Source: Candidatus Limnocylindrales bacterium (GTDB lineage: Bacteria > Chloroflexota > Limnocylindria > Limnocylindrales > CSP1-4). From it: a DNA stretch of 64,000 bases. The notes beneath the pieces are model-generated. The model was given only the letters and a program-made list of their open reading frames with translations. It did not search any database and was not told the origin of the DNA. The translations under genes and the position numbers were made by a program. Below are positions 1-64,000 of this stretch, piece by piece; position 1 is the stretch's first letter; the number at the start of each line of letters is the position of its first letter. The DNA lies in contig JBBQRX010000007.1 in assembly GCA_038214375.1 (NCBI GenBank), forward strand, positions 15,717-79,716. The letters are read 5' to 3'.

Positions 1-948
1 TCGGGTGGCTCGTCGCTCATCTCCGCGGCCATGCAGGCACTTCCGGTCGGGGTGCCGAAGCTGCTCGTCTCCACCATGGCGTCGGGTGACACGCGGCCGT
101 ATGTCGGGACCGCGGACATCGCGATGATGTACTCGGTGGTGGACATCGCCGGGATCAACGGCATCTCGGAGAAGATCCTGTCCAACGCGGCCGCCGGGAT
201 CGCCGGCATGGCCCTCGCGTCCGCGTCGTTCACGTCAGGGATCGCGGCGAAGCCCCTGATCGGCGCGACGATGTTCGGGGTGACAACACCCTGCGTGACC
301 GCCGCCCGCGAGCTTCTCGAGGAGCGCGGATACGAGGTCCTGGTCTTCCATGCCACCGGCTCCGGCGGCCGTTCGATGGAGGCCCTCATGAAGGCGGGCT
401 TCATCACCGGCTCGCTGGACATCACGACGACCGAGCTCGCGGACGAGCTCGTGGGCGGCGTCCTGTCCGCCGGCCCCGACCGACTGGAGATGGCCGGCTC
501 CCTCGGCATCCCGCAGGTGGTCTCGCTGGGTGCCCTCGACATGGTCAACTTCGGGCCGAAGGAGACGGTTCCCGCGAAGTTCGCGGACCGCAATCTGTAT
601 GTCCACAACGCGACGGTGACGCTGATGCGCACGACCGAGGAGGAGTGCGCCGAGCTCGGCCGGACGATCGCCCGGAAGCTCAATGCCGCGACCGGTCCGC
701 TGACCGTGTTCATCCCGCTCGGCGGGGTCTCGATGATCGATGTGCCGGGCGCCCCGTTCTTCGATGCCGCGGCCGACGCAGCGCTGATCCGCGAGCTGAA
801 GGCCGGTCTCCGGCCCGACGTCGAGGTGGTCGAGATGGCCGCCTCGATCAACGACCCGGCATTCTCGCGCGCGATGGCCGAGCGCATGGATGCGCTCTAC
901 CAGGCCTGGTCCGCACCGAAGCTGGTCACCACAGGAGGACGCGCATGA
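1..948 (+). CDS. UPF0261 family protein (Tm-1-like N-terminal ATP-binding domain homolog); 5' end truncated by window edge
   Basis: ORF 31..948 is in frame from base 1; product is Gly/Ala-rich with a UPF0261-like sequence ([37 protein letters not shown]); stop overlaps the ATG of the next gene (946). Confidence 0.8.
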
Positions 949-1784
949 ACGGGCAGGTAGCGCTGGCGCGGCTGCGCCGAACGATCGCCGAGGGTGGCGT
1001 GATCATGGGCGCGGGCGCCGGGACGGGCCTCTCGGCGAAGTGCGCCGAGGCCGGCGGAGCCGACCTGATCATCATCTACAACTCGGGCCGCTACCGGATG
1101 GCCGGTCGTGGCTCGCTCGCAGGCTGCATGCCCTATGGCGACGCGAACGCGATCGTCGTGGAGATGGCCGGCGAAGTGCTCCCGATCGTGCGCGAGACGC
1201 CGGTCCTGGCCGGGGTCTGCGGAACGGATCCGTTCCGCCTGATGCCGGTCTTCCTCGAGGAGATCAAGCGGATCGGCTTCTCCGGGGTCCAGAACTTCCC
1301 GACGGTCGGGCTGTGCGACGGCCAGTTCCGCCAGAACCTCGAGGAGACCGGGATGGGCTTCGGGCTCGAGGTGGAGATGATCCGGGCGGCCCACGAGGCC
1401 GGTCTCCTCTGCACGCCCTACGTCTTCGACACGGACCAGGCCCGGGCCATGGCCGAGGCCGGCGCCGACGTCGTCGTCGCCCACATGGGCCTGACCACCA
1501 AAGGGCAGATCGGCGCCACCACGGCCCTGACCCTCGAGGCCGCGGCGGTCCGGGTCCAGGAGATCCGCAACGCGGCCGTCGCGATCAAGCCCGACATCAT
1601 CGTGCTCTGCCACGGCGGCCCGATCGCGGAGCCCGACGATGCGCAGTACGTCATCGACCACACGACGGGCGTCGCCGGCTTCTTCGGCGCGTCGAGCATG
1701 GAGCGGCTTCCGACGGAGGTGGCGATCACGGAGAACATGAAGCGCTTCAAGCGGATCACCCGACCGATGGCGGTCGCCGGCTGA
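946..1784 (+). CDS. phosphoenolpyruvate hydrolase-like TIM-barrel protein (Tm-1-like C-terminal domain homolog)
   Basis: ATG at 946 overlaps the upstream stop (ATGA-style coupling); product [60 protein letters not shown]... is typical of the PEP-hydrolase-like fold that partners UPF0261. Confidence 0.8.
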
Positions 1785-1832
1785 CGAGGTCGCCCGGGGC
1801 GGCGACAGACCCCGCAGGAGGAGTCGAACACA

Positions 1833-3605
1833 GTGGCACTCAAGGAAGAAGTCCTGGGCCAGTTCCTCGGGGACGAGAAGTTCCCGGTGACGTGGACGTC
1901 GGACACCGAGAAGCTGCTCTTCTGGGTCTACGACGACCTGCATTGCCCGCACCCGCTGAGCCCGATGTACGAGGACATCGGCGGCTGGTGGCTGTCGTGT
2001 GACCACATGTTCCGCCGATTCGGCACGCCGTTCGCGACGGACTGGATCTACAAGAACGTCAACGGCTACCTGTACACGGCGGCAATCCCGGCCGAGGCCG
2101 GCCTGAAGGTCGACACGCAGGAGTACAACTACTCGACCAGCCCGGTCGTGCCGGAGGATCCCGACTACGCGGCGAAGATCGGGACGTACCTCGGCGCCGT
2201 CCTGCCGACCTACGGCCTCGAGTTCGTGGACTGGTGGCGCGACCGCCTGGTCCCCGAGATGGACCGCAACTTCGCGTACCTCGAGGGGATGCTCGACAAG
2301 CAGGATGAGCTGAACCTCATGCAGCTTGCCTGCCTCTTCGAGGACGCGATCGACGTCCACGATCGCCACTGGAAGATCCACTGGATGCTCAACTTCGCCC
2401 AACTGTCCGCGACGCTCAACCTGCGGGCAGTCATGGAGAAGACGCACGGCGCAATCAACGAGCAGCTCCTGGGGCGCCTCCAGAACTCCGCGAAGGACCG
2501 CAACTGGGATTCGATCGAAGCACTCTGGAAGATGAAGGAGGAGGCGAAGTCCGACCCGGATCTCGCCGCCATCTTCAAGGCCGATACGGCCGGCGAGATC
2601 ATCGTTGCGCTCAAGGCGAGCGAGCGCGGACGGCGCTTCATCGAGGAGCGCGTCGCACCCTACCAGAAGGAGTACGGCTGGCACGCCGTCTGGAGCCACG
2701 AGTTCATCTTCCCGAACGTGGTCGAAGTCATGGAGCCGGTCATCGAGCTCGTCCGCGGCTACATCGAGACCAACTACGACTACCCGAAGACGATCGCCGT
2801 CCTCGCCGCCGACATCAAGGCCGCGGCGACCGAGATCCTCAAAGGCCTCGAGGGCGAGGCGCTCGAGGAGATGCGGGCGGCCAACGAGATCAACCTGCGG
2901 ATGGCCCCGCTCACGCCGGACCACCACTTCTACATCGACCAGGGCGCCAACGCCCACGTCCGCCAGGTCCTCCTCGCGATCGGCCGCAAGCTCGTCGCGA
3001 CGGGCGCACTCGACGCACCCGACGACGTCGTCTACTTCCGGTACAACGAGCTGCGCGTCTTCATGGGCAACCCGGCCGGCATGGATGGCCGGGCGATCGT
3101 GGCGACGGCAAAGGCCGCCCGCGAGAAGGCCTACACGTTCCGGCCGAAGGAATGGGTCGGGACCGTCACGGCGACACAGCTGGCGTTCCCGTACCTGAAC
3201 CTCTGGGGCTTCCCGGACAAGTTCTATCGCAAGGAGTCCACCGTCGCCGGTCAGATCAACGGGATCGGCGGCTCTCCGGGCGTCGTCGAAGGAATTGCTC
3301 GGGTCGTCCTGCACGAGGACCAGTTCGACGACGTCCGCGCGGGCGACATCCTCGTCTGCCAGATGACGAACCCGGCCTGGGTCGTCCTCTTCACCAAGAT
3401 CGTCGGTCTCGTGACCGACGCGGGCGGGACCGTCTCCCACCCGGCCGTCCTCTCCCGCGAGTTCGGCATCCCGGCGGTCGTCGGGACGTCCGTGGCCACC
3501 GAGCAGATCAAGAACGGCGACCGAGTCCGCATCAACGGCACCACGGGCCTCGTCGAGATCCTGAGCACGGCGCCAGCCCGCACGCTCGTCGGCGTTGGGT
3601 CCTGA
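1833..3605 (+). CDS. PEP-utilizing enzyme family protein, phenylphosphate synthase subunit A-like (C-terminal phosphohistidine swivel domain)
   Basis: GTG start at 1833; N-terminal motif LFWVYDDLHCPHPLSP resembles the FWxxDxLHxPxP motif of PpsA/PEP-synthase-like enzymes (from memory); C-terminal mobile domain ...MTNPAWVVLFTKIVGLVTDAGGTVSHPAVLSREFGIPAVVG with catalytic His. Confidence 0.8.
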   Translation: MALKEEVLGQFLGDEKFPVTWTSDTEKLLFWVYDDLHCPHPLSPMYEDIGGWWLSCDHMFRRFGTPFATDWIYKNVNGYLYTAAIPAEAGLKVDTQEYNYSTSPVVPEDPDYAAKIGTYLGAVLPTYGLEFVDWWRDRLVPEMDRNFAYLEGMLDKQDELNLMQLACLFEDAIDVHDRHWKIHWMLNFAQLSATLNLRAVMEKTHGAINEQLLGRLQNSAKDRNWDSIEALWKMKEEAKSDPDLAAIFKADTAGEIIVALKASERGRRFIEERVAPYQKEYGWHAVWSHEFIFPNVVEVMEPVIELVRGYIETNYDYPKTIAVLAADIKAAATEILKGLEGEALEEMRAANEINLRMAPLTPDHHFYIDQGANAHVRQVLLAIGRKLVATGALDAPDDVVYFRYNELRVFMGNPAGMDGRAIVATAKAAREKAYTFRPKEWVGTVTATQLAFPYLNLWGFPDKFYRKESTVAGQINGIGGSPGVVEGIARVVLHEDQFDDVRAGDILVCQMTNPAWVVLFTKIVGLVTDAGGTVSHPAVLSREFGIPAVVGTSVATEQIKNGDRVRINGTTGLVEILSTAPARTLVGVGS

Positions 3606-3614
3606 CCCGGCCAC

Positions 3615-4391
3615 ATGTCCCACGGCGCCGCGATCTCGCGCAGCGTCCTGAGCGATCAGGTCAAGGATCGTCTGCTCCGGGCGATCCTTGACGGTCGCTA
3701 CCCGCCGGGCGCCCGGATCGTCGAGACCCGGGTGGCCCGGGAGCTCGGAACGAGCCAGGCGCCCGTCCGGGAGGCGTTGCGCGACCTCGAGGCGCTCGGG
3801 GTCGTGGAATCCACCGCCTTCCGGGGAGCCCGCGTCCGCCGCCCGTCGGCGGACGAGCTCCTCGAAGGCTTCACCATCCGGGCCGAGCTCGAGTCGCTCG
3901 GCGCGCGCCTGGCGATCGACCATCTGACCGACGAGGACCTGTGCGTCCTTGCCGGGTATGTCGACGAGATGCGACGGGCGGCCGATGACGGGGACCTCCA
4001 CGCGGAGGCCACTGCCGACGCCGCCTTCCACGGCCGGATCGTCGAGCTCGCCGGGAACGCCACCCTGGAGCGGGTCTGGAGGACGCTCGAGCCCTTCTCC
4101 CGCACCTACATCACGATGGTCGTCCCGGGGGTCGACCGGCGTCGCATCGCGGAGCTGCACACCCCGGTCCTCGCCGCACTTCGCCTCCGGGATCCGATCG
4201 CGGTAGACGCGGTCATCCACGAGCATTTCGCCGAGACCGCCGCGATGCTGGCCCGCCTGTGGTCGACCGATGGCTCGGCGGCGCGAGACGGCTCGGCGGC
4301 GACCAGCAGCCCCCCGACGAGCGACGATCCCCGGCTGGGAACGCGTGCTGGGCAGCCGATCCCCGCAACGACCCACGAAAGGACGAGATGA
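3615..4391 (+). CDS. GntR family transcriptional regulator (FadR/FCD subfamily)
   Basis: N-terminal wHTH (RIVETRVARELGTSQAPVREALRDLEALGVV) and C-terminal FCD-like helical domain; same strand as flanking catabolic genes. Confidence 0.85.
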   Translation: MSHGAAISRSVLSDQVKDRLLRAILDGRYPPGARIVETRVARELGTSQAPVREALRDLEALGVVESTAFRGARVRRPSADELLEGFTIRAELESLGARLAIDHLTDEDLCVLAGYVDEMRRAADDGDLHAEATADAAFHGRIVELAGNATLERVWRTLEPFSRTYITMVVPGVDRRRIAELHTPVLAALRLRDPIAVDAVIHEHFAETAAMLARLWSTDGSAARDGSAATSSPPTSDDPRLGTRAGQPIPATTHERTR

Positions 4392-5275
4392 GCGACCAGC
4401 TGCGACTGTCGGAGGAGATGTCGGCCGGCGCCGCCCGCCTGCGGGTGGACGTGTACGGCGGCGAGCCGCGCGAGCACGTCCTCGACGACCTCACCTTCCT
4501 CAACTACCGGCTGGCCGACGTCCGCATCTCGCCGGAGGCGACCCTGCCCGGGCCCGACATCATCTGGCAGCAGGACGGCGAGAAGGCGATCCGGTACGAC
4601 GGCCGGGTGATGCACTTCACGGGCCCGTGGCCGGCGGGGCCCATCCAGAAGGTCGTGGTCGCCATGCTCGCGCTCCGGATGGAGGCAGTCGGGCTGCACC
4701 CCTCCCACAGCGCCGCCGTGCACTACCGCGGCAGGACGCTGCTCTTCCTCGGCGGCGAGTCCAACCACGGCAAGAGCATGGGACTCATCGAGGCCGGAGC
4801 TCGTGGCGCGCTCCAGGTCGCGTCCGAGACCACGATCATCGACGAGGACGGCAGAGCCGCAGCCGGCTCCGTGGACACGTTCCTCGTGAAGCGCACCGAA
4901 GGGACGGAGCGGTCCGACAAGGCCGCGCCGAACAAGGGCGTGGAGAAGTTCTGGGGAGCCATGCCGTCCTGGGGCATGTACGAGGGCACGCCGAACATCG
5001 ACCTCGTGATCGTCCCGGCGATCGATGGCAACTTCGACCCGGCCACCAACGAGCTCATCCCGTTCGAGCGCGAGTTCCAGTTCCTGCACTCCCTGCAGAA
5101 CTACTTCCTCACCAACGAGCTGCTGGCCCCCGGCCACGTGATGCCGATGGTGGACAACGACGCCCTCCGCGCGAAGCGGGCGGATTTCGTGAGCCGCTTC
5201 TGTGAGCGTCCCTTCTACTTCATCCGGGCAGCCACCCCGCAGGTGCTCCTGGACGAAGTCGACGAAATCCTGTAG
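4388..5275 (+). CDS. HPr kinase-like P-loop protein (hypothetical)
   Basis: ATG 4388 overlaps GntR stop (ATGA); motif HYRGRTLLFLGGESNHGKSMGLIEAGARGALQVASETTIIDEDG matches the HprK C-terminal kinase-domain pattern (G-x-S-x-x-GKS ... DD/DE). Confidence 0.6.
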   Translation: MSDQLRLSEEMSAGAARLRVDVYGGEPREHVLDDLTFLNYRLADVRISPEATLPGPDIIWQQDGEKAIRYDGRVMHFTGPWPAGPIQKVVVAMLALRMEAVGLHPSHSAAVHYRGRTLLFLGGESNHGKSMGLIEAGARGALQVASETTIIDEDGRAAAGSVDTFLVKRTEGTERSDKAAPNKGVEKFWGAMPSWGMYEGTPNIDLVIVPAIDGNFDPATNELIPFEREFQFLHSLQNYFLTNELLAPGHVMPMVDNDALRAKRADFVSRFCERPFYFIRAATPQVLLDEVDEIL

Positions 5276-5292
5276 GCAGAGGCGCCGGGATC

Positions 5293-6153
5293 ATGCACAC
5301 GTTCTCCTACGCACGGCCGGAGGCGCTGGCCGAGGCGGAGGCCATCCTCGCGACACACGGGCCGGATGCCCGCGTCCTTGCCGGGGGCACCGATCTCGTC
5401 ATCCGGCTGCGCGATGGCACGGCCCGGCCGGGCATCGTGGTCGACATCAAGCGGATCCCCGAGCTGCGTCCCTCGATCCGGGAGGAGGCCGGCGTCCTCG
5501 TGATCAGCGCCGGAACGGTCATGACCGACATCGCTGCCGACGAGCGCGTGCGCCGCTGGTTCCCGGCTTTGGCGGAGGGGGCGGCGGTGGTCGGATCCGT
5601 CCAGATCAGGAACCGGGCCACGCTTGCTGGCAACGTGTGCAACGCCTCGCCCGCCGCCGACACGGCCCCCGCGCTCCTCGTGTACGGCGCCCGGGTGGTC
5701 GCCCAGGGGCAGGGCGGGACCCGACGCATCCCGATCGACGCGTTCTTCGTGCGGTCCGGCGTCACGACGCTCGCCCGCGGTGAGCTCGTCACGGCGATCG
5801 AGCTGAGGCTTCCGGCCGGCCCGATGGGCGCGGTCCACGTCCGGCGGACCCGCCGGCGCGGGCACGACCTCGCCTCGGTGACACTCTGCTGCGGCGTGGA
5901 CGGGTCCGGCGTCACGCGGCTTGCGTACGGCAGCGTTGGGCCGCGGCCCGTGCTTTTCGTCGATGAGAGCGGCGTGCTCGCCGACCCGGCCGCCCCGGAC
6001 GAGGCCAGGGCTCCCATCTTCGAGCGGATGTTCGCCGACGCCAGCCCGTCCCCGCGCTCCCTGCGGGCGAGCCCCGAATACCGCCTGGCAATGCTCCGCG
6101 TCCTGGGGACGCGGGCGCTGCGGACCGCGATCGAACGGCTGGCCCTCGCATGA
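5293..6153 (+). CDS. xanthine dehydrogenase family FAD-binding subunit (CoxM/CutM-like medium subunit)
   Basis: FAD-binding molybdopterin-dehydrogenase motifs (AGGTDLV..., IRNRATLAGNVCNASPAAD); precedes the 2Fe-2S and Mo subunits. Confidence 0.9.
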   Translation: MHTFSYARPEALAEAEAILATHGPDARVLAGGTDLVIRLRDGTARPGIVVDIKRIPELRPSIREEAGVLVISAGTVMTDIAADERVRRWFPALAEGAAVVGSVQIRNRATLAGNVCNASPAADTAPALLVYGARVVAQGQGGTRRIPIDAFFVRSGVTTLARGELVTAIELRLPAGPMGAVHVRRTRRRGHDLASVTLCCGVDGSGVTRLAYGSVGPRPVLFVDESGVLADPAAPDEARAPIFERMFADASPSPRSLRASPEYRLAMLRVLGTRALRTAIERLALA

Positions 6154-6635
6154 GCACCCGGGTCGAGCCGATCGCGATCGAGATGACGGTCAACGGGCGG
6201 TTACGGGCGCTCGAGGTGGCCCCCCACCACACGCTGCTCGACATGCTGCGCGACGACCTGGGACTGACCGGCGCGAAGGAGTGCTGCCTGGTCGGCGAGT
6301 GCGGGGCGTGCACGGTGATCGTCGACGGGCGCACGGTCGACTCCTGCCTGGTGCTCGCCGTCGAGGCCGATGGCGCGGCGATCACGACCGTCGAGGGCCT
6401 CGCGGCGGACGGCGTTCTGAGCCCGCTCCAGCAGGCATTCCTCGACAGGGGAGCCGTGCAGTGTGGCTTCTGCATCCCCGGTCAGCTCGTCGCCGCCCAG
6501 GCGCTCCTCGCGGGCAACCCGCACCCATCCGTGGCGGAGATCCAGGAGGGCCTGGCGGGCAACCTGTGCCGCTGCGGCTGCTACGGGCAGATCACCGACG
6601 CGGTCCTCGCGACCGCCGAGGCGGACGTGCGATGA
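6150..6635 (+). CDS. (2Fe-2S)-binding small subunit of xanthine dehydrogenase family enzyme
   Basis: Two Cys clusters (CCLVGECGACTV and CGFCIPGQ ... CRCGCY); ATG 6150 overlaps upstream stop. Confidence 0.9.
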   Translation: MSTRVEPIAIEMTVNGRLRALEVAPHHTLLDMLRDDLGLTGAKECCLVGECGACTVIVDGRTVDSCLVLAVEADGAAITTVEGLAADGVLSPLQQAFLDRGAVQCGFCIPGQLVAAQALLAGNPHPSVAEIQEGLAGNLCRCGCYGQITDAVLATAEADVR

Positions 6636-8878
6636 GCACGCATCGGATCGGCGACTCTCCCAACCGCGTCGGCGGAGTCGGCCGGGTGACCGGCAGCCAG
6701 CAGTACGCGGCGGACATCCGGCTTGCGGACGTCCTCGAGGCCAGGCTCGTCACGCTCGACTGCGCGCGGGCCCGGATCATCTCGATCGATACGATGGCCG
6801 CCGAGCTGGTCCCGGGCGTGCGCCTCGTCATGACTGCAGCCGACCTGCCGCAGCCGGTGCCGCGCTTCGGTCCGCAGTTTGCGGATCGCCCGGTCATCGC
6901 GGTCGGCGAGACGAAGTACCACGGCGAGCCGGTCGCGATCGTCGCCGCCGACTCGAAGGATGCGGCGGAGGAGGCCGCGGGTCTCGTCCGGGTCGAGTAC
7001 GAGGAGCTGCCCGCGGTCTTCACGCTGGCGGCGGCGCTCGACCCGGCCGCCCCGCTGGTCCAGGACCCGGCGCTTCGCCGCAACGACCGGCTCGCATCCA
7101 CGAACGTCCTCCGCGAGCACCCCATCGGCTGGGGCGACGTGGACGCCGCGACGGCAGACGTTGTCGTCGAGAACACGTACACCTTCCCGATGGTCACCCA
7201 TTTCGCGATCGAGCCGCACACATTCATGGCCGCGCCCGACGGCGACGGGATCGCCGTCTGGAGCACGATCCAGCACCCCAACTGGCTCCAGAAGGTGATC
7301 GCGAACATCCTCGGGCTCCCCCTTTCGAAGGTGCGCGTCCTCGCGCCGGATCCCGGGGGTGGGTTTGGCGGCAAGCAGCACGCCAAGCTCGAGCCGCTCG
7401 TCGCGTTCGCGGCCCTGCGGGCCGGGCGCCCCGTGCGTCTCGTCCTGACCCTCGAGCAGACGTTCCAGGCGGTGCGCCGGGCGTCGTGCGAGGTCCGCGT
7501 CCGGACCGGGGTCAACCGCGACGGCGGGCTGGTCTTCGAGGACATCGAGGCCGACTACCTCATCGGCGCCTACGCGGACATCGCGGACCGCGTCGTCGGC
7601 AAGGGCAGCTACCCGGCCGCCGGCCCGTACAACGTTCCGGCCGTTCGGATCATGGCCCGCAGCGTGCTGTCCCACACGGTGCCGTCCACCGCCTTCCGCG
7701 GCTTCGGCAACCCGCAGGTCAACTGGGCAGTGGAGTCGAACCTCGACGATGCGGCGCGCGCGATCGGGATGGATCGCCTCGCGATCCGCCTGCGCAATCT
7801 CGCGAGAAAGGGCGACGCGTTCATCCCGTTCGACACGCCGGCCGACGGCGACTGGGAGCAGACCGTCCGACGGGCGGCGGAGCTCATCGGCTGGGATGCG
7901 CCGCTGCCGCCCGGGCACGGGCGGGGGATCGCCATCGGGATCAAGTCCGGCCCCACCACGGGCCTCTCGTATTCGACCGTCCGGCTCCTCGGCGACGGGA
8001 GCGTGATCGTCTTCGCCGGCACGTCGGACATGGGCCAGGGCGCCCGGACGGTCTTCGCGCAGATCGCGGCCCAGGAGCTCGGCGCGCCGCTCGACTGGGT
8101 CACGGTCGTCATGGGCGACACGGCGATCGTCCCGTACGACCAGCAGACATCGGCGAGCCGCTCCACGGTCCTGATGGGCAACTCGGTGCTGCAGGCGTGC
8201 CGCTCGATCCAGGCGCAGCTGCGCGCGATGGCCGCCCGTCTTCACGGCCTCGACGCGTCGCAGGTGAGCGTGGACAGCGGAGTCGTCCAACTCCCCGGCC
8301 GCGAGCTCTCCGTGCTCGAGGTGCTCGAGCCGGGCCTCGGCCCTCTCGGTGGCGAGCTGACCGGCAACGGCGAGGTCCGCAAGGATGCCGAGCCCGATCA
8401 CCCGCTCAGCGGCAGCGCGGCGTTCTTCGAGTTCAACTGCACGGCCGTCGAGGCGGCGGTGGACGAGGAGACGGGCGACATCGTCATCGCGAAGCACGTG
8501 ACGGTCTCCGACGTGGGGAAGGCTCTCAACCCGCTCCAGGTGGCGATGCAGGACGAGGGTGCCGCCATCCAGGGCCTGGGCCATACGCTCATGGAGCAGT
8601 ACGTCTTCGACGAGACGGGCCGAATCCGCAATCTGGGCGCGATCGACTACCGGATCCCGACCAGCATGGACCTGCCGCTCGAGCTGCGCAGCGCCATCGT
8701 CGAGAACGAGGACGGCCCCGGGCCGTACGGCTCGAAGGGGATGAGCGAGGGCGCGCTGCTGTGCGTGGCGTCCGCCGTCGGGGCGGCCGTCCGGGATGCC
8801 ACCGGGGTCGCGATCCGGGACCTGCCGCTGACGCCGGAACGGGTCTGGCGCGCCCTCCGCGATCGGCCGACGCCATGA
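6632..8878 (+). CDS. xanthine dehydrogenase family molybdopterin-binding large subunit
   Basis: ATG 6632 overlaps small-subunit stop; GGGFGGK and AFRGFGNPQ motifs typical of XDH/aldehyde-oxidoreductase Mo subunits; no form-I CODH AYXCSFR loop; the N-terminal 5921..6631 part of the long ORF is antisense-style artefact. Confidence 0.9.
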   Translation: MSTHRIGDSPNRVGGVGRVTGSQQYAADIRLADVLEARLVTLDCARARIISIDTMAAELVPGVRLVMTAADLPQPVPRFGPQFADRPVIAVGETKYHGEPVAIVAADSKDAAEEAAGLVRVEYEELPAVFTLAAALDPAAPLVQDPALRRNDRLASTNVLREHPIGWGDVDAATADVVVENTYTFPMVTHFAIEPHTFMAAPDGDGIAVWSTIQHPNWLQKVIANILGLPLSKVRVLAPDPGGGFGGKQHAKLEPLVAFAALRAGRPVRLVLTLEQTFQAVRRASCEVRVRTGVNRDGGLVFEDIEADYLIGAYADIADRVVGKGSYPAAGPYNVPAVRIMARSVLSHTVPSTAFRGFGNPQVNWAVESNLDDAARAIGMDRLAIRLRNLARKGDAFIPFDTPADGDWEQTVRRAAELIGWDAPLPPGHGRGIAIGIKSGPTTGLSYSTVRLLGDGSVIVFAGTSDMGQGARTVFAQIAAQELGAPLDWVTVVMGDTAIVPYDQQTSASRSTVLMGNSVLQACRSIQAQLRAMAARLHGLDASQVSVDSGVVQLPGRELSVLEVLEPGLGPLGGELTGNGEVRKDAEPDHPLSGSAAFFEFNCTAVEAAVDEETGDIVIAKHVTVSDVGKALNPLQVAMQDEGAAIQGLGHTLMEQYVFDETGRIRNLGAIDYRIPTSMDLPLELRSAIVENEDGPGPYGSKGMSEGALLCVASAVGAAVRDATGVAIRDLPLTPERVWRALRDRPTP

Positions 8879-9789
8879 GCCACGAGGAGGGCGCGGGAAT
8901 GGCCAGGCCGTCCGGGATCGGACCGATCGGCGAGCTGCCGCCCGCACAGGTCGTGAAGGCCGCGAGCCTCGTCCGCGACGGCCGAATGGTCTCGCTCGCG
9001 GCGGTGCGCTACCCCGGCATGCCCCTCTTCCCCGGGCACCCGCCGTTCCAGGTGCTCAACTACCGGACCCCGCGCGGGATTCGCGTGACCGGCGCGAAAC
9101 CGTGGGGGCCGGTCAACGACGCGGGCCTCGGCTACATGGCCGAGTACGTGATGGCGACCTCGCACTCCGGCGCGCACATGGACGCGCTCGCTCACATGAC
9201 CGTGGGCGACGACATGCACTGGTACGGCGGCGGGAACGCGGACGAGCACCTGACGGATTTCGGCCCGACGCACCTCGACGCGTCGCAGATGCCCCCGTTC
9301 TTCACCCGGGGCGTCCTGCTGGACGTTGCCGGGCACCGCGGGGTCGACTGCCTCCCCGAGGGCTCGCCGATCAATGCCGACGAGATGGAAGCGGTCTGCC
9401 TCGCGCAGGGCGTGTCCGTGGGGCCGTGGGACGTCGTCCTGGTCCGGACCGGCTACATGGGCCTCTGGCCCGACGTCGAGCGGATGGCCGCCCACAAGAC
9501 CGCCGGGCCGGATCTCTCGGCGGCCCGCTGGCTGCTGGAGCGCGGCGTCGTCGCGACCGGCAGCGACACGGAGACCTACGAGGTCCAGCCGACTCCCGAC
9601 CCGGGACCTACCGGCAACCCCCAGCCGGTCCACACGCTGCTGCTCATCCAGAACGCCATCTACCTCATGGAGAGCCTCGACCTCGAGGAGCTGGCGCGCG
9701 TGCGCGCCTACGAGTTCCTCTTCGTCGCCCTCCCCGTCAAGATCCGCGGCGCCACCGGGTCGATGGTCGATCCCGTCGCCGTCCTCTGA
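8875..9789 (+). CDS. cyclase family protein (kynurenine formamidase-like metal-dependent hydrolase)
   Basis: ATG 8875 overlaps large-subunit stop (ATGA); HSGAHMDALAHM and GSDTETYE motifs of the putative cyclase fold. Confidence 0.85.
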   Translation: MSHEEGAGMARPSGIGPIGELPPAQVVKAASLVRDGRMVSLAAVRYPGMPLFPGHPPFQVLNYRTPRGIRVTGAKPWGPVNDAGLGYMAEYVMATSHSGAHMDALAHMTVGDDMHWYGGGNADEHLTDFGPTHLDASQMPPFFTRGVLLDVAGHRGVDCLPEGSPINADEMEAVCLAQGVSVGPWDVVLVRTGYMGLWPDVERMAAHKTAGPDLSAARWLLERGVVATGSDTETYEVQPTPDPGPTGNPQPVHTLLLIQNAIYLMESLDLEELARVRAYEFLFVALPVKIRGATGSMVDPVAVL

Positions 9790-9815
9790 AGGAGCTCGTC
9801 AGCGTGCCCGCGACC

Positions 9816-10859
9816 ATGGAGGCGCTCGTCGTTCTCGAGCCGAACCGGCTCGAGATCCAGGAAGTTCCCGTCCCGACGGCCGGCCCGAACGAGGTTCTGG
9901 CCCGCGTGCGCGCCGTCTCCATCTGCGGGACCGATGCGCACATCCTGCGCGGCGACTACCCGGGCTTCTGGCCCCCCGCGTTCCCGTTCATCCCGGGCCA
10001 CGAGTGGGCCGGCGAGATCGCCGCGCTCGGGCCCGGCGCGGAGCTGTTCGGATGGGCGGTCGGCGACCGCGTCGCGGGCACCTCGCACGACGCGTGCGGC
10101 GTCTGCCAGAAGTGCGTCGAGGGCCGCTACAACCTGTGCGAGAACTATGGGCGGCCGGGACTCCACAAGCAGTACGGCCACAGCGTCCAGGGCGCCGACG
10201 CGACGTACGTCGTGCAGGGCGTCAAGACGATCTTCCCGCTCCCCGACGCGATCTCGTTCGACGAGGGCGCCGTCATCGACCCGGCCTCCATCGCCCTCCA
10301 CGTCGCGAATCGCGGCAATATCGCTCCCGGCGACACGGTCGCGATCACGGGCGCCGGCGCCATCGGGCTGCTCGGCGGGGACGCGGCACGCATCCGGGGA
10401 GCCGGTCGCGTCATCCTCGTCGGCCGCGGAGGTCGCCTTCTGAAGGCGGCGGCGATGGGCTTCGAGACCGTGGACACGTCCGCCGGCGATCCGGTCCCCA
10501 TAGTGCGCGAGATGACCGGGGGCCTCGGCGTCGACGTCGTCCTCGAGTGCGCCGGTGTTCCCGTCGCCGTGCAGTGGGCGCTCGGCATGCTTCGGCGCGG
10601 CGGCCGGTGTGCCGCCGTCGGGATCCCGACCGAGGGCGTCGAGATCGCCATGCAGCGGCTGGTCCTCGATGAGCTGGAGCTGGTCGGGTCCCGTGCCTCC
10701 GCGGGCGAGATGCGGCGCGTGATGCCGCTCGTCGAGCAGGGCCGGATGCGGGTTCGCGAGGTCATGACCCATCGCTTCGCGCTCGCCGACTATGCGCAGG
10801 CGATCGCCACCTTCAACGACCCGACGAGCGGCGCGATCAAGATCATCGTCGCGCCGTGA
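9816..10859 (+). CDS. zinc-dependent alcohol dehydrogenase (MDR family)
   Basis: ICGTDAHIL, GHEWAGEI, CGVCQKCVEGRYNLC (structural Zn) and GAGAIGLL Rossmann motifs; AAGGAG RBS at 9789-9794; alternative GTG start at 9804. Confidence 0.85.
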   Translation: MEALVVLEPNRLEIQEVPVPTAGPNEVLARVRAVSICGTDAHILRGDYPGFWPPAFPFIPGHEWAGEIAALGPGAELFGWAVGDRVAGTSHDACGVCQKCVEGRYNLCENYGRPGLHKQYGHSVQGADATYVVQGVKTIFPLPDAISFDEGAVIDPASIALHVANRGNIAPGDTVAITGAGAIGLLGGDAARIRGAGRVILVGRGGRLLKAAAMGFETVDTSAGDPVPIVREMTGGLGVDVVLECAGVPVAVQWALGMLRRGGRCAAVGIPTEGVEIAMQRLVLDELELVGSRASAGEMRRVMPLVEQGRMRVREVMTHRFALADYAQAIATFNDPTSGAIKIIVAP

Positions 10860-10914
10860 CCTGCGCCCGTGCCGCGCGGAGCGGCCGGTCGGCTCGGCGC
10901 CCCAGGAGAGCCCC

Positions 10915-13089
10915 GTGACCTACGTCTTCGACTTCGACCACCGCCACGACCTGCCGTTCGACGAGGTCAAGCGACTCGTGGGCGGCAAGGCCGCGAGCCT
11001 CGCGGTGATGGCGGTCGACCTCGGCCTGCCGGTTCCACCGGCCTTCACGATCACGACGACGGCCTGCAACGAGTACCTGGCGAACGGCTGGCCGGACGGG
11101 CTGGACGCCGATCTTCGCGAGCACATGGCGCGGATCGAGCGGCTCGTCGGCCGGCGCTTCGGCGGCCCGGAGGATCCGCTCCTGGTCAGCGTCCGGTCCG
11201 GCGCGCCGGTCTCGATGCCGGGCATGATGGACACGATCCTCAACCTGGGGCTGAACGGCGGGACGACCGGCGGGCTCGCGGCCGCGTCGGGCAGCGAGGC
11301 ATTCGCGGCGAACTGCCGCGCGAGGTTCGAGGCGACGTTCCGCGACATCGTGGGCGTCGACGACGTGCCCGAGGATCCGTGGGCCCAGCTGCGGGCAGCG
11401 ATCGAGGCCGTCTTCCGCTCCTGGAACAGCGACCGGGCCCGCACGTACCGCGAGCGGGAGGGGATCGCCGACGACCTGGGCACGGCGGTGACCGTGCAGG
11501 CGATGGTCTTCGGCAACCGCAGCGTCGACTCCGGGACGGGCGTCCTGTTCACGCGGAACCCGGCCACCGGCGAACCCGCCCTCTACGGCGACGTCCTGTT
11601 CAACGCCCAGGGCGAGGACGTCGTGGCCGGGACGCACCGGACCGAGCCGATCGCCATCCTCGACGAGCGCATGCCCGCTGTCGGGCGCGAGCTCCACGAG
11701 TACGCGCTCCGTCTCGAGCGCCACCACCGGGACCTGTGTGATATCGAGTTCACGATCGAGCACGGCAGGCTCTGGATGCTGCAGTGCCGTGTCGGCAAGC
11801 GAAGCCCGCAGGCCGCGCTCCGGATCGCGGTCGACATGGCCCGCGACGCGGACTTCCCCCTGGAGCGGGTGGAGGCCGTGCGCAGGGTCGCCGGTCTCCT
11901 TGCGAGCCCACCGATGATCGCGACCGCGCGGGCCGGCAACGAACCCGTCCTCGCGACGGGCCTGCCGGCGTCGCCGGGAATCGCCTGCGGCGAGATCGCG
12001 ACCACGCCCGATGCCGCGATCGCCGTCGCCGAGGCCGGCCGGCGGGCGATCCTCGTCCGTGCCGAGACGTCCCCGGACGACGTCCATGGGATGGCCCGGT
12101 CGGCCGGGATCCTCACCTCCTGCGGCGGCCTTGCGAGCCACGCCGCGGTCGTTGCGCGCGGCTGGGGAATCCCCGCGGTGGTGGGTGCAGCCGCGGTCCA
12201 CGTCTCGGGCGACGGCGTCACGATCGGCGGGCGAACGTTCCGCGCGGGCGACACGATCTCGATCGACGGGGCTACCGGCGAGATCTTCGCCGGGGCGATC
12301 GCCGGAGCACGGGTGGTCGTCCCCGAGGTGGCGACGCTGCTGGCGTGGGCGGCCGAGCTCGGGATCCCGATCGGGGACGCCGATGCGCCCGCCGGTGCCG
12401 CCCCGGGCGCGGCTGCCCCGGGCGCGGCTGCCACGGCCGGACCGCCGGCGTCATCCGGCGGCGCGGCGCCGGCAACCGCAGATGATGTCCTGCGCGCGCT
12501 GATCGTGAAGGGCTACGCACTGCCCGAGAGCCTGGCGACGGCGCTCTCATCGACCGCCGCGGAGATGGCGGCTGCGCTGGACTGCCTCGTCGCCGACGGC
12601 CTCGCCGAGAAGGCCGCCGGCTCGTTTCGGCTCACGGTCGGCGGGAAGGCCGCCGGACGGGAGCGGATCGCGGCCGACACCGAGCGCTGGGGAGTCGCCA
12701 ATGCGGCGGCCGCGCTCGATGCGTTCGTGATCCTCGACACGCGCATGAAGCAGACCGCCACTGCGTGGCAGATGCGCGAGGTGGACGGCACCGCGACGTT
12801 CAACGATCACGCGGATGCGGCCTACGACGCGAAGGTGCTCCGAGACCTCGACTCGCTGCACGCGGACGCGTCCGCGTGGCTCCGCCCGTTGGTGCCGCAC
12901 CTCCCCCGGCTCGCGTCGTACGTCGAGCGCCTGGACCGCGCAGCGGCCGCGGCTCGGGGCGGGGACGGCCGCTTCGTCGCGTCACCCCGTGTCGACAGCT
13001 ACCACGGCGCCTGGTTCGAGCTGCACGAGGACTTGATCCTGCTCGCGGGCCGCAGCCGGGCCGACGAGGTCGCCGCCGGGCGCGCCTGA
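10915..13089 (+). CDS. PPDK-like dikinase: PEP/pyruvate-binding ATP-grasp N-domain plus phosphohistidine swivel domain, with a novel C-terminal region instead of the catalytic TIM barrel
   Basis: GTG 10915 preceded by AGGAGAG; the N-terminal 340 aa align by eye to the pyruvate phosphate dikinase N-terminus (GGKAASLAVM, RSGAPVSMPGMMDTILNLGLN, TRNPATGE); central TSCGGLASHAAVVARGWGIPAVVG His domain; residues after about 500 are Ala/Pro linker then an unrelated about 230 aa region. Confidence 0.8.
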   Translation: MTYVFDFDHRHDLPFDEVKRLVGGKAASLAVMAVDLGLPVPPAFTITTTACNEYLANGWPDGLDADLREHMARIERLVGRRFGGPEDPLLVSVRSGAPVSMPGMMDTILNLGLNGGTTGGLAAASGSEAFAANCRARFEATFRDIVGVDDVPEDPWAQLRAAIEAVFRSWNSDRARTYREREGIADDLGTAVTVQAMVFGNRSVDSGTGVLFTRNPATGEPALYGDVLFNAQGEDVVAGTHRTEPIAILDERMPAVGRELHEYALRLERHHRDLCDIEFTIEHGRLWMLQCRVGKRSPQAALRIAVDMARDADFPLERVEAVRRVAGLLASPPMIATARAGNEPVLATGLPASPGIACGEIATTPDAAIAVAEAGRRAILVRAETSPDDVHGMARSAGILTSCGGLASHAAVVARGWGIPAVVGAAAVHVSGDGVTIGGRTFRAGDTISIDGATGEIFAGAIAGARVVVPEVATLLAWAAELGIPIGDADAPAGAAPGAAAPGAAATAGPPASSGGAAPATADDVLRALIVKGYALPESLATALSSTAAEMAAALDCLVADGLAEKAAGSFRLTVGGKAAGRERIAADTERWGVANAAAALDAFVILDTRMKQTATAWQMREVDGTATFNDHADAAYDAKVLRDLDSLHADASAWLRPLVPHLPRLASYVERLDRAAAAARGGDGRFVASPRVDSYHGAWFELHEDLILLAGRSRADEVAAGRA

Positions 13090-13102
13090 ACGTTCGCCCC
13101 GG

Positions 13103-13123
13103 CCCGCGTCAGCGCTGCGCGGG
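13103..13123. terminator. GC-rich hairpin between convergent genes (candidate bidirectional terminator)
   Basis: CCCGCG-tcagcgctg-CGCGGG stem-loop between stop of 10915..13089 (+) and stop of 13132..14028 (-); no T tract, as usual for high-GC genomes. Confidence 0.35.
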
Positions 13124-13131
13124 GACGCGCG

Positions 13132-14028
13132 TCAGCGCGGCGGGACGGCCCGGGCCGGGAACGTCGTCGTGGTCGGCGCGGTCAGCCTGTCGTAGAGCGT
13201 CCCGGCGTTGAGCGACTGGATGTACCCCATCATGTAGTCTTGCCCGACGTCGACGGGATATCGCTCGGCGAAGGTAACGCCCGCCACGGTCTCCTCGCGC
13301 GACCAGCCCTTCGCGATCGCGACCGCCACGGCCGTCTTCCATTCGAGGAGCATGGCGCGCTGCGTGTACAGGTACTCCTTCGTCGTCACCGGGCCATGGC
13401 CGGGAATGACGCGGTCGACGTCGAGGGCGCGAATCCGGTCGAGCGCCGCCACCCACTGGTCCACGTCGGAGGTCATCAGCCACGTGGCGCAATCGGAGAA
13501 GATCGTGTCGCCGGTGAAGACCGCGCGCTCCTCGGGAACGAAGACCGCGACCTGGCCCGGCGTGTGCCCCGGCGTGTGCAGCAGGTGGAAGGTGTGGTCG
13601 CCGAGCTTGAGCGTCAGGTCGCCCGTGAAGACCAGCGTGCCCTTGTTCGGATCGGCGTAATACGTGTCCCGATCGGGCGTGATCGCAGCGCCGTCCGGGT
13701 CGTCGGTCGGGATCGCCTCGAGCGCGTAGGCGTACGGGTCGAGCTCGGGAGTGACCACCATGAAGTTGTCGTAGACACCCTGGTGCTCCACGACGGTGCC
13801 GGCGCCCTTGAACCAGTAGTTGCCGAAGATGTGGTCGACGTGGTGCTCGGTGTTGATCAGGTAGCGGATCGGCCCGTGCGCCTCGGCGAGCCTCCGCATC
13901 TCCACGGCCTTCGTCGGGAGCTGCGGGGTGTCGATCACCACGACACCGGCCGAGGTGGTCACGAAGCTCGGGTTGCAGCCGCGCAGCTTCGTCGTCGTGT
14001 AGACGTTCGGGGTGACGTTCTCCATCAT
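13132..14028 (-). CDS. MBL-fold metallo-hydrolase
   Basis: HxHxDH motif (NTEHHVDHIFGN), downstream HTPGHTPG and GHG; GAGGAG RBS upstream of ATG. Confidence 0.85.
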   Translation of the reverse strand: MMENVTPNVYTTTKLRGCNPSFVTTSAGVVVIDTPQLPTKAVEMRRLAEAHGPIRYLINTEHHVDHIFGNYWFKGAGTVVEHQGVYDNFMVVTPELDPYAYALEAIPTDDPDGAAITPDRDTYYADPNKGTLVFTGDLTLKLGDHTFHLLHTPGHTPGQVAVFVPEERAVFTGDTIFSDCATWLMTSDVDQWVAALDRIRALDVDRVIPGHGPVTTKEYLYTQRAMLLEWKTAVAVAIAKGWSREETVAGVTFAERYPVDVGQDYMMGYIQSLNAGTLYDRLTAPTTTTFPARAVPPR

Positions 14029-14082
14029 CGGGGTCTGGCTCCTCAGGCGAGCGAATGCTGGACGGCGGGGGCCGTGTTTCGG

Positions 14083-14868
14083 CTACTGGGTCGCGGTGAG
14101 CCCGCCGTCGATCCCGAGGACCTGGCCGGTCACGAACGCCGAGGCATCCGAGCAGAAGAAGATGGCCGGTCCGACGAGGTCGCCCGTTCCGCCGACGCGG
14201 CCCAGCGGGATCCGGGCGACGATTCCGGCCTTGAACGCCGGGTCGTCGAGGAGCATCGCCACCTGCGGCGTGTCGACGAAGGTCGGGGAGATTGCGTTCA
14301 CGTTGATGCCGTGCTTCGCCCATTCGGTCGCCCACTGGCGCGTGAGCGAGCTGATGGCGCCCTTCGCGGCGACGTACGCGGAGTAGCCGGCGTTGATCCC
14401 GAGGCTGGCGCGCACCGAGGAGATGTTGAGGACCCGGCCGCCGTGGCCGCCGGCGATCATCGCCCGGACCGCGGCCTGCGTGGCGAGCAGCGTGCTCCGG
14501 ACGTTGAGCTCGTAGATCCAGTCCCATGCGTCCCGCGGATACTCCTGGGCTTCGAAGAGGACCTTGCCGGCGCCGCCACCCACGCAGTTGACGATGATGT
14601 CCAGGCGGCCGAACGTCGCGACGGTCGCCGCGACCATCCGCTCGCATTCGGATTCCACGAGGACGTCGGCACCGATGGCGAGACACTCGCCGCCGGCGGC
14701 GCGGATGCGTTCCGCAGATGCGTCGGCGAGCTCCTGGGTCCGGTCCACGACCGTCACCCGGGCGCCAGCGCCCGCGAGCGCGGCGGCCATGGCGCTGCCG
14801 ATTGCACCCCCGCCTCCCGGCACGATGGCGACGCGCCCTTCGAGGCTGAAGGCGTCGAGATAGGTCAT
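14083..14868 (-). CDS. SDR family oxidoreductase
   Basis: Gly-rich dinucleotide motif near the N-terminus (AIVPGGGGAIGSAMA) and YxxxK (YVAAK); AAGGAG RBS. Confidence 0.9.
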   Translation of the reverse strand: MTYLDAFSLEGRVAIVPGGGGAIGSAMAAALAGAGARVTVVDRTQELADASAERIRAAGGECLAIGADVLVESECERMVAATVATFGRLDIIVNCVGGGAGKVLFEAQEYPRDAWDWIYELNVRSTLLATQAAVRAMIAGGHGGRVLNISSVRASLGINAGYSAYVAAKGAISSLTRQWATEWAKHGINVNAISPTFVDTPQVAMLLDDPAFKAGIVARIPLGRVGGTGDLVGPAIFFCSDASAFVTGQVLGIDGGLTATQ

Positions 14869-15050
14869 GGTTCTCCTTCCGGCCGGGCCGTGCCGTCTGC
14901 GCGCGTCCGGCCGTGTCGCGGTTCATCACCGGCCGAGGAGCGGGATCGTGGCGCGATCGACGACTATGATCGATTATCGAGCATATGGGCCGATCTCGCA
15001 CGACGTCCCGCGAGGCGACCGCACGCGTAGCGGCAGGCGGGAATTGCCGC

Positions 15051-15215
15051 CCGCGCGGCCGGGGACCGCACACCACGGCTGCGGCGCGCGGGACCGCACA
15101 CCGCGGCTTCGGCGCGCGGCATCGCCGCCGGGCATCGCCGCGGCTTCGGCGCGCGGGACCGCACACCGTCGCGTCGGCGCGGCGGACCGCACGCCGCGGC
15201 TTCGGGGTACCGTTC
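15051..15215. repeat. about 5 imperfect tandem copies of an about 30 bp GC-rich unit in a divergent intergenic region
   Basis: Unit GCGCGCGGGACCGCACACCGCGGCTTCGGC and variants, between SDR (-) and cinA (+) starts. Confidence 0.6.
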
Positions 15216-15216
15216 G

Positions 15217-16491
15217 GTGATGACCCCCCCCGCTGACCGAACCACTCGGAGCATCCGCACCGCCAGGCTCCTCGCGGTCGGCAGCGAGCTGACCACCGGC
15301 GAGACGCGCGATACGAACGGCGGCGAGCTTGCCCGCGCGCTGGCCGGAGCGGGCGTGGATGTGCGCCAGATCGTGGCCCTGCCCGACGACCTCACCGCGG
15401 TCACGGCTGCGTTTCAGGACGCGCTCGCGACCGTCGACCTGGTCGTCTCGACCGGCGGCCTGGGCCCGACTCCGGATGACCTCACCCGGGAGGCACTCGG
15501 CGCCGCGGTCGGCGAGGTGCCCGTCATCGACCCCGTGCTGGAGCGGTGGCTTCGCCGCCTGTTCGCGAAACGCGGCGTGCGGCTCGCGGAGGTCAACCTG
15601 AAGCAGGCCTGGCGGATCCCGTCCGCGAGGGCGATCCACAACCCGAACGGAACGGCCCCCGGCTGGTGGGTCGACCGGCCGGACGGGCGGGTCGCGGTCC
15701 TCCTGCCCGGCCCGCCGCGCGAGATGCGGGCGATGTGGTCGGACTGGGTTCTGCCGCGCCTCCGCGAACGCGGCCTGGGCGACGGTCGCGTGGTGCGCAC
15801 GCTCCGCACGTACGGCATCGGCGAATCGCAGGTCGCCGAGCTGCTGGGCGACGAGATGCTCCGGCGGGCGAACCCGGTCGTCGCGACCTACGCGCGCGCG
15901 GACTGGCTCGACGTCCGGGTCAGCGCCGTGGACGAGCAGGCCGGCGGCGGGACCTCGGCAGGGACCGCCGATCGGGTTCCGGTCCGCACGGCCGATGCGA
16001 TCCTCGAGGAGACCCTCGCAGGACTCCGGGCGACCCTCGCGGATCACGTCCGGGCCGAGGGCGAGACGACGTGGGCGGACCTCGTCGGCGCGGCAGCGGA
16101 CGATGCCGGGGTGCGCCTTGCCATCGTCGAGGCGGGCACCGGCGGCGCACTCGGCGCGATGCTCGCGGACATCCCCGCGCTGGAGCGAGCGACGTCTGCG
16201 GGGCCGCGTGTCGCCCCGGACCCGTCCGACTGGCCGGTCGAGGAGGCTGCGGCCGAGTCGGCGCGGGGCGCCGGGGTCGCGGTCGGCATCGCCCTGGTCG
16301 CCCGGACGGCCCCCGGGGAGGGGACACGCCTCCGGGTCGCCGTCGTCGTCGCCGGCGCCGGCGTCTCGCGCGTGCTCGAGCTCCGACTGTTTCAGCACGG
16401 AGCGCACGGGCGCCTGCGGGCCGCTGTGGCCGCCGCCGCGTTCGCGATCGAGATCCTGGGGACGCTCGAGCCGGCGGCGCCTGGGCGCTGA
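15217..16491 (+). CDS. cinA: CinA family protein (competence/damage-inducible protein A; MocF/NMN-amidohydrolase domains)
   Basis: N-terminal MoCF-biosynthesis-like domain (LAVGSELTTGETRDTNG ... VVSTGGLGPTPDDLTRE) and C-terminal CinA domain. Confidence 0.85.
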   Translation: MMTPPADRTTRSIRTARLLAVGSELTTGETRDTNGGELARALAGAGVDVRQIVALPDDLTAVTAAFQDALATVDLVVSTGGLGPTPDDLTREALGAAVGEVPVIDPVLERWLRRLFAKRGVRLAEVNLKQAWRIPSARAIHNPNGTAPGWWVDRPDGRVAVLLPGPPREMRAMWSDWVLPRLRERGLGDGRVVRTLRTYGIGESQVAELLGDEMLRRANPVVATYARADWLDVRVSAVDEQAGGGTSAGTADRVPVRTADAILEETLAGLRATLADHVRAEGETTWADLVGAAADDAGVRLAIVEAGTGGALGAMLADIPALERATSAGPRVAPDPSDWPVEEAAAESARGAGVAVGIALVARTAPGEGTRLRVAVVVAGAGVSRVLELRLFQHGAHGRLRAAVAAAAFAIEILGTLEPAAPGR

Positions 16492-16562
16492 GGGTCGTCT
16501 CTCGCGTCAGGGCGGCCGGTCACGTCCGGGCTGGGCCGCCGTTCGCCCGGCTCGTCTGTCCC

Positions 16563-17537
16563 CTACGGCATCTCCGGGGGGTGCATTCCCTCCGTCGGCT
16601 CCGGGCGGCGCCACGATGCCGCGATCGCGACGGCGAGGATCGAGACCACGATGACGAGCGAGGGGATCGGGTCGATCTTGATCCCAAGGTTGACAACGGT
16701 CAATTTCACGCCGACGAACACGAGGATCACCGCGAGTCCCAGCTTGAGGTAGCGGAAGCGGTTCTTCAGGTCGGCGAGGAGGAAGTAGAGAGCCCGCAGG
16801 CCCAGGATCGCGAACGCGTTCGACGTGTAAACGATGAACGGGTCGCGGGTGACCGCGAAGATCGCCGGGATCGAGTCGACCGCGAAGATCAGGTCGGTGA
16901 CCTCGACCGAGATCAGCACCAGCAGGAGCGGCGTCGCCAGGCGCTTCGCCTTGACCCTGGTGAAGAACCGCTGGCCGTCGTAGGCGTCGGTGAACGGGAG
17001 GCTGCGTCGAGCGAAGCGCACGATCGGGTTCTGGCTGGGGTCCTTCTCCGGCTTGCCGTGGGAAAGGCCCATCCGGATGCCGGTCAGGATCAGGAACGCC
17101 CCGAAGACGTAGAGGATCCACTGGTACGCTTCGATGAGCGCGGCGCCGGCCACGATCATCACGAGCCGCATCGCGAGCGCGCCGACGACGCCCCAGAAGA
17201 GCACCCGGTGCTGGTACTGCGCCGGCACCGCGAACGCCCCGAAGATCAGGGTGAAGACGAAGACATTGTCGACCGAGAGGCTCTTCTCGATCAGGTAGCC
17301 GGTGAAGTACTCGACGCCCCTGGTCGAGCCGAGCCAGGCGAAGATGAGCACGCCGAAGGCGACGCCGAGGCTGATCCAGAAGGCGCTGAAGATCGCCGCC
17401 TCCCGGACCTGCACGACGTGCGCCTTTCGATGGAACACGAACAGGTCCAGGAAGAGCAGGAACGCGATGAGGGCCAGGAAGGCGAGCCAGTAGATCGGCT
17501 CGATCGTCGGGGTCATGGGGCTGATCGGGTCTGCCAT
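16563..17537 (-). CDS. terC: TerC family integral membrane protein
   Basis: Multi-pass membrane protein with TerC signatures (SLSVDNVFVF, ILGLRALYF); start chosen at Met 6 of the ORF. Confidence 0.85.
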   Translation of the reverse strand: MADPISPMTPTIEPIYWLAFLALIAFLLFLDLFVFHRKAHVVQVREAAIFSAFWISLGVAFGVLIFAWLGSTRGVEYFTGYLIEKSLSVDNVFVFTLIFGAFAVPAQYQHRVLFWGVVGALAMRLVMIVAGAALIEAYQWILYVFGAFLILTGIRMGLSHGKPEKDPSQNPIVRFARRSLPFTDAYDGQRFFTRVKAKRLATPLLLVLISVEVTDLIFAVDSIPAIFAVTRDPFIVYTSNAFAILGLRALYFLLADLKNRFRYLKLGLAVILVFVGVKLTVVNLGIKIDPIPSLVIVVSILAVAIAASWRRPEPTEGMHPPEMP

Positions 17538-17721
17538 GAGGAGGCGGCACATCTCCGGGTCGGAGAGGCGTCCTGCCTCCCACGTGGTCTCACCACCAGT
17601 TCGGAGATGCTACCAGCCTGGATTGGGAGCCGGCCCGTGCACGGCCGGCTCCGCGCATGAGCGCCCGTTCGCGGAGGGGATCGCTGTGCCGGAGCATGCG
17701 GCCCGACCGTACACTCGGGCG

Positions 17722-18957
17722 ATGAGGGCCACCGGCCGCACCGCCGCATCCGACGCCGCGATCGCGCGCATGGTTGACGCCGGCCCGTCCTCTGCGCCCC
17801 AGGTCGTGCCCCTTGCCCCCGGCGCCACGATCGGTGTGCTCGGCGGCGGGCAGCTTGGCCGCATGCTCGGGTTCGCGGCTCGCGCGATGGGCTACCGGAT
17901 CGTGGTCCTGGACCCGGACACCGCGTGCCCAGCGGCCGGGATCGCCGACCGGGTGGTGGTCGGTGCCCACGACGACACAGCTGCAGCGATGGAGCTTGCC
18001 CGGCTCGCCGACGTGGTCACCTACGAGCTCGAGCACGTCGACGCCGCCGTGGTCGCCTTGATCGGTGCGCGCGTCCCTGTCCGACCAGGGCTCGTCGCCC
18101 TCCGGGTCGCCCAGGATCGTCTTGCCGAGCGTCGCTTCCTCGCGGGGCTCGGGCTGCCGACCGCGCCCTGGCGCGAGGTGTCCGACGAGGCGTCGCTGCA
18201 CGGCGCGGCCGGCGAGCTCGGGTTCCCGCTGCGGCTCAAGGCCGCGTTCGGTGGGTACGACGGGCGGAGCCAGGTCCGGGTCGCGGAGCCGGGCGACCTG
18301 CAGGCCTCGCTGGCCCGTCTCGGTCGGCCACCGGGCACACCGCTGCTGCTCGAGGCGGAGCTGGACTTCGCGATGGAGCTCTCGGTCGTGGTCACAAGGG
18401 CGCTCGACGGCGCCGTGGCCGCGTACCCCATCAGCCAGAACCGGCACGACGCCGGGATCCTGGTCGAATCGGTCGTGCCCGCGGACGTCCCGCCTGAGGT
18501 CGTCGCGTCTGCGCAGGCGCTTGGCGCCCGCATCGCCGAGTCGCTCGAGGCGGTCGGCGTGATCACCGCGGAGCTCTTCCTCCTGCGAGACGGCACACTC
18601 GCCGTCAACGAGCTGGCCCCGCGCGTGCACAACAGCGGACACTGGACCATCGAGGGAGCCCGGACCAGCCAGTTCGAGCAGCACGTCCGGGCAATCTGCG
18701 GGCTTCCGCTCGGCGACCCGACGGCGACCGGGCCGACCGCCATGGTCAACCTGCTGGGGACGGGGGAGCCGCGGGATGCGCGTCTCACCGGGGTCGCGGA
18801 CGCCCTCGCCGACCCGCTCGCCCACCTCCACGTCTACGCCAAGCGGACGGTCTTCGAGCGCCGGAAGATGGGCCACCTGACCGTGGCCGGAGCCGCGACG
18901 GCCGGCGAGGCGCTCGCGCGCGCCCGCACGGCCATCGCACGCCTCGAATGGACATGA
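17722..18957 (+). CDS. purK: N5-carboxyaminoimidazole ribonucleotide synthase
   Basis: ATP-grasp with IGVLGGGQLGRM, AFGGYDGRSQ, NELAPRVHNSGHWT; start could alternatively be Met at 17770. Confidence 0.85.
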   Translation: MRATGRTAASDAAIARMVDAGPSSAPQVVPLAPGATIGVLGGGQLGRMLGFAARAMGYRIVVLDPDTACPAAGIADRVVVGAHDDTAAAMELARLADVVTYELEHVDAAVVALIGARVPVRPGLVALRVAQDRLAERRFLAGLGLPTAPWREVSDEASLHGAAGELGFPLRLKAAFGGYDGRSQVRVAEPGDLQASLARLGRPPGTPLLLEAELDFAMELSVVVTRALDGAVAAYPISQNRHDAGILVESVVPADVPPEVVASAQALGARIAESLEAVGVITAELFLLRDGTLAVNELAPRVHNSGHWTIEGARTSQFEQHVRAICGLPLGDPTATGPTAMVNLLGTGEPRDARLTGVADALADPLAHLHVYAKRTVFERRKMGHLTVAGAATAGEALARARTAIARLEWT

Positions 18958-19466
18958 CCGGGCAGGACGCGCTCCTGGCGTGTCCGGGGTGCGGCGCGCT
19001 CGTGCCCGACACCGCGGGGCCGACCCATGCGTACATCGGTGCGAGCCCGGGCTGCTGGGCCACATGGGGAGAGCTCCAGGCACGCTCGTTCGCCAGCCCC
19101 GCCATCGCCGCGGTCCAGCCACTCGCCGTGGACGTGTATGCCGTCCAGCATCCCGGCCTCCCCGAGCGCCGCGCGATCCAGTCCGTCTGGGTCCACCTGG
19201 TGAGCCTGTGCCTCATCCTCGAGCACGGGCGGTCGCCCGCGGACGGGATCCGGGCGAAGCAGCAGCTCCTGGCCGGCACCCGGACATTCGCCAGGCTGGA
19301 GCCGTGCCCTCCCGCCTACGCGATGACTGTGCTCCATATCGTCGCCCTCACCGATCCGGTAGCCGTCCCGGAAGCGATACGTCGGTGGGCCCACGTCACC
19401 TGGGAGGCATGGCGCGAGCATCATGTCGCGGTCCGCGCTCGCGCGGCGACCCTGATCGGGGGCTGA
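18948..19466 (+). CDS. hypothetical protein (Cys-containing N-terminus CPGCGAL...)
   Basis: ATG overlaps purK 3' end by 10 nt; no recognisable catalytic motif; conserved-looking composition. Confidence 0.6.
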   Translation: MDMTGQDALLACPGCGALVPDTAGPTHAYIGASPGCWATWGELQARSFASPAIAAVQPLAVDVYAVQHPGLPERRAIQSVWVHLVSLCLILEHGRSPADGIRAKQQLLAGTRTFARLEPCPPAYAMTVLHIVALTDPVAVPEAIRRWAHVTWEAWREHHVAVRARAATLIGG

Positions 19467-19577
19467 AGCGCGGTCGAGATGCGGGAGTTCCCACGGGACC
19501 CTGCGATGGGGCAGAATCCGCGCCACGCACGACCGCTCACCGAGCCCGGCCCAGACCGCCTGAGGAGACCCGTCCCG

Positions 19578-21056
19578 ATGCCACGTCAGCCCCACCCCGT
19601 CACCGTCATCCCGGGCGACGGGGTCGGCCCGGAGGTGGTCCGGTCCGCGCAGCGGATCATCGCGGCGGCCGGCGTCGCGATCGACTGGGAGTCGGCCGAG
19701 GCCGGCGCCGAGGTCTTCAAGCGCGGCGACACCTCGGGCGTGCCGCAGGCGACCCGCGATTCCATCGCGCGCACCCATGTCGTCCTCAAGGGACCACTCG
19801 AGACGCCCGTCGGCTTCGGCGAGAAGAGCGCGAACGTCACCCTTCGGAAGCTGTTCGAAACGTACGCGAACGTCCGACCGGCGCACGAGCTGCCAGGCGT
19901 GCCCACCCGGTACGCGGGCGAAGGCGTGGACATGATCATCGTCCGCGAGAACGTCGAGGACCTGTACGCCGGAATCGAGCACATGCAGACGCCCGACGTC
20001 GCGCAGTGTCTCAAGGTGATCAGCCGCAAGGGCAGCGAGAAGATCATTCGCTACGCGTTCGAGCTCGCCCGCCGCGAGGGGCGCCGCAAGGTCACCTGCG
20101 CCACCAAGGCGAACATCATGAAGCTGACCGAGGGCCTCTTCAAACGGGTCTTCGAGGAGGTCTCCGCCGAATACCCGGAGATCGTCGCCGAGCATCTCAT
20201 CATCGACAACGTGGCCCACCAGATGGCGAAGAACCCGGCCCAGTTCGACGTCGTGGTGACCACGAATCTCAACGGCGACATCATCAGCGACCTCGCGTCC
20301 GGGCTCGTCGGCGGCCTCGGCTTCGCGCCGTCGGGCAATTACGGCGACGGCGTCGCGATCTTCGAGGCGGTCCACGGCTCGGCGCCGAAGTACGCCGGGA
20401 AGGACGTCATCAACCCCACCGCCCTGATCCTCAGCTCGCTGATGATGCTGCGCCACCTCGACGAGACCGATGCGGCCGAGCGCATCGAGGACGCTGTCCT
20501 CGTCACGCTCGAGGAGGGCCGGTCCGTCACCCAGGACCTCGCCCGCCAGACGGGGAGTGACGTGGAGCAGGCCGCGTCCACGACCGGGTTCACCGACGCG
20601 ATCATCGCGAACCTCGACCGCCAGCCGACCACCGTGCCGCCCCGTCGCGGATCCGAGCGACCGTCGGGCCAGGCAAGGCCGCGACCCCACTGGTCATACG
20701 GGGAGGCCGTGAGCGCGGCGGTTCCGCGCCGCACCGTCGGGGTGGACCTGTTCCTCGAGACGTGGGAGCCGGCCGAGGTCGCCGGCCCGATCCTCGAGTC
20801 GCTCGCAGGCGACGCCCTGACCCTCCAGATGATCTCCAGCCGCGGCACGATGGTCTACCCTTCGACGGGGCTGGCCCCGGATACCGTGGGCCTCCTCCGG
20901 GCGCGCTTCGTCTCCCGGGAGGAGGGCGCTGCGGCACCCGACGCCGAGATCCTCGCGCTCCAGGGAAGGGTGGCCGAGCGGTTCACCTGGACCCACGTGG
21001 AGAAGCTCAACGTCTTCGCCGGTGCGCCGGGCTTTACGAAGGCCCAGGGTCAGTAA
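19578..21056 (+). CDS. icd: isocitrate/isopropylmalate dehydrogenase family protein, probable isocitrate dehydrogenase with extra C-terminal domain
   Basis: GAGGAG RBS then ATG; IPGDGVGPEV, NLNGDIISDLASGLVGGLG motifs; about 130 aa C-terminal extension beyond the canonical fold. Confidence 0.85.
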   Translation: MPRQPHPVTVIPGDGVGPEVVRSAQRIIAAAGVAIDWESAEAGAEVFKRGDTSGVPQATRDSIARTHVVLKGPLETPVGFGEKSANVTLRKLFETYANVRPAHELPGVPTRYAGEGVDMIIVRENVEDLYAGIEHMQTPDVAQCLKVISRKGSEKIIRYAFELARREGRRKVTCATKANIMKLTEGLFKRVFEEVSAEYPEIVAEHLIIDNVAHQMAKNPAQFDVVVTTNLNGDIISDLASGLVGGLGFAPSGNYGDGVAIFEAVHGSAPKYAGKDVINPTALILSSLMMLRHLDETDAAERIEDAVLVTLEEGRSVTQDLARQTGSDVEQAASTTGFTDAIIANLDRQPTTVPPRRGSERPSGQARPRPHWSYGEAVSAAVPRRTVGVDLFLETWEPAEVAGPILESLAGDALTLQMISSRGTMVYPSTGLAPDTVGLLRARFVSREEGAAAPDAEILALQGRVAERFTWTHVEKLNVFAGAPGFTKAQGQ

Positions 21057-21059
21057 GCA

Positions 21060-21581
21060 GTGACTGACGGGGCGGCGGTCGACCGATCCGCGACACCGGT
21101 CGTCGGGATCGTGGGGGGGAGCCGCAGCGACTTCCCGATCCTCGAGCGGGCGAAGGCGCTCCTCGACCAGCTCGGCGTCCCCTCCGAGCTGCGCGTCGTC
21201 TCCGCTCACCGGACGCCGGACCATCTCTTCCGCTACGCGGAAACGGCGGCAGGGCGGGGGATCAGGGTGATCGTCGCGGGAGCCGGGGGCGCCGCGCACC
21301 TGCCGGGGATGTTGGCCGCCAAGACGCAGCTCCCGGTGATCGGCGTGCCGATTCCGACGGAGCATCTCGGTGGCCTCGACTCGCTGCTTTCGATCGTCCA
21401 GATGCCCAGGGGGATTCCCGTCGCCACGGTCGGCATCGGGAACGCGGAGAACGGGGCGCTGCTGGCGGCGGCGATCCTGGCGCTCTCCGACGCAGCACTC
21501 GCGGAGCGACTGGCCGCGTATCGATCTGCGCAGACGGCGGACGTGGTCGGGGACGAGAGCAACGCCGAGGCTCTGCCGTGA
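21060..21581 (+). CDS. purE: 5-(carboxyamino)imidazole ribonucleotide mutase
   Basis: GTG start; VGIVGGSRSDFPILERA, VSAHRTPD, AGGAAHLPGM motifs. Confidence 0.9.
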   Translation: MTDGAAVDRSATPVVGIVGGSRSDFPILERAKALLDQLGVPSELRVVSAHRTPDHLFRYAETAAGRGIRVIVAGAGGAAHLPGMLAAKTQLPVIGVPIPTEHLGGLDSLLSIVQMPRGIPVATVGIGNAENGALLAAAILALSDAALAERLAAYRSAQTADVVGDESNAEALP

Positions 21582-21630
21582 TCGGGGACGGGGCCTGACG
21601 GCCGTGGACGATCCCCGCGTCGAGGCCGGC

Positions 21631-22008
21631 ATGCCGGCCCTGGATCGGCAGGCGGCGCGCGTGCCTCCCGGGCCGTCGCCGCGCAGCGTGCCGGAAGCGC
21701 GTCCCACGCCGCTCCAGAAGCACTACGTCCTGCTCTCCGCCCCCGCGCTGATCCTGGGTACCGTGGCGATCACCGCGCTCGAGATGGGCGCGGCGCCTGG
21801 CAGCCCGCTCGTCAAGCTGTGCGTCGTGGTGGCGGCCCCGCTCCTCGCGATCGCGAATGCGGACGCGATCGTCCGGATCTGGCGCTCGGCCTGGGCCTGG
21901 ATGCCCGTGGACGCCACGAAAGGTCGCTTCCGGCTCGCCTGGGTCGCGGTCGGCGTGATCCTCTACGCGATCCTGCTGGCGGCCTCGTGGCTGGTGGTGG
22001 CCGCATGA
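21631..22008 (+). CDS. small hypothetical membrane protein
   Basis: Three hydrophobic segments; stop overlaps start of next gene (ATGA). Confidence 0.45.
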   Translation: MPALDRQAARVPPGPSPRSVPEARPTPLQKHYVLLSAPALILGTVAITALEMGAAPGSPLVKLCVVVAAPLLAIANADAIVRIWRSAWAWMPVDATKGRFRLAWVAVGVILYAILLAASWLVVAA

Positions 22009-22658
22009 GTCACGGCACTCGCAAGCCGCCGAACCCGGTTGGCCTTTCCGACCTTCGCTCGACCGACGAGGCGAGCCTCTCGCCACGGACGCTCGACACG
22101 GGCGCCGGGCGCGGTGTCCCGGCGTGGCTCGCGGCCACGCTCAACAACTGCTCGCGGTGCGGTGCCGCGCTGCGCCTCGGGATGCTGCCCGGGGAAGACC
22201 GGGAGCGCCTCGCGTGCGACGCATGCGGCTACATCGCCTACGTGAACCCGCGCCTCGTGGTCACCTGCCTGCCGATCACCGACGCGGGCGAGGTGATGCT
22301 CCTGCGCCGCGGGATCGAGCCGGGTCGCGGCCTGTGGGCCCAGCCGGGCGGCTTCATGGAGGTCGATGAGACCGTCGAGGCCGGCGCCGTCCGCGAGACG
22401 CTCGAGGAGACGGGCCTCCTGGTCGAGCCGGGCCGGATCGTGGGCCTCTACACGCGGCCGGAGGCGGCCATCGTCGTCATCGCATTCGAGGCGCGCATCG
22501 TGGGCGGGGCGGTTGCGGAGACCCCCGAGGCGCTCGAGGTCCGGCCGTTCCGCCCGGAGGCCATCCCCTGGCCGCAGATCGCGTTCCGGACGAGCGAATG
22601 GGCGCTCCGCGACTGGTTGCTTCGGGTCCGGCCCGACCTGGAACGTGGCGCCCGTTGA
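22005..22658 (+). CDS. NUDIX hydrolase with N-terminal zinc-ribbon
   Basis: CSRCGAAL...CDACGY zinc ribbon; Nudix box GGFMEVDETVEAGAVRETLEETGL. Confidence 0.8.
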   Translation: MSHGTRKPPNPVGLSDLRSTDEASLSPRTLDTGAGRGVPAWLAATLNNCSRCGAALRLGMLPGEDRERLACDACGYIAYVNPRLVVTCLPITDAGEVMLLRRGIEPGRGLWAQPGGFMEVDETVEAGAVRETLEETGLLVEPGRIVGLYTRPEAAIVVIAFEARIVGGAVAETPEALEVRPFRPEAIPWPQIAFRTSEWALRDWLLRVRPDLERGAR

Positions 22659-23946
22659 AACGCGGCGCCCGGTGAGCGGACCGGCCGAGCGCGAGGGCTC
22701 CGGAGCCACCCGGCTTCCCGTCACGGGATCCCCGAGAGCCCTCGACGCAGAGGGGGTCGTCTTCCTCGGGCCCGGCGCGCTCGAGATCGCCCCGTACCGC
22801 GTTGACCCGCCCGGGACCGGCGAGGTTCGCGTACGGATGGCGGCTTCCGGCGTCTGCCACTCCGACCTCCACGTCCTCGACGGGCACTGGTCGCGGCCGT
22901 CTCCGATGGTCATGGGTCACGAGGGAGCGGGCTGGGTCGAGGCCATCGGGCCCGACCAGGCGGTCAGCTCGGGAGTCGTGGCGCCCTCTCCGGGCACGCC
23001 ACGCGGCCCGCGCATCGGTGACCTCGTCGTGCTCGCGTGGACGGCGCCATGCGGCCGGTGCGCGTCCTGTCTGCGCAACGAAAACTGGCTCTGCCTCACC
23101 CCCGTCGGCTCGGGCCACCGGCGCGCCGCCGCCGACGTCCGGATCCGCCGCCCGGACGGCACGGCCCTGGGTGCGTACTCGGGGATCGGGACCCTCGGGT
23201 CGGTCCAGGTCGTCGCCGCGGACGCCGCGATTCCCGTGGACCCGCGCACCGATCCGGCCATCGCGGCGCTGATCGGCTGCGCGATCACCACCGGCATCGG
23301 GGCGGTGACCCGGACCGCGCGCGTGCAGCCGGGCGATACGGTCGCCGTGGTCGGGCTCGGCGGCGTCGGGCTCGCCGCGGTGCTTGGAGCACGGCTGGCC
23401 GGCGCGCGTCGCATCGTCGCGATCGACCGCCTTCCCGCGAAGCTTGACCGGGCCATCGAGATGGGCGCCACCGACGCCGTGGTCGCCGCGGCGAACCCGT
23501 CGGCAACGGCGGCGGCCCTCGACGCCGCTCTCTCCGACCGCGCCGGCATCGATGAGACCGGCCGCAACGGCGGGGAGGCCGGCAACCCACGAGGCGTGGA
23601 CCACACGTTCGACGCATCCGGGACGATCGCTGGCGTCGAGACGGCGCTGGCGATCGTGCGGCCCGGCGGCTCGGTCGTCCTCGTGGGGATGCCGCCGCAG
23701 GCCGCCCGGGTCGGGCTCGACGTGTACGCGTTCGTCGAATCCGGCGCACGAATCCTGGCGAGCAACTACGGGTCGGCGGTCCCGGCCGACATCTTCACGG
23801 AGATCGCGCTCCTCGCGGTCGGTGGCTCTTTGCCGCTGGGGCGTCTCATCGAGGAGAGGATCGGCCTCGGCGACGTGCCCTCCGCGTTCGATGCGCTCCG
23901 GCGGGGCGAGGGCGCACGCCGGGTCGTGGTCTTCCCCCGGTCCTGA
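22645..23946 (+). CDS. zinc-dependent alcohol dehydrogenase family protein (class III-like)
   Basis: ASGVCHSDLH, GHEGAGWV, CGRCASC structural-Zn Cys cluster, GLGGVGL Rossmann motif; start is uncertain (GTG 22645 or GTG 22672). Confidence 0.8.
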   Translation: MAPVETRRPVSGPAEREGSGATRLPVTGSPRALDAEGVVFLGPGALEIAPYRVDPPGTGEVRVRMAASGVCHSDLHVLDGHWSRPSPMVMGHEGAGWVEAIGPDQAVSSGVVAPSPGTPRGPRIGDLVVLAWTAPCGRCASCLRNENWLCLTPVGSGHRRAAADVRIRRPDGTALGAYSGIGTLGSVQVVAADAAIPVDPRTDPAIAALIGCAITTGIGAVTRTARVQPGDTVAVVGLGGVGLAAVLGARLAGARRIVAIDRLPAKLDRAIEMGATDAVVAAANPSATAAALDAALSDRAGIDETGRNGGEAGNPRGVDHTFDASGTIAGVETALAIVRPGGSVVLVGMPPQAARVGLDVYAFVESGARILASNYGSAVPADIFTEIALLAVGGSLPLGRLIEERIGLGDVPSAFDALRRGEGARRVVVFPRS

Positions 23947-24024
23947 CCGGGCACGGCGTTTGGCGGTCCGGGGCTGCGCCGGTGTCTCGCCGCCCGCGAG
24001 ACCGCGGCCGCCCGGGCAGCCGGC

Positions 24025-24816
24025 TCAGTAGATCAGCGCCGCGCCTGGGGGGATGTTCAGGGAGAACGCGCTGTCCGGGATCGAGGCGTCCGGGCTCAGC
24101 TCCGTGGCGGTGACCAGGCGACTGGGGACCGCCCCGAACCGCTCCTCGAGGCGTGCCACCAGCCCGGTCTCTCGATCGACCGCGAGCGACAGGCGGTGGT
24201 CGGGCCGGTCGCCGGCCATCTCGATCGCGCGCGGGTGGAGCGACTCGACGAGGATTGCCTCCCGGCCGGCGATCAGCTCGGAGCCCGTGACCCGGCAGAC
24301 ACCCGTGGCGAGGACGTTCTGGCACAGGCCGGCGGGGTGGACGAACGTGTCCACGAGCGAGTTCGCGGGCAGGCCGGTCCGGGGGTGGTAGGCCCGCGAC
24401 GACCCGGGGAGGTCGCGGCCGTCCAGCCCGGCGACCCGGGCCCGCCAACTCCGCGTGCTTCCGAGCCGATGACCGGCCCGATAGGTCCGGATCTCCTCAC
24501 CGTCCGAGAGCCAGACGTCGTGATTTGCCGGCGTGCCGTCCTCCGGGCGGATCGTGGTCACGCGCGCGTGCCCCGGGTGTCGGAGCAGCAGCTCGTGCAG
24601 CCGGACAAGCTCGCCCGTTGCTACCCAGGTCCGTTCCTCGAGGCGGAGCCGGAGCGTCTCGAACCGCAGCTCCGCGTCGCGCATGAAGGCGAAGAGCGTC
24701 TCGAGGTCCGGCAGTCCGGCGGCGAGCTGCGCGATCTCCGGGCGGCGCTCCCCGTCGACAGCCAGGGTGAGGCCGGCGGCGGCGGACCAGCGGGCGGGCG
24801 TGGACATGCGCGGCAT
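24025..24816 (-). CDS. hypothetical protein
   Basis: Long ORF with protein-like composition in its C-terminal 260 aa; the N-terminal Arg-rich part is judged non-coding, so start set at MPRMSTPARW. Confidence 0.5.
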   Translation of the reverse strand: MPRMSTPARWSAAAGLTLAVDGERRPEIAQLAAGLPDLETLFAFMRDAELRFETLRLRLEERTWVATGELVRLHELLLRHPGHARVTTIRPEDGTPANHDVWLSDGEEIRTYRAGHRLGSTRSWRARVAGLDGRDLPGSSRAYHPRTGLPANSLVDTFVHPAGLCQNVLATGVCRVTGSELIAGREAILVESLHPRAIEMAGDRPDHRLSLAVDRETGLVARLEERFGAVPSRLVTATELSPDASIPDSAFSLNIPPGAALIY

Positions 24817-24870
24817 TCTAGCGCGCGGATCCGCGCGGCCGGCGCCTCGGTGCAGGACGGAACCCGCCCG

Positions 24871-25755
24871 ATGGCCCGGCATCGCACGCGTAGACTCTGC
24901 GACCATGAAGCCCGGCATGCGGTGAGCTCGCCCGCACCCGCAGGATCGCCAGCCGCCGCGAGCACGCACGTCTCGGCCAACGGCCTCGCGGTCGAGTTTC
25001 ACGTCGAGGGAAGCGGCGCGCCGCTCGTGCTCCTCCACGGCGCTTCATCGGCGGGGCGCGACGACTTCGCGGCGCAGCTCCCGGGCTTTGCCCGCTCGTT
25101 CCGCTGCTACCTGCCCGACGCGCGCGGGCACGCCGGCACCCGGTGGGATCCGGCCGCGGGGCTGCGCTACGACGACCTGGTCGTGGACCTGGACGCATTC
25201 GCGGACGCCTGCGACCTCGGGACGTTTCACCTCATCGGGTTCTCGATGGGCGCGGCCACGGCGCTGCTGTACGCGATCCGGCGTCCGGATCGCCTCCGGA
25301 CCCTGGTCCTGGTGGGGACCTCGCCGGAGCTCGAGCCGCGCACGCGCGTGATCCGGCACCTGGCCGACGTGGCGCGGATCGAGGCGCAGGACCCGGCCTG
25401 GGCGGCCGCGCTCGCCCGCCGACACGACCCGGTCCAGGGTGCCGGCGCCTGGCGGCGCCTGATGCCCGCGATCGTCGCGATGGCCGAGCACCAGCCGGCG
25501 GTGTCCGCCGCGGACCTGCGGCGTGCCGAGGTGCCGGCGCTGGTAGTGGTCGGGGACCGGGATCCATTCGTCCCCGTTCCGCAGGCCTGGCAGCTCGCCC
25601 GGCAGCTCCCCGACGCTCGGCTGGCCGTGATCCCGGGCGCGGGTCACGAGGCGATGGCAAACCAGCCGGGTATCTTCAACGAGGCATGTGCCTCGTTCTG
25701 GCGATCGACCGCGACCGTCGCGCACCGACCGGGCACGAAAAGGAGCGAGACGTGA
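24871..25755 (+). CDS. alpha/beta hydrolase
   Basis: LLHG oxyanion motif and GFSMG nucleophile elbow; catalytic His near C-terminus (GAGHEA). Confidence 0.8.
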   Translation: MARHRTRRLCDHEARHAVSSPAPAGSPAAASTHVSANGLAVEFHVEGSGAPLVLLHGASSAGRDDFAAQLPGFARSFRCYLPDARGHAGTRWDPAAGLRYDDLVVDLDAFADACDLGTFHLIGFSMGAATALLYAIRRPDRLRTLVLVGTSPELEPRTRVIRHLADVARIEAQDPAWAAALARRHDPVQGAGAWRRLMPAIVAMAEHQPAVSAADLRRAEVPALVVVGDRDPFVPVPQAWQLARQLPDARLAVIPGAGHEAMANQPGIFNEACASFWRSTATVAHRPGTKRSET

Positions 25756-26636
25756 CCGAGCAGCCAGCGCCGACCCGCCACCCGGGCACCGAGCTCGTCG
25801 AGGTCGGTGTTCCCGCGCGCCGGCCCGCCGTGCCAGAAGGGACCGGCGTTGCCCTTGGTGGGGTCGCGCTCGTCACGCTCCATCGCCCCCGCGCTCTCAA
25901 CGCCCTGAGCTTTGCGCTGCTGACGGACCTCGCGCGGATCGTCGAGGCGCTCGACGCCGACCCGGAGGTTCGTGCGATCGTGATCACGGGTACGGGGACG
26001 CGTGCCTTCGCCGCCGGCGCGGACGTCGGCGAGCTGGCGGAGCAGACACCCGACTCGCTCGCAGCATCGGAGGGGTTCCGGGGCTGGGACCGGGTTGCCG
26101 CTGTCGCCACTCCCACGATCGCCGCGGTCCGCGGTTTTGCGCTCGGGGGCGGCTGCGAGCTGGCGATGGCCTGCGACCTGATCGTCGCGGGGAGCGATGC
26201 GATCTTCGGCCAGCCGGAGATCAAGCTCGGGATCATTCCCGGGGGCGGTGGCACGCAGCGGCTCGCCCGCGCGATCGGCGCTGGGCGTGCCATGGAGCTG
26301 ATCCTGACGGGCCGGCAGGTTCGCGCCGACGAGGCGGCCCGCCTGGGTCTCGTGACACGGGTCGTGCCGGCCGAAGAGACGCTTGTCGCGGCTCTCGACC
26401 TGGCCGTGGAGATCGCCGCCCTGCCGGCGGGCGCGGTGCGCGCCGCGAAGGCCGCGGTGCGGGCGGTCGCCGAGCTGCCGCTGACGGGCGGCATCCAGCT
26501 CGAACGAACACTCTTCCGCGAGCGCTTCGGCACGCCCGACCAGGTCGAAGGCATGCGGGCATTCCTCGAAAAGCGGCCTCCCCGGTGGGCAGGTCGGCCG
26601 ACATCGTCCGATGACACCGAGGGGCGAGCGCGATGA
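25752..26636 (+). CDS. enoyl-CoA hydratase/isomerase family protein
   Basis: GTG overlaps upstream stop (GTGA); crotonase motifs AFAAGADV, GFALGGGCELAMACD, GQPEIKLGIIPGGGGTQRL. Confidence 0.9.
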   Translation: MTEQPAPTRHPGTELVEVGVPARRPAVPEGTGVALGGVALVTLHRPRALNALSFALLTDLARIVEALDADPEVRAIVITGTGTRAFAAGADVGELAEQTPDSLAASEGFRGWDRVAAVATPTIAAVRGFALGGGCELAMACDLIVAGSDAIFGQPEIKLGIIPGGGGTQRLARAIGAGRAMELILTGRQVRADEAARLGLVTRVVPAEETLVAALDLAVEIAALPAGAVRAAKAAVRAVAELPLTGGIQLERTLFRERFGTPDQVEGMRAFLEKRPPRWAGRPTSSDDTEGRAR

Positions 26637-27385
26637 GGCGCTTTCGCCGCGACGCCAGCGAGCCGTCCGAGGCCGTCCCGGGCACATCGCTCGATGGCGG
26701 GCGCGGGTCGGCCGTCGGCCCGGAGAAGGGGCCCGACGGCGGGCCACCGCTGGCCGGCGTCTCGTACGCCCCCGAGCACGACTGGTCGGCCGCGGCCCCC
26801 ATCCTCTACCCGGTCCTGCGGCCGGCGGGCACGCTCGGCAGGTTCCTCGACACGCTCACTTCGCCGATGAGCGCGGCGGGGGACACCGAGCCGGTGATCG
26901 ACTCGGGCCCGGCGGACCTCGTGGTCGCCTACGCGATCTCGGCGGCCGGGTTCGACGTCCTCGCAAGCGGCGACCACCTCGCCGCATGGGGTGTCGGGCC
27001 GGCGACGCTCCGCGAGGCGGCCTTGGCGAACCTCGCAGCCTGGTCGGCCGGAGCCCCCTGGTCCGAGGAGATCGACGGACGGCGCCGGCTCCTTTCGTCC
27101 GATACCGGGGACGGCTGGGACGCGGCCCGCATCCTTCTCCCGGAGGCGATGGCGTACCTCGGCTCGGCCCTCGGCGCGGGCGGCTCCCGCGTGCTCGTCG
27201 GGCTGCCGGCACGGCACCTGTTGCTCGCGGGGGCGCTCGCACCGGACGACACGGAATTCGGCTCGCTGTTCGCCGATTTCGTGCGGGATTACGCGGAGGA
27301 CTCCGACGAGGCGATCGACGTCCGCGTCTTCGAGCTCATCGCGGGTCGCCTCAGCCCGTTTTCGACCGGCCCGCGCCCGACCTGA
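26633..27385 (+). CDS. hypothetical protein
   Basis: ATG overlaps upstream stop (ATGA); coding-like composition, no motif recognised. Confidence 0.55.
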   Translation: MRRFRRDASEPSEAVPGTSLDGGRGSAVGPEKGPDGGPPLAGVSYAPEHDWSAAAPILYPVLRPAGTLGRFLDTLTSPMSAAGDTEPVIDSGPADLVVAYAISAAGFDVLASGDHLAAWGVGPATLREAALANLAAWSAGAPWSEEIDGRRRLLSSDTGDGWDAARILLPEAMAYLGSALGAGGSRVLVGLPARHLLLAGALAPDDTEFGSLFADFVRDYAEDSDEAIDVRVFELIAGRLSPFSTGPRPT

Positions 27386-27423
27386 AGCAGCGCCCGGGCG
27401 GGCTCGCCAGCACGCCGCGGGAC

Positions 27424-27491
27424 AGCAGCAGGTCGTTCCTCAGCGGAACGCCGCGCGGCCGCAGCAGGTCGTTCCTCAGCGGAACGCCGCG
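27424..27491. repeat. 2 tandem copies of a 31 bp unit (GCAGCAGGTCGTTCCTCAGCGGAACGCCGCG)
   Basis: Direct repeat separated by 6 nt, at the convergent junction of 26633..27385 (+) and 27476..28012 (-); each unit contains an internal inverted repeat TTCCTCAGCGGAA. Confidence 0.5.
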
Positions 27492-28012
27492 AGCGCCCGT
27501 TCGAAGGCCGCGAGCGTTCGCGGCGAGAAGAGGACGAACGTCACCCGCTCCAGCGGAGCCCCTGCGCGCAGCGACTCCGCGACCGTGGCGATCGCGATCC
27601 GTGCCGCGTCGTCGAGCGGATACCCGTACACGCCGGCGCTGATCGCGGGGAGCGTCAACGTCCGGGCGCCGAGCTCGGCCGCGATGCTCAGCACCGATCG
27701 GTAGGCGCCGGCGAGCTGCGCGGGCTCGCCGTGGTCGCCGCCGCGCCAGACGGGGCCCACGGCGTGGATCACCCAGCGGGCGGGGAGCGCCCCCGCGCCG
27801 GTCGCGACGGCGGTCCCGGCCGGGGTTCCGTACGAGTGGCGCGTCCGCAACTCGGCCATGATCTCGGGGCCGCCCGCGCGATGGATCGCCCCGTCCACGC
27901 CGCCCCCGCCGGCGAGCGCCGCATTCGCCGCGTTGCCGATCGCGTCGGACGCGATCGTCGTGATGTCGCCCTCGACGAGGACGAGAAGCCCGCCGCCGAA
28001 CTGCTGCTCCAT
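27476..28012 (-). CDS. macro domain protein (O-acetyl-ADP-ribose deacetylase-like)
   Basis: Macro-domain motifs (DITTIASDAIGNAANAALAGGGGVDGAIHRAGG, ISAGVYGYP). Confidence 0.85.
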   Translation of the reverse strand: MEQQFGGGLLVLVEGDITTIASDAIGNAANAALAGGGGVDGAIHRAGGPEIMAELRTRHSYGTPAGTAVATGAGALPARWVIHAVGPVWRGGDHGEPAQLAGAYRSVLSIAAELGARTLTLPAISAGVYGYPLDDAARIAIATVAESLRAGAPLERVTFVLFSPRTLAAFERALAAFR

Positions 28013-28292
28013 CTCGCCTCCGCCGGATCGTGGCCGAATTGGTGGACCGTGTCTCGCCGGATCGCCCGCGGACCGCCGCGGATCGCCGCGGACCGAACCG
28101 TGGACCTCCGCGGACCGCCGCAGACCGGGCCGCAGGCCGTGCCGTCGATGCCGGACCGCGCCATTCTGCGCCTCTCGGCGGTCGAATCTTCCGCCGGCTC
28201 GCGATCCCGCCTATCCTGCACCCCCCGGGCGCTTGCCCGGTCCGGCGGCAGCTGTGCCGCCACGCCGCGATTGCACCCGGGAGAGAGGTTTC

Positions 28293-28976
28293 ATGCGCCG
28301 TCATCTGCTCACTCCGCTCGCCGCTTCGGCGGTCCTCGCAATCATGGTGGCCGCCTGTGGCGGATCTGCAACCGCAGCCCCGAGCGCCGCGGCCCCGTCC
28401 GTCGCAGCCCCGTCTGCCGCGGCGTCGGTCGAGCCCTCGCCGTCGCCCGAGCCGTCGCCCGAGCCGAGCGCGACCCCGGCCGCCAGCGCGGCAGCCGACG
28501 CAAGCGGGGCCCTCCCGAGCATCGCGCTGCCCTCGTTCAACGCCGACAAGGACCTGGAGGCGATCCTCCCCACCGCGTTCGGCGGCGTCACGCTCCAGAA
28601 GTTCAGCATGAAGGGCGCCCAGTTCCTCGGCCAGAGCTCGAACTCCGATCTCGAGAAGGCCGTCACCTCGCTCGGCCTGACCACCGCCGACGTGAGCGTG
28701 GCGATCGCCGCCGACCCCACCGGCAAGATGACGACTTCGTTCGCGGCAATCCGCTTCGCCGGCGCCGAGAGCGGCAAGCTGCTCCAGGTCTTCCAGGCGG
28801 CCTCACAGGCTTCCGGCGACTTCCTGGGCTCGGTCAGCGTCGGCGGCAAGGACGTGATCAAGACGAAGGACAGCACGGGTGGCTTCAGCTACTTCTACGT
28901 GCGCAACGACATTGTTCTCGGCGTGACCGCCAAGGACGACGCCAGCGCCGCGACCGCGCTCGCCGTCCTCCCCTGA
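28293..28976 (+). CDS. putative lipoprotein
   Basis: Signal peptide with lipobox (LAIMVAACGG), Ala/Pro/Ser/Glu linker encoded by repetitive DNA, then globular domain. Confidence 0.6.
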   Translation: MRRHLLTPLAASAVLAIMVAACGGSATAAPSAAAPSVAAPSAAASVEPSPSPEPSPEPSATPAASAAADASGALPSIALPSFNADKDLEAILPTAFGGVTLQKFSMKGAQFLGQSSNSDLEKAVTSLGLTTADVSVAIAADPTGKMTTSFAAIRFAGAESGKLLQVFQAASQASGDFLGSVSVGGKDVIKTKDSTGGFSYFYVRNDIVLGVTAKDDASAATALAVLP

Positions 28977-29015
28977 GCCGCCCGACCCGGGTCGGGGCGG
29001 GCCTACAATCGGGTC

Positions 29016-30245
29016 ATGCCACGTGACCTTGCCCGCCCCCTCCGGGACGCCTGGATCGTCGACGCCGTCCGGACGCCCATCGGGCGCTACGGCGGAGCGC
29101 TGGCCTCCGTGCGCCCCGACGACCTGGCTGCGCTCGTCATCCGCGCGAGCGTGGACCGGACGGGCGTCGACCCCGCGAGCATCGAGGATGTCATCCTGGG
29201 CTGCGCCAACCAGGCCGGCGAGGACAATCGCAACGTGGCGCGCATGGCGCTGCTGGTCGCGGGGCTCCCGGTGGAGACCGCGGGCCTGACCGTCAACCGC
29301 CTGTGTGGCTCCGGCCTGCAGGCGATCAACTCCGCGGCCCACGCCATCGCCGTCGGGGATGGCGATCTCTTCATCGCCGGCGGCGTGGAATCCATGAGCC
29401 GAGCCCCGTACGTGATGCTGAAACCCGAGTCCGCCTTCGAGCGCGGCACTCACGACCTCGTGGACTCGACGCTCGGCTGGCGCTTCGTGAACCCGCGCCT
29501 CCACGCGACCTACCCGGCGATCAGCCTCGGCGAGACGGCGGAGTGCGTGGCGGACGACTGGTCGGTCTCGCGCGAGCGCCAGGACGCGTTCGCGTTGGCC
29601 AGCCAGCAGCGCGCCGCGGCAGCCATCGCCGCGGGCCGGTTCGACGGGCAGCTGGTCCCGGTGACGATCCCGCAGCGGAAGGGCGACGCGATCGTCGTCG
29701 CGCGCGACGAGCACCCGCGTGCCGACACCACGGCCGAGGCGCTCGCGCGGCTGCGGCCGGCATTCCGGGAAGGCGGCAGCGTCACGGCCGGTAACGCGTC
29801 AGGGATCAACGACGGGGCGTCCGCGCTCCTGCTTGTCGGGGCGGAGCGCGGACGGTCGCTCGGTCTCCGTCCCCTCGCCCGCATCGTCGCCACCGCAGTC
29901 GCCGGCGTGGATCCGCGGGTTATGGGCATCGGCCCGGTGCCGGCGGTGCGCAAGGTGCTCGAGCGAGCGGGCCTGACCGTCGCCGACATCGACCTCGTCG
30001 AGCTCAACGAGGCCTTCGCGTCGCAGTCCGTCGCGTGCATCGACGAGCTCGGACTCGATCCAGCCCGCGTCAATGTCAACGGCGGCGCGATCGCGCTCGG
30101 CCACCCGCTGGGCGCGTCGGGCGCACGGCTGGTCACGATGCTCGTCCACGAGCTGGTCCGGACAGGCGGCCGCTACGGGCTCGCTGCGATGTGCATCGGC
30201 GTCGGCCAGGGGATCGCGACCGTCGTGGAGCGTATCGATGCCTGA
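29016..30245 (+). CDS. acetyl-CoA C-acetyltransferase (thiolase)
   Basis: Thiolase signatures ([11 protein letters not shown] active Cys, [32 protein letters not shown]). Confidence 0.9.
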
Positions 30246-31137
30246 CGGCGAGGAGATCGCGCAGCCGGACCCGCTGCCGATCGCCGTCGCGCAGGGCTCT
30301 CGCGGGCAGCGTGTCGCGGGCGTGGCCGGGCGATTCCGGATGGCCTCGATGGTCGCCGCCCACGCAGCTCTCGCCCCGATCTACCGCGCCTACACGTCCC
30401 GGCTCCGCGCGGTGGTGCTGGCCCGGCCGGTGCCGGAGCACGTCGCGCTGATCATGGATGGCAACCGCCGCTGGGCCCGCCAGGCCGGGAGCGGAACGGG
30501 AGCCGGGCACCGCCACGGCGCGAACAAGGCGATCGAGCTGCTCGACTGGTGCAGCGATCTCGGGATCCGCGAGGTCACCCTGTGGGCGCTCTCGCTGGAG
30601 AACCTCGACCGGGCGCCCGAAGAGGTCGAGCTGATCACCGAGATCGCCCGCCAGACGCTCACGGCGCTCTCCGAGCGCGACAAGGTCAAGCGGCTGCAGA
30701 TGAGCCTCCGGGTGATCGGCCGGCGAGAGCTCCTCCCCGACCGGCTCCGCGAGGCCGCCGAGCGCGGCGAGGCCGAGACGAAGGGCCGGCCCGGGCTTCG
30801 CGTCACGCTCGCGCTGGGCTACTCGGGGCGCGACGAGCTGGTCGAGGCAGCGCGGAGCACGATCCGGACGCTGGTGGCGGAGGGCGTCACGCCCGAGGGC
30901 CTCCCGGACGCGCTCACCGCCGAGCAGCTGGAGGCGCATCTCTACACGCGCGGGTCGAGCGATCCGGACCTCATCATCCGCACGTCGGGCGAGGTCCGGC
31001 TCTCCGGCTTCCTGCCGTGGCAGAGCGCCTACAGCGAGTTCTACTTCTGCGAGGCGTACTGGCCGGCCTTCCGCGAGCTCGACTTCCTGCGCGCCATCCG
31101 GACCTACCAGCTACGCGGGCGCCGGTTCGGTCGCTGA
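30238..31137 (+). CDS. uppS: isoprenyl transferase (cis-prenyltransferase, UPP synthase family)
   Basis: ATG overlaps thiolase stop; [14 protein letters not shown] and [23 protein letters not shown] motifs. Confidence 0.85.
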
Positions 31138-31252
31138 CGGGCGCGTGCAGGATCGGCCGCGGAATCGACCCCGATGGGCTGCGTCTCGCACGTGCCCGAC
31201 GCGCCTCCGGCGCCGGCTCCACCTCCGGTGCTGCTGATTTCCGCGCCGTGCT

Positions 31253-31281
31253 TGTCGAAAATCGCGGAAACGCCTAGGCTT
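31253..31281 (+). promoter_or_regulatory. candidate sigma-70-like promoter upstream of the IscA/ErpA gene
   Basis: TTGTCG - 17 nt - TAGGCT about 50 nt upstream of the GGAGGA RBS and ATG 31332; by eye only. Confidence 0.25.
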
Positions 31282-31331
31282 TCCGTGCCGGTTTCTCCGC
31301 ACCCCCTTCGTCCCAAGGAGGACGCTTCCGA

Positions 31332-31712
31332 ATGATCGACAGCGGCTCGACCATCCTCAGCCTCAGTGACGTCGCCGCGGGCAAGCTCCGCGAGATCACC
31401 TCTGGCGAGGCCAACCCGAATGTCGGGCTTCGCGTCTACGTGTACTCGGGCGGCTGCTCCGGCTTCCGATACGGGATGATGATCGAGGACGCCCCGACCG
31501 CCGAGGACCAGGTCCTCGAGTCGCAGGGCATCAAGGTCTACGTCGACACGAAGAGCCTCGACCTGCTCACCGGCTCGCAGATCGACTACGTGGACACGCT
31601 GATGGGCGCCGGTTTCACGGTCAACAACCCGAACGCGGTCGCCGCCTGCGGCTGCGGCTCGTCGTTCCGGACCGCCGAGTCCGAGGGTGCCCCGGGGGCC
31701 TGCCACCACTGA
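31332..31712 (+). CDS. erpA: iron-sulfur cluster insertion protein (HesB/IscA/ErpA family)
   Basis: GGAGGA RBS; SGGCSGFRYGM and C-terminal CGCGSSF Cys triad. Confidence 0.85.
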   Translation: MIDSGSTILSLSDVAAGKLREITSGEANPNVGLRVYVYSGGCSGFRYGMMIEDAPTAEDQVLESQGIKVYVDTKSLDLLTGSQIDYVDTLMGAGFTVNNPNAVAACGCGSSFRTAESEGAPGACHH

Positions 31713-31720
31713 TCGTTCGC

Positions 31721-31742
31721 CCGGACCCGAGCCGGGTCCGCG
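31721..31742 (+). terminator. GC-rich hairpin immediately after erpA-like stop
   Basis: CCGGACCCG-agc-CGGGTCCG perfect stem; followed by a second similar hairpin; about 390 bp non-coding gap follows. Confidence 0.35.
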
Positions 31743-32135
31743 TGCCGGGTCCGAGCCGGGGGCCGCGTGCGACGTAGGCGGCCTGGCATAGCCGGGCCGG
31801 TGTGCACCGGGTGGGCACTGCGACCGCCGGCGATCCGGCCGGGGTCGGTTCTGCGTCGCGGGTGATACCACGCGACCGCCGATCGGTCGCTTCGCTCACC
31901 CAGTGAACGATCCCATCGCCAACGGGGGTCCCGCCGGTCGCAGTGCGCAAGCTGTGCACGAGCCTTGGCAGGCGAGGCCCGCCGGCGCTGGCAGCCCGCG
32001 CCCCCAGGATCCCACAGGGACCCGGAGCCCAGACACCGCAGCCCGAGCGCCCTTGACGCTCCGTTCCTGCGCCCGTAGGGTCGCGCTCGAACGCACGTGC
32101 GCCGCCGGCGCCCGACGTCGGAGCCCGAGGTCCAG

Positions 32136-32810
32136 GTGAGCTTCCTGCAGAAGGCGAAGGGGAAGGCGTCCGAGGTGGCGCGGGAGGCGGCCGACGCCTC
32201 GACCCGCGCGGCGGGAGCCGTCTCGGCACGGGCCCACGATCCCGAGACGCACGAGAAGCTCAAGGGCGGGCTCGCGACTGCTGGCAGGACCGCCGCCGAT
32301 GCGACGGCCAGAGCCGCGGACGCGTCGGCGAAGGCGGCCGGTGCAGCGGTCGCCAGGGCCCAGGACCCGGCGACCCAGGCGCGGGTGAAGAGCGGCATTG
32401 CCTCCGCTGGCCGCGGCGCCCGGACGATGGTCGAGCGGATCGACCCGGGGATCCTGGCCGAGGTCGTGATCAAGGCGACCGCCCTTCAGGAACGCGCGAA
32501 CGCTCGCCTCCGTGCGAAGGGCTCGATCTACCGAATCGGCGAGATCCAGGTGACGGCCTCGTTGCCACCCGGCATCTCGTTCTCGATCGAGCGGATCGGC
32601 GACGCCGATCATGACGCGGCACCCGGCGTTCGCAGGCTGAGCTCCACCGATCTCCTCGCGGCTGAACGGGCAGCAGGCGCCGACGGCATCGTCTCGCTCG
32701 ACATGCACGAGCAGGCGGCGATCGTCGAGGGGCTCGACGACGCGGAGGCATCGATGCACGCCACGGTCGAGGTCCTCGAGGGCGCCACGCCGACCGCGCC
32801 GGAAAGTTGA
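32136..32810 (+). CDS. hypothetical protein with internal Ala-rich about 38-aa tandem repeats
   Basis: GTG start; repeats RAAGAVSARAHDPETHEKLKGGLATAGRTAADATA / KAAGAAVARAQDPATQARVKSGIASAGRGA. Confidence 0.5.
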   Translation: MSFLQKAKGKASEVAREAADASTRAAGAVSARAHDPETHEKLKGGLATAGRTAADATARAADASAKAAGAAVARAQDPATQARVKSGIASAGRGARTMVERIDPGILAEVVIKATALQERANARLRAKGSIYRIGEIQVTASLPPGISFSIERIGDADHDAAPGVRRLSSTDLLAAERAAGADGIVSLDMHEQAAIVEGLDDAEASMHATVEVLEGATPTAPES

Positions 32811-32936
32811 CGCGCCTCGGTCCCCGGATGGACCCGCGTGGATCGACACGTTGTTCGCCCGCGGCTTCCTCGCCGGTCGCGGTGCTACTGCTCCGCGCAC
32901 GCGTGATAGACTGGTCGTAGACCAGTCGGAGGCGAG

Positions 32937-33176
32937 ATGCGGCGCGTCGGTTCATACGAGGCCAAGACCCACCTTCCGCGTCTCCTCGATGAGGTGTCGC
33001 GCGGGGAGATCATCACGATCACGAAGCATGGGGTTCCCGTCGCGGTGCTCTCCCCACCGGTCGAGAGCGGGATGGCCGGGGTGCCCGAGGTGGCCGCCGG
33101 GTTGCGCGCCTTCAGGAATGGGCATTCCCTTGGGGGCCTGCCGATCCGGGAACTGATCGACGAGGGCCGACGCTGA
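32937..33176 (+). CDS. type II toxin-antitoxin system antitoxin (Phd/YefM-type)
   Basis: 79 aa; YEAKTHLPRLLDEVSRGEIITITKHGVPVAVL typical of Phd/YefM antitoxins; stop overlaps toxin start. Confidence 0.8.
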   Translation: MRRVGSYEAKTHLPRLLDEVSRGEIITITKHGVPVAVLSPPVESGMAGVPEVAAGLRAFRNGHSLGGLPIRELIDEGRR

Positions 33177-33583
33177 TGTTCGTGGTCGATGCGTCGGTCA
33201 CGCTTGCCTGGTGCTTCGAGGACGAGGCGAGCGGTGACGGGGACGCGGTCCTGGCTCGCCTCGAACGCGAGTCTGCGGTCGCGCCGGCGCACTGGCCCCT
33301 CGAGGTCGCCAACGCGCTGCGCACAGCCGAACGGCGCGGCCGTCTCGACGGGACCGATCTACCCCGGCTGCGGGCGCTCCTCGGCGCGCTCCCGATCGAG
33401 ATTGCGCCGCTCGAGCTGTCGACGGCGATCGGCGGCGTCCTGGAGGCCGCCCGAACGTACGAACTCAGCGCCTACGACGCCGCGTACCTCCACCTCGCAG
33501 CCGTGCGGGCGCTGCCGCTGGCCACCGTGGATGCTCGCCTGCGGGCCGCGTGCACTCGAGCCGGCGTCGAAGTGCTCGGTTGA
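33176..33583 (+). CDS. vapC: type II toxin-antitoxin system VapC family toxin (PIN domain)
   Basis: MFVVDASVTLAWCFEDE ... YDAAYLHLA: PIN-domain acidic residues in the expected places; 1-nt stop/start overlap with antitoxin. Confidence 0.85.
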   Translation: MFVVDASVTLAWCFEDEASGDGDAVLARLERESAVAPAHWPLEVANALRTAERRGRLDGTDLPRLRALLGALPIEIAPLELSTAIGGVLEAARTYELSAYDAAYLHLAAVRALPLATVDARLRAACTRAGVEVLG

Positions 33584-33622
33584 TCTGTCGGCGCGCCGGT
33601 CGCTGATCGTTCGGGGCGACCC

Positions 33623-34390
33623 TCAGCGCGCCTCGAAGGAGCGTTTCGAGAGGCCGTAGAAGTAGCCTTCGATGGTGAAGTCGGGCGAATCGTCGGGCTT
33701 CGCGACCGCACCGAGCGTCACGAAGATCGGCGCGAAATGCTCGACGGTCGGGTGCGCATAGGGCATGCCGGGCGCCTTCTCGCGGAACGCGAAGAGCGTG
33801 TCGAGATCGCCCCGGTTGAGCGCCTCGGTCGCCCACTGGTCGAAGTCGATCGACCACTGCGGCGCGCCCGGCTTGCCCAGGAAGTAGTCGTGGACGAACG
33901 GAAGGCCATGGGTCAGGAACCCGCTGCCCACGATCAGGACGCCCTCGTCTCGCAGCGGCGCGAGGCGTCGCCCGACCTCGAAGAGGTGGCGTGGGTCGAG
34001 GTCCGGCATCGACATCTGGAGGACCGGGATGTCAGCTCCCGGGTACATCGCCTTGAGGGGCACCCAGGCGCCGTGATCGAGCCCGCGCGTCTCGCGATCC
34101 AGGACAGGCTCGCTTGCGGGCATAAGCGCCTTCACCCGTGCGGCAAGGTCCGGCGCGCCGGGCGCGTCGTACGTCATCCGGTAGTAGTGCTCGGGGAAGC
34201 CATAGAAGTCGTACACCAGCGGCGCCCGATGCGTGGCGCTCAGCGCGATCGGCGCGGTCTGCCAGTGGGCGCTGACGATGAGGATGGCGCTCGGCCGGGG
34301 GAGCGCTGCGCCCCATGCCCCGAGCTCGCCCATCCACTCCTCGTCCTCGAGAAGCGGCGGGGCGCCGTGGCCAAGGTAGATCGCCGGCAT
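33623..34390 (-). CDS. 4,5-DOPA dioxygenase extradiol-like protein (YgiD family class III extradiol dioxygenase)
   Basis: PAIYLGHGAP ... SAHW ... HGLP motifs; start placed at MPAIY because the 48 aa upstream of it are Arg/Pro-rich and non-protein-like. Confidence 0.8.
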   Translation of the reverse strand: MPAIYLGHGAPPLLEDEEWMGELGAWGAALPRPSAILIVSAHWQTAPIALSATHRAPLVYDFYGFPEHYYRMTYDAPGAPDLAARVKALMPASEPVLDRETRGLDHGAWVPLKAMYPGADIPVLQMSMPDLDPRHLFEVGRRLAPLRDEGVLIVGSGFLTHGLPFVHDYFLGKPGAPQWSIDFDQWATEALNRGDLDTLFAFREKAPGMPYAHPTVEHFAPIFVTLGAVAKPDDSPDFTIEGYFYGLSKRSFEAR

Positions 34391-34782
34391 GGGTCGAGCT
34401 GCGGCTGTGCCGGATGCGGTGACGGCGGTCCGCCCGGTCGCAGGATCGCCCGCTGCCGAGTTCGTCGGATCCTGGCTGGGTTGCATGCAGGCCATTCTGG
34501 ACTCGACCGCTCTGCGGTGCGCCGGCCGGCGCACCCACGTCGCTCGCTCGTCACGCGTTCGTCTCCCCGGGCAGAGGGACGCCGGACCTGGTCGAACGCG
34601 CGGGGTGGCGCTTCGCGGGCGGGTCGAAGTCGAGCCGGACGAGCAGGCGCGGGAGCCCGGCGCTCAGGCACCAGCAGCCGCGATCCCCGTCGTCACCCAG
34701 CAACGCATCACGTCCGGCCAGCGATCCGGGGTCGCCAGATGGACGTCGATGGCAGGCGCGCGTCTCACAAAAACCGCTCGCG

Positions 34783-35748
34783 TCAGGCGTCAGGCCAGAG
34801 ATCCGTGCTCAGGTACTTGAGCCCGGAGTCCGCAAGGACGACCGCCACCGTGCCGCCGACGTGGGCTTCCCCGAGAAGCCGAAGGGCAGCAGCGACCACC
34901 GCGCCCGATGAGAACCCAGCGAAGATGCCCTCCTCGTGCGCCAGTCGTCGTGCGACATCGATCGCCTCGGCATCGCTCACGGCGAGGTAGCCATCGACGG
35001 CGATCCCGTCAAGGAGGGGCAGGTCGGTCATCGAGTATCCACCGCCCTGGATCCGGTGGTTCGCGTTCACGACCGGCTCCCCAGCAAGCACGGCCGCGTC
35101 GCGCGGCTCAACGATGTAACCGGCGATTGCTGCGCGACGCCGCTTCAGGGTGCCGGCGATCCCTGCGTACGTCCCGCCCGTGCCCAGGAATTCACAGAAG
35201 GCATCGATCTCGCCGTTCGTCTGTGACCAGAGCTCAGAGGCGGTCTGCTCGTGGGCGCGCGCGGCCGACGGATTGGCGAACTGGTCTGCCCGAAACGCGT
35301 GTAGCTCGTCCGTCAGCTCCTGCGCACGGAGCTTGACGAGTGCGAGGTCGGCGCCGCTCACCTGCCCGCCGATGGAACCCTCGGCCTGCGGTACGAGCAC
35401 CACCTTCGCGCCCAGGGCCCGCATCATTCGAGCGCGCTCCCGGCTGTTGCCCTCCGACATGACAGCCACGAACGGATGACCGCGGACGGCGCAGACGATG
35501 GCGAGACCAGTGCCCGTGTTCCCGCTCGTCAGCTCGACGACGGTCTGGCCGGGTCGAAGCCGGCCGGTCCCGATTGCGTCGTCCACGATCTGGCGTGCGA
35601 TGCGGTCCTTCTTGGAGAACCCCGGGTTCAGGTACTCGAGCTTGGCGACGATCCGGCCTGAGAGAGACCCGGTGAGTCGAGCGAGCTCGACGGCCGGCGT
35701 CTCGCCGATCGCGTCCACGACCGACGGGAGAACGCTCTGGCTCCGCAT
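34783..35748 (-). CDS. cysK: cysteine synthase family protein (PLP-dependent)
   Basis: LNPGFSKKDR PLP-Lys motif, TSGNTG, GTGGT. Confidence 0.85.
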   Translation of the reverse strand: MRSQSVLPSVVDAIGETPAVELARLTGSLSGRIVAKLEYLNPGFSKKDRIARQIVDDAIGTGRLRPGQTVVELTSGNTGTGLAIVCAVRGHPFVAVMSEGNSRERARMMRALGAKVVLVPQAEGSIGGQVSGADLALVKLRAQELTDELHAFRADQFANPSAARAHEQTASELWSQTNGEIDAFCEFLGTGGTYAGIAGTLKRRRAAIAGYIVEPRDAAVLAGEPVVNANHRIQGGGYSMTDLPLLDGIAVDGYLAVSDAEAIDVARRLAHEEGIFAGFSSGAVVAAALRLLGEAHVGGTVAVVLADSGLKYLSTDLWPDA

Positions 35749-35954
35749 TCGCAGCCTGCCTATTGCCCGGTCCCGTTCATGGTCGAGCCCTCCGCCGAGT
35801 CGAGATCCTCACGCGTGATCGCCGCACGTGAAGTCTCCATGGAATGCGGGAGTTTCGTACAGGGAACCGCGGCCGGTGGTGTCCCGAAAGGCCCGCAGGA
35901 GCTTGTGCGCCCTCACGCCGGATCGGTCGCGCGAAATCGGCCCACAGCGGCATC

Positions 35955-36559
35955 CTATTCGCTGAAACGCTCTTCCTTCCACGGATCGGCGTCGTTGTTG
36001 TAGCCGTAGCGCTCCCAGAAGCCGCGGATGTCGTGGTCCAGGAACTCCAGGCCGCGGATCCACTTGGCGCTCTTCCAGAAGTAGCGCTTCGGCACCACGA
36101 GGCGCAGCGGGTAGCCGTGCTCGGGGTCGAGCGGCTTGCCCTCGTAGCGGTCCGCGAGGAGGACGTCCGCGTCGTCGAGGATCTCGAGCGGCATGTTGGT
36201 GGTGTAGCCCTGCTCGCAGTGCGCGAGCACGTGCGTCGCCTCGGGCCGGACCTGGGCGAGCTCCAGGATGGTTCGGATCGGCACGCCCTCCCAGGATGTG
36301 TCGAGCTTCGACCAGCGCGTCACGCAGTGGATGTCGGCGGTGACCTCCGAGCGCGGCAGCGCCTGGAACTGCTCCCAGGTGAACGTGAGCGGCGCACCGA
36401 CCAGCCCATAGACGCGGAGATCCCAGGTCGCGAGGTCCGCCTTCGGGACGCTGCCGTAGTGGAGGACGGGGAACTTCTCGGTCAGGTATTGCCCCGGCGG
36501 GATTCGCTCGGCGGTCCCAGGATCCTGTCCGCGCGCGCCAAAGAGTCGGTCGAACATGG
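35955..36559 (-). CDS. sulfite oxidase-like molybdopterin-dependent oxidoreductase (YedY/MsrP-like catalytic subunit)
   Basis: HCVTRWS motif (Mo-ligating Cys); GGAGAAC RBS 4 nt before ATG 36559; the longer ORF N-terminus is Arg-rich junk. Confidence 0.8.
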
Positions 36560-36664
36560 GGTTCTCCGTGTGGGTTGTGGCATTCTCGCCGATCGTCGGG
36601 GCGCGGTCCATCGTGGCCCTGACCGAATCGTCCACGCGGGCCCGCAAGTCGTTACGCTTCGCGC

Positions 36665-37465
36665 ATGCAGGAGCAGGATCGGCCGCCCGGGGATGCCGCC
36701 GCTCGCGAGGCGATGGCCGGCCACCGGATCGTGATCGTGATGCCCGCCTACAACGCGGCCCGGACACTGAGACGGACGTACGCCGACATCCCCCATGACC
36801 TGGTCGAGCGGATCATCCTCGTCGACGACGTCAGTCGCGACGAGACGGTCGACATCGCGAAGCAGCTTGGCCTGGACGTGATCGTCCACCGCCAGAACCG
36901 GGGCTACGGCGGCAACCAGAAGACCTGCTACGACGCGGCCCTGGAGCTGGGTGCCGAGGTCGTGATCATGCTGCACCCCGACTACCAGTACGACGCGACC
37001 CGGATCCCCGCGCTCGTCGAGCCGATCCTGCGCGGAGACGCGGACCTCATGCTGGGCAGTCGCTTCCTGGGCGATCCGCGGGGGGGCGGGATGCCGACCT
37101 GGAAGTTCATCTCGAACCGATTCCTGACGGCCCTCGAGAACTTTGCGTTCGGCCTGCGGCTCTCCGAGTACCACACCGGCTTCCGGGCCTACTCACGGCG
37201 CCTGCTCGAGACGATCCCGTATCACCGCAACTCCGACGACTTCGTGTTCGACCAGGAGCTGGTCGCCCAGGTCGTCGCGGCGGGCGGGTTCCGGATCGGC
37301 GAGATCGCGGTCCCGACGCGCTACTTCGAGGAGGCGAGTTCTGTCGGCGTCAGGCGCAGCGTGGTCTACGGGCTGTCAACGCTCCGGGTCGTCGCCCGGT
37401 TCGTGCTCCACCGTGTCCGCGTTCGGCCTTCCCCGAAGCTGACGCCGCGCGCGCCGCGCGACTGA
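36665..37465 (+). CDS. glycosyltransferase family 2 (polyprenol-phosphate glycosyltransferase-like)
   Basis: [22 protein letters not shown] motifs of GT2 / dolichol-P-mannose synthase-like enzymes. Confidence 0.85.
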
Positions 37466-37496
37466 ACCGACCCGGCGAACCAGGAGTCGCGGGCGC

Positions 37497-38501
37497 ATGC
37501 GCCGATCGCTGATTCGCGGCGGGATAGGGATCGCGATCTCGGTCGTGGCGCTGTCGCTGGTCGTCCGCCAGATGGACGCGGCCGCCGTCGGGCGGGTGCT
37601 CGGGAACGCCACCCCCGCGTGGGTGCTCGCCGTCGCTCTGTTCATCGCCATCGACGTGGCGTGCCGGACGGTCCGCTGGCAGGGCCTCTTGGCCCCCATC
37701 CAGCCCGTCCGGTTCGTGCCCGTGCTCGGCTATCTCCTCGTCGGCTACCTCGCCAACAACGTCCTGCCGGCCCGCCTTAGCGAGCTTGTGCGAAGCCACT
37801 ACCTGGGCGACCGCGAGGGGATGAGCCGCGCCACGACGCTCGGCACGATCGTCGTCGAACGCGTCGTGGACACGGCGGTCCTCGTGGCGATCGCGTCGGC
37901 GGCGATCCTCCTGCTCCACGTCCGGGGCATCGTGGCGAGCGCCGTGCTGGTGGGCGTCGGCCTGACCGGCCTGCTCGTGGTGGCTCTCGCGGTCGCGCTC
38001 GTGGCGCATCGCCTGCCCTTCGCCGACCGGGCCGTCGCGGCTGTCGGGCGATGGCCCACCGTGATCCGCCTCGCCGGCCGGCTCCGCGGCGGGCTTGCGG
38101 TTGCCGGGCGGCCCTCGACCGTGGCGGTCGCGGTCGCCTGGAGCGTTGTCGCCTGGAGCGCCACCGTCATCGCGTTTGCGGCCGCGGGCCAGGCCGTGGG
38201 CGTGGAGCTGACCTGGGGACAGGCCGCCCTCCTGGCCGCCGGCGTCTCGCTCGCGACCGCGATCCCTGCGGGACCCGGCTATCTCGGCACGTTCGAGCTG
38301 GCCGCGGTCCAGGTCGCGGCCGTCTTCGGCGTCGGCGCGGACCCCGCGGTCGCGCTGGCCGTCCTGGTCCACGTGGTCATCCTCGTCCTGACGTCGCTGG
38401 GCGGTGCCGTCGCGTTGCTTCGCCTCGGATGGCGCCGGAGGCCGGCCGGGCAAGGGTCCGCCGGGTCAGGGTCGGCCGCCGAACGGCCCGCCGTCCGGTA
38501 G
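37497..38501 (+). CDS. lysylphosphatidylglycerol synthase TM-region-like flippase family membrane protein (UPF0104)
   Basis: 8 TM segments, YLANNVLPARLSELVRSHYL motif characteristic of the MprF-flippase/UPF0104 family; follows GT2 gene. Confidence 0.75.
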   Translation: MRRSLIRGGIGIAISVVALSLVVRQMDAAAVGRVLGNATPAWVLAVALFIAIDVACRTVRWQGLLAPIQPVRFVPVLGYLLVGYLANNVLPARLSELVRSHYLGDREGMSRATTLGTIVVERVVDTAVLVAIASAAILLLHVRGIVASAVLVGVGLTGLLVVALAVALVAHRLPFADRAVAAVGRWPTVIRLAGRLRGGLAVAGRPSTVAVAVAWSVVAWSATVIAFAAAGQAVGVELTWGQAALLAAGVSLATAIPAGPGYLGTFELAAVQVAAVFGVGADPAVALAVLVHVVILVLTSLGGAVALLRLGWRRRPAGQGSAGSGSAAERPAVR

Positions 38502-38598
38502 GGCGGGATCGCCGACCGGAGTGCCGGCCGGCCGGCGCAGAATCGCCGAGCCCGCCGTTGCCGGCGGGCTCGGACGTTCAACCGGCAGGGCCGGACCG

Positions 38599-39570
38599 CT
38601 ACTTGAGGAGGCCCGCCGACTGCAGCCAGGCTTTCGCCACGACGGCGATGTCCTTCTTGTCGACGGTGATCTGCTTGCCCAGATCGGTCAGGGCGGGCGT
38701 GTCCATCTTCGCGGACACGTCGTTGAGGATCTTCTCGAACGAGGTCTTGTCCACCTTGGCGAGGAGATCGTTCCGCACGAGCGGGGCGATGTTGTCGGCC
38801 GGCTGCGTCTGCTTGTCGTCCGCGAGCAGGACGAAACCGTTGACGGCGATGTCGGGCTGGGTCGAGCAGAGCTCGGCGACGTCGATCGTCTTGTTGAGGA
38901 GCGCCTGGGCCATCGGCGTGTCGCAGGCGGCCAGCGGGGTGATGTTCTTCGGGTCGAGCCCGTAGGCTGACTTGAGGGCGGCAGCGCAGACGGCGTTCGT
39001 CTTGCAGTCGGTCGCGAGGCCCCACTTCAGCTTGTCCTGGACCGCGGTGGTGTCGCTCAGCTTCGCGAGGTTGTACTGGGTCGCGGTCTCCTTGCGGACC
39101 ACGAACGCGTTCTGGTCTGCGGCCGGCGAATAGGCCAGCACGGTGATCCCGCCGCCCTTGGACGCCAGGGCGGCCTGGAGGGCCGTCGCGTTTGCGGCTG
39201 CGTCGCCGGTCTGCTTGCCCGGCTCGTAGAACGCGAGCCCGCTCCCGATGTACTCCGGCTTGAGGTCGATCTGGCCGCTTTCGAGCGCGGGGGCGGAGAC
39301 CTTGCGGGCCCCGATCCCGATTCCCGTTCGATCGACCGTGTAGCCGCCGGCCTCCAGGGCCTGCGCGTAGATCTCCGCCATCACCTTGGCTTCATAGAAG
39401 CCATCGGATCCGATCTTGACGGTCGGTTTCGGGCCCGTGCTTGCTGCCGGGCCAGCTGAAGCTGGACCTGCCGAACCCTGAGAAGGATTGCTGCTGCCCC
39501 CACCCGTCGAGCAGGCGCTCAAAAGCACCATTGCCGACGCCCCGAGGGCGAGCGCGCGGGTGAACCGCAT
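38599..39570 (-). CDS. glycine betaine-type ABC transporter substrate-binding lipoprotein
   Basis: Lipobox LLSAC; OpuAC-like fold; last gene of a 5-gene minus-strand operon. Confidence 0.8.
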   Translation of the reverse strand: MRFTRALALGASAMVLLSACSTGGGSSNPSQGSAGPASAGPAASTGPKPTVKIGSDGFYEAKVMAEIYAQALEAGGYTVDRTGIGIGARKVSAPALESGQIDLKPEYIGSGLAFYEPGKQTGDAAANATALQAALASKGGGITVLAYSPAADQNAFVVRKETATQYNLAKLSDTTAVQDKLKWGLATDCKTNAVCAAALKSAYGLDPKNITPLAACDTPMAQALLNKTIDVAELCSTQPDIAVNGFVLLADDKQTQPADNIAPLVRNDLLAKVDKTSFEKILNDVSAKMDTPALTDLGKQITVDKKDIAVVAKAWLQSAGLLK

Positions 39571-39683
39571 GGGTCGCCTCCTTGCTGTGCCCCGTGTCCG
39601 CCTGGCAGGCTGCATCGGGTGATGCGGATGATATCGGCCGTTGCCCGACCGCCTTCATTTCCGTCTCAGCAGTCGGCCTGTCG

Positions 39684-40418
39684 TTACACCGGCAACTGCG
39701 GCTGTGGCGCGATCACCGCGGCTGGTCCCTTCCGGCGGTCGCGCAGCCCCGGCGACCGGGCGAGGCGTTCGAGCAGCCCCACCGCGACCTCGGTGGCGAT
39801 CGCGAGTCCCGCGACCAGAACGACCCCGCCGAAGACCTGGCCGTCATCGTTCTGCGCGATCCCGTCGACGAGGAAGCGTCCCAGGCCGCCGCTCCCGAAG
39901 ATCGCGCCAAGGGTGGCCGTCGCGACGATCTGGACGGCTGCGGACCGAACCCCGCCCAGCACGACGGGCAGGGCCACCGGCAGCTCGATCCGGGCGAGGA
40001 TCTGGCGCTCGCGCATGCCCATCCCGCGCCCGGCCTCGACGAGGTCGCGGTCCACCTCGGCGATGCCCGTGTAGGCGTTCACGAGGATCGGCGGGATTGC
40101 GAGCACGACCATGGCCACGAGCGTCGGCAGGACCGTCCCGCCGAGCACCGGGTCCACGAGCACCGTGACCGGGATGGCGATCGCGATGACCGCGAGTGAC
40201 GGCAGGGAGCGCCCGAGGTTCGCCACGCCCGCGGCCGCGGCGGCTCCCCGCCCGGTGTGGCCGATCGCGAGGCCCGCCGGCAGCGCGAGCAGCAGCGCGA
40301 TCCCGAGCGAGATGCTCGCGATCAGCACGTGCTCGAGCAGCCGGTTCGGGATCCCGCTCTGGCCGGCCCACTGGGCCGGATTCGTCAGCCACGCCGCGGT
40401 TTCCGTCACGAGGTTCAC
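39684..40418 (-). CDS. ABC transporter permease (OpuBB/ProW-like)
   Basis: BPD-transporter EAA-like loop (ARIELPVALPVVLGGVRSA); GTG start overlaps upstream stop (GTGA). Confidence 0.85.
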   Translation of the reverse strand: MNLVTETAAWLTNPAQWAGQSGIPNRLLEHVLIASISLGIALLLALPAGLAIGHTGRGAAAAAGVANLGRSLPSLAVIAIAIPVTVLVDPVLGGTVLPTLVAMVVLAIPPILVNAYTGIAEVDRDLVEAGRGMGMRERQILARIELPVALPVVLGGVRSAAVQIVATATLGAIFGSGGLGRFLVDGIAQNDDGQVFGGVVLVAGLAIATEVAVGLLERLARSPGLRDRRKGPAAVIAPQPQLPV

Positions 40419-41077
40419 GAGGCTGCCTCCGTCGCCCGCACCCGGGTCCACGGGGTGATGCGGCGCTGCAACCGCACGAAGAGAAGGTCCGCGGCGAGCG
40501 CAAGGACGATCGAGGGGACCGCCCCGGCATACATCTCGGTCAGGAAGTTTCCCCGGTGGTAGCCGTCGAGGATGAAGTAGCCCAGCCCCCCGTAGGCATC
40601 GCTGATGGTGCCGGTGATCGTGACGAGGCCGATCGTCGAGACCGTCGCAAGCCGGAGGCCGGCCACGATCAGCGGGAGCGCGAGCGGCAGCTCCACGCGC
40701 CAGAGGCGCTGGCGGCGGGAGTGGCCCATGCCGTCCGCGGCTTCGACCACGTCGACCGGGACGGCGTCGAGCCCTGCCACGATGTTCCGGACCAGGATCA
40801 CGAGCGTGTACAGGACGAGGGGAACCTCGGCCGTCACGACGGAGAAGCCGGTGAGCGAGATGAGGGCGGCGAAGAGCGCCAGGCTCGGGATCGTGAAGAG
40901 GATCCCGGAGAGTGCGCTGATCGGCGGGTAGAGGACGCGATAGCGGGCCGCAGCGAGCGCGAGGACGAACGAGATCGCGAACCCGATCGCGACGCCGAGC
41001 ACGGCCAGGTAGACGTGCTGCAACGTGCGATAGGCGATCGCGTCGAGGTGGCCGGCAAGCCAGCTCCAGTCGATCAT
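40415..41077 (-). CDS. ABC transporter permease (OpuBB/ProW-like)
   Basis: Paralogous permease (WRVELPLALPLIVAGLRLA). Confidence 0.85.
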   Translation of the reverse strand: MIDWSWLAGHLDAIAYRTLQHVYLAVLGVAIGFAISFVLALAAARYRVLYPPISALSGILFTIPSLALFAALISLTGFSVVTAEVPLVLYTLVILVRNIVAGLDAVPVDVVEAADGMGHSRRQRLWRVELPLALPLIVAGLRLATVSTIGLVTITGTISDAYGGLGYFILDGYHRGNFLTEMYAGAVPSIVLALAADLLFVRLQRRITPWTRVRATEAAS

Positions 41078-41119
41078 CGGGCGCGCCGCCCGCGGGTCAT
41101 CCGGCGCTCGGCCGGCCGC

Positions 41120-42373
41120 TCACGAGCCGGCGCCCGGTGGGGATGCCGCGGACGTCCCGGCGGCGGACATCCCGGCGGCGGATGTCGCGCCAGCGGACGC
41201 GCCGGAGGCGATGACCTCGGGATCGGCGCTTGGGCGGAGCGCGGCCGCGATCGCCTCCACGGTGAGCACCCCTCGGAGGCGGCCCGTCCGGTCCACGACG
41301 ATCCCCGTCTGTACGTCCGCGTCGAGCATCATCGAGAGCGCGTCCTTCAGCGTGGTCCGGCGGTCGAGCAGCGGCGACATCGGCGTGGCGAGCGACGCCC
41401 CGAGCGAGCCCGCGGCAGGGATGTGACCCTGGCTCACCCAGCCGATCGGGCGGTCCGACCCGTCGAGCAGGAGCAGGTACGGGAACGGGTCCGCGAGCGT
41501 GCGGGCCCGCGCGTCCCCTGCCGGGTCGCCGACGTGGGCAGTCACCACCGGCTGGAGCGCGATCTCGCTCACGCGCGTCAGCGAGAGGCGCTTGAGGCCG
41601 CGATCGGCTCCGACGAAGTCGGCCACGAACTCCGACGCCGGGGCGGCCAGGATCTCGGCGGGCGGGGCGAACTGCTCCAGGTGCCCGCCGACCTGCATGA
41701 CCGCGACGAGGTCGCCCATCTTGATCGCCTCGTCGATGTCGTGGGTGACGAAGAGGATCGTCTTGGCAAGCTCCGCCTGCAGGCGCAGGAACTCGTTCTG
41801 GAGCCGCTCGCGGACGATCGGGTCCACGGCGCCGAAGGGCTCGTCCATGAGCATGAGCGGCGGGTCCGCTGCGAGCGCGCGGGCAACGCCCACTCGCTGG
41901 CGCTCGCCGCCGGACAGCTGGGCGGGATAGCGGTCGCGGTAGAGCGCCGGGTCGAGGCCGACGAGCGCCAGCAGCTCCTCGGCCCGCTCCCGCTGGCGGG
42001 CCGCCGGCCACCCGAGGAGGCGCGGCACGACAGCGACGTTGGCCCCGATCGTCTGGTGCGGGAAGAGGCCAACCTGCTGGATGACGTAGCCGATCTCGCG
42101 CCGGAGCTCGGTGGCATCCCGGCCGGCGATGTCGGCGCCGTCGATCAGGATCCGACCGCTCGTCGGCTCGATCAGCCGGTTGACCATCTTGAGGCTGGTG
42201 GTCTTGCCGCAGCCCGATGGGCCGACCAGCACGCAGATCTTGCCGGCCGGGACGGTGAGCGACAGGTCATTCACCGCACCCGGCGCGCCGCGGCCGGCCC
42301 GTGCGGTCGCATAGCTCTTGGAGACGTGCTCGTACTCGACGATCGCGGCCCGGCGGGCGGCAGGCTCCAGCAT
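41120..42373 (-). CDS. glycine betaine/proline-type ABC transporter ATP-binding protein with tandem CBS domains
   Basis: Walker A GPSGCGKTT, signature LSGGERQRV, Walker B LLMDEPF; C-terminal CBS pair. Confidence 0.9.
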   Translation of the reverse strand: MLEPAARRAAIVEYEHVSKSYATARAGRGAPGAVNDLSLTVPAGKICVLVGPSGCGKTTSLKMVNRLIEPTSGRILIDGADIAGRDATELRREIGYVIQQVGLFPHQTIGANVAVVPRLLGWPAARQRERAEELLALVGLDPALYRDRYPAQLSGGERQRVGVARALAADPPLMLMDEPFGAVDPIVRERLQNEFLRLQAELAKTILFVTHDIDEAIKMGDLVAVMQVGGHLEQFAPPAEILAAPASEFVADFVGADRGLKRLSLTRVSEIALQPVVTAHVGDPAGDARARTLADPFPYLLLLDGSDRPIGWVSQGHIPAAGSLGASLATPMSPLLDRRTTLKDALSMMLDADVQTGIVVDRTGRLRGVLTVEAIAAALRPSADPEVIASGASAGATSAAGMSAAGTSAASPPGAGS

Positions 42374-42382
42374 CCGCGGGCC

Positions 42383-43339
42383 TCAGGGGCGGCCGGCGTC
42401 GACGAGCGGCTTCACCTCGCCGATCAGCCGCTCCAGCGTCTCGACGTCGTACGGCGCCGGGACCTCCACGATGACCGTCGAAAAGCCGGCGTCGACGTAT
42501 TCGCGCAGCCGCGCGGCGATCGCCGCCGGCGGGCCGAGAAGCGGGCGCGACGGCTCGAGCGAGTTCTCGAGCGGAGTCCGGTTGTGCTCCATCCACGCGG
42601 CCCAGGCATCGCGGGCTGCCGCCTCCGTGTCGCGGATCGAGATCCACAGGTTGGCGGTCCGCTCCACCTCACGCTCGTCCCGCCCGACGCTCGCGCAATG
42701 GGCGCGGAGCACGCCGTCGAGCTCGCGAACCTCGTCCGGCGTTCCGAAACCATTCCACATGTCGGCGTACTTCGCGATCGTCCGGAGGGTCTTGGTGCGG
42801 CCGTTGCCGCCGATCAGGATCGGGAGGTGCCCCTGCACCGGGAGCGGCGAGTGGCGAAGCTCCCGGAAGTCGTAGTGGCCGCCCTCCGGGGACGTGACCG
42901 TTCCTCCGTCGAGGAGGGTGCGAATCGCAACGACCGATTCGTCGAGCCAGTCGAGCCGCTGCCCGGGGCCGGTTCCGAACGGAATCCCATGAGCCGTGTG
43001 CTCGGGTTCCATCCAGGCCCCGCCGATGCCGAGGATCGCGCGGCCTCCGGAGACGTGATCGAGCGTCGCAACCTGCTTCGCCACGAGCCCCGGGTTGCGA
43101 AACGTGTTCGCGCCGACCATCAGGCCCAGCCGGACGCGCTCGGTCGCCATCGCCCACGCCGGGAGCATGCCCGGACCTTCGAAGATGGGCTGGTGCGGGT
43201 CGCCGAAGATGGCGTAGAGATGATCCCAGGTCCAGAGCGATTCGTAGCCGAGCGCATCGACACGGCGCGCGGCGGCGAGGACCTCCGGCCAGGTGGCGGC
43301 CTGGCTCCAGAGGTTGATCCCGAGGCGAAGGTCGGTCAT
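42383..43339 (-). CDS. LLM class flavin/F420-dependent oxidoreductase (luciferase-like monooxygenase)
   Basis: LGYESLWTWDHL and TIM-barrel LLM pattern; AGGAG RBS 9 nt upstream of ATG 43339; the long ORF N-terminus (repeats) is non-coding. Confidence 0.85.
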   Translation of the reverse strand: MTDLRLGINLWSQAATWPEVLAAARRVDALGYESLWTWDHLYAIFGDPHQPIFEGPGMLPAWAMATERVRLGLMVGANTFRNPGLVAKQVATLDHVSGGRAILGIGGAWMEPEHTAHGIPFGTGPGQRLDWLDESVVAIRTLLDGGTVTSPEGGHYDFRELRHSPLPVQGHLPILIGGNGRTKTLRTIAKYADMWNGFGTPDEVRELDGVLRAHCASVGRDEREVERTANLWISIRDTEAAARDAWAAWMEHNRTPLENSLEPSRPLLGPPAAIAARLREYVDAGFSTVIVEVPAPYDVETLERLIGEVKPLVDAGRP

Positions 43340-43365
43340 TTCGGCGACTCCTGGTGCGTGGTCCG

Positions 43366-43420
43366 TGGCGGGGTCCGTGGCCCGGTCGGTGGCCCGGTCG
43401 GTGGCCCGGTCGGTGGCAGG
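43366..43420. repeat. tandem 12 bp repeat (GGCCCGGTCGGT x3-4, flanked by GGTCCGTGGC x2) in the leader of the LLM/ABC operon
   Basis: Read directly; lies 27-80 nt upstream of the LLM start on the minus strand. Confidence 0.5.
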
Positions 43421-43448
43421 GCCGCGATCGAGCCGGACGGGATTCGAG

Positions 43449-43733
43449 TCACGCGTTGGCCAGCTCGCGGCCGATCGCGCGGAGGATGAAACGCGCGGCC
43501 TCGGCGGATTTGCCGCCGAGACGCTCGCCGGCATCCGCGTCCGCGTCGAGCGCGGACGCGAGGTCGTGCAGCATGGCGTCGAGCGCCGGCGTGCGCTGCA
43601 GGACGCCGGCCGCGAAGGCAGCCTCCAGCCCGGCGGCGGCGGCGCGGGCGTTCTCGACGGCGTGGCCCTTCGCGGCGACCTGGTCTGCGAACGTGGCCCG
43701 GGCCGCATCCGCAGCTGCCCCGGTGCTCCCCAT
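43449..43733 (-). CDS. small Ala-rich hypothetical protein (94 aa)
   Basis: ATG overlaps GNAT stop (ATGA); alpha-helical Ala-rich sequence. Confidence 0.45.
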   Translation of the reverse strand: MGSTGAAADAARATFADQVAAKGHAVENARAAAAGLEAAFAAGVLQRTPALDAMLHDLASALDADADAGERLGGKSAEAARFILRAIGRELANA

Positions 43734-44335
43734 CAGCCGACCGGCTCCGCCGCCGACGCGAGCCCGAGGGCGCGTTCGCGCGTCACCCGCCACTCCTCCT
43801 CGAGGATGCTCATCTGGATCTCGTCCCAGAAGCGCCCGCCCCGCCAGATCGCCTCGCGCGACCGCCCCTCCACTGTGAAGCCCACCCGTCGATAGGCGCG
43901 GATTGCTCGCTCGTTGTATTCGAAGACCGCGAGCGAGACGCGGTGCAGCCCGAGGACCCCGAAGGCGTGCTCGAGCATGAGCGCGGTCGCCTCCGAGCCG
44001 TAGCCGTGGCCCCAGCAATCCGGCTCGCCGATCGTGATGTGGAAGAGCGCCGAGCCGTTGTCCCCGTCGAGCTGGCTGAACGCGCACGTGCCGATCAGCC
44101 GGTCCGACTCTGCGACGTGGATCGCGAGGGCCAGGGAGCCGACGCCGGCGACCCGCGCCTCGAAGAACCGCTCGACCTCGTCGGCCCGCATCGGGCCCTC
44201 CTGGTAGCGGGTCAGTCGGGCGACCTCGGGGTCCCCGTACCAGCGCTTGAAGGCCGGCAGGTTGCGCGCCGTGTGCTGGCGCAGCACGACCGTTCGGCCG
44301 GGAATCGCGGCGGGAAACCAGGTCCGGGCTCGCAT
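43733..44335 (-). CDS. GNAT family N-acetyltransferase (RimJ/RimL-like)
   Basis: GTCAF...L.LHRVSLAVFEYNERAIRAYRRVGF acetyl-CoA-binding motif pattern. Confidence 0.85.
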   Translation of the reverse strand: MRARTWFPAAIPGRTVVLRQHTARNLPAFKRWYGDPEVARLTRYQEGPMRADEVERFFEARVAGVGSLALAIHVAESDRLIGTCAFSQLDGDNGSALFHITIGEPDCWGHGYGSEATALMLEHAFGVLGLHRVSLAVFEYNERAIRAYRRVGFTVEGRSREAIWRGGRFWDEIQMSILEEEWRVTRERALGLASAAEPVG

Positions 44336-44361
44336 GCCTGCGAGCGTATACCATCCCGCGC

Positions 44362-46173
44362 ATGCGCCGATGGAGCCAGGTGGCCGCGCGGATTGGCGCG
44401 ACGACGCGGACGTCCGAGAAAACCCGCCTCCTGGCCGACTACCTGCGGGAGGTCGAGCCCGACTCGCTGCGCGACGCGGTGATCTTCTTCACCGGGCGCG
44501 CGTTCCCTGAGTCCGACGCCCGCGTTGCCGGCCTGGGCTGGGCGACGATCGCCGACGCCGTCGCGCGGGTCGCGGGCGTGGATCGTGCGGCGCTCGGGGC
44601 CGCCTACGACCGGGATTCCGACCTGGGCCTCGCCGTCGGCGACGTCCTCGCGGCGCACGACCACGCCGGGAACGAGCCCGCGCCGCACGGGCCCGCGGCG
44701 CACGAGCCCGCGGCGCACGAGCCCGCGGGTACGTCCCGGCTCCCTCCGGCGGGCATCGCCGACACGGCCGGGCCTGCCGCCTCGCCGAGCATCCCGGAGG
44801 TCGCGGCCGCGTTCGCGGCCATCGTGGAGGCGCCGGGCCCGGCCGCGAAGTCGGCCGCGTTCGAGGCACTCCTCCGACGCTGCGATTCGCTGAGTGCCAC
44901 ATACGTGGTCAAGATTCTCGCCGGCGAGCTCCGAATCGGGCTCCGCGACGGGCTCCTCCAGGCGGCGATCGCGCAGGCATTCGGGCGGCCGGCGTCGGCC
45001 GTCGCCACCGCGGCGATGCTGACCGGCGACATCGGGGAGACCGCCGTGCTGGCCCGGGAGGACCGTCTCGGCTCGACACGGCTGCGCATGTTCCGGCCGG
45101 TCCGCTTCATGCTCGCATCGCCGGCGGAGGACGCGGCGGAGATCATGACCCGCCTCGGGCCGGTGGTCTGGACCGAGGACAAGTACGACGGGATCCGGGT
45201 CCAGCTGCACCGGCGCGGCCCGGACGCCCGGCTCTACAGCAGGGACCTCAACGACATGAGCGGGCAGTTCCCGGAGGTGGTCGCGTCGGCCGCCCGACTC
45301 GACTGGGATGGGGTCCTCGACGGCGAGCTCCTCGCGTACCGGGACGGCGTGGTCATGCCGTTCCTCGCGCTCCAACGGCGTCTCGGCCGCAAGGAGCCGT
45401 CCGCCCAGCTGCGGGACGAGGTCCCCGTCGCGTATGTCGCCTTCGACGCGCTGGCGCTGGGTCCCCGTGGCGGCGAGGTCGAACCGCTGATCGGGCGGCC
45501 CCTGGCCGAGCGACGGACGCGCCTCGAGGGGCTGGGCCTGGACGCGGCGGAGCCCGGTCACTTCGCGCTCTCGCGACTCGTCCAGGTCGGCTCGGCCGAC
45601 GAGCTCGAGGCGGTCTTCGCAGCCGCGCGCGAGCGTCGGAACGAGGGCCTGATGGTGAAGGACCCGACCAGCGTCTATGCGCCCGGCCGGCGCGGCTTCG
45701 GCTGGCTGAAGATGAAGAAGGCGCTCGCCACGCTCGATTGCGTCGTGGTGGGCGTCGAGGGCGGCCATGGCAAGCGGCACGGCGTTCTCTCGGACTACAC
45801 GTTCGCCGTCCGCGACGACGCGACAGGAGCGCTCGTCACGATCGGCAAGGCTTACAGCGGTCTCACGGACGCGGAGATCGCGGAACGCACCACCTGGTTC
45901 GAGGAGCACACCCTGGCTCATCACGGGCGCTACCGGGAGGTCGAGCCGAGGGTGGTCGTGGAGATTGCGTTCGACGTGATCATGCGGAGCGCCCGCCACC
46001 GGTCGGGCTTCGCGCTCCGGTTCCCGCGGATCGCCCGCCTGCGTCCGGACAAGTCGGCCGCCGACTGCGACACCCTCGCGACCGTCGAAGCGCTGTGGCG
46101 CGAGCTGCAGCACGGTGCCGAACACCTCGTGACACTCGGGGCGCGGCGGCCCGGCGCTCGCTCGGGGGCCTGA
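44362..46173 (+). CDS. ATP-dependent DNA ligase (N-terminal DNA-binding, adenylation and OB domains)
   Basis: KYDGIR adenylation motif I, EGLMVK motif, OB-domain; contains a His/Pro/Ala linker encoded by a 15-bp tandem repeat (44690-44740). Confidence 0.9.
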   Translation: MRRWSQVAARIGATTRTSEKTRLLADYLREVEPDSLRDAVIFFTGRAFPESDARVAGLGWATIADAVARVAGVDRAALGAAYDRDSDLGLAVGDVLAAHDHAGNEPAPHGPAAHEPAAHEPAGTSRLPPAGIADTAGPAASPSIPEVAAAFAAIVEAPGPAAKSAAFEALLRRCDSLSATYVVKILAGELRIGLRDGLLQAAIAQAFGRPASAVATAAMLTGDIGETAVLAREDRLGSTRLRMFRPVRFMLASPAEDAAEIMTRLGPVVWTEDKYDGIRVQLHRRGPDARLYSRDLNDMSGQFPEVVASAARLDWDGVLDGELLAYRDGVVMPFLALQRRLGRKEPSAQLRDEVPVAYVAFDALALGPRGGEVEPLIGRPLAERRTRLEGLGLDAAEPGHFALSRLVQVGSADELEAVFAAARERRNEGLMVKDPTSVYAPGRRGFGWLKMKKALATLDCVVVGVEGGHGKRHGVLSDYTFAVRDDATGALVTIGKAYSGLTDAEIAERTTWFEEHTLAHHGRYREVEPRVVVEIAFDVIMRSARHRSGFALRFPRIARLRPDKSAADCDTLATVEALWRELQHGAEHLVTLGARRPGARSGA

Positions 46174-46249
46174 GCGGCGGCTCCGGGCGTGGCGGGTCGC
46201 AGCCCGGGATGGGGTTCCGCGGCTCCGGCATTGTCCGTACACTTGCGGC

Positions 46250-46852
46250 ATGGCATTCGAGGCGGCGTTCCGGACGATTCCCATGACGCTCTACACCGAG
46301 CAGTTCGTGGTCCGCGGCACGGTCCAGACCCGCCAGCACCGGGTGACGGACATCCTCAATGAGGCGGACCAGCGATTCCTCGTCCTCGAGGAGGTCTCCC
46401 TCGAGGAGTTCGGCTCCAAGGAGCTCCCGACGCGCGCCGATTACGCGCAGGTGAACCTCGGTTCGATCCTCTTCGCGGTCTCGCTCCAGGCGGTCGAGCC
46501 GATCCGGGAGTTGCGCACAATGAAGGTCTCGGAACGTGCGCTCGTCTCCATCCCCCCGTTCCGCGTCATCGGGAACGTCCACCTCCTGTCGGAGCGAAGC
46601 CTGCGCGACTCCCTCGCGGAGCTGCAGGCCCCGTTCGTGCCGGTGACGGATGCCGTGTTCTGGTCGGATCGCCTCGGCGAGGCCCGCCAGAGCGCGGCGA
46701 TGGTCGCGGTCAACCAGGCGCGCGCGCAGATCCTGGCCCCCTATCGCGAGGTCAACCCCTGGGCTGACCTGGGTGGCGCCAAGCCAGGATTGCCGACCCG
46801 CCTGCCCGGCGTGCCCGACGATCACGGACCCCGTCAGCCGGGCTCGTTCTAG
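46250..46852 (+). CDS. hypothetical protein
   Basis: Coding-like composition; no recognisable motif. Confidence 0.55.
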   Translation: MAFEAAFRTIPMTLYTEQFVVRGTVQTRQHRVTDILNEADQRFLVLEEVSLEEFGSKELPTRADYAQVNLGSILFAVSLQAVEPIRELRTMKVSERALVSIPPFRVIGNVHLLSERSLRDSLAELQAPFVPVTDAVFWSDRLGEARQSAAMVAVNQARAQILAPYREVNPWADLGGAKPGLPTRLPGVPDDHGPRQPGSF

Positions 46853-46905
46853 CGGTCGATCTCCAGCGGTCGACTTCCAGCGGTCGATCTCTAGCGGTCG
46901 ACCGG
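46849..46905. repeat. 4 tandem copies of a 14 bp unit (CAGCGGTCGATCTC)
   Basis: TAGCGGTCGATCTC CAGCGGTCGACTTC CAGCGGTCGATCTC TAGCGGTCGACC at the convergent junction between 46250..46852 (+) and the rhodanese gene (-). Confidence 0.5.
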
Positions 46906-47736
46906 CAGGTCCAGGCGGCCGCCCCAGTCGGCCCAGCCTCCGTCGTAGACTGCGACGTCGTCGTGGCCCATGAGCGCGAGGGCGAAGGCGAGCTTGGCCG
47001 CAGAAACGCCCGACGCGTCGTAGCAGACCACGCGGCGCCCCGCGGCCACCCCGGCGCGATCGATCAGGGCGCGCAGCGTCCCGCCGTCGACAAAGCGTCC
47101 CGAGCCCGGCTCCGTGGTCAGCGCCACGGGCAGATTGACGGCGCCCGGCACGTGGCCCAGGCGGCGACCGTTGCCCTCGAACCCCCGGTACTCCGCGGGC
47201 GCGCGCGCGTCGAGGATGACGGCGCCGGCCGACCCGACCAGTGACCGCAGGTCGCTCGTCGTCAGTCGGCTCCGCAGCTGGGCCCGTGGCGTGAACGCGG
47301 CGGGATCCGGCTGGTGGGCGGCATGGCTGATCGGCCGGCCGGAGGCGATCCAGGCGCCGTAGCCCCCGTCGAGGATGCGAACCGACTCGAGGCCGTACAC
47401 GCGCAGGCTCCACCACGTCCGGGCCGCGTACAGGCTGGCCGTGTCGTCGTAGACCACGACGGTGCTGCCGTTGGCGATCCCGGCGCCGGCGACGGCCGCG
47501 GCGACCTGGTCGGGGGGAGCCAGGAGGAGCAGCGTGTCGTTGTCCTCGGGATCCACGAACGCGGCCCGCCAGTCGAGATACGTCGCGTTCGGGACGTGCC
47601 CAGCCGCGAACGCGAGCCGTCCAGTGCCGTCCGGCCGCCACCGGACGTCGAGAATCCGGACCTCGGGCCGGCCGAGATTCTCGGCCAGCCAGTCGGGAGA
47701 GGCGAGGAGCTCGGGTCGAGCATGGGCGCCGGGCAT
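46891..47736 (-). CDS. sulfurtransferase (tandem rhodanese domains, thiosulfate/3-mercaptopyruvate sulfurtransferase family)
   Basis: Two rhodanese domains; active-site loop VVCYDASGVSAA with catalytic Cys. Confidence 0.85.
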   Translation of the reverse strand: MPGAHARPELLASPDWLAENLGRPEVRILDVRWRPDGTGRLAFAAGHVPNATYLDWRAAFVDPEDNDTLLLLAPPDQVAAAVAGAGIANGSTVVVYDDTASLYAARTWWSLRVYGLESVRILDGGYGAWIASGRPISHAAHQPDPAAFTPRAQLRSRLTTSDLRSLVGSAGAVILDARAPAEYRGFEGNGRRLGHVPGAVNLPVALTTEPGSGRFVDGGTLRALIDRAGVAAGRRVVCYDASGVSAAKLAFALALMGHDDVAVYDGGWADWGGRLDLPVDR

Positions 47737-47758
47737 CGCCGCCTATCATACGGACCCG

Positions 47759-49024
47759 ATGACGCATCCGACCGAGCCCCGGGCCGGCTCCGACCGCGAC
47801 GGCGAGAAGCTCGCCGCGATCCGCGCCGCGCTGCCGGCCACGCGCGCCGGGATCTACCTCGACGCCGGCACGTTCGGGCCGATCCCCGCCGAGAGCGCTG
47901 CGGCGACACGCCAGGCCGAGGAGCGGGAGCTTGCGCTCGGCCGCGCCAGCCTCCACGCCCACGAGGAGCTCGCGGACCGGATGGCCGAGACGCGCGGGGC
48001 GCTTGCCGCGGTCCTGGGGACCGACATGGACCAGGTGGCCGTGACCCACTCCACGACCGAGGGGATCGGGCTGGCCGTGGGGATGCTGGGCTGGCGGCCG
48101 GGCGATCGTGCGGTCACCACGAGCGAGGAGCACGCGGGCCTGCTGGGGCCGTTGGCGGCCGTCGGCGACCGGCTCGGGGTTGAGGTGCGTGTCGCGGAGA
48201 TCGGCAACGGCGGCGACGACGAACGAACGGTCGATGCGATCGATCGGGAGCTGGCCGGCGGGCGCGTTCGGCTCGTCGCCCTCTCCCACGTCCTCTGGAC
48301 GACCGGGGCCGTCCTCCCCGTCGCCGAGATCGTGCGGCGAGCCCACGCCCACGGCGCGGTCGTGCTGATCGACGGCGCGCAGGCGTGCGGGGCGATCCCG
48401 CTGCGCGTCGACGACCTGGGTGCCGAGTTCTACGCGGTTCCCGGCCAGAAGTGGCTGCTCGGCCCCGCGGGCACGGGCGCGCTGGTCGTTCGTCGGGACG
48501 TCGCGGCCGCGGCGGTGCCGCCGGCGCGCGGTGCGTTCAGCGTCGCCACGTCGGATGGCGTCGGCCGCGACGACCTGTGGCCGGATGCGCGCCGCTTCGA
48601 GGTCGCCGGTTTCCACGGCCCATCGCTGGTCGGCCTCGCGCGCAGCGCCGGGTGGCTCGCGATGTATGTCGGCCTGCCGTGGGCGCAGGCGCGGGCGAGT
48701 CGACTCGCGCACGCCGCGGCGGTTCACCTCGAAGACACGCCCGGCGTGGCGCTGGTCACGCCCCCGGACCGGATGGCGACGCTCGTCACGTTCCGGCTTC
48801 CCGGCTGGCCCGCGGGCCGCGTCGCGGAGGAGCTCGGGCGGCGGGTGTTCGCGAGCGTCCGAACGATCCCCGCCCTCGACGCCGTCCGCCTCTCGGTGGG
48901 TTTCTTCACCACCGAGGAGGAGCTGGCGCGCGTCCTTGGTGCCGTTGCCGAGCTTGCCCGGCATACCCCTGAATCGCTGCCGCCGCGCCCCGCCATCGAG
49001 TTCCTCGGCCAGTCGTCCCCGTGA
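47759..49024 (+). CDS. aminotransferase class V (cysteine desulfurase-like, PLP-dependent)
   Basis: Fold-type I PLP enzyme; SHVLWTTGAVLPV...IDGAQACGAIPL...VPGQKWLLGPAGTGALV; divergent (22 bp) from the rhodanese gene. Confidence 0.85.
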   Translation: MTHPTEPRAGSDRDGEKLAAIRAALPATRAGIYLDAGTFGPIPAESAAATRQAEERELALGRASLHAHEELADRMAETRGALAAVLGTDMDQVAVTHSTTEGIGLAVGMLGWRPGDRAVTTSEEHAGLLGPLAAVGDRLGVEVRVAEIGNGGDDERTVDAIDRELAGGRVRLVALSHVLWTTGAVLPVAEIVRRAHAHGAVVLIDGAQACGAIPLRVDDLGAEFYAVPGQKWLLGPAGTGALVVRRDVAAAAVPPARGAFSVATSDGVGRDDLWPDARRFEVAGFHGPSLVGLARSAGWLAMYVGLPWAQARASRLAHAAAVHLEDTPGVALVTPPDRMATLVTFRLPGWPAGRVAEELGRRVFASVRTIPALDAVRLSVGFFTTEEELARVLGAVAELARHTPESLPPRPAIEFLGQSSP

Positions 49025-49416
49025 GCAGGCCGGATCCCCGACCGGTCCCGCAGCGATCCTGGCTCGAGATCCGCTGGCGCCAGGCTCGAAATGCTCCCCC
49101 GCCCGTCTTTCGCGCCGTCCTCAGCAGCGTCGCAGTCGCAGCCGTGCTGGGCGGGCTCTATCTCGCGTACGACCTGGCGCTGGCCGGCGGAGCCCGCCTG
49201 CCGGGCGGAGACCTGCGGACCCTTGCAGGCGTCCTTTTCGTGGTCGCCGTAACGGCCCTGGGGGCGTGGATCACGTATCTGGTCGTTCCGCAGCCGGGGA
49301 GGCCGGGCGTTCGAAGCCGGTGGAGCGCGGCGCTCGGGTTCTTCGCCGCCCTGCCGATCGCCTACCTCGCCCTCGTCGTCCTGTTCCAGGTGATCAAGCC
49401 GCTGGTCCGCGGGTAG
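49021..49416 (+). CDS. hypothetical membrane protein
   Basis: GTG overlaps upstream stop (GTGA); three predicted TM helices. Confidence 0.5.
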   Translation: MSRPDPRPVPQRSWLEIRWRQARNAPPPVFRAVLSSVAVAAVLGGLYLAYDLALAGGARLPGGDLRTLAGVLFVVAVTALGAWITYLVVPQPGRPGVRSRWSAALGFFAALPIAYLALVVLFQVIKPLVRG

Positions 49417-49444
49417 CCCGCGGGCCGGTTCGGGACGACCCTAT

Positions 49445-49558
49445 CGGTGCGCGGTCGCACCGGCTTGTGCTGCCGACCCCGCAAATTGGTACTGGTACCT
49501 TCGGCGGTGCGTGCGGTACCCTCGTCCGGCATTCATCTCGCGGTGCGCGGCGGTATCG
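49445..49558. promoter_or_regulatory. cluster of palindromes / repeated GGTGCG(C/T)G motifs upstream of 49595 gene
   Basis: CGGTGCG-cggt-CGCACCG (49445-49462), GGTAC-tg-GTACC (49488-49499), CGGTGCGTGCGGTACC (49505-49520), CGGTGCGCGGCGGTATCG (49541-49558). Confidence 0.3.
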
Positions 49559-49594
49559 TCGGCCCCGCCCATCTGACACATTCAGGAATTTCAC

Positions 49595-49936
49595 GTGGCC
49601 GTCCAGCAAGATCCATACGTCGCGCTCCCATCCCTCTACGGCGCGCCGGCATACTCGCGTCCGCCGCGCCCGCCGGTCGAGATCGAGCGTCCGCTGAGCC
49701 CCGACGATCTCCCGCTCACCACCGAGCAGACCGACGAGGAGCGCCGGATCGCGGATGCGCTGCTCGCCTCGGGCAGGCTCCATGCGGTCGGTGCGGATGC
49801 CGGGTACCGGTTGCCGGGCGGCCGCGACCCGGGCTACCAGGTCGCCGGCGTCCACGCGAGCGGCCCCGTTTCCGGGCTCTTTCCGCGCCGCCTCAGCCTC
49901 CGCGTCCTCGCCGATCGGATCCGCACCCGCGGCTGA
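49595..49936 (+). CDS. hypothetical protein
   Basis: GTG start; Pro-rich, acidic; weak. Confidence 0.45.
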   Translation: MAVQQDPYVALPSLYGAPAYSRPPRPPVEIERPLSPDDLPLTTEQTDEERRIADALLASGRLHAVGADAGYRLPGGRDPGYQVAGVHASGPVSGLFPRRLSLRVLADRIRTRG

Positions 49937-50038
49937 CCCCGGGTCCGGCGGCGTCCCGCGGTCCCGGCATGACCCGCTGGCGCGCACTGCGCCCCGTTAT
50001 CTCGACATGCAGCCTCCTTCCCGTCATCATCCCCAGGG

Positions 50039-50440
50039 ATGAGCACGCCGACGATCCGGATCGGACAGGCCGCGGAGCTGCTCGGCGTGGGCGTGGAGAC
50101 GCTCCGGCGCTGGGAGCTCGAGGGCCGGCTCCTCACGACTCGCACCGAGGGGGGCCAGCGGCGGGTGCCGATCGCCGAGGTGACCCGGCTGCTGGCTGAG
50201 CGGCGCCGAACGACCCCCGACCGGCCGATCGTCGCCCAGTCGGCGCGCAATCGATTCGCGGGCATCGTGACCCGGATCGAGCGCGACGGCGTCGCCGCCG
50301 TGGTCGAGATCGTGGCCGGGCCGCACCGGCTCGTGAGCCTGATGACCGCCGAGGCGGTCGAGGAGCTCCGGCTCGCGGTCGGCGACGAGGCGATCGGCGT
50401 CGTGAAGGCCACGAACGTGATCGTCGAGGTGCCCCGCTGA
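50039..50440 (+). CDS. molybdenum-pterin-binding (TOBE) domain protein with N-terminal MerR/excisionase-type HTH (ModE-like regulator)
   Basis: IGQAAELLGVGVETLRRWELEGRL HTH; C-terminal TOBE (SARNRFAGIVTRIERDGVAAVVEIVAG); directly upstream of modAB. Confidence 0.8.
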   Translation: MSTPTIRIGQAAELLGVGVETLRRWELEGRLLTTRTEGGQRRVPIAEVTRLLAERRRTTPDRPIVAQSARNRFAGIVTRIERDGVAAVVEIVAGPHRLVSLMTAEAVEELRLAVGDEAIGVVKATNVIVEVPR

Positions 50441-50472
50441 GCCGGTTCGGGCCGGGCACCATCCGTCGCGGG

Positions 50473-51255
50473 GTGACAGGTGCGGGCGCCGTGTACGTGC
50501 TCGCCGCGCTCCTCGTTGCCGGCTGCGGGCATCCAACGGGCACGAAGACGCTCACCGTTCTCGCGGCAGCCTCGCTCCGCGACGCGTTCCGGGCCGCCGG
50601 GACGGCCTACACCGCGGCGCACCCGGACACGGCCGTGACATTCTCGTTCGACGCGTCCAGCGCGCTTCGTGCCCAGGTCGAGCAGGGAGCGCCCGCCGAC
50701 GTCTTTGCCAGCGCCGACACCACCAACCCCGAGCACCTGGTGCAGGCTGGCATGACGGTCGGCGCGGCCGTGCCGTTCGCGGGGAATCGTCTCGCGCTCA
50801 TCGTGCCGGCCGCGAACCCGGGCCGGATCACAACGCCCGCGGACCTGGCCCGCCCCGGCATCTCGCTGCTCACCGCGAGCCCGAGCGTGCCGATCGCTCG
50901 ATACACGCTGCAGGTCGTTGCGAACCTCGCCGGGGAGCCCGGAGCGCCGATCGGGTTCGCGGCCGCCGTCGAGCGGAACGTCGCCAGCCGCGAGGACAAC
51001 GCGGCCGCCGTGGTCGCGAAGGTCGGACTCGGCGAGGCAGATGCGGCGTTCGTGTACGCGACCGACGCCCGCGCCGCCGGGGCAGCGGTCCGCACGATCG
51101 CGTTCCCCGACCGCGACAACGTCACCGCGACATACGCCGCCGTGGTTGCCCGGCAGTCCCAGGATCCCGCCGCCGCGGCTGCATTCGTCGCGTGGCTGGC
51201 GGGGGCGGAAGGCCGGGCGATCCTGGGTCGTTTCGCGTTCGAGCCGCCGCCGTGA
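50473..51255 (+). CDS. modA: molybdate ABC transporter substrate-binding protein
   Basis: Lipoprotein signal (LLVAGCG); ModA-like (AASL..., SADTTNPEHL, VYATDA). Confidence 0.85.
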   Translation: MTGAGAVYVLAALLVAGCGHPTGTKTLTVLAAASLRDAFRAAGTAYTAAHPDTAVTFSFDASSALRAQVEQGAPADVFASADTTNPEHLVQAGMTVGAAVPFAGNRLALIVPAANPGRITTPADLARPGISLLTASPSVPIARYTLQVVANLAGEPGAPIGFAAAVERNVASREDNAAAVVAKVGLGEADAAFVYATDARAAGAAVRTIAFPDRDNVTATYAAVVARQSQDPAAAAAFVAWLAGAEGRAILGRFAFEPPP

Positions 51256-52088
51256 CGCTCTTTGAGGGGCTGCGGCAGCGCCGCGACCCGCTTCCGGGTG
51301 GCGCGCTCCCGAGCGTCGTGGCTGCCGGCTGGGTCCTGTTCCTCGGGCTCCCGATCGCCGCGCTGCTCCTCCGCGCAGCGGCCATCGGGCGCGTGGACGA
51401 CGCGTCGTCCGGCCGCGTGGTGCTCGATGCGCTCGTGCTGAGCCTGGTCACGACCGCCGCGAGCCTCGCGCTCGCCGTTGCCTTCGGGCTGCCCGTCGCG
51501 TGGCTGCTCGCGCGCCGGCCGCCCCGCGGCGCGGTGCTCCTCGAGACCCTGATCGACCTGCCGATCGTGCTGCCGCCTTCGGTCGCCGGCCTGGCGTTGC
51601 TGCTCGTGTTCGGGCGGCAGGGCGTCCTCGGCGGGCCGCTAGCGGCTGCCGGCCTGAGCGTGCCGTTCACCACCATGGCGGTGATCGTCGCCCAGACGTT
51701 CGTGGCAGCGCCGTTCTTCATCCGCTCCGCTCGCGCCGGCCTTCGCAGCGTTCACCGGGACCTGGAGGACGCCGCTCGGGTCGACGGCGCCGGGGAGATG
51801 GCCGTCGCGATGTCCGTGACGCTGCCGCTGGCGGCACCCGCGCTTGCGGCCGGGCTCGTGATGGCCTGGGCACGGGCGCTCGGAGAGTTCGGGGCGACGA
51901 TCATGTTCGCCGGCAACCTCGAGGGCCGGACCCAGACGTTGCCGCTCCTGGTCTACTCGGAGTTCCAGGCGAGCTCGGACGCGGCGGTCGTGGCGGCATC
52001 GATCCTGGTCGTGGCCGCCCTCGGCGTCCTCCTGGGCGTGCGTCTCGCACGGCGCGGCAGCGTCACGGATCTCGGCGCGGCGGGCTGA
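51252..52088 (+). CDS. modB: molybdate ABC transporter permease
   Basis: GTG overlaps modA stop; EAA-loop VDGAGEMAVAMSVTLPLAAPALAAGLVMAWARALGEFGATIMFAG. Confidence 0.9.
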   Translation: MTLFEGLRQRRDPLPGGALPSVVAAGWVLFLGLPIAALLLRAAAIGRVDDASSGRVVLDALVLSLVTTAASLALAVAFGLPVAWLLARRPPRGAVLLETLIDLPIVLPPSVAGLALLLVFGRQGVLGGPLAAAGLSVPFTTMAVIVAQTFVAAPFFIRSARAGLRSVHRDLEDAARVDGAGEMAVAMSVTLPLAAPALAAGLVMAWARALGEFGATIMFAGNLEGRTQTLPLLVYSEFQASSDAAVVAASILVVAALGVLLGVRLARRGSVTDLGAAG

Positions 52089-52143
52089 GGCGCGAATGCA
52101 TGGCCCATCCCGGCGAGGGCGGTGTACGCTCGTCCCGCCCGAT

Positions 52144-52219
52144 GGGGGAGTAGCTCAACGGTCAGAGCACCCGCCTTATACGCGGTTCGTTGGAGGTTCG
52201 AATCCTCCCTCCCCTACCA
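52144..52219 (+). tRNA. tRNA, anticodon UAU by manual fold (putative tRNA-Ile decoding AUA); CCA encoded
   Basis: Manual cloverleaf: acceptor GGGGGAG/CTCCCCT (G1-U72 wobble), D-arm GCTC-AACGGTCA-GAGC, anticodon arm CCCGC-CTTATAC-GCGGT (27-43 mismatch), V-loop TCGTT, T-arm GGAGG-TTCGAAT-CCTCC, discriminator A, CCA. Confidence 0.8.
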
Positions 52220-52297
52220 GCCGCCGCCGGTCTCGGCACCCGGTGGCCCGACGCGCGACTCCCGACGGGACGCGAAGACGCACGTCCCGAGCGGACG

Positions 52298-54664
52298 TCA
52301 GGAGAGCGAAGGGGCGGAGACCCGGCGCGGCCGTGGCCCCGGCGCCGCGCGGACGGTCGAAAAGCGACGCAGGCGGAGCGCATTCGAGACAACCGTCACG
52401 GATGACAGCGCCATCGATGCCGCCGCGAAGATCGGGTCGAGCAGGAGCCCGGTGAACGGGTACAGCACACCCATCGCGATCGGGATCAGCAGGACGTTGT
52501 AGGCGAACGCCCAGAACAGGTTCTGGCGGATGTTGCGCATCGTCGCCCGCGAGAGCGAGATCGCCGTGACGAGGCCGCGCAGGTCGCCCGACATGAGGGT
52601 GACGCCGGCCGACTCCATGGCGACGTCGGTTCCCGTGCCCATCGCGATCCCGACGTCGGCGGACGCCAGGGCCGGGGCGTCGTTGACGCCGTCGCCGACC
52701 ATTGCGACGACGGTACCCTCGGCCTGCAGCGCCTTCACGGCGGCGGCCTTGCCGTCGGGCCGGACGTCCGCGAGCACGCGGTCGATGCCAGCCGAGCGGG
52801 CAATCGCCTCGGCGGTCCTTCGGTTATCGCCGGTCAGCATCGTCACGACGATCCCGAGCCGCCGCAGCTCGGCCATCGCCTCGACGGACCCGGCCTTGAG
52901 CGTGTCGGCGATGGCGATGACGGCTGCTGCCCGCCCATCGATCGCGGCGAAGACCGGGGTCTTGCCGTCGGCCGCGAGCGCGTCCGCGCTCGCGACGAGC
53001 GCCGAGACGTCGATCCCTTCGGCCTCGAGGTATCCCGGGCGACCGACGACGACGCGGCGTCCGCCGACCATGGCCGCGACGCCGCCGCCCGCGGTGGCCA
53101 GGAAGCCGGTGGCCGCGGGCACGTCGAGGGCCCGGGTCGTGGTGGCCTCGCGCACGATGGCGTCGGCGAGGGGATGCTCGGACCCGCGCTCAGCGGCCGC
53201 CACGAAAGCAAGAAGCTCATTCTCGACCGGCGCGCCAGGTGCGCGGACCACATCGGTCACCCGCGGCTTCCCCTCGGTCAGCGTGCCCGTCTTGTCGAGG
53301 ACGATGGCCTTGACCGAGCCGAGGCGCTCGAGCGCCTCGGCGTTGCGGAACAGGATGCCGGCCTCGGCGCCCTTGCCCGTCCCGACCATGATCGAGGTCG
53401 GAGTGGCCAGGCCGAGCGCGCAGGGGCAGGCGATGATCAGGACCGCGACGGTGTTGAGCAGCGCGAGGTTGAACGCGGGCGCAGGGCCGAACGCGAACCA
53501 GGCAACGAACGTGAGCGCTGCAAGGCCGAGCACCGCGGGCACGAAGTAGCTCGTGACGAGATCCGCGAGACGCTGTATCGGTGCCCGGGAGCCCTGCGCC
53601 TCGGAGACGAGCCGGATGATCCGCGCGAGCACGGTGTCCGCGCCCACGCGCGTGGCGCGGAAGGTGAGGGTGCCCGTGGTGTTGAGGGTGGCGCCGACCA
53701 CGAGATCGTCGGCACGCTTGGCGACGGGCAGGCTCTCGCCCGTGATCATGCTCTCGTCCACGCCCGAGACGCCGTCGGTCACGACGCCGTCGACGGCGAT
53801 GGTCTCGCCCGGGCGAACCCGCACGATGTCGCCGACACGAACGTCGCTGATCGCGACGTCGAGCTCCGCGCCGTCCCTGAGGACGCGCGCCGTCCGGGGC
53901 GCGAGGCCGATCAGGCGCCGGATGGCGTCCGACGTGTGGCTGCGGGCGCGCGCTTCGAGGAACCGGCCGAGCAGGATCAGCGTGATGATCGCTGCCGCAG
54001 TGTCGAAGTAGAGCGGCAGGGCGGCGTCGTCCATGCCGAGCCCCGCAGCGCGGAAGAACGAAGGGACCAGGATCGTGGCCACGCTGTAGCCGTACGCGGC
54101 CGTCGTGCCCACGGCAATCAGCGTGTTCATGTCCGTCGCGCGGTGCCGGAGGGCCTTGATGGCGCCCGTGTAGAAGGGCCATCCCGCCCAGAACTGCACA
54201 GGCGTCGCGAAGGCGAGCTGGAAGAGCGGGTCCGACAGCAAGGCCGGCAGCCACGGCGCGACCGTCATCCGCGCGAGGCCGCCGAGCAGCGGAAGCGTCA
54301 GCACGGCCGCGATGAGGAGGCGGCGGCGCAGGGCGGCAACATGTCGGGCGGTTGCCTCGTCACGCTCCGTGCGCGCCTCTGCGGCCTCGGCGACGTCGAT
54401 CTCGTGGTCGGCCGATGCCGCCTGCTCCACCCGCGCGACGTAGCCCGCGGCATCGACCGCCGCGACGAGGTCCGCCACGGTCACCGACGCGGGGTCGTAC
54501 CGGATGGTGGCGGACTCAGACGCGAGGTTGACGTTCGCCTCGGCGACGCCCTCGACCTTGTTGAGGAAGCGCGTGATCCGGTTGACGCAGGAGGCACAGG
54601 TCATCCCCTCGACAGGGAACGAGACGACCTCGATGTGGGTGGCGGCGACGGTGGTCATGGTCAT
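52298..54664 (-). CDS. copA: copper-translocating P-type ATPase (P1B-1, CPC motif) with N-terminal HMA domain
   Basis: GMTCASC HMA, TGES, CPC ([13 protein letters not shown]), [17 protein letters not shown]. Confidence 0.9.
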
Positions 54665-54733
54665 CTCCGGGTGCTCGGCCCAAGGGCCGCGAGTCTGGAC
54701 GTGGGAACGACGACAGCGCGATCGGGCATGCGC

Positions 54734-56362
54734 TCAGCCGCCGGTTCCGGTCCTGCCGGTCGGTGCTGCGGGTCGGTCGACGACCGTGATGGAGCCGCCG
54801 TACATCCCCATCGCACACGAGTAGTTGATCACCCCGGCGTTCAACGGGGGCAGGTCGATGGTGTTGGCACCCTTGTGGAGTCGCCGCACCGTCATGCCGA
54901 GACCCGGCACCACCAGGCTCGCCGCGCACGAGGCGGTGCTGCTCGACTGGATCGTCCAGCGCGTTGGGACTCCGGCATAGATGGACACGTTCCCGGGCCT
55001 GTAGCCGCCCACGTCCTGGTACGTCGTCAGCGTCTGGATGCCGTCGGCGATGCTCCCGGACGGAGGGGCCGCCGCGGCGACCGGCGAGACACCGATCGGG
55101 AGGCTGAAGCCCGAGAGACGAAGGCCGGCCGACCCATTCACGATCGCGAAGCCGACCACCACGACGCCCACGAGGCGCATCAGCGTCGGCCGCCATGCGC
55201 TCGGGACCACCACCGGGAGCCCGGCGAGAGCCAGGAGGCCAGGGGCAGTGCCAAGCGCGAAGACGGCAAGGGTGGCGCCGGCGAGCCATGGCGAGCCGGT
55301 CGAGAGGGCGTAGATCTGGACGGCCTGGGTGAAGCCGCAAGGCAGGAAGAACGACGCCGCGCCGAGCCCGGCCGCGCGCGCATCCGAGTAGCTCCCGACC
55401 GCGCCATCCGTGAGGCCGAGGCGGCGTCCGAGTCCCATCGGCAGGGTCGGCGACCAGGTGGCGATCCGGGGCGACAGCCCGGTCAGCCGGGTCCCGAGGA
55501 CCGTCATCACGAGCGCCACGCCGATCATCAGCACGGCCGTGACCTGCGGCGGCATCGTGACGCTGGCCCCGAGGGCACCGAGCGCTGCCCCCAGCACGCC
55601 ATAGCCCGCGATCCGGCCGGCGATGAAGACGAGCGCGGGGCGCATCCTCGCGGCGATCGGCACGTCGCCGGCGCCGGACGCAACCCTGCCGCTCTCGAAC
55701 GCGGCGGACAGGGCGAGCACGAGCCCGCCCACGAGCGCGGCGCACGTGGAGACTCCCGCAGCAAGGCCCAGCAGCAGGGCGATGAGGATCCCTCCCTGGC
55801 TCACGTCGCCGACGCCCGAGGCAAGGTCCGCGAGGCCGGTCACCGACGCGAGCACCGCGAGCCCGCCAACGAGGACGATGCCTGCGATCGCGGTCATCCA
55901 GACGTCGGGGTCGGGCGTGATCCACGGCGTGCGTCCGATCTCGTAGCCGGCGGCACGGACGGCTTTCGTGACTGCCGCCGACGGGATCGGTGCCGAGCTC
56001 GTGATCTCAACACGTCCGTGGACCGCCGAGGCTCGCACCTGCTCGACGTTGGGGATCCTGCCGACGTGGCGCGCGATTCGGTTCTCGCACGACCGGCAGG
56101 TCATCCCCGCCACGTGGACGATGGTGGTCGTGATGACGCCGCCCGATGTCGGCCCCGTGATCGGCGTGTCCCCGTTGGCTGCGCTCCGATCCCGGGCCCG
56201 CTCTGCCAGCAGGCTGTCGACCTCGAGGCTGAAGAGCAGGTCGCGCTCCCTGGCACCGCTCGCGATCGGCTCGGGGGCAGGGGCGGAATGCGCAGGTGCC
56301 GGCGCCGGATGCGCAGGCCGTCGCTGGGCGTTCGCTGTGGTCCTGGGGTGGCTGCGGGACAT
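54734..56362 (-). CDS. three-domain membrane protein: cytoplasmic HMA domain, TauE/SafE-like polytopic permease region, C-terminal cupredoxin-like Cys/Met domain
   Basis: GMTCRSC HMA; about 8 TM helices (GVSTCAAL); C-terminal soluble domain with SCAASLVVPGLG and YSCAMGMYGG; ATG 56362 chosen (alternative GTG 56419). Confidence 0.7.
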   Translation of the reverse strand: MSRSHPRTTANAQRRPAHPAPAPAHSAPAPEPIASGARERDLLFSLEVDSLLAERARDRSAANGDTPITGPTSGGVITTTIVHVAGMTCRSCENRIARHVGRIPNVEQVRASAVHGRVEITSSAPIPSAAVTKAVRAAGYEIGRTPWITPDPDVWMTAIAGIVLVGGLAVLASVTGLADLASGVGDVSQGGILIALLLGLAAGVSTCAALVGGLVLALSAAFESGRVASGAGDVPIAARMRPALVFIAGRIAGYGVLGAALGALGASVTMPPQVTAVLMIGVALVMTVLGTRLTGLSPRIATWSPTLPMGLGRRLGLTDGAVGSYSDARAAGLGAASFFLPCGFTQAVQIYALSTGSPWLAGATLAVFALGTAPGLLALAGLPVVVPSAWRPTLMRLVGVVVVGFAIVNGSAGLRLSGFSLPIGVSPVAAAAPPSGSIADGIQTLTTYQDVGGYRPGNVSIYAGVPTRWTIQSSSTASCAASLVVPGLGMTVRRLHKGANTIDLPPLNAGVINYSCAMGMYGGSITVVDRPAAPTGRTGTGG

Positions 56363-56513
56363 CGGGACGCATGCTCCTTCGGAAAGCCGACTGACCGGAT
56401 CAGCGTGGAGGAGATGCACCGGCAGGCCAATGCAGCAGGGCGCAAGCCTTCCTCAAGTTCCGGTCAAGCGGCGCACCGGTGCCACCCGGGCCGGCGATCG
56501 TTGGGACCGCGGT

Positions 56514-58646
56514 TCACGACCGCTGGAACGGATCGCGGACGAGCGAGGGTTCTGCGCGCAGCACGAGCCGCCGGAGGAGCTGGGCGTTGGCGGCCACGAT
56601 GATCGTGGAGAGGCTCATCGCGATCGCGCCGACGGCCATCGGCAGGTCGATGCCCCAGGGCACGAGGACGCCAGCCGCAACCGGGATCGCCACCAGGTTG
56701 TAGGCCGTCGCCCAGACCAGGTTCTGGATCATCTTCGTGTAGGTCGCGCGGGACAGCTCGATGGCGCCGACCACGTCGCGCGGGTCGCTGCGGACCAGCA
56801 CGATCCCGGCCGATTCGACGGCCACGTCGGTCCCGGCGCCGATCGCGATCCCCACGTCGGCGGTCGCGAGGGCTGGGGCATCGTTCACGCCGTCACCGAC
56901 CATGGCGACTTTCCGCCCTCCCTCCTGGAAGCGGCGGACGGCGTCGGCCTTGTCCTGCGGCAGGACCTGCGCGGCAACCTCGTCGATCCCGAGCTGGCGG
57001 GCGACGGAGTCCGCGACCGCCTGGGCGTCGCCCGTGATCATCGCGACCTTGATGCCCATCGCATGGAGGCGCTCGATCGCCTCGGCCGACTCCGGCCGGA
57101 TCTCGTCCTCGATCGCGAGCGCACCGATGACCGCGCCGTCGGCCACCACGTGGAGCACCGTCCGGCCTTCGTGCGCCCATGCGTCGCTTGCCGGGTCCGC
57201 CTGGAGGCCGAGGTCGGCGAGCAGGCGCGGCCCGCCGACGGCGACCGATCGCCCCTCGACGGTCGCCCGCGCCCCGCGGCCGGCGAGGGCTTCGAAGGCG
57301 GTCGCGGCGGGGACCTCGACGGTGCGCTGCGCCGCTGCCCCGACGATGGCCCGGGCGAGGGGATGCTCGGAATCCGCCTCGACCGACGCCGCGAGGCGCA
57401 ACACGTCTGCTTCGTCCGTCCCGACCGCCGCGGAGACTGCCGTGAGCGCGGGACGCCCCATCGTGAGCGTCCCGGTCTTGTCGAAGATGACCACGTCGAG
57501 CTCGCGCGCCCGCTCGAGCGCGGTCCGGCTTTTCACGAGGAGGCCGTTCCGCGCGCCGAGCGAGGTCGAGATGGCGATCACGAGCGGGATCGCGAGGCCG
57601 AGGGCGTGTGGGCAGGCGATGACGAGGACCGTCGCCGTACGGACAAGCGCGCCCTCGGGGTCGCCGCGGAGCCACCAGAACGCGAGCGTCAGCCCGCCCG
57701 CAGCGAGGGCAACGTAGAAGAGAATCGCGGCGGCGCGATCGGCGAGCGCCTGCGCCCGCGAGGCGGATGCCTGCGCGGCGGCGACCATCCGCATGATCCC
57801 GGAGAGCGCGGTCGCTTCACCGACGGCCGAAACGCGCACCCGGAGGCTGCCGCCGGCCGCCACGGTGCCCGCGACCACGCGGTCGCCGAGCTCCTTGCCG
57901 ACGGCCTGCGATTCACCGGTGATCATCGATTCGTTGACGTCAGCAGTCCCTTCATCGACGATCCCGTCGGCGGGAATCCGGGCCCCCGGCCGGACGAGGA
58001 CCACGTCGCCGACCGCGAGATCGCCGAGGGCGACGGTCTCGGTGCCCTGCGGCGTGACACGCTCGGCGGTATCGGGCAGGAGCTCGGCGAGCGCCGCCAG
58101 GGCGCCGCGCGCCTGGGCGATCGAGCGCATCTCCAGCCAGTGGCCGAGCAGCATGATCGTGATGAGCGTGGCCAGCTCCCACCAGATCTCGACCTCGAAC
58201 AGTCCCAGCGTCCCGGACCAGCTGGTGCCGAACGCGACCACGATCGCGAGCGAGATGAGGGTCATCATCCCGGGCTGCCGGGCCCGGAGCTCGCCGGCGG
58301 CCCCGCGCAGGAAGACGAAGCCGCCGTAGAGGAAGACCACGGTCCCGAGCACGGCCGGGATCCAGTCGGAGCCGGGGAAGCGCGGCGCCGCGTACCCGAG
58401 CCACGCCTGCGGGTCGCGGCTCCAGACCAGGACCGGGATCGTCAGCGCGAGGCTCAGCCAGAACTTGTCGCGGAACATGGCGACCGAGTGACCGGCGTGC
58501 TTGTCGTGGGCCGCGGAATCCCCGCCGTGACCGCTCCCGTGGGCAGCGGTCTGCATCCCCTCCATCTCCACGTGGTCATGCGGGTCGCGACCTGTGCCCG
58601 CGGGCAGCCCGTGTTCGGGCGGCATCTCGTGGTCAGCGTGCATCGG
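56514..58646 (-). CDS. heavy-metal P-type ATPase, CopB-like (P1B-3, CPH motif) with His-rich N-terminal metal-binding tail
   Basis: N-terminus HADHEMPPEHG...HDHVEMEGM...HGSGHGGDSAAHDKHAGH; TGES, CPH (VIACPHALGLAIP), [13 protein letters not shown]. Confidence 0.9.
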   Translation of the reverse strand, partial: PMHADHEMPPEHGLPAGTGRDPHDHVEMEGMQTAAHGSGHGGDSAAHDKHAGHSVAMFRDKFWLSLALTIPVLVWSRDPQAWLGYAAPRFPGSDWIPAVLGTVVFLYGGFVFLRGAAGELRARQPGMMTLISLAIVVAFGTSWSGTLGLFEVEIWWELATLITIMLLGHWLEMRSIAQARGALAALAELLPDTAERVTPQGTETVALGDLAVGDVVLVRPGARIPADGIVDEGTADVNESMITGESQAVGKELGDRVVAGTVAAGGSLRVRVSAVGEATALSGIMRMVAAAQASASRAQALADRAAAILFYVALAAGGLTLAFWWLRGDPEGALVRTATVLVIACPHALGLAIPLVIAISTSLGARNGLLVKSRTALERARELDVVIFDKTGTLTMGRPALTAVSAAVGTDEADVLRLAASVEADSEHPLARAIVGAAAQRTVEVPAATAFEALAGRGARATVEGRSVAVGGPRLLADLGLQADPASDAWAHEGRTVLHVVADGAVIGALAIEDEIRPESAEAIERLHAMGIKVAMITGDAQAVADSVARQLGIDEVAAQVLPQDKADAVRRFQEGGRKVAMVGDGVNDAPALATADVGIAIGAGTDVAVESAGIVLVRSDPRDVVGAIELSRATYTKMIQNLVWATAYNLVAIPVAAGVLVPWGIDLPMAVGAIAMSLSTIIVAANAQLLRRLVLRAEPSLVRDPFQRS

Positions 58647-58736
58647 GTAGGTGACCCCCGCTGGGTGGGCGGATGACGACGGGCAGCTCACGATAGAACG
58701 TGGAACCCTGGCCCGCTCTCGGGACTCGTGCGTTCC

Positions 58737-59294
58737 CTACTGGACCACGATCGTCCCGCTCATGCCGGCTTCATAGTGACCGGGAGCGTGGCACGCGTAC
58801 GCGAAGGGACCCGTTCCCGTGAACGTGTACGTCAGGGACCTGATCTGCATCATGCCGAGATCCGCGATCTCCGGGGTCCCGGCCTTGTCGGCGGCCACAT
58901 CGGCCGCCGGTCCGACCATGAACTCGTGGACCACGGGGCCAATCGTGGTGATCTCGAAGGTGATCGTCTCGCCGGCCCCGACCGTCACGGCAGGGGGCAG
59001 GAAGCGAAGCTGCGGGGTGGCAACGATCCTCACGACTCGCGGCGTTGCCGGTGTTCCGGCCACGAAGCCGGGTTCGCCGGGCCCGGGCGCGGACGCCGTG
59101 CCATTCCACGCGCCGCCCATCATGCCGGGGGCGTTGCCGAACGCGCCCATCATCCCCGTCCCGAACCCAGCCGGCTGGGAAGAAACCCCGGTCCCGGCCG
59201 TGACGACCGAGCCGATGCCAAGAAGCGCGATCCCCGCCACTGCGAGGGCCGTGCCGAGCAGTCCGAGCCCTCGCCCGTTCACCGCGTGATTCAT
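58737..59294 (-). CDS. secreted cupredoxin (plastocyanin/azurin-like type-1 copper protein) with Gly/Met-rich linker
   Basis: Signal peptide; linker GFGTGMMGAFGNAPGMMGG; type-1 Cu ligand pattern H(EF)...YACHAPGHYEAGM. Confidence 0.8.
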   Translation of the reverse strand: MNHAVNGRGLGLLGTALAVAGIALLGIGSVVTAGTGVSSQPAGFGTGMMGAFGNAPGMMGGAWNGTASAPGPGEPGFVAGTPATPRVVRIVATPQLRFLPPAVTVGAGETITFEITTIGPVVHEFMVGPAADVAADKAGTPEIADLGMMQIRSLTYTFTGTGPFAYACHAPGHYEAGMSGTIVVQ

Positions 59295-59545
59295 CGCCCG
59301 GCCTTGAGCACGTTTGCTGCCTGCGTGTACTCGGCCTCTGTGATCTCACCGCGGGCGAAACGCGCGCGGAGGATGTCGAGAGGGTCCGTGCCGGCCGGCG
59401 ACGCCGCGATCCCGTGGTTGGCCGCTTTTGCACGCGACACCGCCCAGACCACGAGGACGACGAGGCCCACCATCAGGAGGATGCCGCCAAGCATCCAGAG
59501 CATTCCACCGAGCCCGAAGCCGAGGCCCGTGCCATATCCCATCAT
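59291..59545 (-). CDS. SHOCT domain-containing membrane protein
   Basis: N-terminal TM helix, C-terminal ...LDILRARFARGEITEAEYTQAANVL SHOCT-like motif; stop overlaps next gene. Confidence 0.7.
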   Translation of the reverse strand: MMGYGTGLGFGLGGMLWMLGGILLMVGLVVLVVWAVSRAKAANHGIAASPAGTDPLDILRARFARGEITEAEYTQAANVLKAGR

Positions 59546-59744
59546 CGTGGTTCACCGTTCTTGCGCCCCGGATCTTCCGGGGACCTGTCTCCATGATCGC
59601 GGGCGCGTCTCTGGTCAGCTGCTGGCGCGGATCAAGAAACCGTCAAGAGATCCAGGGTCCGGTCGGTCGCCCAGCTCACCTCTCGGACGTCATCCTGCGC
59701 GCATTCGCCTCCGGGTGCCGTCGAGGGAAGGCGCGCGAGGCTCA

Positions 59745-60022
59745 TCACCGCCCGAGCAATCGGGCGAGAAGGCCTCGCGGCATCTCCGTCGCCGGTTCCG
59801 ACTGGGCGGTGTCCGCGCGATAGCCGGCGGTTTCGACCGCCTGCGCCAGTGCCGCGTTCGACACCAGCGCGGGATCCCGGCGCACGGTCATGCACGCATC
59901 GCGCAGGCTCACCGCACGGACTCCACCCCGACGACCTTCTTCACGGACCTGGTGATCCGGTTCACGCAGGAGCTGCAGGTCATCCCCGACACGGGGACGC
60001 AGATCGTTTCGATCTCGCTCAC
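59745..60022 (-). pseudogene. copZ-like heavy-metal-associated (HMA) copper chaperone gene interrupted by a frameshift near 59909-59912
   Basis: Frame A: [37 protein letters not shown]-stop; frame B continues VSLRDACMTVRRDPALVSNAALAQAVETAGYRAD... Joined they give a complete HMA fold; a single missing base in the gtgcggtgagcc run would account for the frame change; GTG start overlaps ccdA-like stop (GTGA). Confidence 0.55.
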
Positions 60023-60876
60023 ATCGAGACCATCAGGCCGAAGCTCATGGCGATCACCGCCAGCGCGAGGCCGGCCTTGATCCAGGGCGAGTTCGCCCGG
60101 TTCCAGCGCGCGAGCTTGCCGAGCACGCGCCGGTTGCTGACCGACAGGAGGAGGAGCAGCAGCGGGACGATGAAGGCGATGTTGTAGAGGGCGAGAAGCG
60201 CGACGCCCGTGAGCCCGCCACCCGACGCCTGGAGGACCGTCACGATGGCGAGGTAGATCGCGCCCGAGCACGGCACGGTGCAGATCCCGACGAGCACCCC
60301 CGCGATCAGCATGCCGGCGAGGCCGCCGCGCTGCATCGCCTTGTGCATCCGGCCATGCGTTCCCGAGGGGGCCATCATCGAGGGCCCGACGCCGGGCAGG
60401 AACACATCCTTCAGCATCCACAGGGCCATGACGAGGGCCAGGATCGAGGCGCCCCGGGCGACAAGGTGGTCGCGGCCGAGCCAGCCAAGGACCGTGAAGA
60501 GGCCGAGGCCGATGATGAAGTACGTGACGAGCACCGCGCCCACGTACAGCGAGCCCGCGCCCAGGAGCCGCTGGCGCGCCTCGAGCGTCGGCGTTCCGCT
60601 GGACGTGACGGCGTTGACAAGCGTGAGCGTGTAGGTCGCGAACAGGACCAGCAGCGCGAACGCGCACGGATTGAAGCCGTCCGCGAACCCCGAGACCAGG
60701 ACGGTCGGGACGGTCAGGCCGCCGAACGCCGCCGTGTCGAAGGGGACCGCGAGCACGTATGCGAGGGCAGCGACACCGACCGTCACGATCAGGGTCGCGA
60801 GCGCGATGGCGGGCCGCGGCCAGCCCAGGAGGAGAGGCGACGCGGGAATGGGTCCCGGACTCGCCTCCTGTGTCAT
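60019..60876 (-). CDS. cytochrome c biogenesis CcdA-like / DsbD transmembrane-domain protein
   Basis: 6 TM; conserved Cys pair in TM helices (FNPCAFALL and CTVPCSGAIYL). Confidence 0.8.
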   Translation of the reverse strand: MTQEASPGPIPASPLLLGWPRPAIALATLIVTVGVAALAYVLAVPFDTAAFGGLTVPTVLVSGFADGFNPCAFALLVLFATYTLTLVNAVTSSGTPTLEARQRLLGAGSLYVGAVLVTYFIIGLGLFTVLGWLGRDHLVARGASILALVMALWMLKDVFLPGVGPSMMAPSGTHGRMHKAMQRGGLAGMLIAGVLVGICTVPCSGAIYLAIVTVLQASGGGLTGVALLALYNIAFIVPLLLLLLSVSNRRVLGKLARWNRANSPWIKAGLALAVIAMSFGLMVSM

Positions 60877-61337
60877 GCCGACGGCTCCACGACGATCTTG
60901 CCGTGCATCGTCGGGCTGCCCTTCCCGCCGCAGCAGGAGTCACACCAGACGTCGTAGGTGCCGGGCTTGTTCGGGACGTTCCAGGCCACGGCCCTCCGGC
61001 TCTCGGCCGATAGCTCCTCGCGAAGCCCAAGGTCAGGGGCGATCATCGTGTGGACGCCGCCCTGGAGGTGCATCGCAGCGTCCTCGGTCCACCAGTCGAG
61101 GGTGACCGTCGTGCCGGCCGTGACCCGGATCTCGGAGGGTGTGAAGCCGGCCATCGAGCTCTGGACGCTGATCGTCCCGGCGGTGGCCGCGGGCCGGGTG
61201 AGGAAGTCGCCGAACGCGAGGTAGACCCCGGCGCCGAGCACCGCAACGACGACTCCAATGAAAAGGAGCGGCCGGAGTCGTTGGCTGGTCGTGGGCTGCG
61301 GCGCCTGAGCGGCGCGGCGAACGGTGTGGGTCGTCAC
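60873..61337 (-). CDS. membrane-anchored cupredoxin-like protein
   Basis: One TM anchor then beta-rich domain with H...CDSCCGGKGSPTMHG ligand-like cluster; GTG start; stop overlaps ccdA-like ATG (ATGA). Confidence 0.6.
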   Translation of the reverse strand: MTTHTVRRAAQAPQPTTSQRLRPLLFIGVVVAVLGAGVYLAFGDFLTRPAATAGTISVQSSMAGFTPSEIRVTAGTTVTLDWWTEDAAMHLQGGVHTMIAPDLGLREELSAESRRAVAWNVPNKPGTYDVWCDSCCGGKGSPTMHGKIVVEPSA

Positions 61338-61618
61338 GACCCTGCCGTCCCGGACATCATGCTGCTCATCCCCTCGACCATCATCCCGTTCGGGCCGAAC
61401 ATCCCGGCAAGAGAGCCGTGCATCGCGACGCAGTCGGTCACGTGTGCGCCGACGTTCGGGCCCATCGCCCGCATGCTGGCCAGGTGCGCCAGCCATGCCT
61501 GCACGTCGACCGGCGGTGTCGCCGAACCCGGGTCAGCGGCAACGACCGCGCGCGGCAGGGCGAGAGCGCTCGCGAGGGCGGCGGTCGCCACGAGGCGCAT
61601 GAGGGTGCGGATCGTCAT
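61334..61618 (-). CDS. small secreted Met-rich protein (candidate Cu(I)-binding, MxxM/MM motifs)
   Basis: GGAGGA RBS 7 nt before ATG; signal peptide (LVATAALASALALP); C-terminus MHGSLAGMFGPNGMMVEGMSSMMSG. Confidence 0.55.
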   Translation of the reverse strand: MTIRTLMRLVATAALASALALPRAVVAADPGSATPPVDVQAWLAHLASMRAMGPNVGAHVTDCVAMHGSLAGMFGPNGMMVEGMSSMMSGTAGS

Positions 61619-61638
61619 CAGGGTTCCTCCGTGTGTCG

Positions 61639-61846
61639 TCAGGACTCGAGCAGGCGCCGGGCCCGCTCGAATTCGTCCGGGGTGATCTCTCCGCGCGCCA
61701 GGCGTGCCCGCAGCGTCGTCGCCGCGTCGTCGAGCTGGGAGCGGTGGGGCTCGCGCACGAGGAGCCAGACCAGCCCGATGACCACCAGGGCCCATGCGCC
61801 GAGCCACACCCAGCCCTCGAGGCCCATCGTCCAGCCGTTCATCATC
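61639..61846 (-). CDS. SHOCT domain-containing membrane protein (second copy)
   Basis: GAGGAG RBS; TM helix then ...LRARLARGEITPDEFERARRLL. Confidence 0.6.
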
Positions 61847-61997
61847 CGTTTCTCCTCGCGCTGCCGGCGGCCAGGCCGGGCACGCGACAAGCATCACGGA
61901 CCACCCTCAGGCCGCCATGCAGGAACGAGCAAGACCCCCTCAAGATTGGGTCAAGCACGGGACCGGGAGCCGGTCCCATCCCCTGTCGAGTGGCCGG

Positions 61998-62441
61998 TCA
62001 GCCCGTGGGAGGCGCGACCTCGTGCTTCGCCCACGCGAAGAGCGCGTCGTAGACCGGCAGCTCGAGCTCGAGCTGGCGCTGATCGTCGATCCCGAGGAGC
62101 GCGAAGCCGTCGGCGATGGCCAGCAGGCCGCGCGACTGCGGCGTGGCGTCGGGGTCCTCGGCCACGTCGGCCCCGTGAACGACTCGGGCCAGGAGCGCCA
62201 GCGCCGGATCGGCGCCGAGCCCGAAGTCCTCGACGAGGACCTCGAACGAGCACAGGCCGTCACGATGGGTGTAGCGGGCACCCCTGGCGTCGAAGCTTGT
62301 TGCGCCCTCCCGCTCGGCGAACGCGAGCACCTGGTCGGCCGGCACGAATACGATCTCCGCATCGGGGTCGATGAACGTGCGGATCAGCCATGGGCATGCG
62401 ATCCGGTCCGTCCGGGGGTGTTCCCGGGTTACCCACTTCAT
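61998..62441 (-). CDS. chromate-resistance-domain (ChrB C-terminal-like, PF09828-type) protein
   Basis: MKWVTREHPRTDRIACPWLIRTFIDPDAEIVFVP matches the conserved N-terminus of this family (from memory). Confidence 0.65.
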   Translation of the reverse strand: MKWVTREHPRTDRIACPWLIRTFIDPDAEIVFVPADQVLAFAEREGATSFDARGARYTHRDGLCSFEVLVEDFGLGADPALALLARVVHGADVAEDPDATPQSRGLLAIADGFALLGIDDQRQLELELPVYDALFAWAKHEVAPPTG

Positions 62442-62488
62442 CGCTCTGCTCCTCCTTCGCCTGGATGCTCCGGCGCGCCCGGCCGTCG

Positions 62489-63577
62489 TCAGGTCGCCGG
62501 GAGCTCAAGCAGGAACGTGGCGCCCTTGCCGGGGCCTGCGCTCTCGGCCCACGCGCGTCCCCCCATCGCCTCGGCAAGCGCCCGCACGATCGCGAGGCCG
62601 ATGCCGGATCCACCGCCGGCGCGACTGCGCGCCGGGTCGACACGGTAGAAACGTTCGAAGACCGCCTCCAGCTGGTCGGCCGGGAGCCCGGGACCCCGAT
62701 CGGTCACCTCGATGCAGACGGCCGCCTCGCCTGACGTCGCGTCGACCGTGATCTCCGACCCGGCGGGCGCGTGCCGGATCCCATTGGAGAGATAGTTCCC
62801 CAGGACCTGGGCAACGCGGTCGCGATCGGCGCGCGCCGCCGCCGAGCCAGGGCTGACCGTGATCGTGATCCCGCGGGCCGCGGCCATCGGGCCGAACCGA
62901 TCCACGACCTCGCGAGCCACGTCCAGGAGATCGACGGCGTCGAGACGGAGGGGAAGCTGGTGCGCCTCGGCGCGCCAGAGGTCGGACAGGTCGTTGACGA
63001 GCCGGGTGAGGCGCCCGGTCTCGGAGCGGAGGAGCTGCCACGTCGCAGCGGACGGCTCGATGACGCCGTCCTCGAGGCCTTCGAGGTAGCCGTCGAGGGT
63101 GGTCAGTGGCGTCCGCAGCTCGTGCGCCACGTCGCCGACGAGCTGGAGGCGCCTCCGCTCGGTCGCTTCGAGAGAGCCGGCCATCTCGTTGAACGACAGC
63201 GCCAGGTCGCCGAGCTCGCCCGGCTCATCGGCGGGCACACGCTCCGCGTAATGACCCCGGGAGATCCGGCGCGCAGCGCCGACAAGCGTGGTCATCGGTC
63301 GGGCGATCCTGGCCGCGACGGCGAGGCTCACGACCGTCGCCGTGACCACCGCGATGATCGTCGCCGCGGCGAGCGCCTGGCGCATGGCCTCGGTGAACGC
63401 CGCCTGCGTCGCCTGGGCCATCGCGGTGCCCAGCTGGTCGCCCGGCGCGTGGCCCATCGCCTCGGCGAAGTAGCCCGGCCCGACCAGCAGGACCGCGACC
63501 GCGATGGTTCCAATCGCAGCCGCGACCACGATGAGGAATGCCACGAGCATCCGGGCCCGGAGGGATCGGGCCAGCAT
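62489..63577 (-). CDS. sensor histidine kinase (HAMP, HisKA, HATPase_c)
   Basis: Two TM, HAMP, H-box VAHELRTPLTTL, N/G boxes (LSNGIRHAP..., DRGPGLP, GGSGIGLAIV). Confidence 0.9.
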   Translation of the reverse strand: MLARSLRARMLVAFLIVVAAAIGTIAVAVLLVGPGYFAEAMGHAPGDQLGTAMAQATQAAFTEAMRQALAAATIIAVVTATVVSLAVAARIARPMTTLVGAARRISRGHYAERVPADEPGELGDLALSFNEMAGSLEATERRRLQLVGDVAHELRTPLTTLDGYLEGLEDGVIEPSAATWQLLRSETGRLTRLVNDLSDLWRAEAHQLPLRLDAVDLLDVAREVVDRFGPMAAARGITITVSPGSAAARADRDRVAQVLGNYLSNGIRHAPAGSEITVDATSGEAAVCIEVTDRGPGLPADQLEAVFERFYRVDPARSRAGGGSGIGLAIVRALAEAMGGRAWAESAGPGKGATFLLELPAT

Positions 63578-64000
63578 CAGCCCGGTTCTCGCAGGCGGTA
63601 TCCGACGCCCCGAAGCGTCTCGATGAACCGCGGCTCCGCAGCGTCGTCGCCGAGCTTGCGCCGGAGGTTCGCGACGTGGACGTCCACGAGGTGATCATCC
63701 GCGACGAACTCGGGGCCCCACACGCGATCGAGGAGCGCCTGGCGGCGGATGACGACCCCCGGATCGCGGGCGAGGACGGCGAGGAGGTCGAACTCGAGGG
63801 CGGTGAGCTCGACGGCGATGCCGTCGACGCGGACGGCTCGGCGCCCTTCGTCGATGTCCAGGCCGGCAGGCATGGCCGGGACGGCGGACGGTCCACCACG
63901 TGGCCGGCGCAGGAGCGCCTTGACGCGGGCGACAAGCTCCCGGGGCGAGAATGGCTTCACGAGGTAGTCGTCCGCGCCGACGGTCAGGCCCACGATCCGG
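63577..64000 (-). CDS. OmpR-family response regulator (3' part; 5' end beyond window)
   Basis: Receiver C-terminus plus winged-helix (GADDYLVKPFSPRELVARVKALLRR ... RGVGYRL); stop overlaps kinase ATG (ATGA). Confidence 0.85.
   Translation of the reverse strand, partial: RIVGLTVGADDYLVKPFSPRELVARVKALLRRPRGGPSAVPAMPAGLDIDEGRRAVRVDGIAVELTALEFDLLAVLARDPGVVIRRQALLDRVWGPEFVADDHLVDVHVANLRRKLGDDAAEPRFIETLRGVGYRLREPG

Follow-up and report, generated by a model that had tools for sequence, protein, structure and literature searches.

Decoding of the AUA codon in bacteria is taught as a lysidine-dependent process, with tRNAs that carry the anticodon UAU as rare exceptions. The modification is made on tRNA-Ile2(CAU) by TilS, an essential enzyme that has been proposed as an antibiotic target. 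Tabulated tRNA genes include TAT-anticodon tRNAs from 19 bacterial species (tRNADB-CE; PMC4013482), and the tRNAscan-SE 2.0 survey reports 17 bacterial genomes, from Bifidobacterium, Mycoplasma and Neorickettsia, in which a tRNA-Ile3(UAU) replaces Ile2 (PMC8450103). The same kind of tRNA is named tRNA-Ile2-UAU in PMC3575796 and tRNA-Ile3(UAU) in PMC8450103. UAU appears among the anticodons lost in prokaryotes in a review of 2021 (PMC8007984), and UAU tRNAs are still described as 'rare' in a preprint of 2026 (10.64898/2026.02.03.703510).

Two systems provide insight into how such a tRNA functions. In Mycoplasma mobile, U34 of tRNA-Ile(UAU) is unmodified, and the tRNA depends on an Arg residue of IleRS and on the organism's own ribosome (PMC3575796). 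In Bacillus subtilis, the G34U suppressor of a tilS deletion has an unmodified U34 that binds AUA strongly and AUG weakly, with misreading of approximately 1 in 1000 (PMC3919564). The two decoding systems can also occur together, as Lactobacillus casei, Cyanothece and Ferrimonas are reported to contain both a UAU tRNA and tilS with tRNA-Ile2(CAU) (Taniguchi et al., PMC3575796). A literature search that combined Limnocylindria or Chloroflexi with UAU-tRNA terms found nothing relevant.

Here we analyze a tRNA gene in a 64-kb stretch of DNA (64,000 nucleotides, referred to as the window) from a Candidatus Limnocylindrales bacterium. We interpret it, with a probability of roughly 0.8, as a chromosomal gene, inherited vertically, that encodes a minor tRNA-Ile with anticodon UAU in high-GC Limnocylindria. 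The tRNAs of M. mobile, Bifidobacterium and Neorickettsia are alike in having an encoded UAU, a canonical elongator structure, dedication to AUA, an A37 for t6A and A73, and both these and the Limnocylindria tRNA look derived from a minor Ile tRNA. The Limnocylindria tRNA is set apart from them by C38 in the anticodon loop and by its host, a free-living soil member of the Chloroflexota with 72% GC, whereas the known hosts have reduced or parasitic genomes or belong to Bifidobacterium. The B. subtilis suppressor, tRNA-Ile1(G34U), provides a parallel for an unmodified U34 that reads AUA on a normal ribosome (PMC3919564), but it is a laboratory mutation of the major tRNA-Ile1, whereas the gene described here is natural, apparently of Ile2 descent and long fixed.

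Results and Discussion

Structure of the tRNA gene

The only tRNA that ARAGORN identifies in the 64 kb lies at 52144-52219 on the forward strand and has the anticodon tat. The gene comprises 76 nt with an encoded CCA, matches RF00005 over its full length (67.7 bits, E = 1.3e-12; Rfam gathering score 29), and has the canonical cloverleaf as its minimum-free-energy fold (-30.1 kcal/mol). The genomically encoded anticodon TAT occupies 52177-52179 (U34, A35 and U36) within the loop CUUAUAC, which reads C32 (52175), U33, U34, A35, U36, A37 and C38. Among its pairs are a G1-U72 wobble, U12-A23, A15-U48 and C29-G41, the discriminator is A73, and positions 27 and 43 form a C·U mismatch. The initial annotation had proposed the 76-nt length, the encoded CCA, this loop and this anticodon from a manual cloverleaf, and ARAGORN, Rfam and the sequence itself agree with it on each point. 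It had also noted the C-U mismatch, which is present, as a reason for checking the fold; the cloverleaf is the minimum-energy structure with the mismatch in place.

Distribution of the family and the fixed anticodon

The family was sought in one genome per GTDB species with the pattern GGGGGAGTAGCTCANCGGTNAGAGCANNNNNCTNATAC, in which position 34 was free. Positions 1-26, 32-33 and 35-38 were fixed in this pattern, so invariance at those positions among its matches is uninformative; the free positions were 34, the stems, the T loop and the 3' acceptor strand. At least 119 loci matched, with T34 in all 119 listed. Almost all of the genome matches come from MAGs named as Chloroflexota, 'Chloroflexia' or Limnocylindrales, including Chloroflexi bacterium CSP1-4. 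Together with the source names of the ModB and CopA homologues (below), this places the host among high-GC Limnocylindria and not among actinobacteria. When 121 loci were submitted to ARAGORN, 117 were called tRNA-Ile(tat) and the other four contained only the 5' half of the gene. At least 115 species-level genomes of a single class, the Limnocylindria, thus carry a UAU tRNA gene, compared with the 17-19 genomes of the 2014-2021 surveys. Complete or nearly complete genomes with the gene include OY970306.1 (3.68 Mb), CAVTPA010000001.1 (3.56 Mb) and CAWEIJ010000002.1 (2.96 Mb). The reading of the gene by the initial annotation as an AUA-decoding tRNA-Ile is supported. Its claim that UAU isoacceptors are uncommon holds for bacteria at large (PMC3575796, PMC4013482, PMC8450103) but not within the gene's own lineage.

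Metagenomes extend this set to more than 230 family members when the genome and metagenome scans, both with position 34 free, are taken together. A C34/C38 version of the family tRNA had no match in 241 million JGI metagenome records. A metagenome scan that allowed either pyrimidine at position 34 and any base at position 38 gave, among the 120 matches listed, 117 with T34 and three with C34. These three have A38 and lie on contigs of 30%, 48% and 57% GC, features that assign them to other organisms, and all family members in high-GC DNA of the Limnocylindria type have T34. The window has C38, whereas T38 (loop CTTATAT) occurs in 21 of the 120 listed metagenome members (loci L268-L387); such variants were invisible to the genome scan because its pattern fixed C38.

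The family may also reach past the high-GC clade sampled, since two viral or proviral contigs of GC 0.44-0.48 (L253 at 2762-2837 and L261 at 2754-2829) encode a tRNA-Ile(tat) with a nearly identical body, AGGGGAGTAGCTCAGTGGTTAGAGCA...CTTATAC...CTCCCCTACCA. In two other loci, within a few kb of the UAU tRNA, ARAGORN reports 93-nt tRNAs on the reverse strand, called 'tRNA-Cys(gca)' and 'tRNA-Arg(ccg)' (L190 at 3267-3359 and L223 at 4130-4222). Their length is odd for these isotypes, and either false calls or inserted sequence within the tRNAs might account for them.

Selection on the tRNA

Covariation was evaluated on 37 of the 47 distinct sequences, after exclusion of three whose length is atypical and of seven 76-nt variants that were singletons. 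In these 37 sequences, 98.7% of the cloverleaf stem cells are paired, and double-sided changes are found at all five anticodon-stem pairs and at four of the five T-stem pairs. The covariation score of 0.351 compares with 0.094 for shuffled controls, of which none in 500 reached it, and with at most 0.076 for slid controls. For the tertiary (Levitt) pair 15-48, 33 distinct sequences have G-C and 11 have A-U, and no other combination occurs. The discriminator A73 is invariant in the family, and CCA is encoded in 116 of 118 members.

Of the 11 distinct sequences with A15-U48, 10 have the pyrimidine-pyrimidine mismatch at 27-43, including that of the window, and G1-U72 is likewise a shared subfamily trait. 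The C27·U43 mismatch is a common trait of the A15-U48 subfamily and no defect. The compensatory changes in nine stem pairs, the covariation of 15-48, the constant T34, the synteny and the upstream promoter motif (both described below) argue for a functional gene under strong purifying selection, as opposed to a pseudogene or a one-off mutation.

Isotype, origin and use of the AUA codon

Since ARAGORN takes the isotype from nothing but the anticodon, independent evidence was sought in the body of the tRNA. The majority sequence of the family matches a CAT-anticodon tRNA-Ile in almost every one of the 5,426 E. coli genomes, and this match is the lysidine tRNA-Ile2, with approximately 80% identity over positions 8-63. 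The window variant itself gave only prophage tRNA-Arg and T-arm matches in E. coli because its anticodon stem has changed, and the majority sequence was used in its place. The family majority and E. coli tRNA-Ile2 (ileX/ileY) have an identical D arm, the same AGAGCAGGCG junction and the same codon, AUA. They differ in the acceptor stem, where the UAU family has G4-C69 and G5-C68 and E. coli has C-G pairs, and at position 38, which is C here and A in E. coli.

Because its nearest E. coli relative is tRNA-Ile2(CAT), the family looks like a descendant of the lysidine tRNA through a change of C34 to U, and an origin from the tRNA-Ile2(CAU) gene by this single change would be the simplest history. 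With TAT in place of CAT in the window and throughout the family, the tRNA is distinct from the lysidine-type substrate of TilS, and with U at position 34 lysidine is neither possible nor needed. A CAT tRNA with the loop CUCAUAA and, along its full length, 80-85% identity to the UAU family is present on a metagenome contig of GC 0.57 (L355, 5949-6024, forward strand). Its best E. coli match is tRNA-Ile2, not tRNA-Met, and it is likely a related tRNA of the lysidine type that belongs to a different lineage.

Isoleucine identity in E. coli involves A73, A35-U36, A37, U12-A23 and C29-G41, and also C4-G69 and A38. The window tRNA retains A73, U12-A23, A35, U36, A37 and C29-G41, while G4-C69 and C38 replace C4-G69 and A38; C29-G41 is not retained in every subfamily.

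The AUA codon is rare in this lineage, at 0.2-0.5 per 1000 codons. The likely genes of the window contain three AUA codons in 15,855, compared with 658 ATC and 23 ATT, and orthologues within the lineage contain 41 in 88,583 aligned codons. The orthologue AUA codons align with isoleucine in 17 cases, leucine in 7, valine in 5, alanine in 5 and methionine in 1, a profile similar to that of ATT. Codon 363 of the window's CopA gene is AUA within the motif SRAPIQRLA, at a position occupied by isoleucine in 120 of the 121 listed aligned sequences, its own included. These isoleucine-like alignments identify AUA as a rare but real isoleucine codon and the genetic code as standard at AUA, and they indicate, indirectly, that the host decodes AUA as isoleucine.

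The same evidence bears on the proposal that the gene does not specify an isoleucine tRNA at all, and that it is a tRNA-Ile2 or tRNA-Met(CAU) altered by a sequencing error or a disabling mutation, or that AUA has been reassigned. TAT is one base from CAT, and the gene combines a stem mismatch with a G1-U72 wobble. Both irregularities are common to the subfamily, however, and T34 is present in every family member from high-GC DNA, with stems that covary. A reassigned codon is difficult to reconcile with AUA aligning to isoleucine, leucine and valine, with methionine only once in 41, and with the invariant isoleucine of CopA. We regard this proposal as very improbable.

Decoding of AUA

In the mechanism that we propose, the UAU tRNA would be transcribed from its own -10-like promoter and, with CCA encoded, would require no CCA addition. 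Charging by IleRS would be expected from A73, A35, U36 and the tRNA-Ile2-like body. The modification t6A37 is general in ANN-reading tRNAs, and published work suggests that A37 would carry it here. AUA would then be read by U34-A pairing, with U34 probably unmodified or restricted to A, and AUG would be read poorly. The M. mobile tRNA and the B. subtilis suppressor tRNA provide precedents for such poor reading of AUG.

Two versions of this interpretation differ only in how AUA decoding is shared. In the first, the class Limnocylindria, which comprises abundant free-living, high-GC Chloroflexota of soil and fresh water, converted tRNA-Ile2 from CAU to UAU and lost TilS, leaving the U34 tRNA alone to read AUA. 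We hold this tentatively, at a little under even odds. Neither tilS nor tRNA-Ile2(CAU) is present within the 64-kb window. No CAU paralogue with the body of the UAU family was found in high-GC DNA in the genome and metagenome scans, and no SGGxDS PP-loop protein was found in the DNA neighboring the tRNA in Limnocylindria, a scope that provides no information on the remaining genome.

In the second version, the lineage keeps tilS and the lysidine tRNA-Ile2(CAU), and the UAU tRNA is a redundant supplement. Bacteria with both systems are on record (Taniguchi et al., PMC3575796), so this arrangement has precedent. Set against it are the tRNA-Ile2-type body of the UAU tRNA, as would result from conversion of the Ile2 gene itself, and the lack of a CAU paralogue with this body in the high-GC DNA scanned. 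Strict conservation in more than 115 species despite the rarity of the codon would also fit an essential, non-redundant role better. Redundancy is a real possibility, which we consider on the whole somewhat doubtful.

If the class did convert its tRNA-Ile2 and lose TilS, no larger bacterial lineage independent of TilS would be known, and none had previously been known beyond reduced genomes and Bifidobacterium. Such a lineage would need its own form of IleRS adaptation to avoid reading AUG as isoleucine, in which the anticodon loop (C32/C38) or the ribosome may also take part.

Upstream -10-like motif and conserved gene block

A -10-like element, GGTGTACGCT, lies at 52121-52130 on the forward strand (TACGCT at 52125-52130), with 13 nt between it and the mature tRNA 5' end. 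Most of the 116 distinct upstream sequences have a GGTGTAC/GNNT motif 10-35 nt before the tRNA, in a flank that is otherwise unalignable. As judged from this conservation, the element is probably a -10-type promoter belonging to the tRNA itself. Promoter and terminator scans around the tRNA, which used an E. coli-type consensus, returned nothing.

Further upstream, at 43733-49416, the window contains a block of genes for a GNAT protein, an ATP-dependent DNA ligase, a DUF6812 protein, a rhodanese, a class-V aminotransferase and a 131-aa ORF. BLASTN shows this block to be colinear with more than 20 Limnocylindria loci, each of which ends in the tRNA. The conserved core block ends at the tRNA, past which the DNA on the 3' side differs from one species to another.

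Between the block and the tRNA lies a molybdate uptake operon on the forward strand, consisting of a MerR/TOBE regulator (50039-50440), modA (50473-51255) and modB (51252-52088), without modC. Two relatives located through ModB, with 88% and 74% identity, have the mod operon followed by tRNA-Ile(tat), and the source names of the ModB and CopA homologues are from Chloroflexota or Ca. Limnocylindrales MAGs. The gene order in L121 and L122 is rhodanese, class-V aminotransferase, MerR/TOBE regulator, modA, modB and tRNA, again without modC. The initial annotation had noted the missing modC where it described the site as the classic position for an integrated element. As modC is also missing in L121 and L122, which do not have the copper block described below, its absence is no insertion scar.

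The mod operon was without modC wherever it was seen (the window, L121, L122, L188 and L198), and in L198 it is inverted and beside an integrase. Its distribution is patchy, and in many relatives, such as L151, L172 and L158, the tRNA lies 0.6-0.9 kb past the aminotransferase block with no mod genes.

The copper module downstream

A 78-bp spacer (52220-52297), with a 7-bp GC-rich hairpin at 52266-52289, separates the 3' end of the tRNA from the stop codon of copA. From 52298 to 64000, the reverse strand encodes a copper-resistance module of approximately 12 kb that runs off the end of the window. Pfam matches and ORF translations identify, in order, a CopA-type ATPase with HMA (52298-54664), an HMA-DsbD_2 protein (54734-56419), a second, His-rich P-type ATPase (56514-58691), a cupredoxin (58737-59294), an 84-aa SHOCT-like ORF (59291-59545), an HMA fragment (~59909-60020), DsbD_TM (60019-60876), Cupredoxin_1 (60873-61496), ChrB_C (61998-62441), a histidine kinase (62489-63577) and a response regulator (63577 onward). 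The HMA fragment contains GMTCxxC, reaches a stop codon after ~33 residues and is in a different frame from the upstream DsbD_TM gene. An intact HMA gene of 101-105 aa occupies the equivalent place in L243 and L244, and the fragment may represent a frameshift or a pseudogene.

The region 52296-64000 is colinear with modules in three contigs, L243, L244 and L245, at 70-88% nucleotide identity, with no tRNA within 10 kb there. By BLAST, homology to these modules ends at 52296/52297, at the copA stop codon, with no att-like sequence. In L243, a JGI contig, the module (4293-12381) has as its neighbors an FtsK/SpoIIIE-like gene and over 15 short ORFs without a family match, a gene landscape that resembles a plasmid, ICE or prophage. 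Relative to L243, the window module has the additional His-rich P-type ATPase and ChrB_C genes. Another copper module of the three contigs lies near icd. L244, which shares an icd homologue as well as the copper module with the window, also carries a Sua5-family gene.

At the tRNA itself, the copper block is an exception among relatives. The two nearest 3' neighbors of the tRNA in 91 loci fall into 87 protein clusters; L121 and L122 have an NlpC/P60 gene and a gene with a type-I PMI domain in place of the copper block, and only L223, with a similar ATPase ~4 kb 3' of the tRNA, departs from this pattern among the relatives examined. As the block is missing at this site in most relatives and colinear modules occur in other contexts, the copper genes form a separate accessory block. 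CopA has 82-94% identity to more than 120 clusters, while ModB falls to 74% after five matches, a contrast that fits module exchange within the lineage.

Relation of the copper block to the tRNA

The initial annotation placed the tRNA at the boundary of a metal-resistance island, the position of an integrated element. Its accessory part stands, given the comparison with relatives above. Signs of integration, by contrast, are missing from the window. Pfam applied to large ORFs, together with ORF translations, detected no recombinase in 52298-64000, no integrase or transposase was seen in 52220-64000, and an HMM built from three lineage integrases had no match in the window. A search of the 64 kb for the last 25 nt of the tRNA, with up to three mismatches, recovered only the tRNA itself, the far border of the block lying beyond 64000, and repeats within 51500-64000 are restricted to paralogous ATPase and HMA segments. 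GC is 0.70-0.72 in the copper block and 0.69-0.75 elsewhere in the window, with no step at the tRNA, and codon use in the block is similar to that of the remaining window, so that its composition is not atypical.

Site-specific integration of the block into the tRNA gene as a genomic island does agree with several observations from the lineage. The variable accessory block directly 3' of a tRNA is a feature of tRNA-linked islands, and the same module occurs elsewhere in other genomes, once beside the FtsK/SpoIIIE gene and orphan ORFs. Tyrosine integrases adjoin this tRNA in other species: phmmer with the L155 ORF identifies tyrosine-recombinase ORFs 85 nt downstream of the intact tRNA in L220 (3429-4715, forward strand) and just upstream of it in L198 (5067-6017, reverse strand), and the L155 ORF itself (526-1155, forward strand; Pfam Phage_integrase) lies 1.5 kb from a half copy of the tRNA. 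In addition, a viral contig of GC 0.71 (L246, IMGVR_UViG_3300037458_001599) carries at 812-836 on the forward strand the 3' part of a UAU tRNA, GGCTTATATCC...GGTTCGAATCCAGGCTCCCCTACCA, without the 5' half, and this fragment is a possible attP from a phage with this tRNA family as its integration target. Use of the tRNA as an attachment site is probable for the lineage, though not visible in the window. In the window, the lack of an integrase, a direct repeat and a compositional signature departs from known tRNA-linked islands, and homology that ends at the copA stop codon without an att-like sequence also speaks against integration. We consider it unlikely that the copper block arrived in this manner.

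Six contigs (L155, L194, L207, L219, L297 and L350) contain only the 5' half of the tRNA, positions 1-38, ending after CTTATAC; examples are L155 2673-2710 (reverse strand), L207 5177-5214 (forward strand) and L219 2520-2557 (reverse strand). Five of the six continue into a conserved tail of ~70 nt, GTCTTCGGTCCGCTACGGCGTGCTCACGTGCGTGGAC...GTTAGCTGCTCA, beyond which the DNA is unrelated. In reverse complement, the end of this tail corresponds to TGAGCAGCTAAC, which is present just upstream of the tRNA in one subclade. The half copies gave no Rfam match, and no 3' half lies close to them. CAVYIV010000023.1 contains a 290-bp direct repeat of 85.5% identity, which ends in the half copy (L219) at one site and in an intact tRNA (L206) at the other; the ~5.4 kb that separate the two carry GGDEF genes but no integrase. 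The half copies look like the result of a duplication or insertion in which the 5' side of the tRNA is replaced, in mirror image to 3' att sites of the classical kind. For four interrupted copies, an intron of group I or another type was considered and dropped, as there was no Rfam match and no 3' half within the loci.

A different role for mobile DNA would be that an element or phage brought the tRNA as an accessory gene for AUA codons in foreign, AT-rich genes. Anticodon-UAU tRNAs are very common in viral contigs among the matches listed for a generic pattern, but this pattern provides no information on the present family, for which a family-specific pattern was used; the family 5' pattern had no match in viral contigs. 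The tRNA stays with the conserved core block in species without the copper module, its promoter motif is lineage-wide, and the copper genes are as poor in AUA (1 in 3,221 codons) as the core genes (2 in 12,634). This is the least probable of the explanations considered here, and vertical inheritance of a chromosomal gene remains our interpretation.

Conclusions

The tRNA-Ile(TAT) genes of Limnocylindria MAGs are genuine and should not be flagged as pseudogenes or contamination. What is new is a class-wide case of a known but rare kind of tRNA, with UAU fixed in more than 100 species of one class. The UAU solution to AUA decoding is thereby placed in a class that is abundant in the environment and has genomes of ordinary size, such as a complete chromosome of 3.68 Mb. 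These species provide a natural and diverse data set for asking how a free-living bacterium keeps a U34 tRNA-Ile from reading AUG, and whether TilS is dispensable in a major lineage.

Follow-up and report, generated by a model that had tools for sequence, protein, structure and literature searches.

The closest described relatives of the locus analysed here come from several copper systems. In copZA- and copYZAB-type operons, CopA carries an HMA domain with CPC, YN and MxxSS motifs, CopB (P1B-3) carries a His-rich N-terminus with CPH and MSxST motifs, and an HMA chaperone gene accompanies the pumps. CusRS and CopRS combine an OmpR-family regulator and a HAMP-HisKA kinase beside copper efflux genes with a direct-repeat operator, and the periplasmic sensor domain of CusS and CopS comprises about 130-150 residues. 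PcoE/SilE-type periplasmic metal-binding proteins are small, Met/His-rich and equipped with a signal peptide. CopI proteins of Rubrivivax gelatinosus, Pseudomonas and Vibrio have a His-Cys-His-Met centre and are encoded near copper ATPases (PMC13308877, PMC7558416). The single-pass CupA of Streptococcus pneumoniae passes Cu(I) to a cytoplasmic cupredoxin-type domain of CopA (PMC7558416). In the CcdA/DsbD–TlpA/ResA/ScsB thiol-reduction pathways, TlpA reduces CuA cysteines, as exemplified by CoxB (PMC6669012).

We analysed a stretch of 64,000 nucleotides (the window), whose last 12 kb is a genuine copper-defence gene cluster with three co-regulated operons. The host genome is that of a high-GC, 'Limnocylindria'-like Chloroflexota. 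All block genes are on the minus strand, as are all coordinates below unless stated otherwise. The copper genes named in a preliminary description are all present in this stretch of about 12 kb, and its reading as a copper homeostasis or resistance locus is strongly supported, because there are two P1B ATPases with full signature motifs, four copper-ligand sets of HMA or cupredoxin type, and a common operator before all three operons. That gene list was incomplete, as a 561-residue HMA–DsbD_2–CupA-like fusion had been overlooked.

The operator is a conserved direct repeat, CTTGA-N6-CTTGA, with an 11-bp period and sometimes a third repeat (-N6-CTTGC). It is found at exactly three sites in the window, which divide the block into three operons. 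Box 1 (61929..61955, CTTGACCCAATCTTGAGGGGGTCTTGC, three repeats) precedes operon 1, box 2 (59632..59647, CTTGACGGTTTCTTGA) precedes operon 2, and box 3 (56442..56468, CTTGACCGGAACTTGAGGAAGGCTTGC, three direct repeats with the 11-bp period) precedes operon 3. A scan of the window returned five overlapping matches at these three sites, all in the three inter-operon gaps, against 0.04 expected. In relatives, the operator was found in 46 of 71 regions upstream of SHOCT genes (background 0.0055 per 172 nt), and 54 of the 67 boxes detected in 2.6 Mb of their sequence, both strands included, precede SHOCT, fusion or Cup2 genes. Among these 54 are the boxes before the fusion-gene homologue of eight relatives, cases that had no part in motif discovery. 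Other boxes in relatives stand before genes for TlpA/ResA-like thioredoxins, a glutaredoxin-like protein and CopB, and before the regulator's own gene.

Operon 3 encodes the fusion and then CopA. CopA (52298..54664) is a P1B-1 Cu(I) exporter with Pfam HMA, E1-E2 and Hydrolase (HAD) matches, and its translation contains an N-terminal HMA domain (GMTCASC) and the CPC, YN, MALSS and DKTGT motifs; it scores 612.8 against TIGR01511 (cut-off 397). The second pump, a CopB-like P1B-3 ATPase identified with Pfam (56514..58691), is the last gene of operon 2, after SHOCT1 and the CopI-like blue cupredoxin Cup1. It scores 570.3 against the same model and cut-off, has CPH, YN and MSLST motifs and no HMA domain, and its His-rich segment, previously described as a tail, is N-terminal. 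Compared with copZA- and copYZAB-type operons, the block has a two-component system and a direct-repeat box instead of CopY, CsoR or CueR, its copZ is frameshifted, and each pump gene is co-transcribed with genes for membrane-tethered extracytoplasmic copper proteins.

The fusion gene (54734..56419, with a likely ATG start at 56362 preceded by an RBS) encodes a cytoplasmic HMA domain with CxxC (39 bits), a DsbD_2 core in which the first and fourth of seven transmembrane (TM) segments contain Cys (82.7 bits), and a C-terminal CupA-like cupredoxin domain (Cys ... CxMxM). It is the second DsbD-superfamily protein of the block. The C-terminal domain matches the PDB structures of CupA (4f2e, 2mry) and of the metal-binding domain of pneumococcal CopA (4f2f), with the ligand columns, including the bridging Cys and CxMxM, aligned and conserved, and the fusion gene lies directly upstream of copA. 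Unlike in pneumococcal CupA, the domain here sits behind an HMA domain and a 7-TM core and is predicted, from hydropathy and positive-inside analysis, to face outward, and CopA here has a ferredoxin-like HMA instead of a cupredoxin-type domain. We note that the membrane topology calls in this work come from crude hydropathy analysis.

Operon 1 encodes SHOCT2, a Met-rich secreted protein, the Cys-rich CuA-like cupredoxin Cup2, a CcdA-like protein and CopZ. The CcdA-like DsbD-superfamily membrane protein (60019..60876) scores 24.9 bits against DsbD_TM, just below the cut-off of 27.1; hydropathy suggests about seven TM segments, and Cys residues are present in 'FNPCAF' and 'CTVPC'. The block thus shares with the CcdA/DsbD–TlpA/ResA/ScsB pathways two DsbD-superfamily proteins with Cys in TM1 and TM4, encoded beside Cys-bearing extracytoplasmic cupredoxins, and in relatives TlpA-like thioredoxins are under the same operator. 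It differs in its conserved partners, a CuA-like cupredoxin and an HMA protein, and CcdA has no thioredoxin-fold partner within the window. In relatives, CcdA follows Cup2 in 18 of 18 cases, and an HMA gene follows as well in 15 of these. The set of CuA-like or CupA-like cupredoxin, DsbD-type protein and HMA domain exists in a split form (Cup2–CcdA–CopZ) and a fused form (HMA–DsbD_2–CupA-like). Our literature search found no paper describing this combination.

The previously proposed CopZ-like chaperone gene, copZ (59745..60022, HMA motif GMTCSSC), is present as the last gene of operon 1, but a 1-nt deletion around 59910-59912 splits its reading frame. The repaired translation matches HMA at 48 bits. 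The gene is intact in relatives and identically broken in the independent Logan contig L001, and copZ here is probably a pseudogene. The Met-rich protein (61334..61618) is a 94-residue ORF product with a signal peptide, a GGAGG RBS and a GC3 of 0.88. Its mature part contains many Met, several His and one Cys. Like PcoE and SilE it is small and has a signal peptide, and the analogy is one of composition; it matches no Pfam or NCBIfam family, and the single homologue found, in L026, lies in the same position and is 61% identical.

Cup1 (58737..59294, PF00127) is a membrane-anchored type-1 (blue-copper) cupredoxin, in which a disordered GMMGG linker joins a TM helix to a β-sandwich domain. Its ligand set, H123/C168/H173/M178, is invariant in alignment A1. 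An AF2 model confidently predicts a cupredoxin fold (pLDDT >90 for residues 70-185; top folds azurin and auracyanin). Of the NCBIfam names, CopI fits best (55.7 bits), although Cup1 scores far under the equivalog cut-offs and is about 30-37% identical to proteobacterial CopI-like proteins over the cupredoxin domain. [quoted passage not shown] Cup2 (60873..61337, PF13473, 36.6 bits) is likewise membrane-anchored, and its GTG start overlaps the stop of the Met-rich gene. Its invariant residues are M65, D89, H99, C135-x2-C138-C139 and M147 (alignment A2), and profile searches of the PDB match it best to CuA domains, those of N2O reductase and CoxB (E about 4e-4).

Upstream of the three operons are genes for a ChrB_C-domain protein (61998..62441, PF09828, 146.9 bits), a HAMP-HisKA-HATPase histidine kinase (62489..63577, Pfam and NCBIfam) and an OmpR/PhoB-family response regulator with a Trans_reg_C domain (63577..64000, cut by the window end); L002 carries a full-length orthologue of the regulator with 91% identity. 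The two-component system scores under the NCBIfam cut-offs for heavy-metal systems (TIGR01386/TIGR01387). It resembles CusRS and CopRS in its protein families, its position beside copper efflux genes and its direct-repeat operator, but the kinase lacks their large periplasmic sensor domain. Instead, its two TM segments surround a Met/His-rich outer loop of about 34 residues, conserved in the loop alignment (AMGHxPGDxMG..M). To our knowledge, published CusR and CopR boxes differ from CTTGA-N6-CTTGA. The response regulator is a candidate binder of the CTTGA boxes.

SHOCT1 (59291..59545, PF09851, 33.8 bits, cut-off 27) is a single-pass membrane protein whose gene overlaps that of Cup1 by 4 nt; hydropathy predicts an outside Met/Gly/Trp-rich N-terminus and a cytoplasmic SHOCT hairpin. 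SHOCT2 (61639..61845, 31.9 bits, same cut-off) is also a membrane protein, with an ORF extending to 61890 and an RBS-supported likely start at 61845. The two had been described as duplicated modules, each followed by a cupredoxin. The pairs are not duplicates: the SHOCT proteins are 34% identical, and their cupredoxins belong to different families (CopI/azurin-like and CuA-like Cys-rich). Cup1 does follow SHOCT1 directly, but the Met-rich gene stands between SHOCT2 and Cup2. The view that the locus goes beyond textbook cop or cus loci is fair in that the SHOCT-then-cupredoxin order is a conserved operon arrangement of the lineage, with a cupredoxin gene following 60 of 64 SHOCT genes. In our literature search, no publication connected SHOCT proteins with copper handling; one precedent is a Haloferax SHOCT membrane protein that is induced by silver (PMC10694973).

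The SHOCT proteins could instead serve the histidine kinases as accessory sensors or modulators, as small membrane proteins do for other kinases whose sensor loops are minimal. The short kinase loop would suit this role, the first gene after the box is a SHOCT gene at 45 of 67 boxes, and SHOCT genes number one per operon rather than one per cupredoxin. SHOCT type also follows kinase clade (SHOCT2-type with clade A, 12/13; SHOCT1-type with clade B, 20/23) more tightly than cupredoxin type (SHOCT2-type genes precede Cup1 in 8 of 22 cases), but this correlation could come from shared descent of whole gene blocks. The constancy of the cupredoxin neighbour and the retention of SHOCT–Cup1 pairs, with their 4-nt overlap, at loci without a box or a nearby two-component system make the modulator role unlikely. 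Since these pairs without a box adjoin sulfide-oxidation-type genes, the SHOCT–Cup1 pair is not exclusively a copper-stress unit.

The block had also been called an island, and this term is half supported. On the left, the block begins 78 bp past a tRNA-Ile gene (anticodon TAT, 52144..52219, plus strand; ARAGORN, Rfam), which follows modB also in L090, L091 and L114. L090 and L091, the closest relatives found, carry the same modEAB–tRNA-Ile–chrB locus with flanks of 80-82% nucleotide identity, but the 9.7-kb copper block is missing. Homology with them stops at the tRNA on the left, and the right breakpoint is the ChrB_C stop codon. Together with the many arrangements of the block modules, in several copies per MAG, this absence would fit a classical horizontally acquired island, integrated at tRNA-Ile by an integrase-bearing mobile element. 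We consider such an origin quite improbable: GC (0.70-0.72), GC3 (0.82-0.92) and tetranucleotide usage (r = 0.993) fall inside the range seen elsewhere in the window, a native composition; the window contains no integrase, transposase or att repeat, and the 3' end of the tRNA is not repeated in it; close homologues all come from the same Chloroflexota lineage; the chrB copy of L090 and L091 is truncated, which suggests that these relatives, too, underwent deletion or rearrangement; and the right end of the block lies beyond the window. We call the block a variable region rather than an island of foreign origin.

Very unlikely, in our view, is a cuproprotein-maturation and electron-transfer unit, with ATPases delivering Cu for metallation like CopA2/CcoI-type pumps, CcdA and a TlpA-like partner reducing CuA-like cysteines before copper insertion, and cupredoxins acting as membrane-anchored redox carriers like auracyanin. 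In its favour, Cup1 structurally best matches auracyanins and azurins and in alignment A1 also auracyanin B by sequence, Cup2 is similar to CuA domains, the same box precedes genes for TlpA-like proteins, known to reduce CuA cysteines before metallation (PMC6669012), in L044 and L056, and SHOCT–Cup1 pairs adjoin Pyr_redox_2, DsrE and rhodanese genes in L082-L089. Against it, the block neither contains nor adjoins an oxidase, reductase or cytochrome gene, and its two exporters (one a His-rich CopB), Met-rich secreted protein and multiple HMA domains form a combination typical of detoxification. The best family name for Cup1 is that of a resistance protein, CopI, close relatives dispense with the block, and control by a dedicated sensor kinase whose outer loop is Met-rich suits a stress response.

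We regard the region as a likely copper (probably Cu/Ag) stress regulon for export and capture in an uncultured high-GC Chloroflexota, which would be induced by copper. HMA domains would bind cytoplasmic Cu(I), and the two P1B ATPases would pump it out. On the outside of the membrane, Cu(I) may be captured by tethered Cup2, the CupA-like domain, the GMMGG linker of Cup1 and the Met-rich protein, and could in addition be oxidised at the type-1 centre of Cup1. Both DsbD-type proteins may carry reducing equivalents outward, so that cysteine ligands stay reduced. The SHOCT proteins, as obligate first genes of cupredoxin operons, are most likely membrane partners or scaffolds for the single-pass cupredoxins. 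The three operons are most likely controlled by the adjoining OmpR-family response regulator, with the short outer loop of the kinase as its only candidate Cu(I) sensor. Most parts of the cluster belong to known protein families; its uncharacterised additions are the small SHOCT proteins of the membrane and the DsbD-type proteins that are linked to copper-binding domains.

The copper genes form three operons, since a direct repeat, CTTGA-N6-CTTGA, lies in each of the gaps before SHOCT2, SHOCT1, and the fusion gene. Operon 1 contains SHOCT2 (61639-61845), a gene for a 94-residue Met-rich secreted protein (61334-61618), Cup2, a PF13473 cupredoxin (60873-61337), CcdA, a CcdA-like membrane protein (60019-60876), and copZ, an HMA gene that is split here and denoted CopZ' (59745-60022). 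Operon 2 contains SHOCT1 (59291-59545), Cup1, a PF00127 cupredoxin (58737-59294), and CopB, a CPH-type ATPase with a His-rich N-terminus (56514-58691). Operon 3 contains the gene of a 561-residue HMA–DsbD_2–cupredoxin fusion (54734-56419) and CopA, a CPC-type ATPase with an HMA domain (52298-54664). Genes for a ChrB_C protein (61998-62441), a HAMP-HisKA-HATPase kinase (62489-63577), and an OmpR-family response regulator (63577 to beyond 64000, cut at the window end) lie on the far side of operon 1. Every convincing open reading frame from 52.3 kb to the window end is on the minus strand, as stated in the preliminary description, and its gene inventory for 52220-64000 agrees with the domain scans and is thus correct, with the corrections described here. 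One addition is the fusion, the second DsbD-superfamily protein of the block; the Met-rich protein is the only one outside any known family. To the left of the block, the plus strand carries tRNA-Ile, modE, modA, and modB, beyond which lie ordinary housekeeping genes. Start and stop codons overlap by 4 nt at SHOCT1/Cup1, Met-rich/Cup2, Cup2/CcdA, and CcdA/copZ, and a scan for sigma-70 promoter and terminator consensus sequences gave no signal above chance. An actinobacterial origin, raised by the 72% GC content, is ruled out, as the closest relatives are all Chloroflexota MAGs of Limnocylindria/Limnocylindrales.

The operator was found as an enrichment of CTTGAC...TCTTGA in SHOCT upstream regions of the relatives and the window. 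The box follows the pattern CTTG[AC]-N6-CTTG[AC], with a period of 11 bp, which is typical of OmpR/PhoB-type binding sites, and occurs in 46 of 71 SHOCT upstream regions, compared with a background of 0.0055 per 172 nt. Within the 64-kb window, CTTGA-N6-CTTGM has five overlapping matches at three sites only (0.04 expected), located before SHOCT2 (61929-61955), SHOCT1 (59632-59647), and the fusion gene (56442-56468), all on the minus strand. Neither the last of these sites nor the eight boxes that relatives have ahead of their fusion-gene homologues belonged to the discovery set, and they serve as an independent check of the operator. Across 2.6 Mb of related loci, both strands included, the box stands before a SHOCT, fusion, or Cup2 gene in 54 of 67 instances. 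Other boxes in relatives precede TlpA/ResA-like thioredoxins, a glutaredoxin-like DUF836 gene, CopB directly, and the regulator gene itself, with examples in the related loci L044 (~6847-7540, minus), L056 (12236-12892, minus), L045 (~4212-4490, plus), L020 (~8530, minus), and L068 (~12440, minus). The regulon therefore includes, in relatives, thiol-redox proteins missing from the window. We note that the box-preceded TlpA/ResA-like thioredoxins, which have a WCxxC motif, are membrane-anchored and divergent from the Cup2–CcdA operons. With this clear operator, the cluster defines a candidate regulon.

For the regulator of the three operons, the obvious candidate is the neighbouring two-component system. 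It differs from CusRS/CopRS, as the kinase scores 212 (cut-off 292.55) and the regulator orthologue 188 (cut-off 279.2) with the subfamily models TIGR01386/TIGR01387, and the pair has no large periplasmic sensor domain and is of a generic OmpR/PhoB type. The outer loop of the kinase is about 34 residues long and contains a conserved AMGHxPGDxMG..M motif, making this Met/His loop a candidate Cu(I)/Ag(I) sensor.

Both ATPases are assigned from their translations. We took as the P1B-1 signature an N-terminal HMA domain with CxxC, a transmembrane CPC, YN, MxxSS, DKTGT, and a TIGR01511 score above the cut-off. CopA contains GMTCASC, CPCALG, AYNV, MALSS, and DKTGT, with 65.6 bits for the Pfam HMA domain and a TIGR01511 score of 612.8 (cut-off 397), and with this full signature it is predicted to be a P1B-1 Cu(I) ATPase. 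For P1B-3, the signature was a His-rich N-terminus without HMA, CPH, YN, and MSxST. CopB has many His in its N-terminal 60 residues, no Pfam HMA match, and the motifs CPHALG, AYNL, and MSLST, with a TIGR01511 score of 570.3 (cut-off 397), and is likewise predicted to be a P1B-3 ATPase with the full signature. The CopZ-like chaperone of the preliminary description stands only in part: an HMA gene is there, but the deletion of one base splits it. At 59905-59915 on the minus strand, the sequence runs ...GTG CGG TGA GCC... where relatives have R-V/I-x-L, and the HMA domain is split downstream of its CxxC motif. An identical break is found in an independent Logan assembly (L001, 165-275), which may reflect a true pseudogene or a read-level artefact shared by both. 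In the long-read-derived MFD* MAG loci L010, L053, L063, L068, and L071, many genes appear in tblastn as strings of frameshifted fragments, most likely through indel errors of the assembly, which makes calls of gene integrity in these MAGs unreliable.

Both SHOCT proteins score above the PF09851 cut-off of 27 bits (33.8 for SHOCT1, 31.9 for SHOCT2), and, for the two-helix motif at the C-terminus that marks the domain, the alignment shows the conserved sequence ILRxRFARGEIxxxEF. They have a Met/Gly/Trp-rich N-terminus only, with no conserved Cys or His. Two SHOCT genes each followed by a cupredoxin had been described as duplicated modules. This order holds for SHOCT1 and Cup1, while the Met-rich gene lies between SHOCT2 and Cup2. 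A recent tandem duplication is ruled out, as SHOCT1 and SHOCT2 are 34% identical and Cup1 and Cup2 have no BLAST similarity, and the apparent repeat consists of two different operon types. Among 71 Chloroflexota loci, a cupredoxin follows 60 of 64 SHOCT genes, and a SHOCT gene is directly upstream of at least 42 of 67 Cup1 genes; most other Cup1 genes come after copZ, in a longer operon headed by a SHOCT gene. SHOCT–Cup1 pairs that keep the 4-nt overlap, with no CTTGA box, also adjoin genes for Pyr_redox_2 (SQR-like), DsrE, rhodanese, and TusA proteins (L082 4831-6745, L085 6001-8003, L086 1581-4147), which suggests a second, sulfur-linked context. Because the pairing is kept even without the box, the SHOCT protein looks primarily like a cupredoxin partner. 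A role with the kinase is also conceivable, as the SHOCT type tracks the kinase clade in relatives (SHOCT2-type with clade A in 12/13, SHOCT1-type with clade B in 20/23). To our knowledge, the SHOCT domain has had no assigned function since its description in 2013, and the cluster gives it a reproducible genetic context beside cupredoxins. In tblastn searches of PLSDB plasmids, both SHOCT proteins had zero matches. In the literature searched for SHOCT and copper together, the only find was a silver-induced SHOCT protein in Haloferax (PMC10694973).

In Cup1, residues H123, C168, H173, and M178 are invariant among homologues and correspond to the His-Cys-His-Met centre of CopI. The AlphaFold model of Cup1, made with 20 homologues, consists of an N-terminal helix, a disordered GMMGG-rich linker (pLDDT < 50), and a β-sandwich (pLDDT > 90), and its top structural matches are azurins and Chloroflexota auracyanins. 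Among the named families of NCBIfam, that of the resistance protein CopI fits best, though far under the cut-off, with equivalog scores of 55.7 for NF051440 (cut-off 280) and 22 for NF047895 (cut-off 200). CopI has a conserved internal loop rich in His and Met, on which resistance depends, and a further His-rich site at its N-terminus (PMC13308877). Proteobacterial relatives of Cup1 (30-37% identity) have an internal His/Met loop of the HAALMKKFPDMEHDE... type, whereas Cup1 has 'PAADVAADKAGTPEIADLGMMQ' there, with no His, and the N-terminal site is likewise absent. Two-domain Cup1 relatives of 288 residues were considered as a guide to the pairing and set aside; these are solitary genes, without SHOCT or copper genes, and thus uninformative on this point.

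The invariant residues of Cup2 among its homologues are M65, D89, H99, C135-x2-C138-C139, and M147. N2O reductase and cytochrome oxidase subunit II provide its best PDB profile matches through their CuA domains (E about 4e-4), and the likeness is limited to the fold and profile level. The binuclear site of CoxB and NosZ is H ... C-x3-C-x3-H-x2-M, whereas Cup2 has H99 ... C135-x2-C138-C139-x7-M147, in which the second His is missing and the ligand spacing differs. The C-terminal domain of the fusion aligns with pneumococcal CupA and the CopA metal-binding domain, with the bridging Cys and CxMxM in register ('tasCaas' over 'psCldq', 'sCaMgM' over 'aCgMnM'), so that the ligands of the binuclear site are present. 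CupA has a single N-terminal anchor, whereas this domain is C-terminal to HMA and seven predicted transmembrane helices and is predicted to face outward. Hydropathy and the distribution of Arg and Lys suggest that the HMA domain is inside and the CupA-like domain outside. A further difference is that the CopA partner of CupA has a cupredoxin-type metal-binding domain and receives copper in a cytoplasmic hand-over, whereas CopA here has a ferredoxin-like HMA domain. The fusion matches DsbD_2 in Pfam with 82.7 bits (cut-off 24.9), and the 285-residue CcdA matches DsbD_TM with 24.9 bits, under the cut-off of 27.1. As in CcdA/DsbD proteins, the two halves of the membrane core contain one conserved Cys each, in FNPCAF and CTVPC of CcdA and in VSTCAA and FLPCGF of the fusion. 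No thioredoxin-fold acceptor for the outer side was found in the 64-kb window, and in relatives L044 and L056 box-preceded TlpA-like genes adjoin Cup2–CcdA. Among the 71 loci, CcdA comes after Cup2 in 18/18 cases, with an HMA gene next in 15/18. With the fusion gene, these operons show that a trio of cupredoxin, DsbD-type membrane protein, and HMA domain exists both split and fused. The small proteins of the block carry conserved candidate metal sites, with the exception of the SHOCT proteins.

The block had been described as an island, and this is only partly supported. It lies beside a tRNA gene and is absent at the locus in relatives, but its composition is native, and neither an integrase nor a repeat of the tRNA end is visible in the window. 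GC is about 72% throughout the window and 0.70-0.72 in the block, GC3 is 0.82-0.92 in the block and 0.81-0.93 elsewhere, and its tetranucleotide usage correlates with that of the whole window at 0.993 (0.990-0.997 for other 12-kb slices), so comparison with the rest of the window gives no foreign signal. Marked negative AT skews, to -0.24 at 37000-40000 and -0.21 at 48000-52000 in 2-kb windows, occur with unchanged GC. Matches to the tRNA end within the window are chance ones of 13 nt or less, and no integrase, transposase, or mobility gene is present in 38-64 kb; the right end of the block is beyond the window, where an integrase may still lie. The metagenome contigs L090 and L091, with a 90% identical ModB protein, align to 47384-52094 at 80-82% nucleotide identity and have modEAB, tRNA-Ile(TAT), a CNNM/CorC-type gene, the C-terminal half of chrB, and TldD/PmbA genes in this order. 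At this modEAB–tRNA-Ile–chrB locus, both the copper genes and the two-component system are absent. Homology ends at the tRNA and restarts at the chrB stop codon, and the intervening 9.7 kb are exactly the three box-preceded operons. The 9.7-kb block is thus a presence/absence polymorphism and is dispensable at this locus. In these contigs chrB is cut to its C-terminal half (Pfam positions 53-131; L090 4383-5186, minus; L091 ~7357-7587), which suggests that a deletion or rearrangement broke within the gene and shows that the relatives, too, have undergone rearrangement. In L002, the most closely related MAG, the interval from the kinase to SHOCT1 (2453-4138) is occupied by genes for a NiCoT-type nickel/cobalt permease and a Fur-family regulator, a position held by chrB and operon 1 in the window. 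The tRNA-Ile, an AUA decoder with encoded CCA, comes right after modB in the window (52144-52219, plus) and in three relatives (L090 2710-2785, L091 5669-5744, L114 9442-9519). A genuine TAT anticodon is uncommon in bacterial tRNA-Ile, and AUA codons should be very rare in this genome with a GC3 of about 90%. Across this lineage, related modules are found in many different orders, with several copies to a MAG. Our reading is that the region is variable and cassette-like, exchanged or reshuffled within the lineage, and not a recent foreign import.

The logic of the cluster is that of a textbook copper system, with a sensor, exporters, a chaperone, and extracytoplasmic binders. The Met/His loop of the kinase would sense excess Cu(I), and the regulator would switch on the three operons. 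Cytoplasmic Cu(I) would be gathered by HMA domains for CopA and CopB, and outside the membrane it would be bound by Cup2, the CupA-like domain, the Met-rich protein, and the GMMGG linker of Cup1. Oxidation of Cu(I), which has been proposed for CopI (PMC13308877), may take place at the type-1 centre of Cup1. The DsbD-type proteins would hold extracytoplasmic Cys ligands reduced, a role for which TlpA, as the reductant of the CuA cysteines in CoxB, provides a precedent (PMC6669012). Alternatively, with auracyanin-like cupredoxins, the cluster could serve cuproprotein maturation and electron transfer. This is less likely, because no redox enzyme is linked, two exporters are present, the best named relatives are resistance proteins, and the block is dispensable. 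The split (Cup2–CcdA–CopZ) and fused (HMA–DsbD_2–CupA-like) forms of the trio provide a Rosetta-stone argument for a shared function and suggest an uncharacterised relay, of redox equivalents or of metal, across the membrane. By analogy with the MerP–MerT–NmerA relay of Hg(II), Cu(I) may pass by thiol exchange from a cytoplasmic HMA domain (CopZ or the fused HMA) through the DsbD-like Cys pair to an extracytoplasmic cupredoxin (Cup2 or CupA-like). We consider it improbable that the DsbD-type proteins are the core of such an ATP-independent, thiol-based Cu(I) relay, with the SHOCT proteins as dedicated partners of membrane-anchored cupredoxins; if true, this would be the first functional context of the SHOCT domain.

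The cluster had also been said to go beyond textbook loci. Its overall logic is textbook and its families are known, but four features had no description in the literature searched, namely the operator, the obligate SHOCT-then-cupredoxin order, the fusion of HMA and a DsbD_2 core with a CupA-like domain predicted to face outward, and the conserved Cup2–CcdA–HMA operon. Searches combining CcdA, cupredoxin, copper, and CopZ found no literature, and those for Limnocylindr with copper and for YcnL gave no useful result. The parts are all small and expressible, so these hypotheses are directly testable. Extracytoplasmic copper handling is known chiefly from Proteobacteria and a few Firmicutes, and the cluster shows how a copper system is assembled in an abundant, uncultured Chloroflexota lineage of soil and freshwater.
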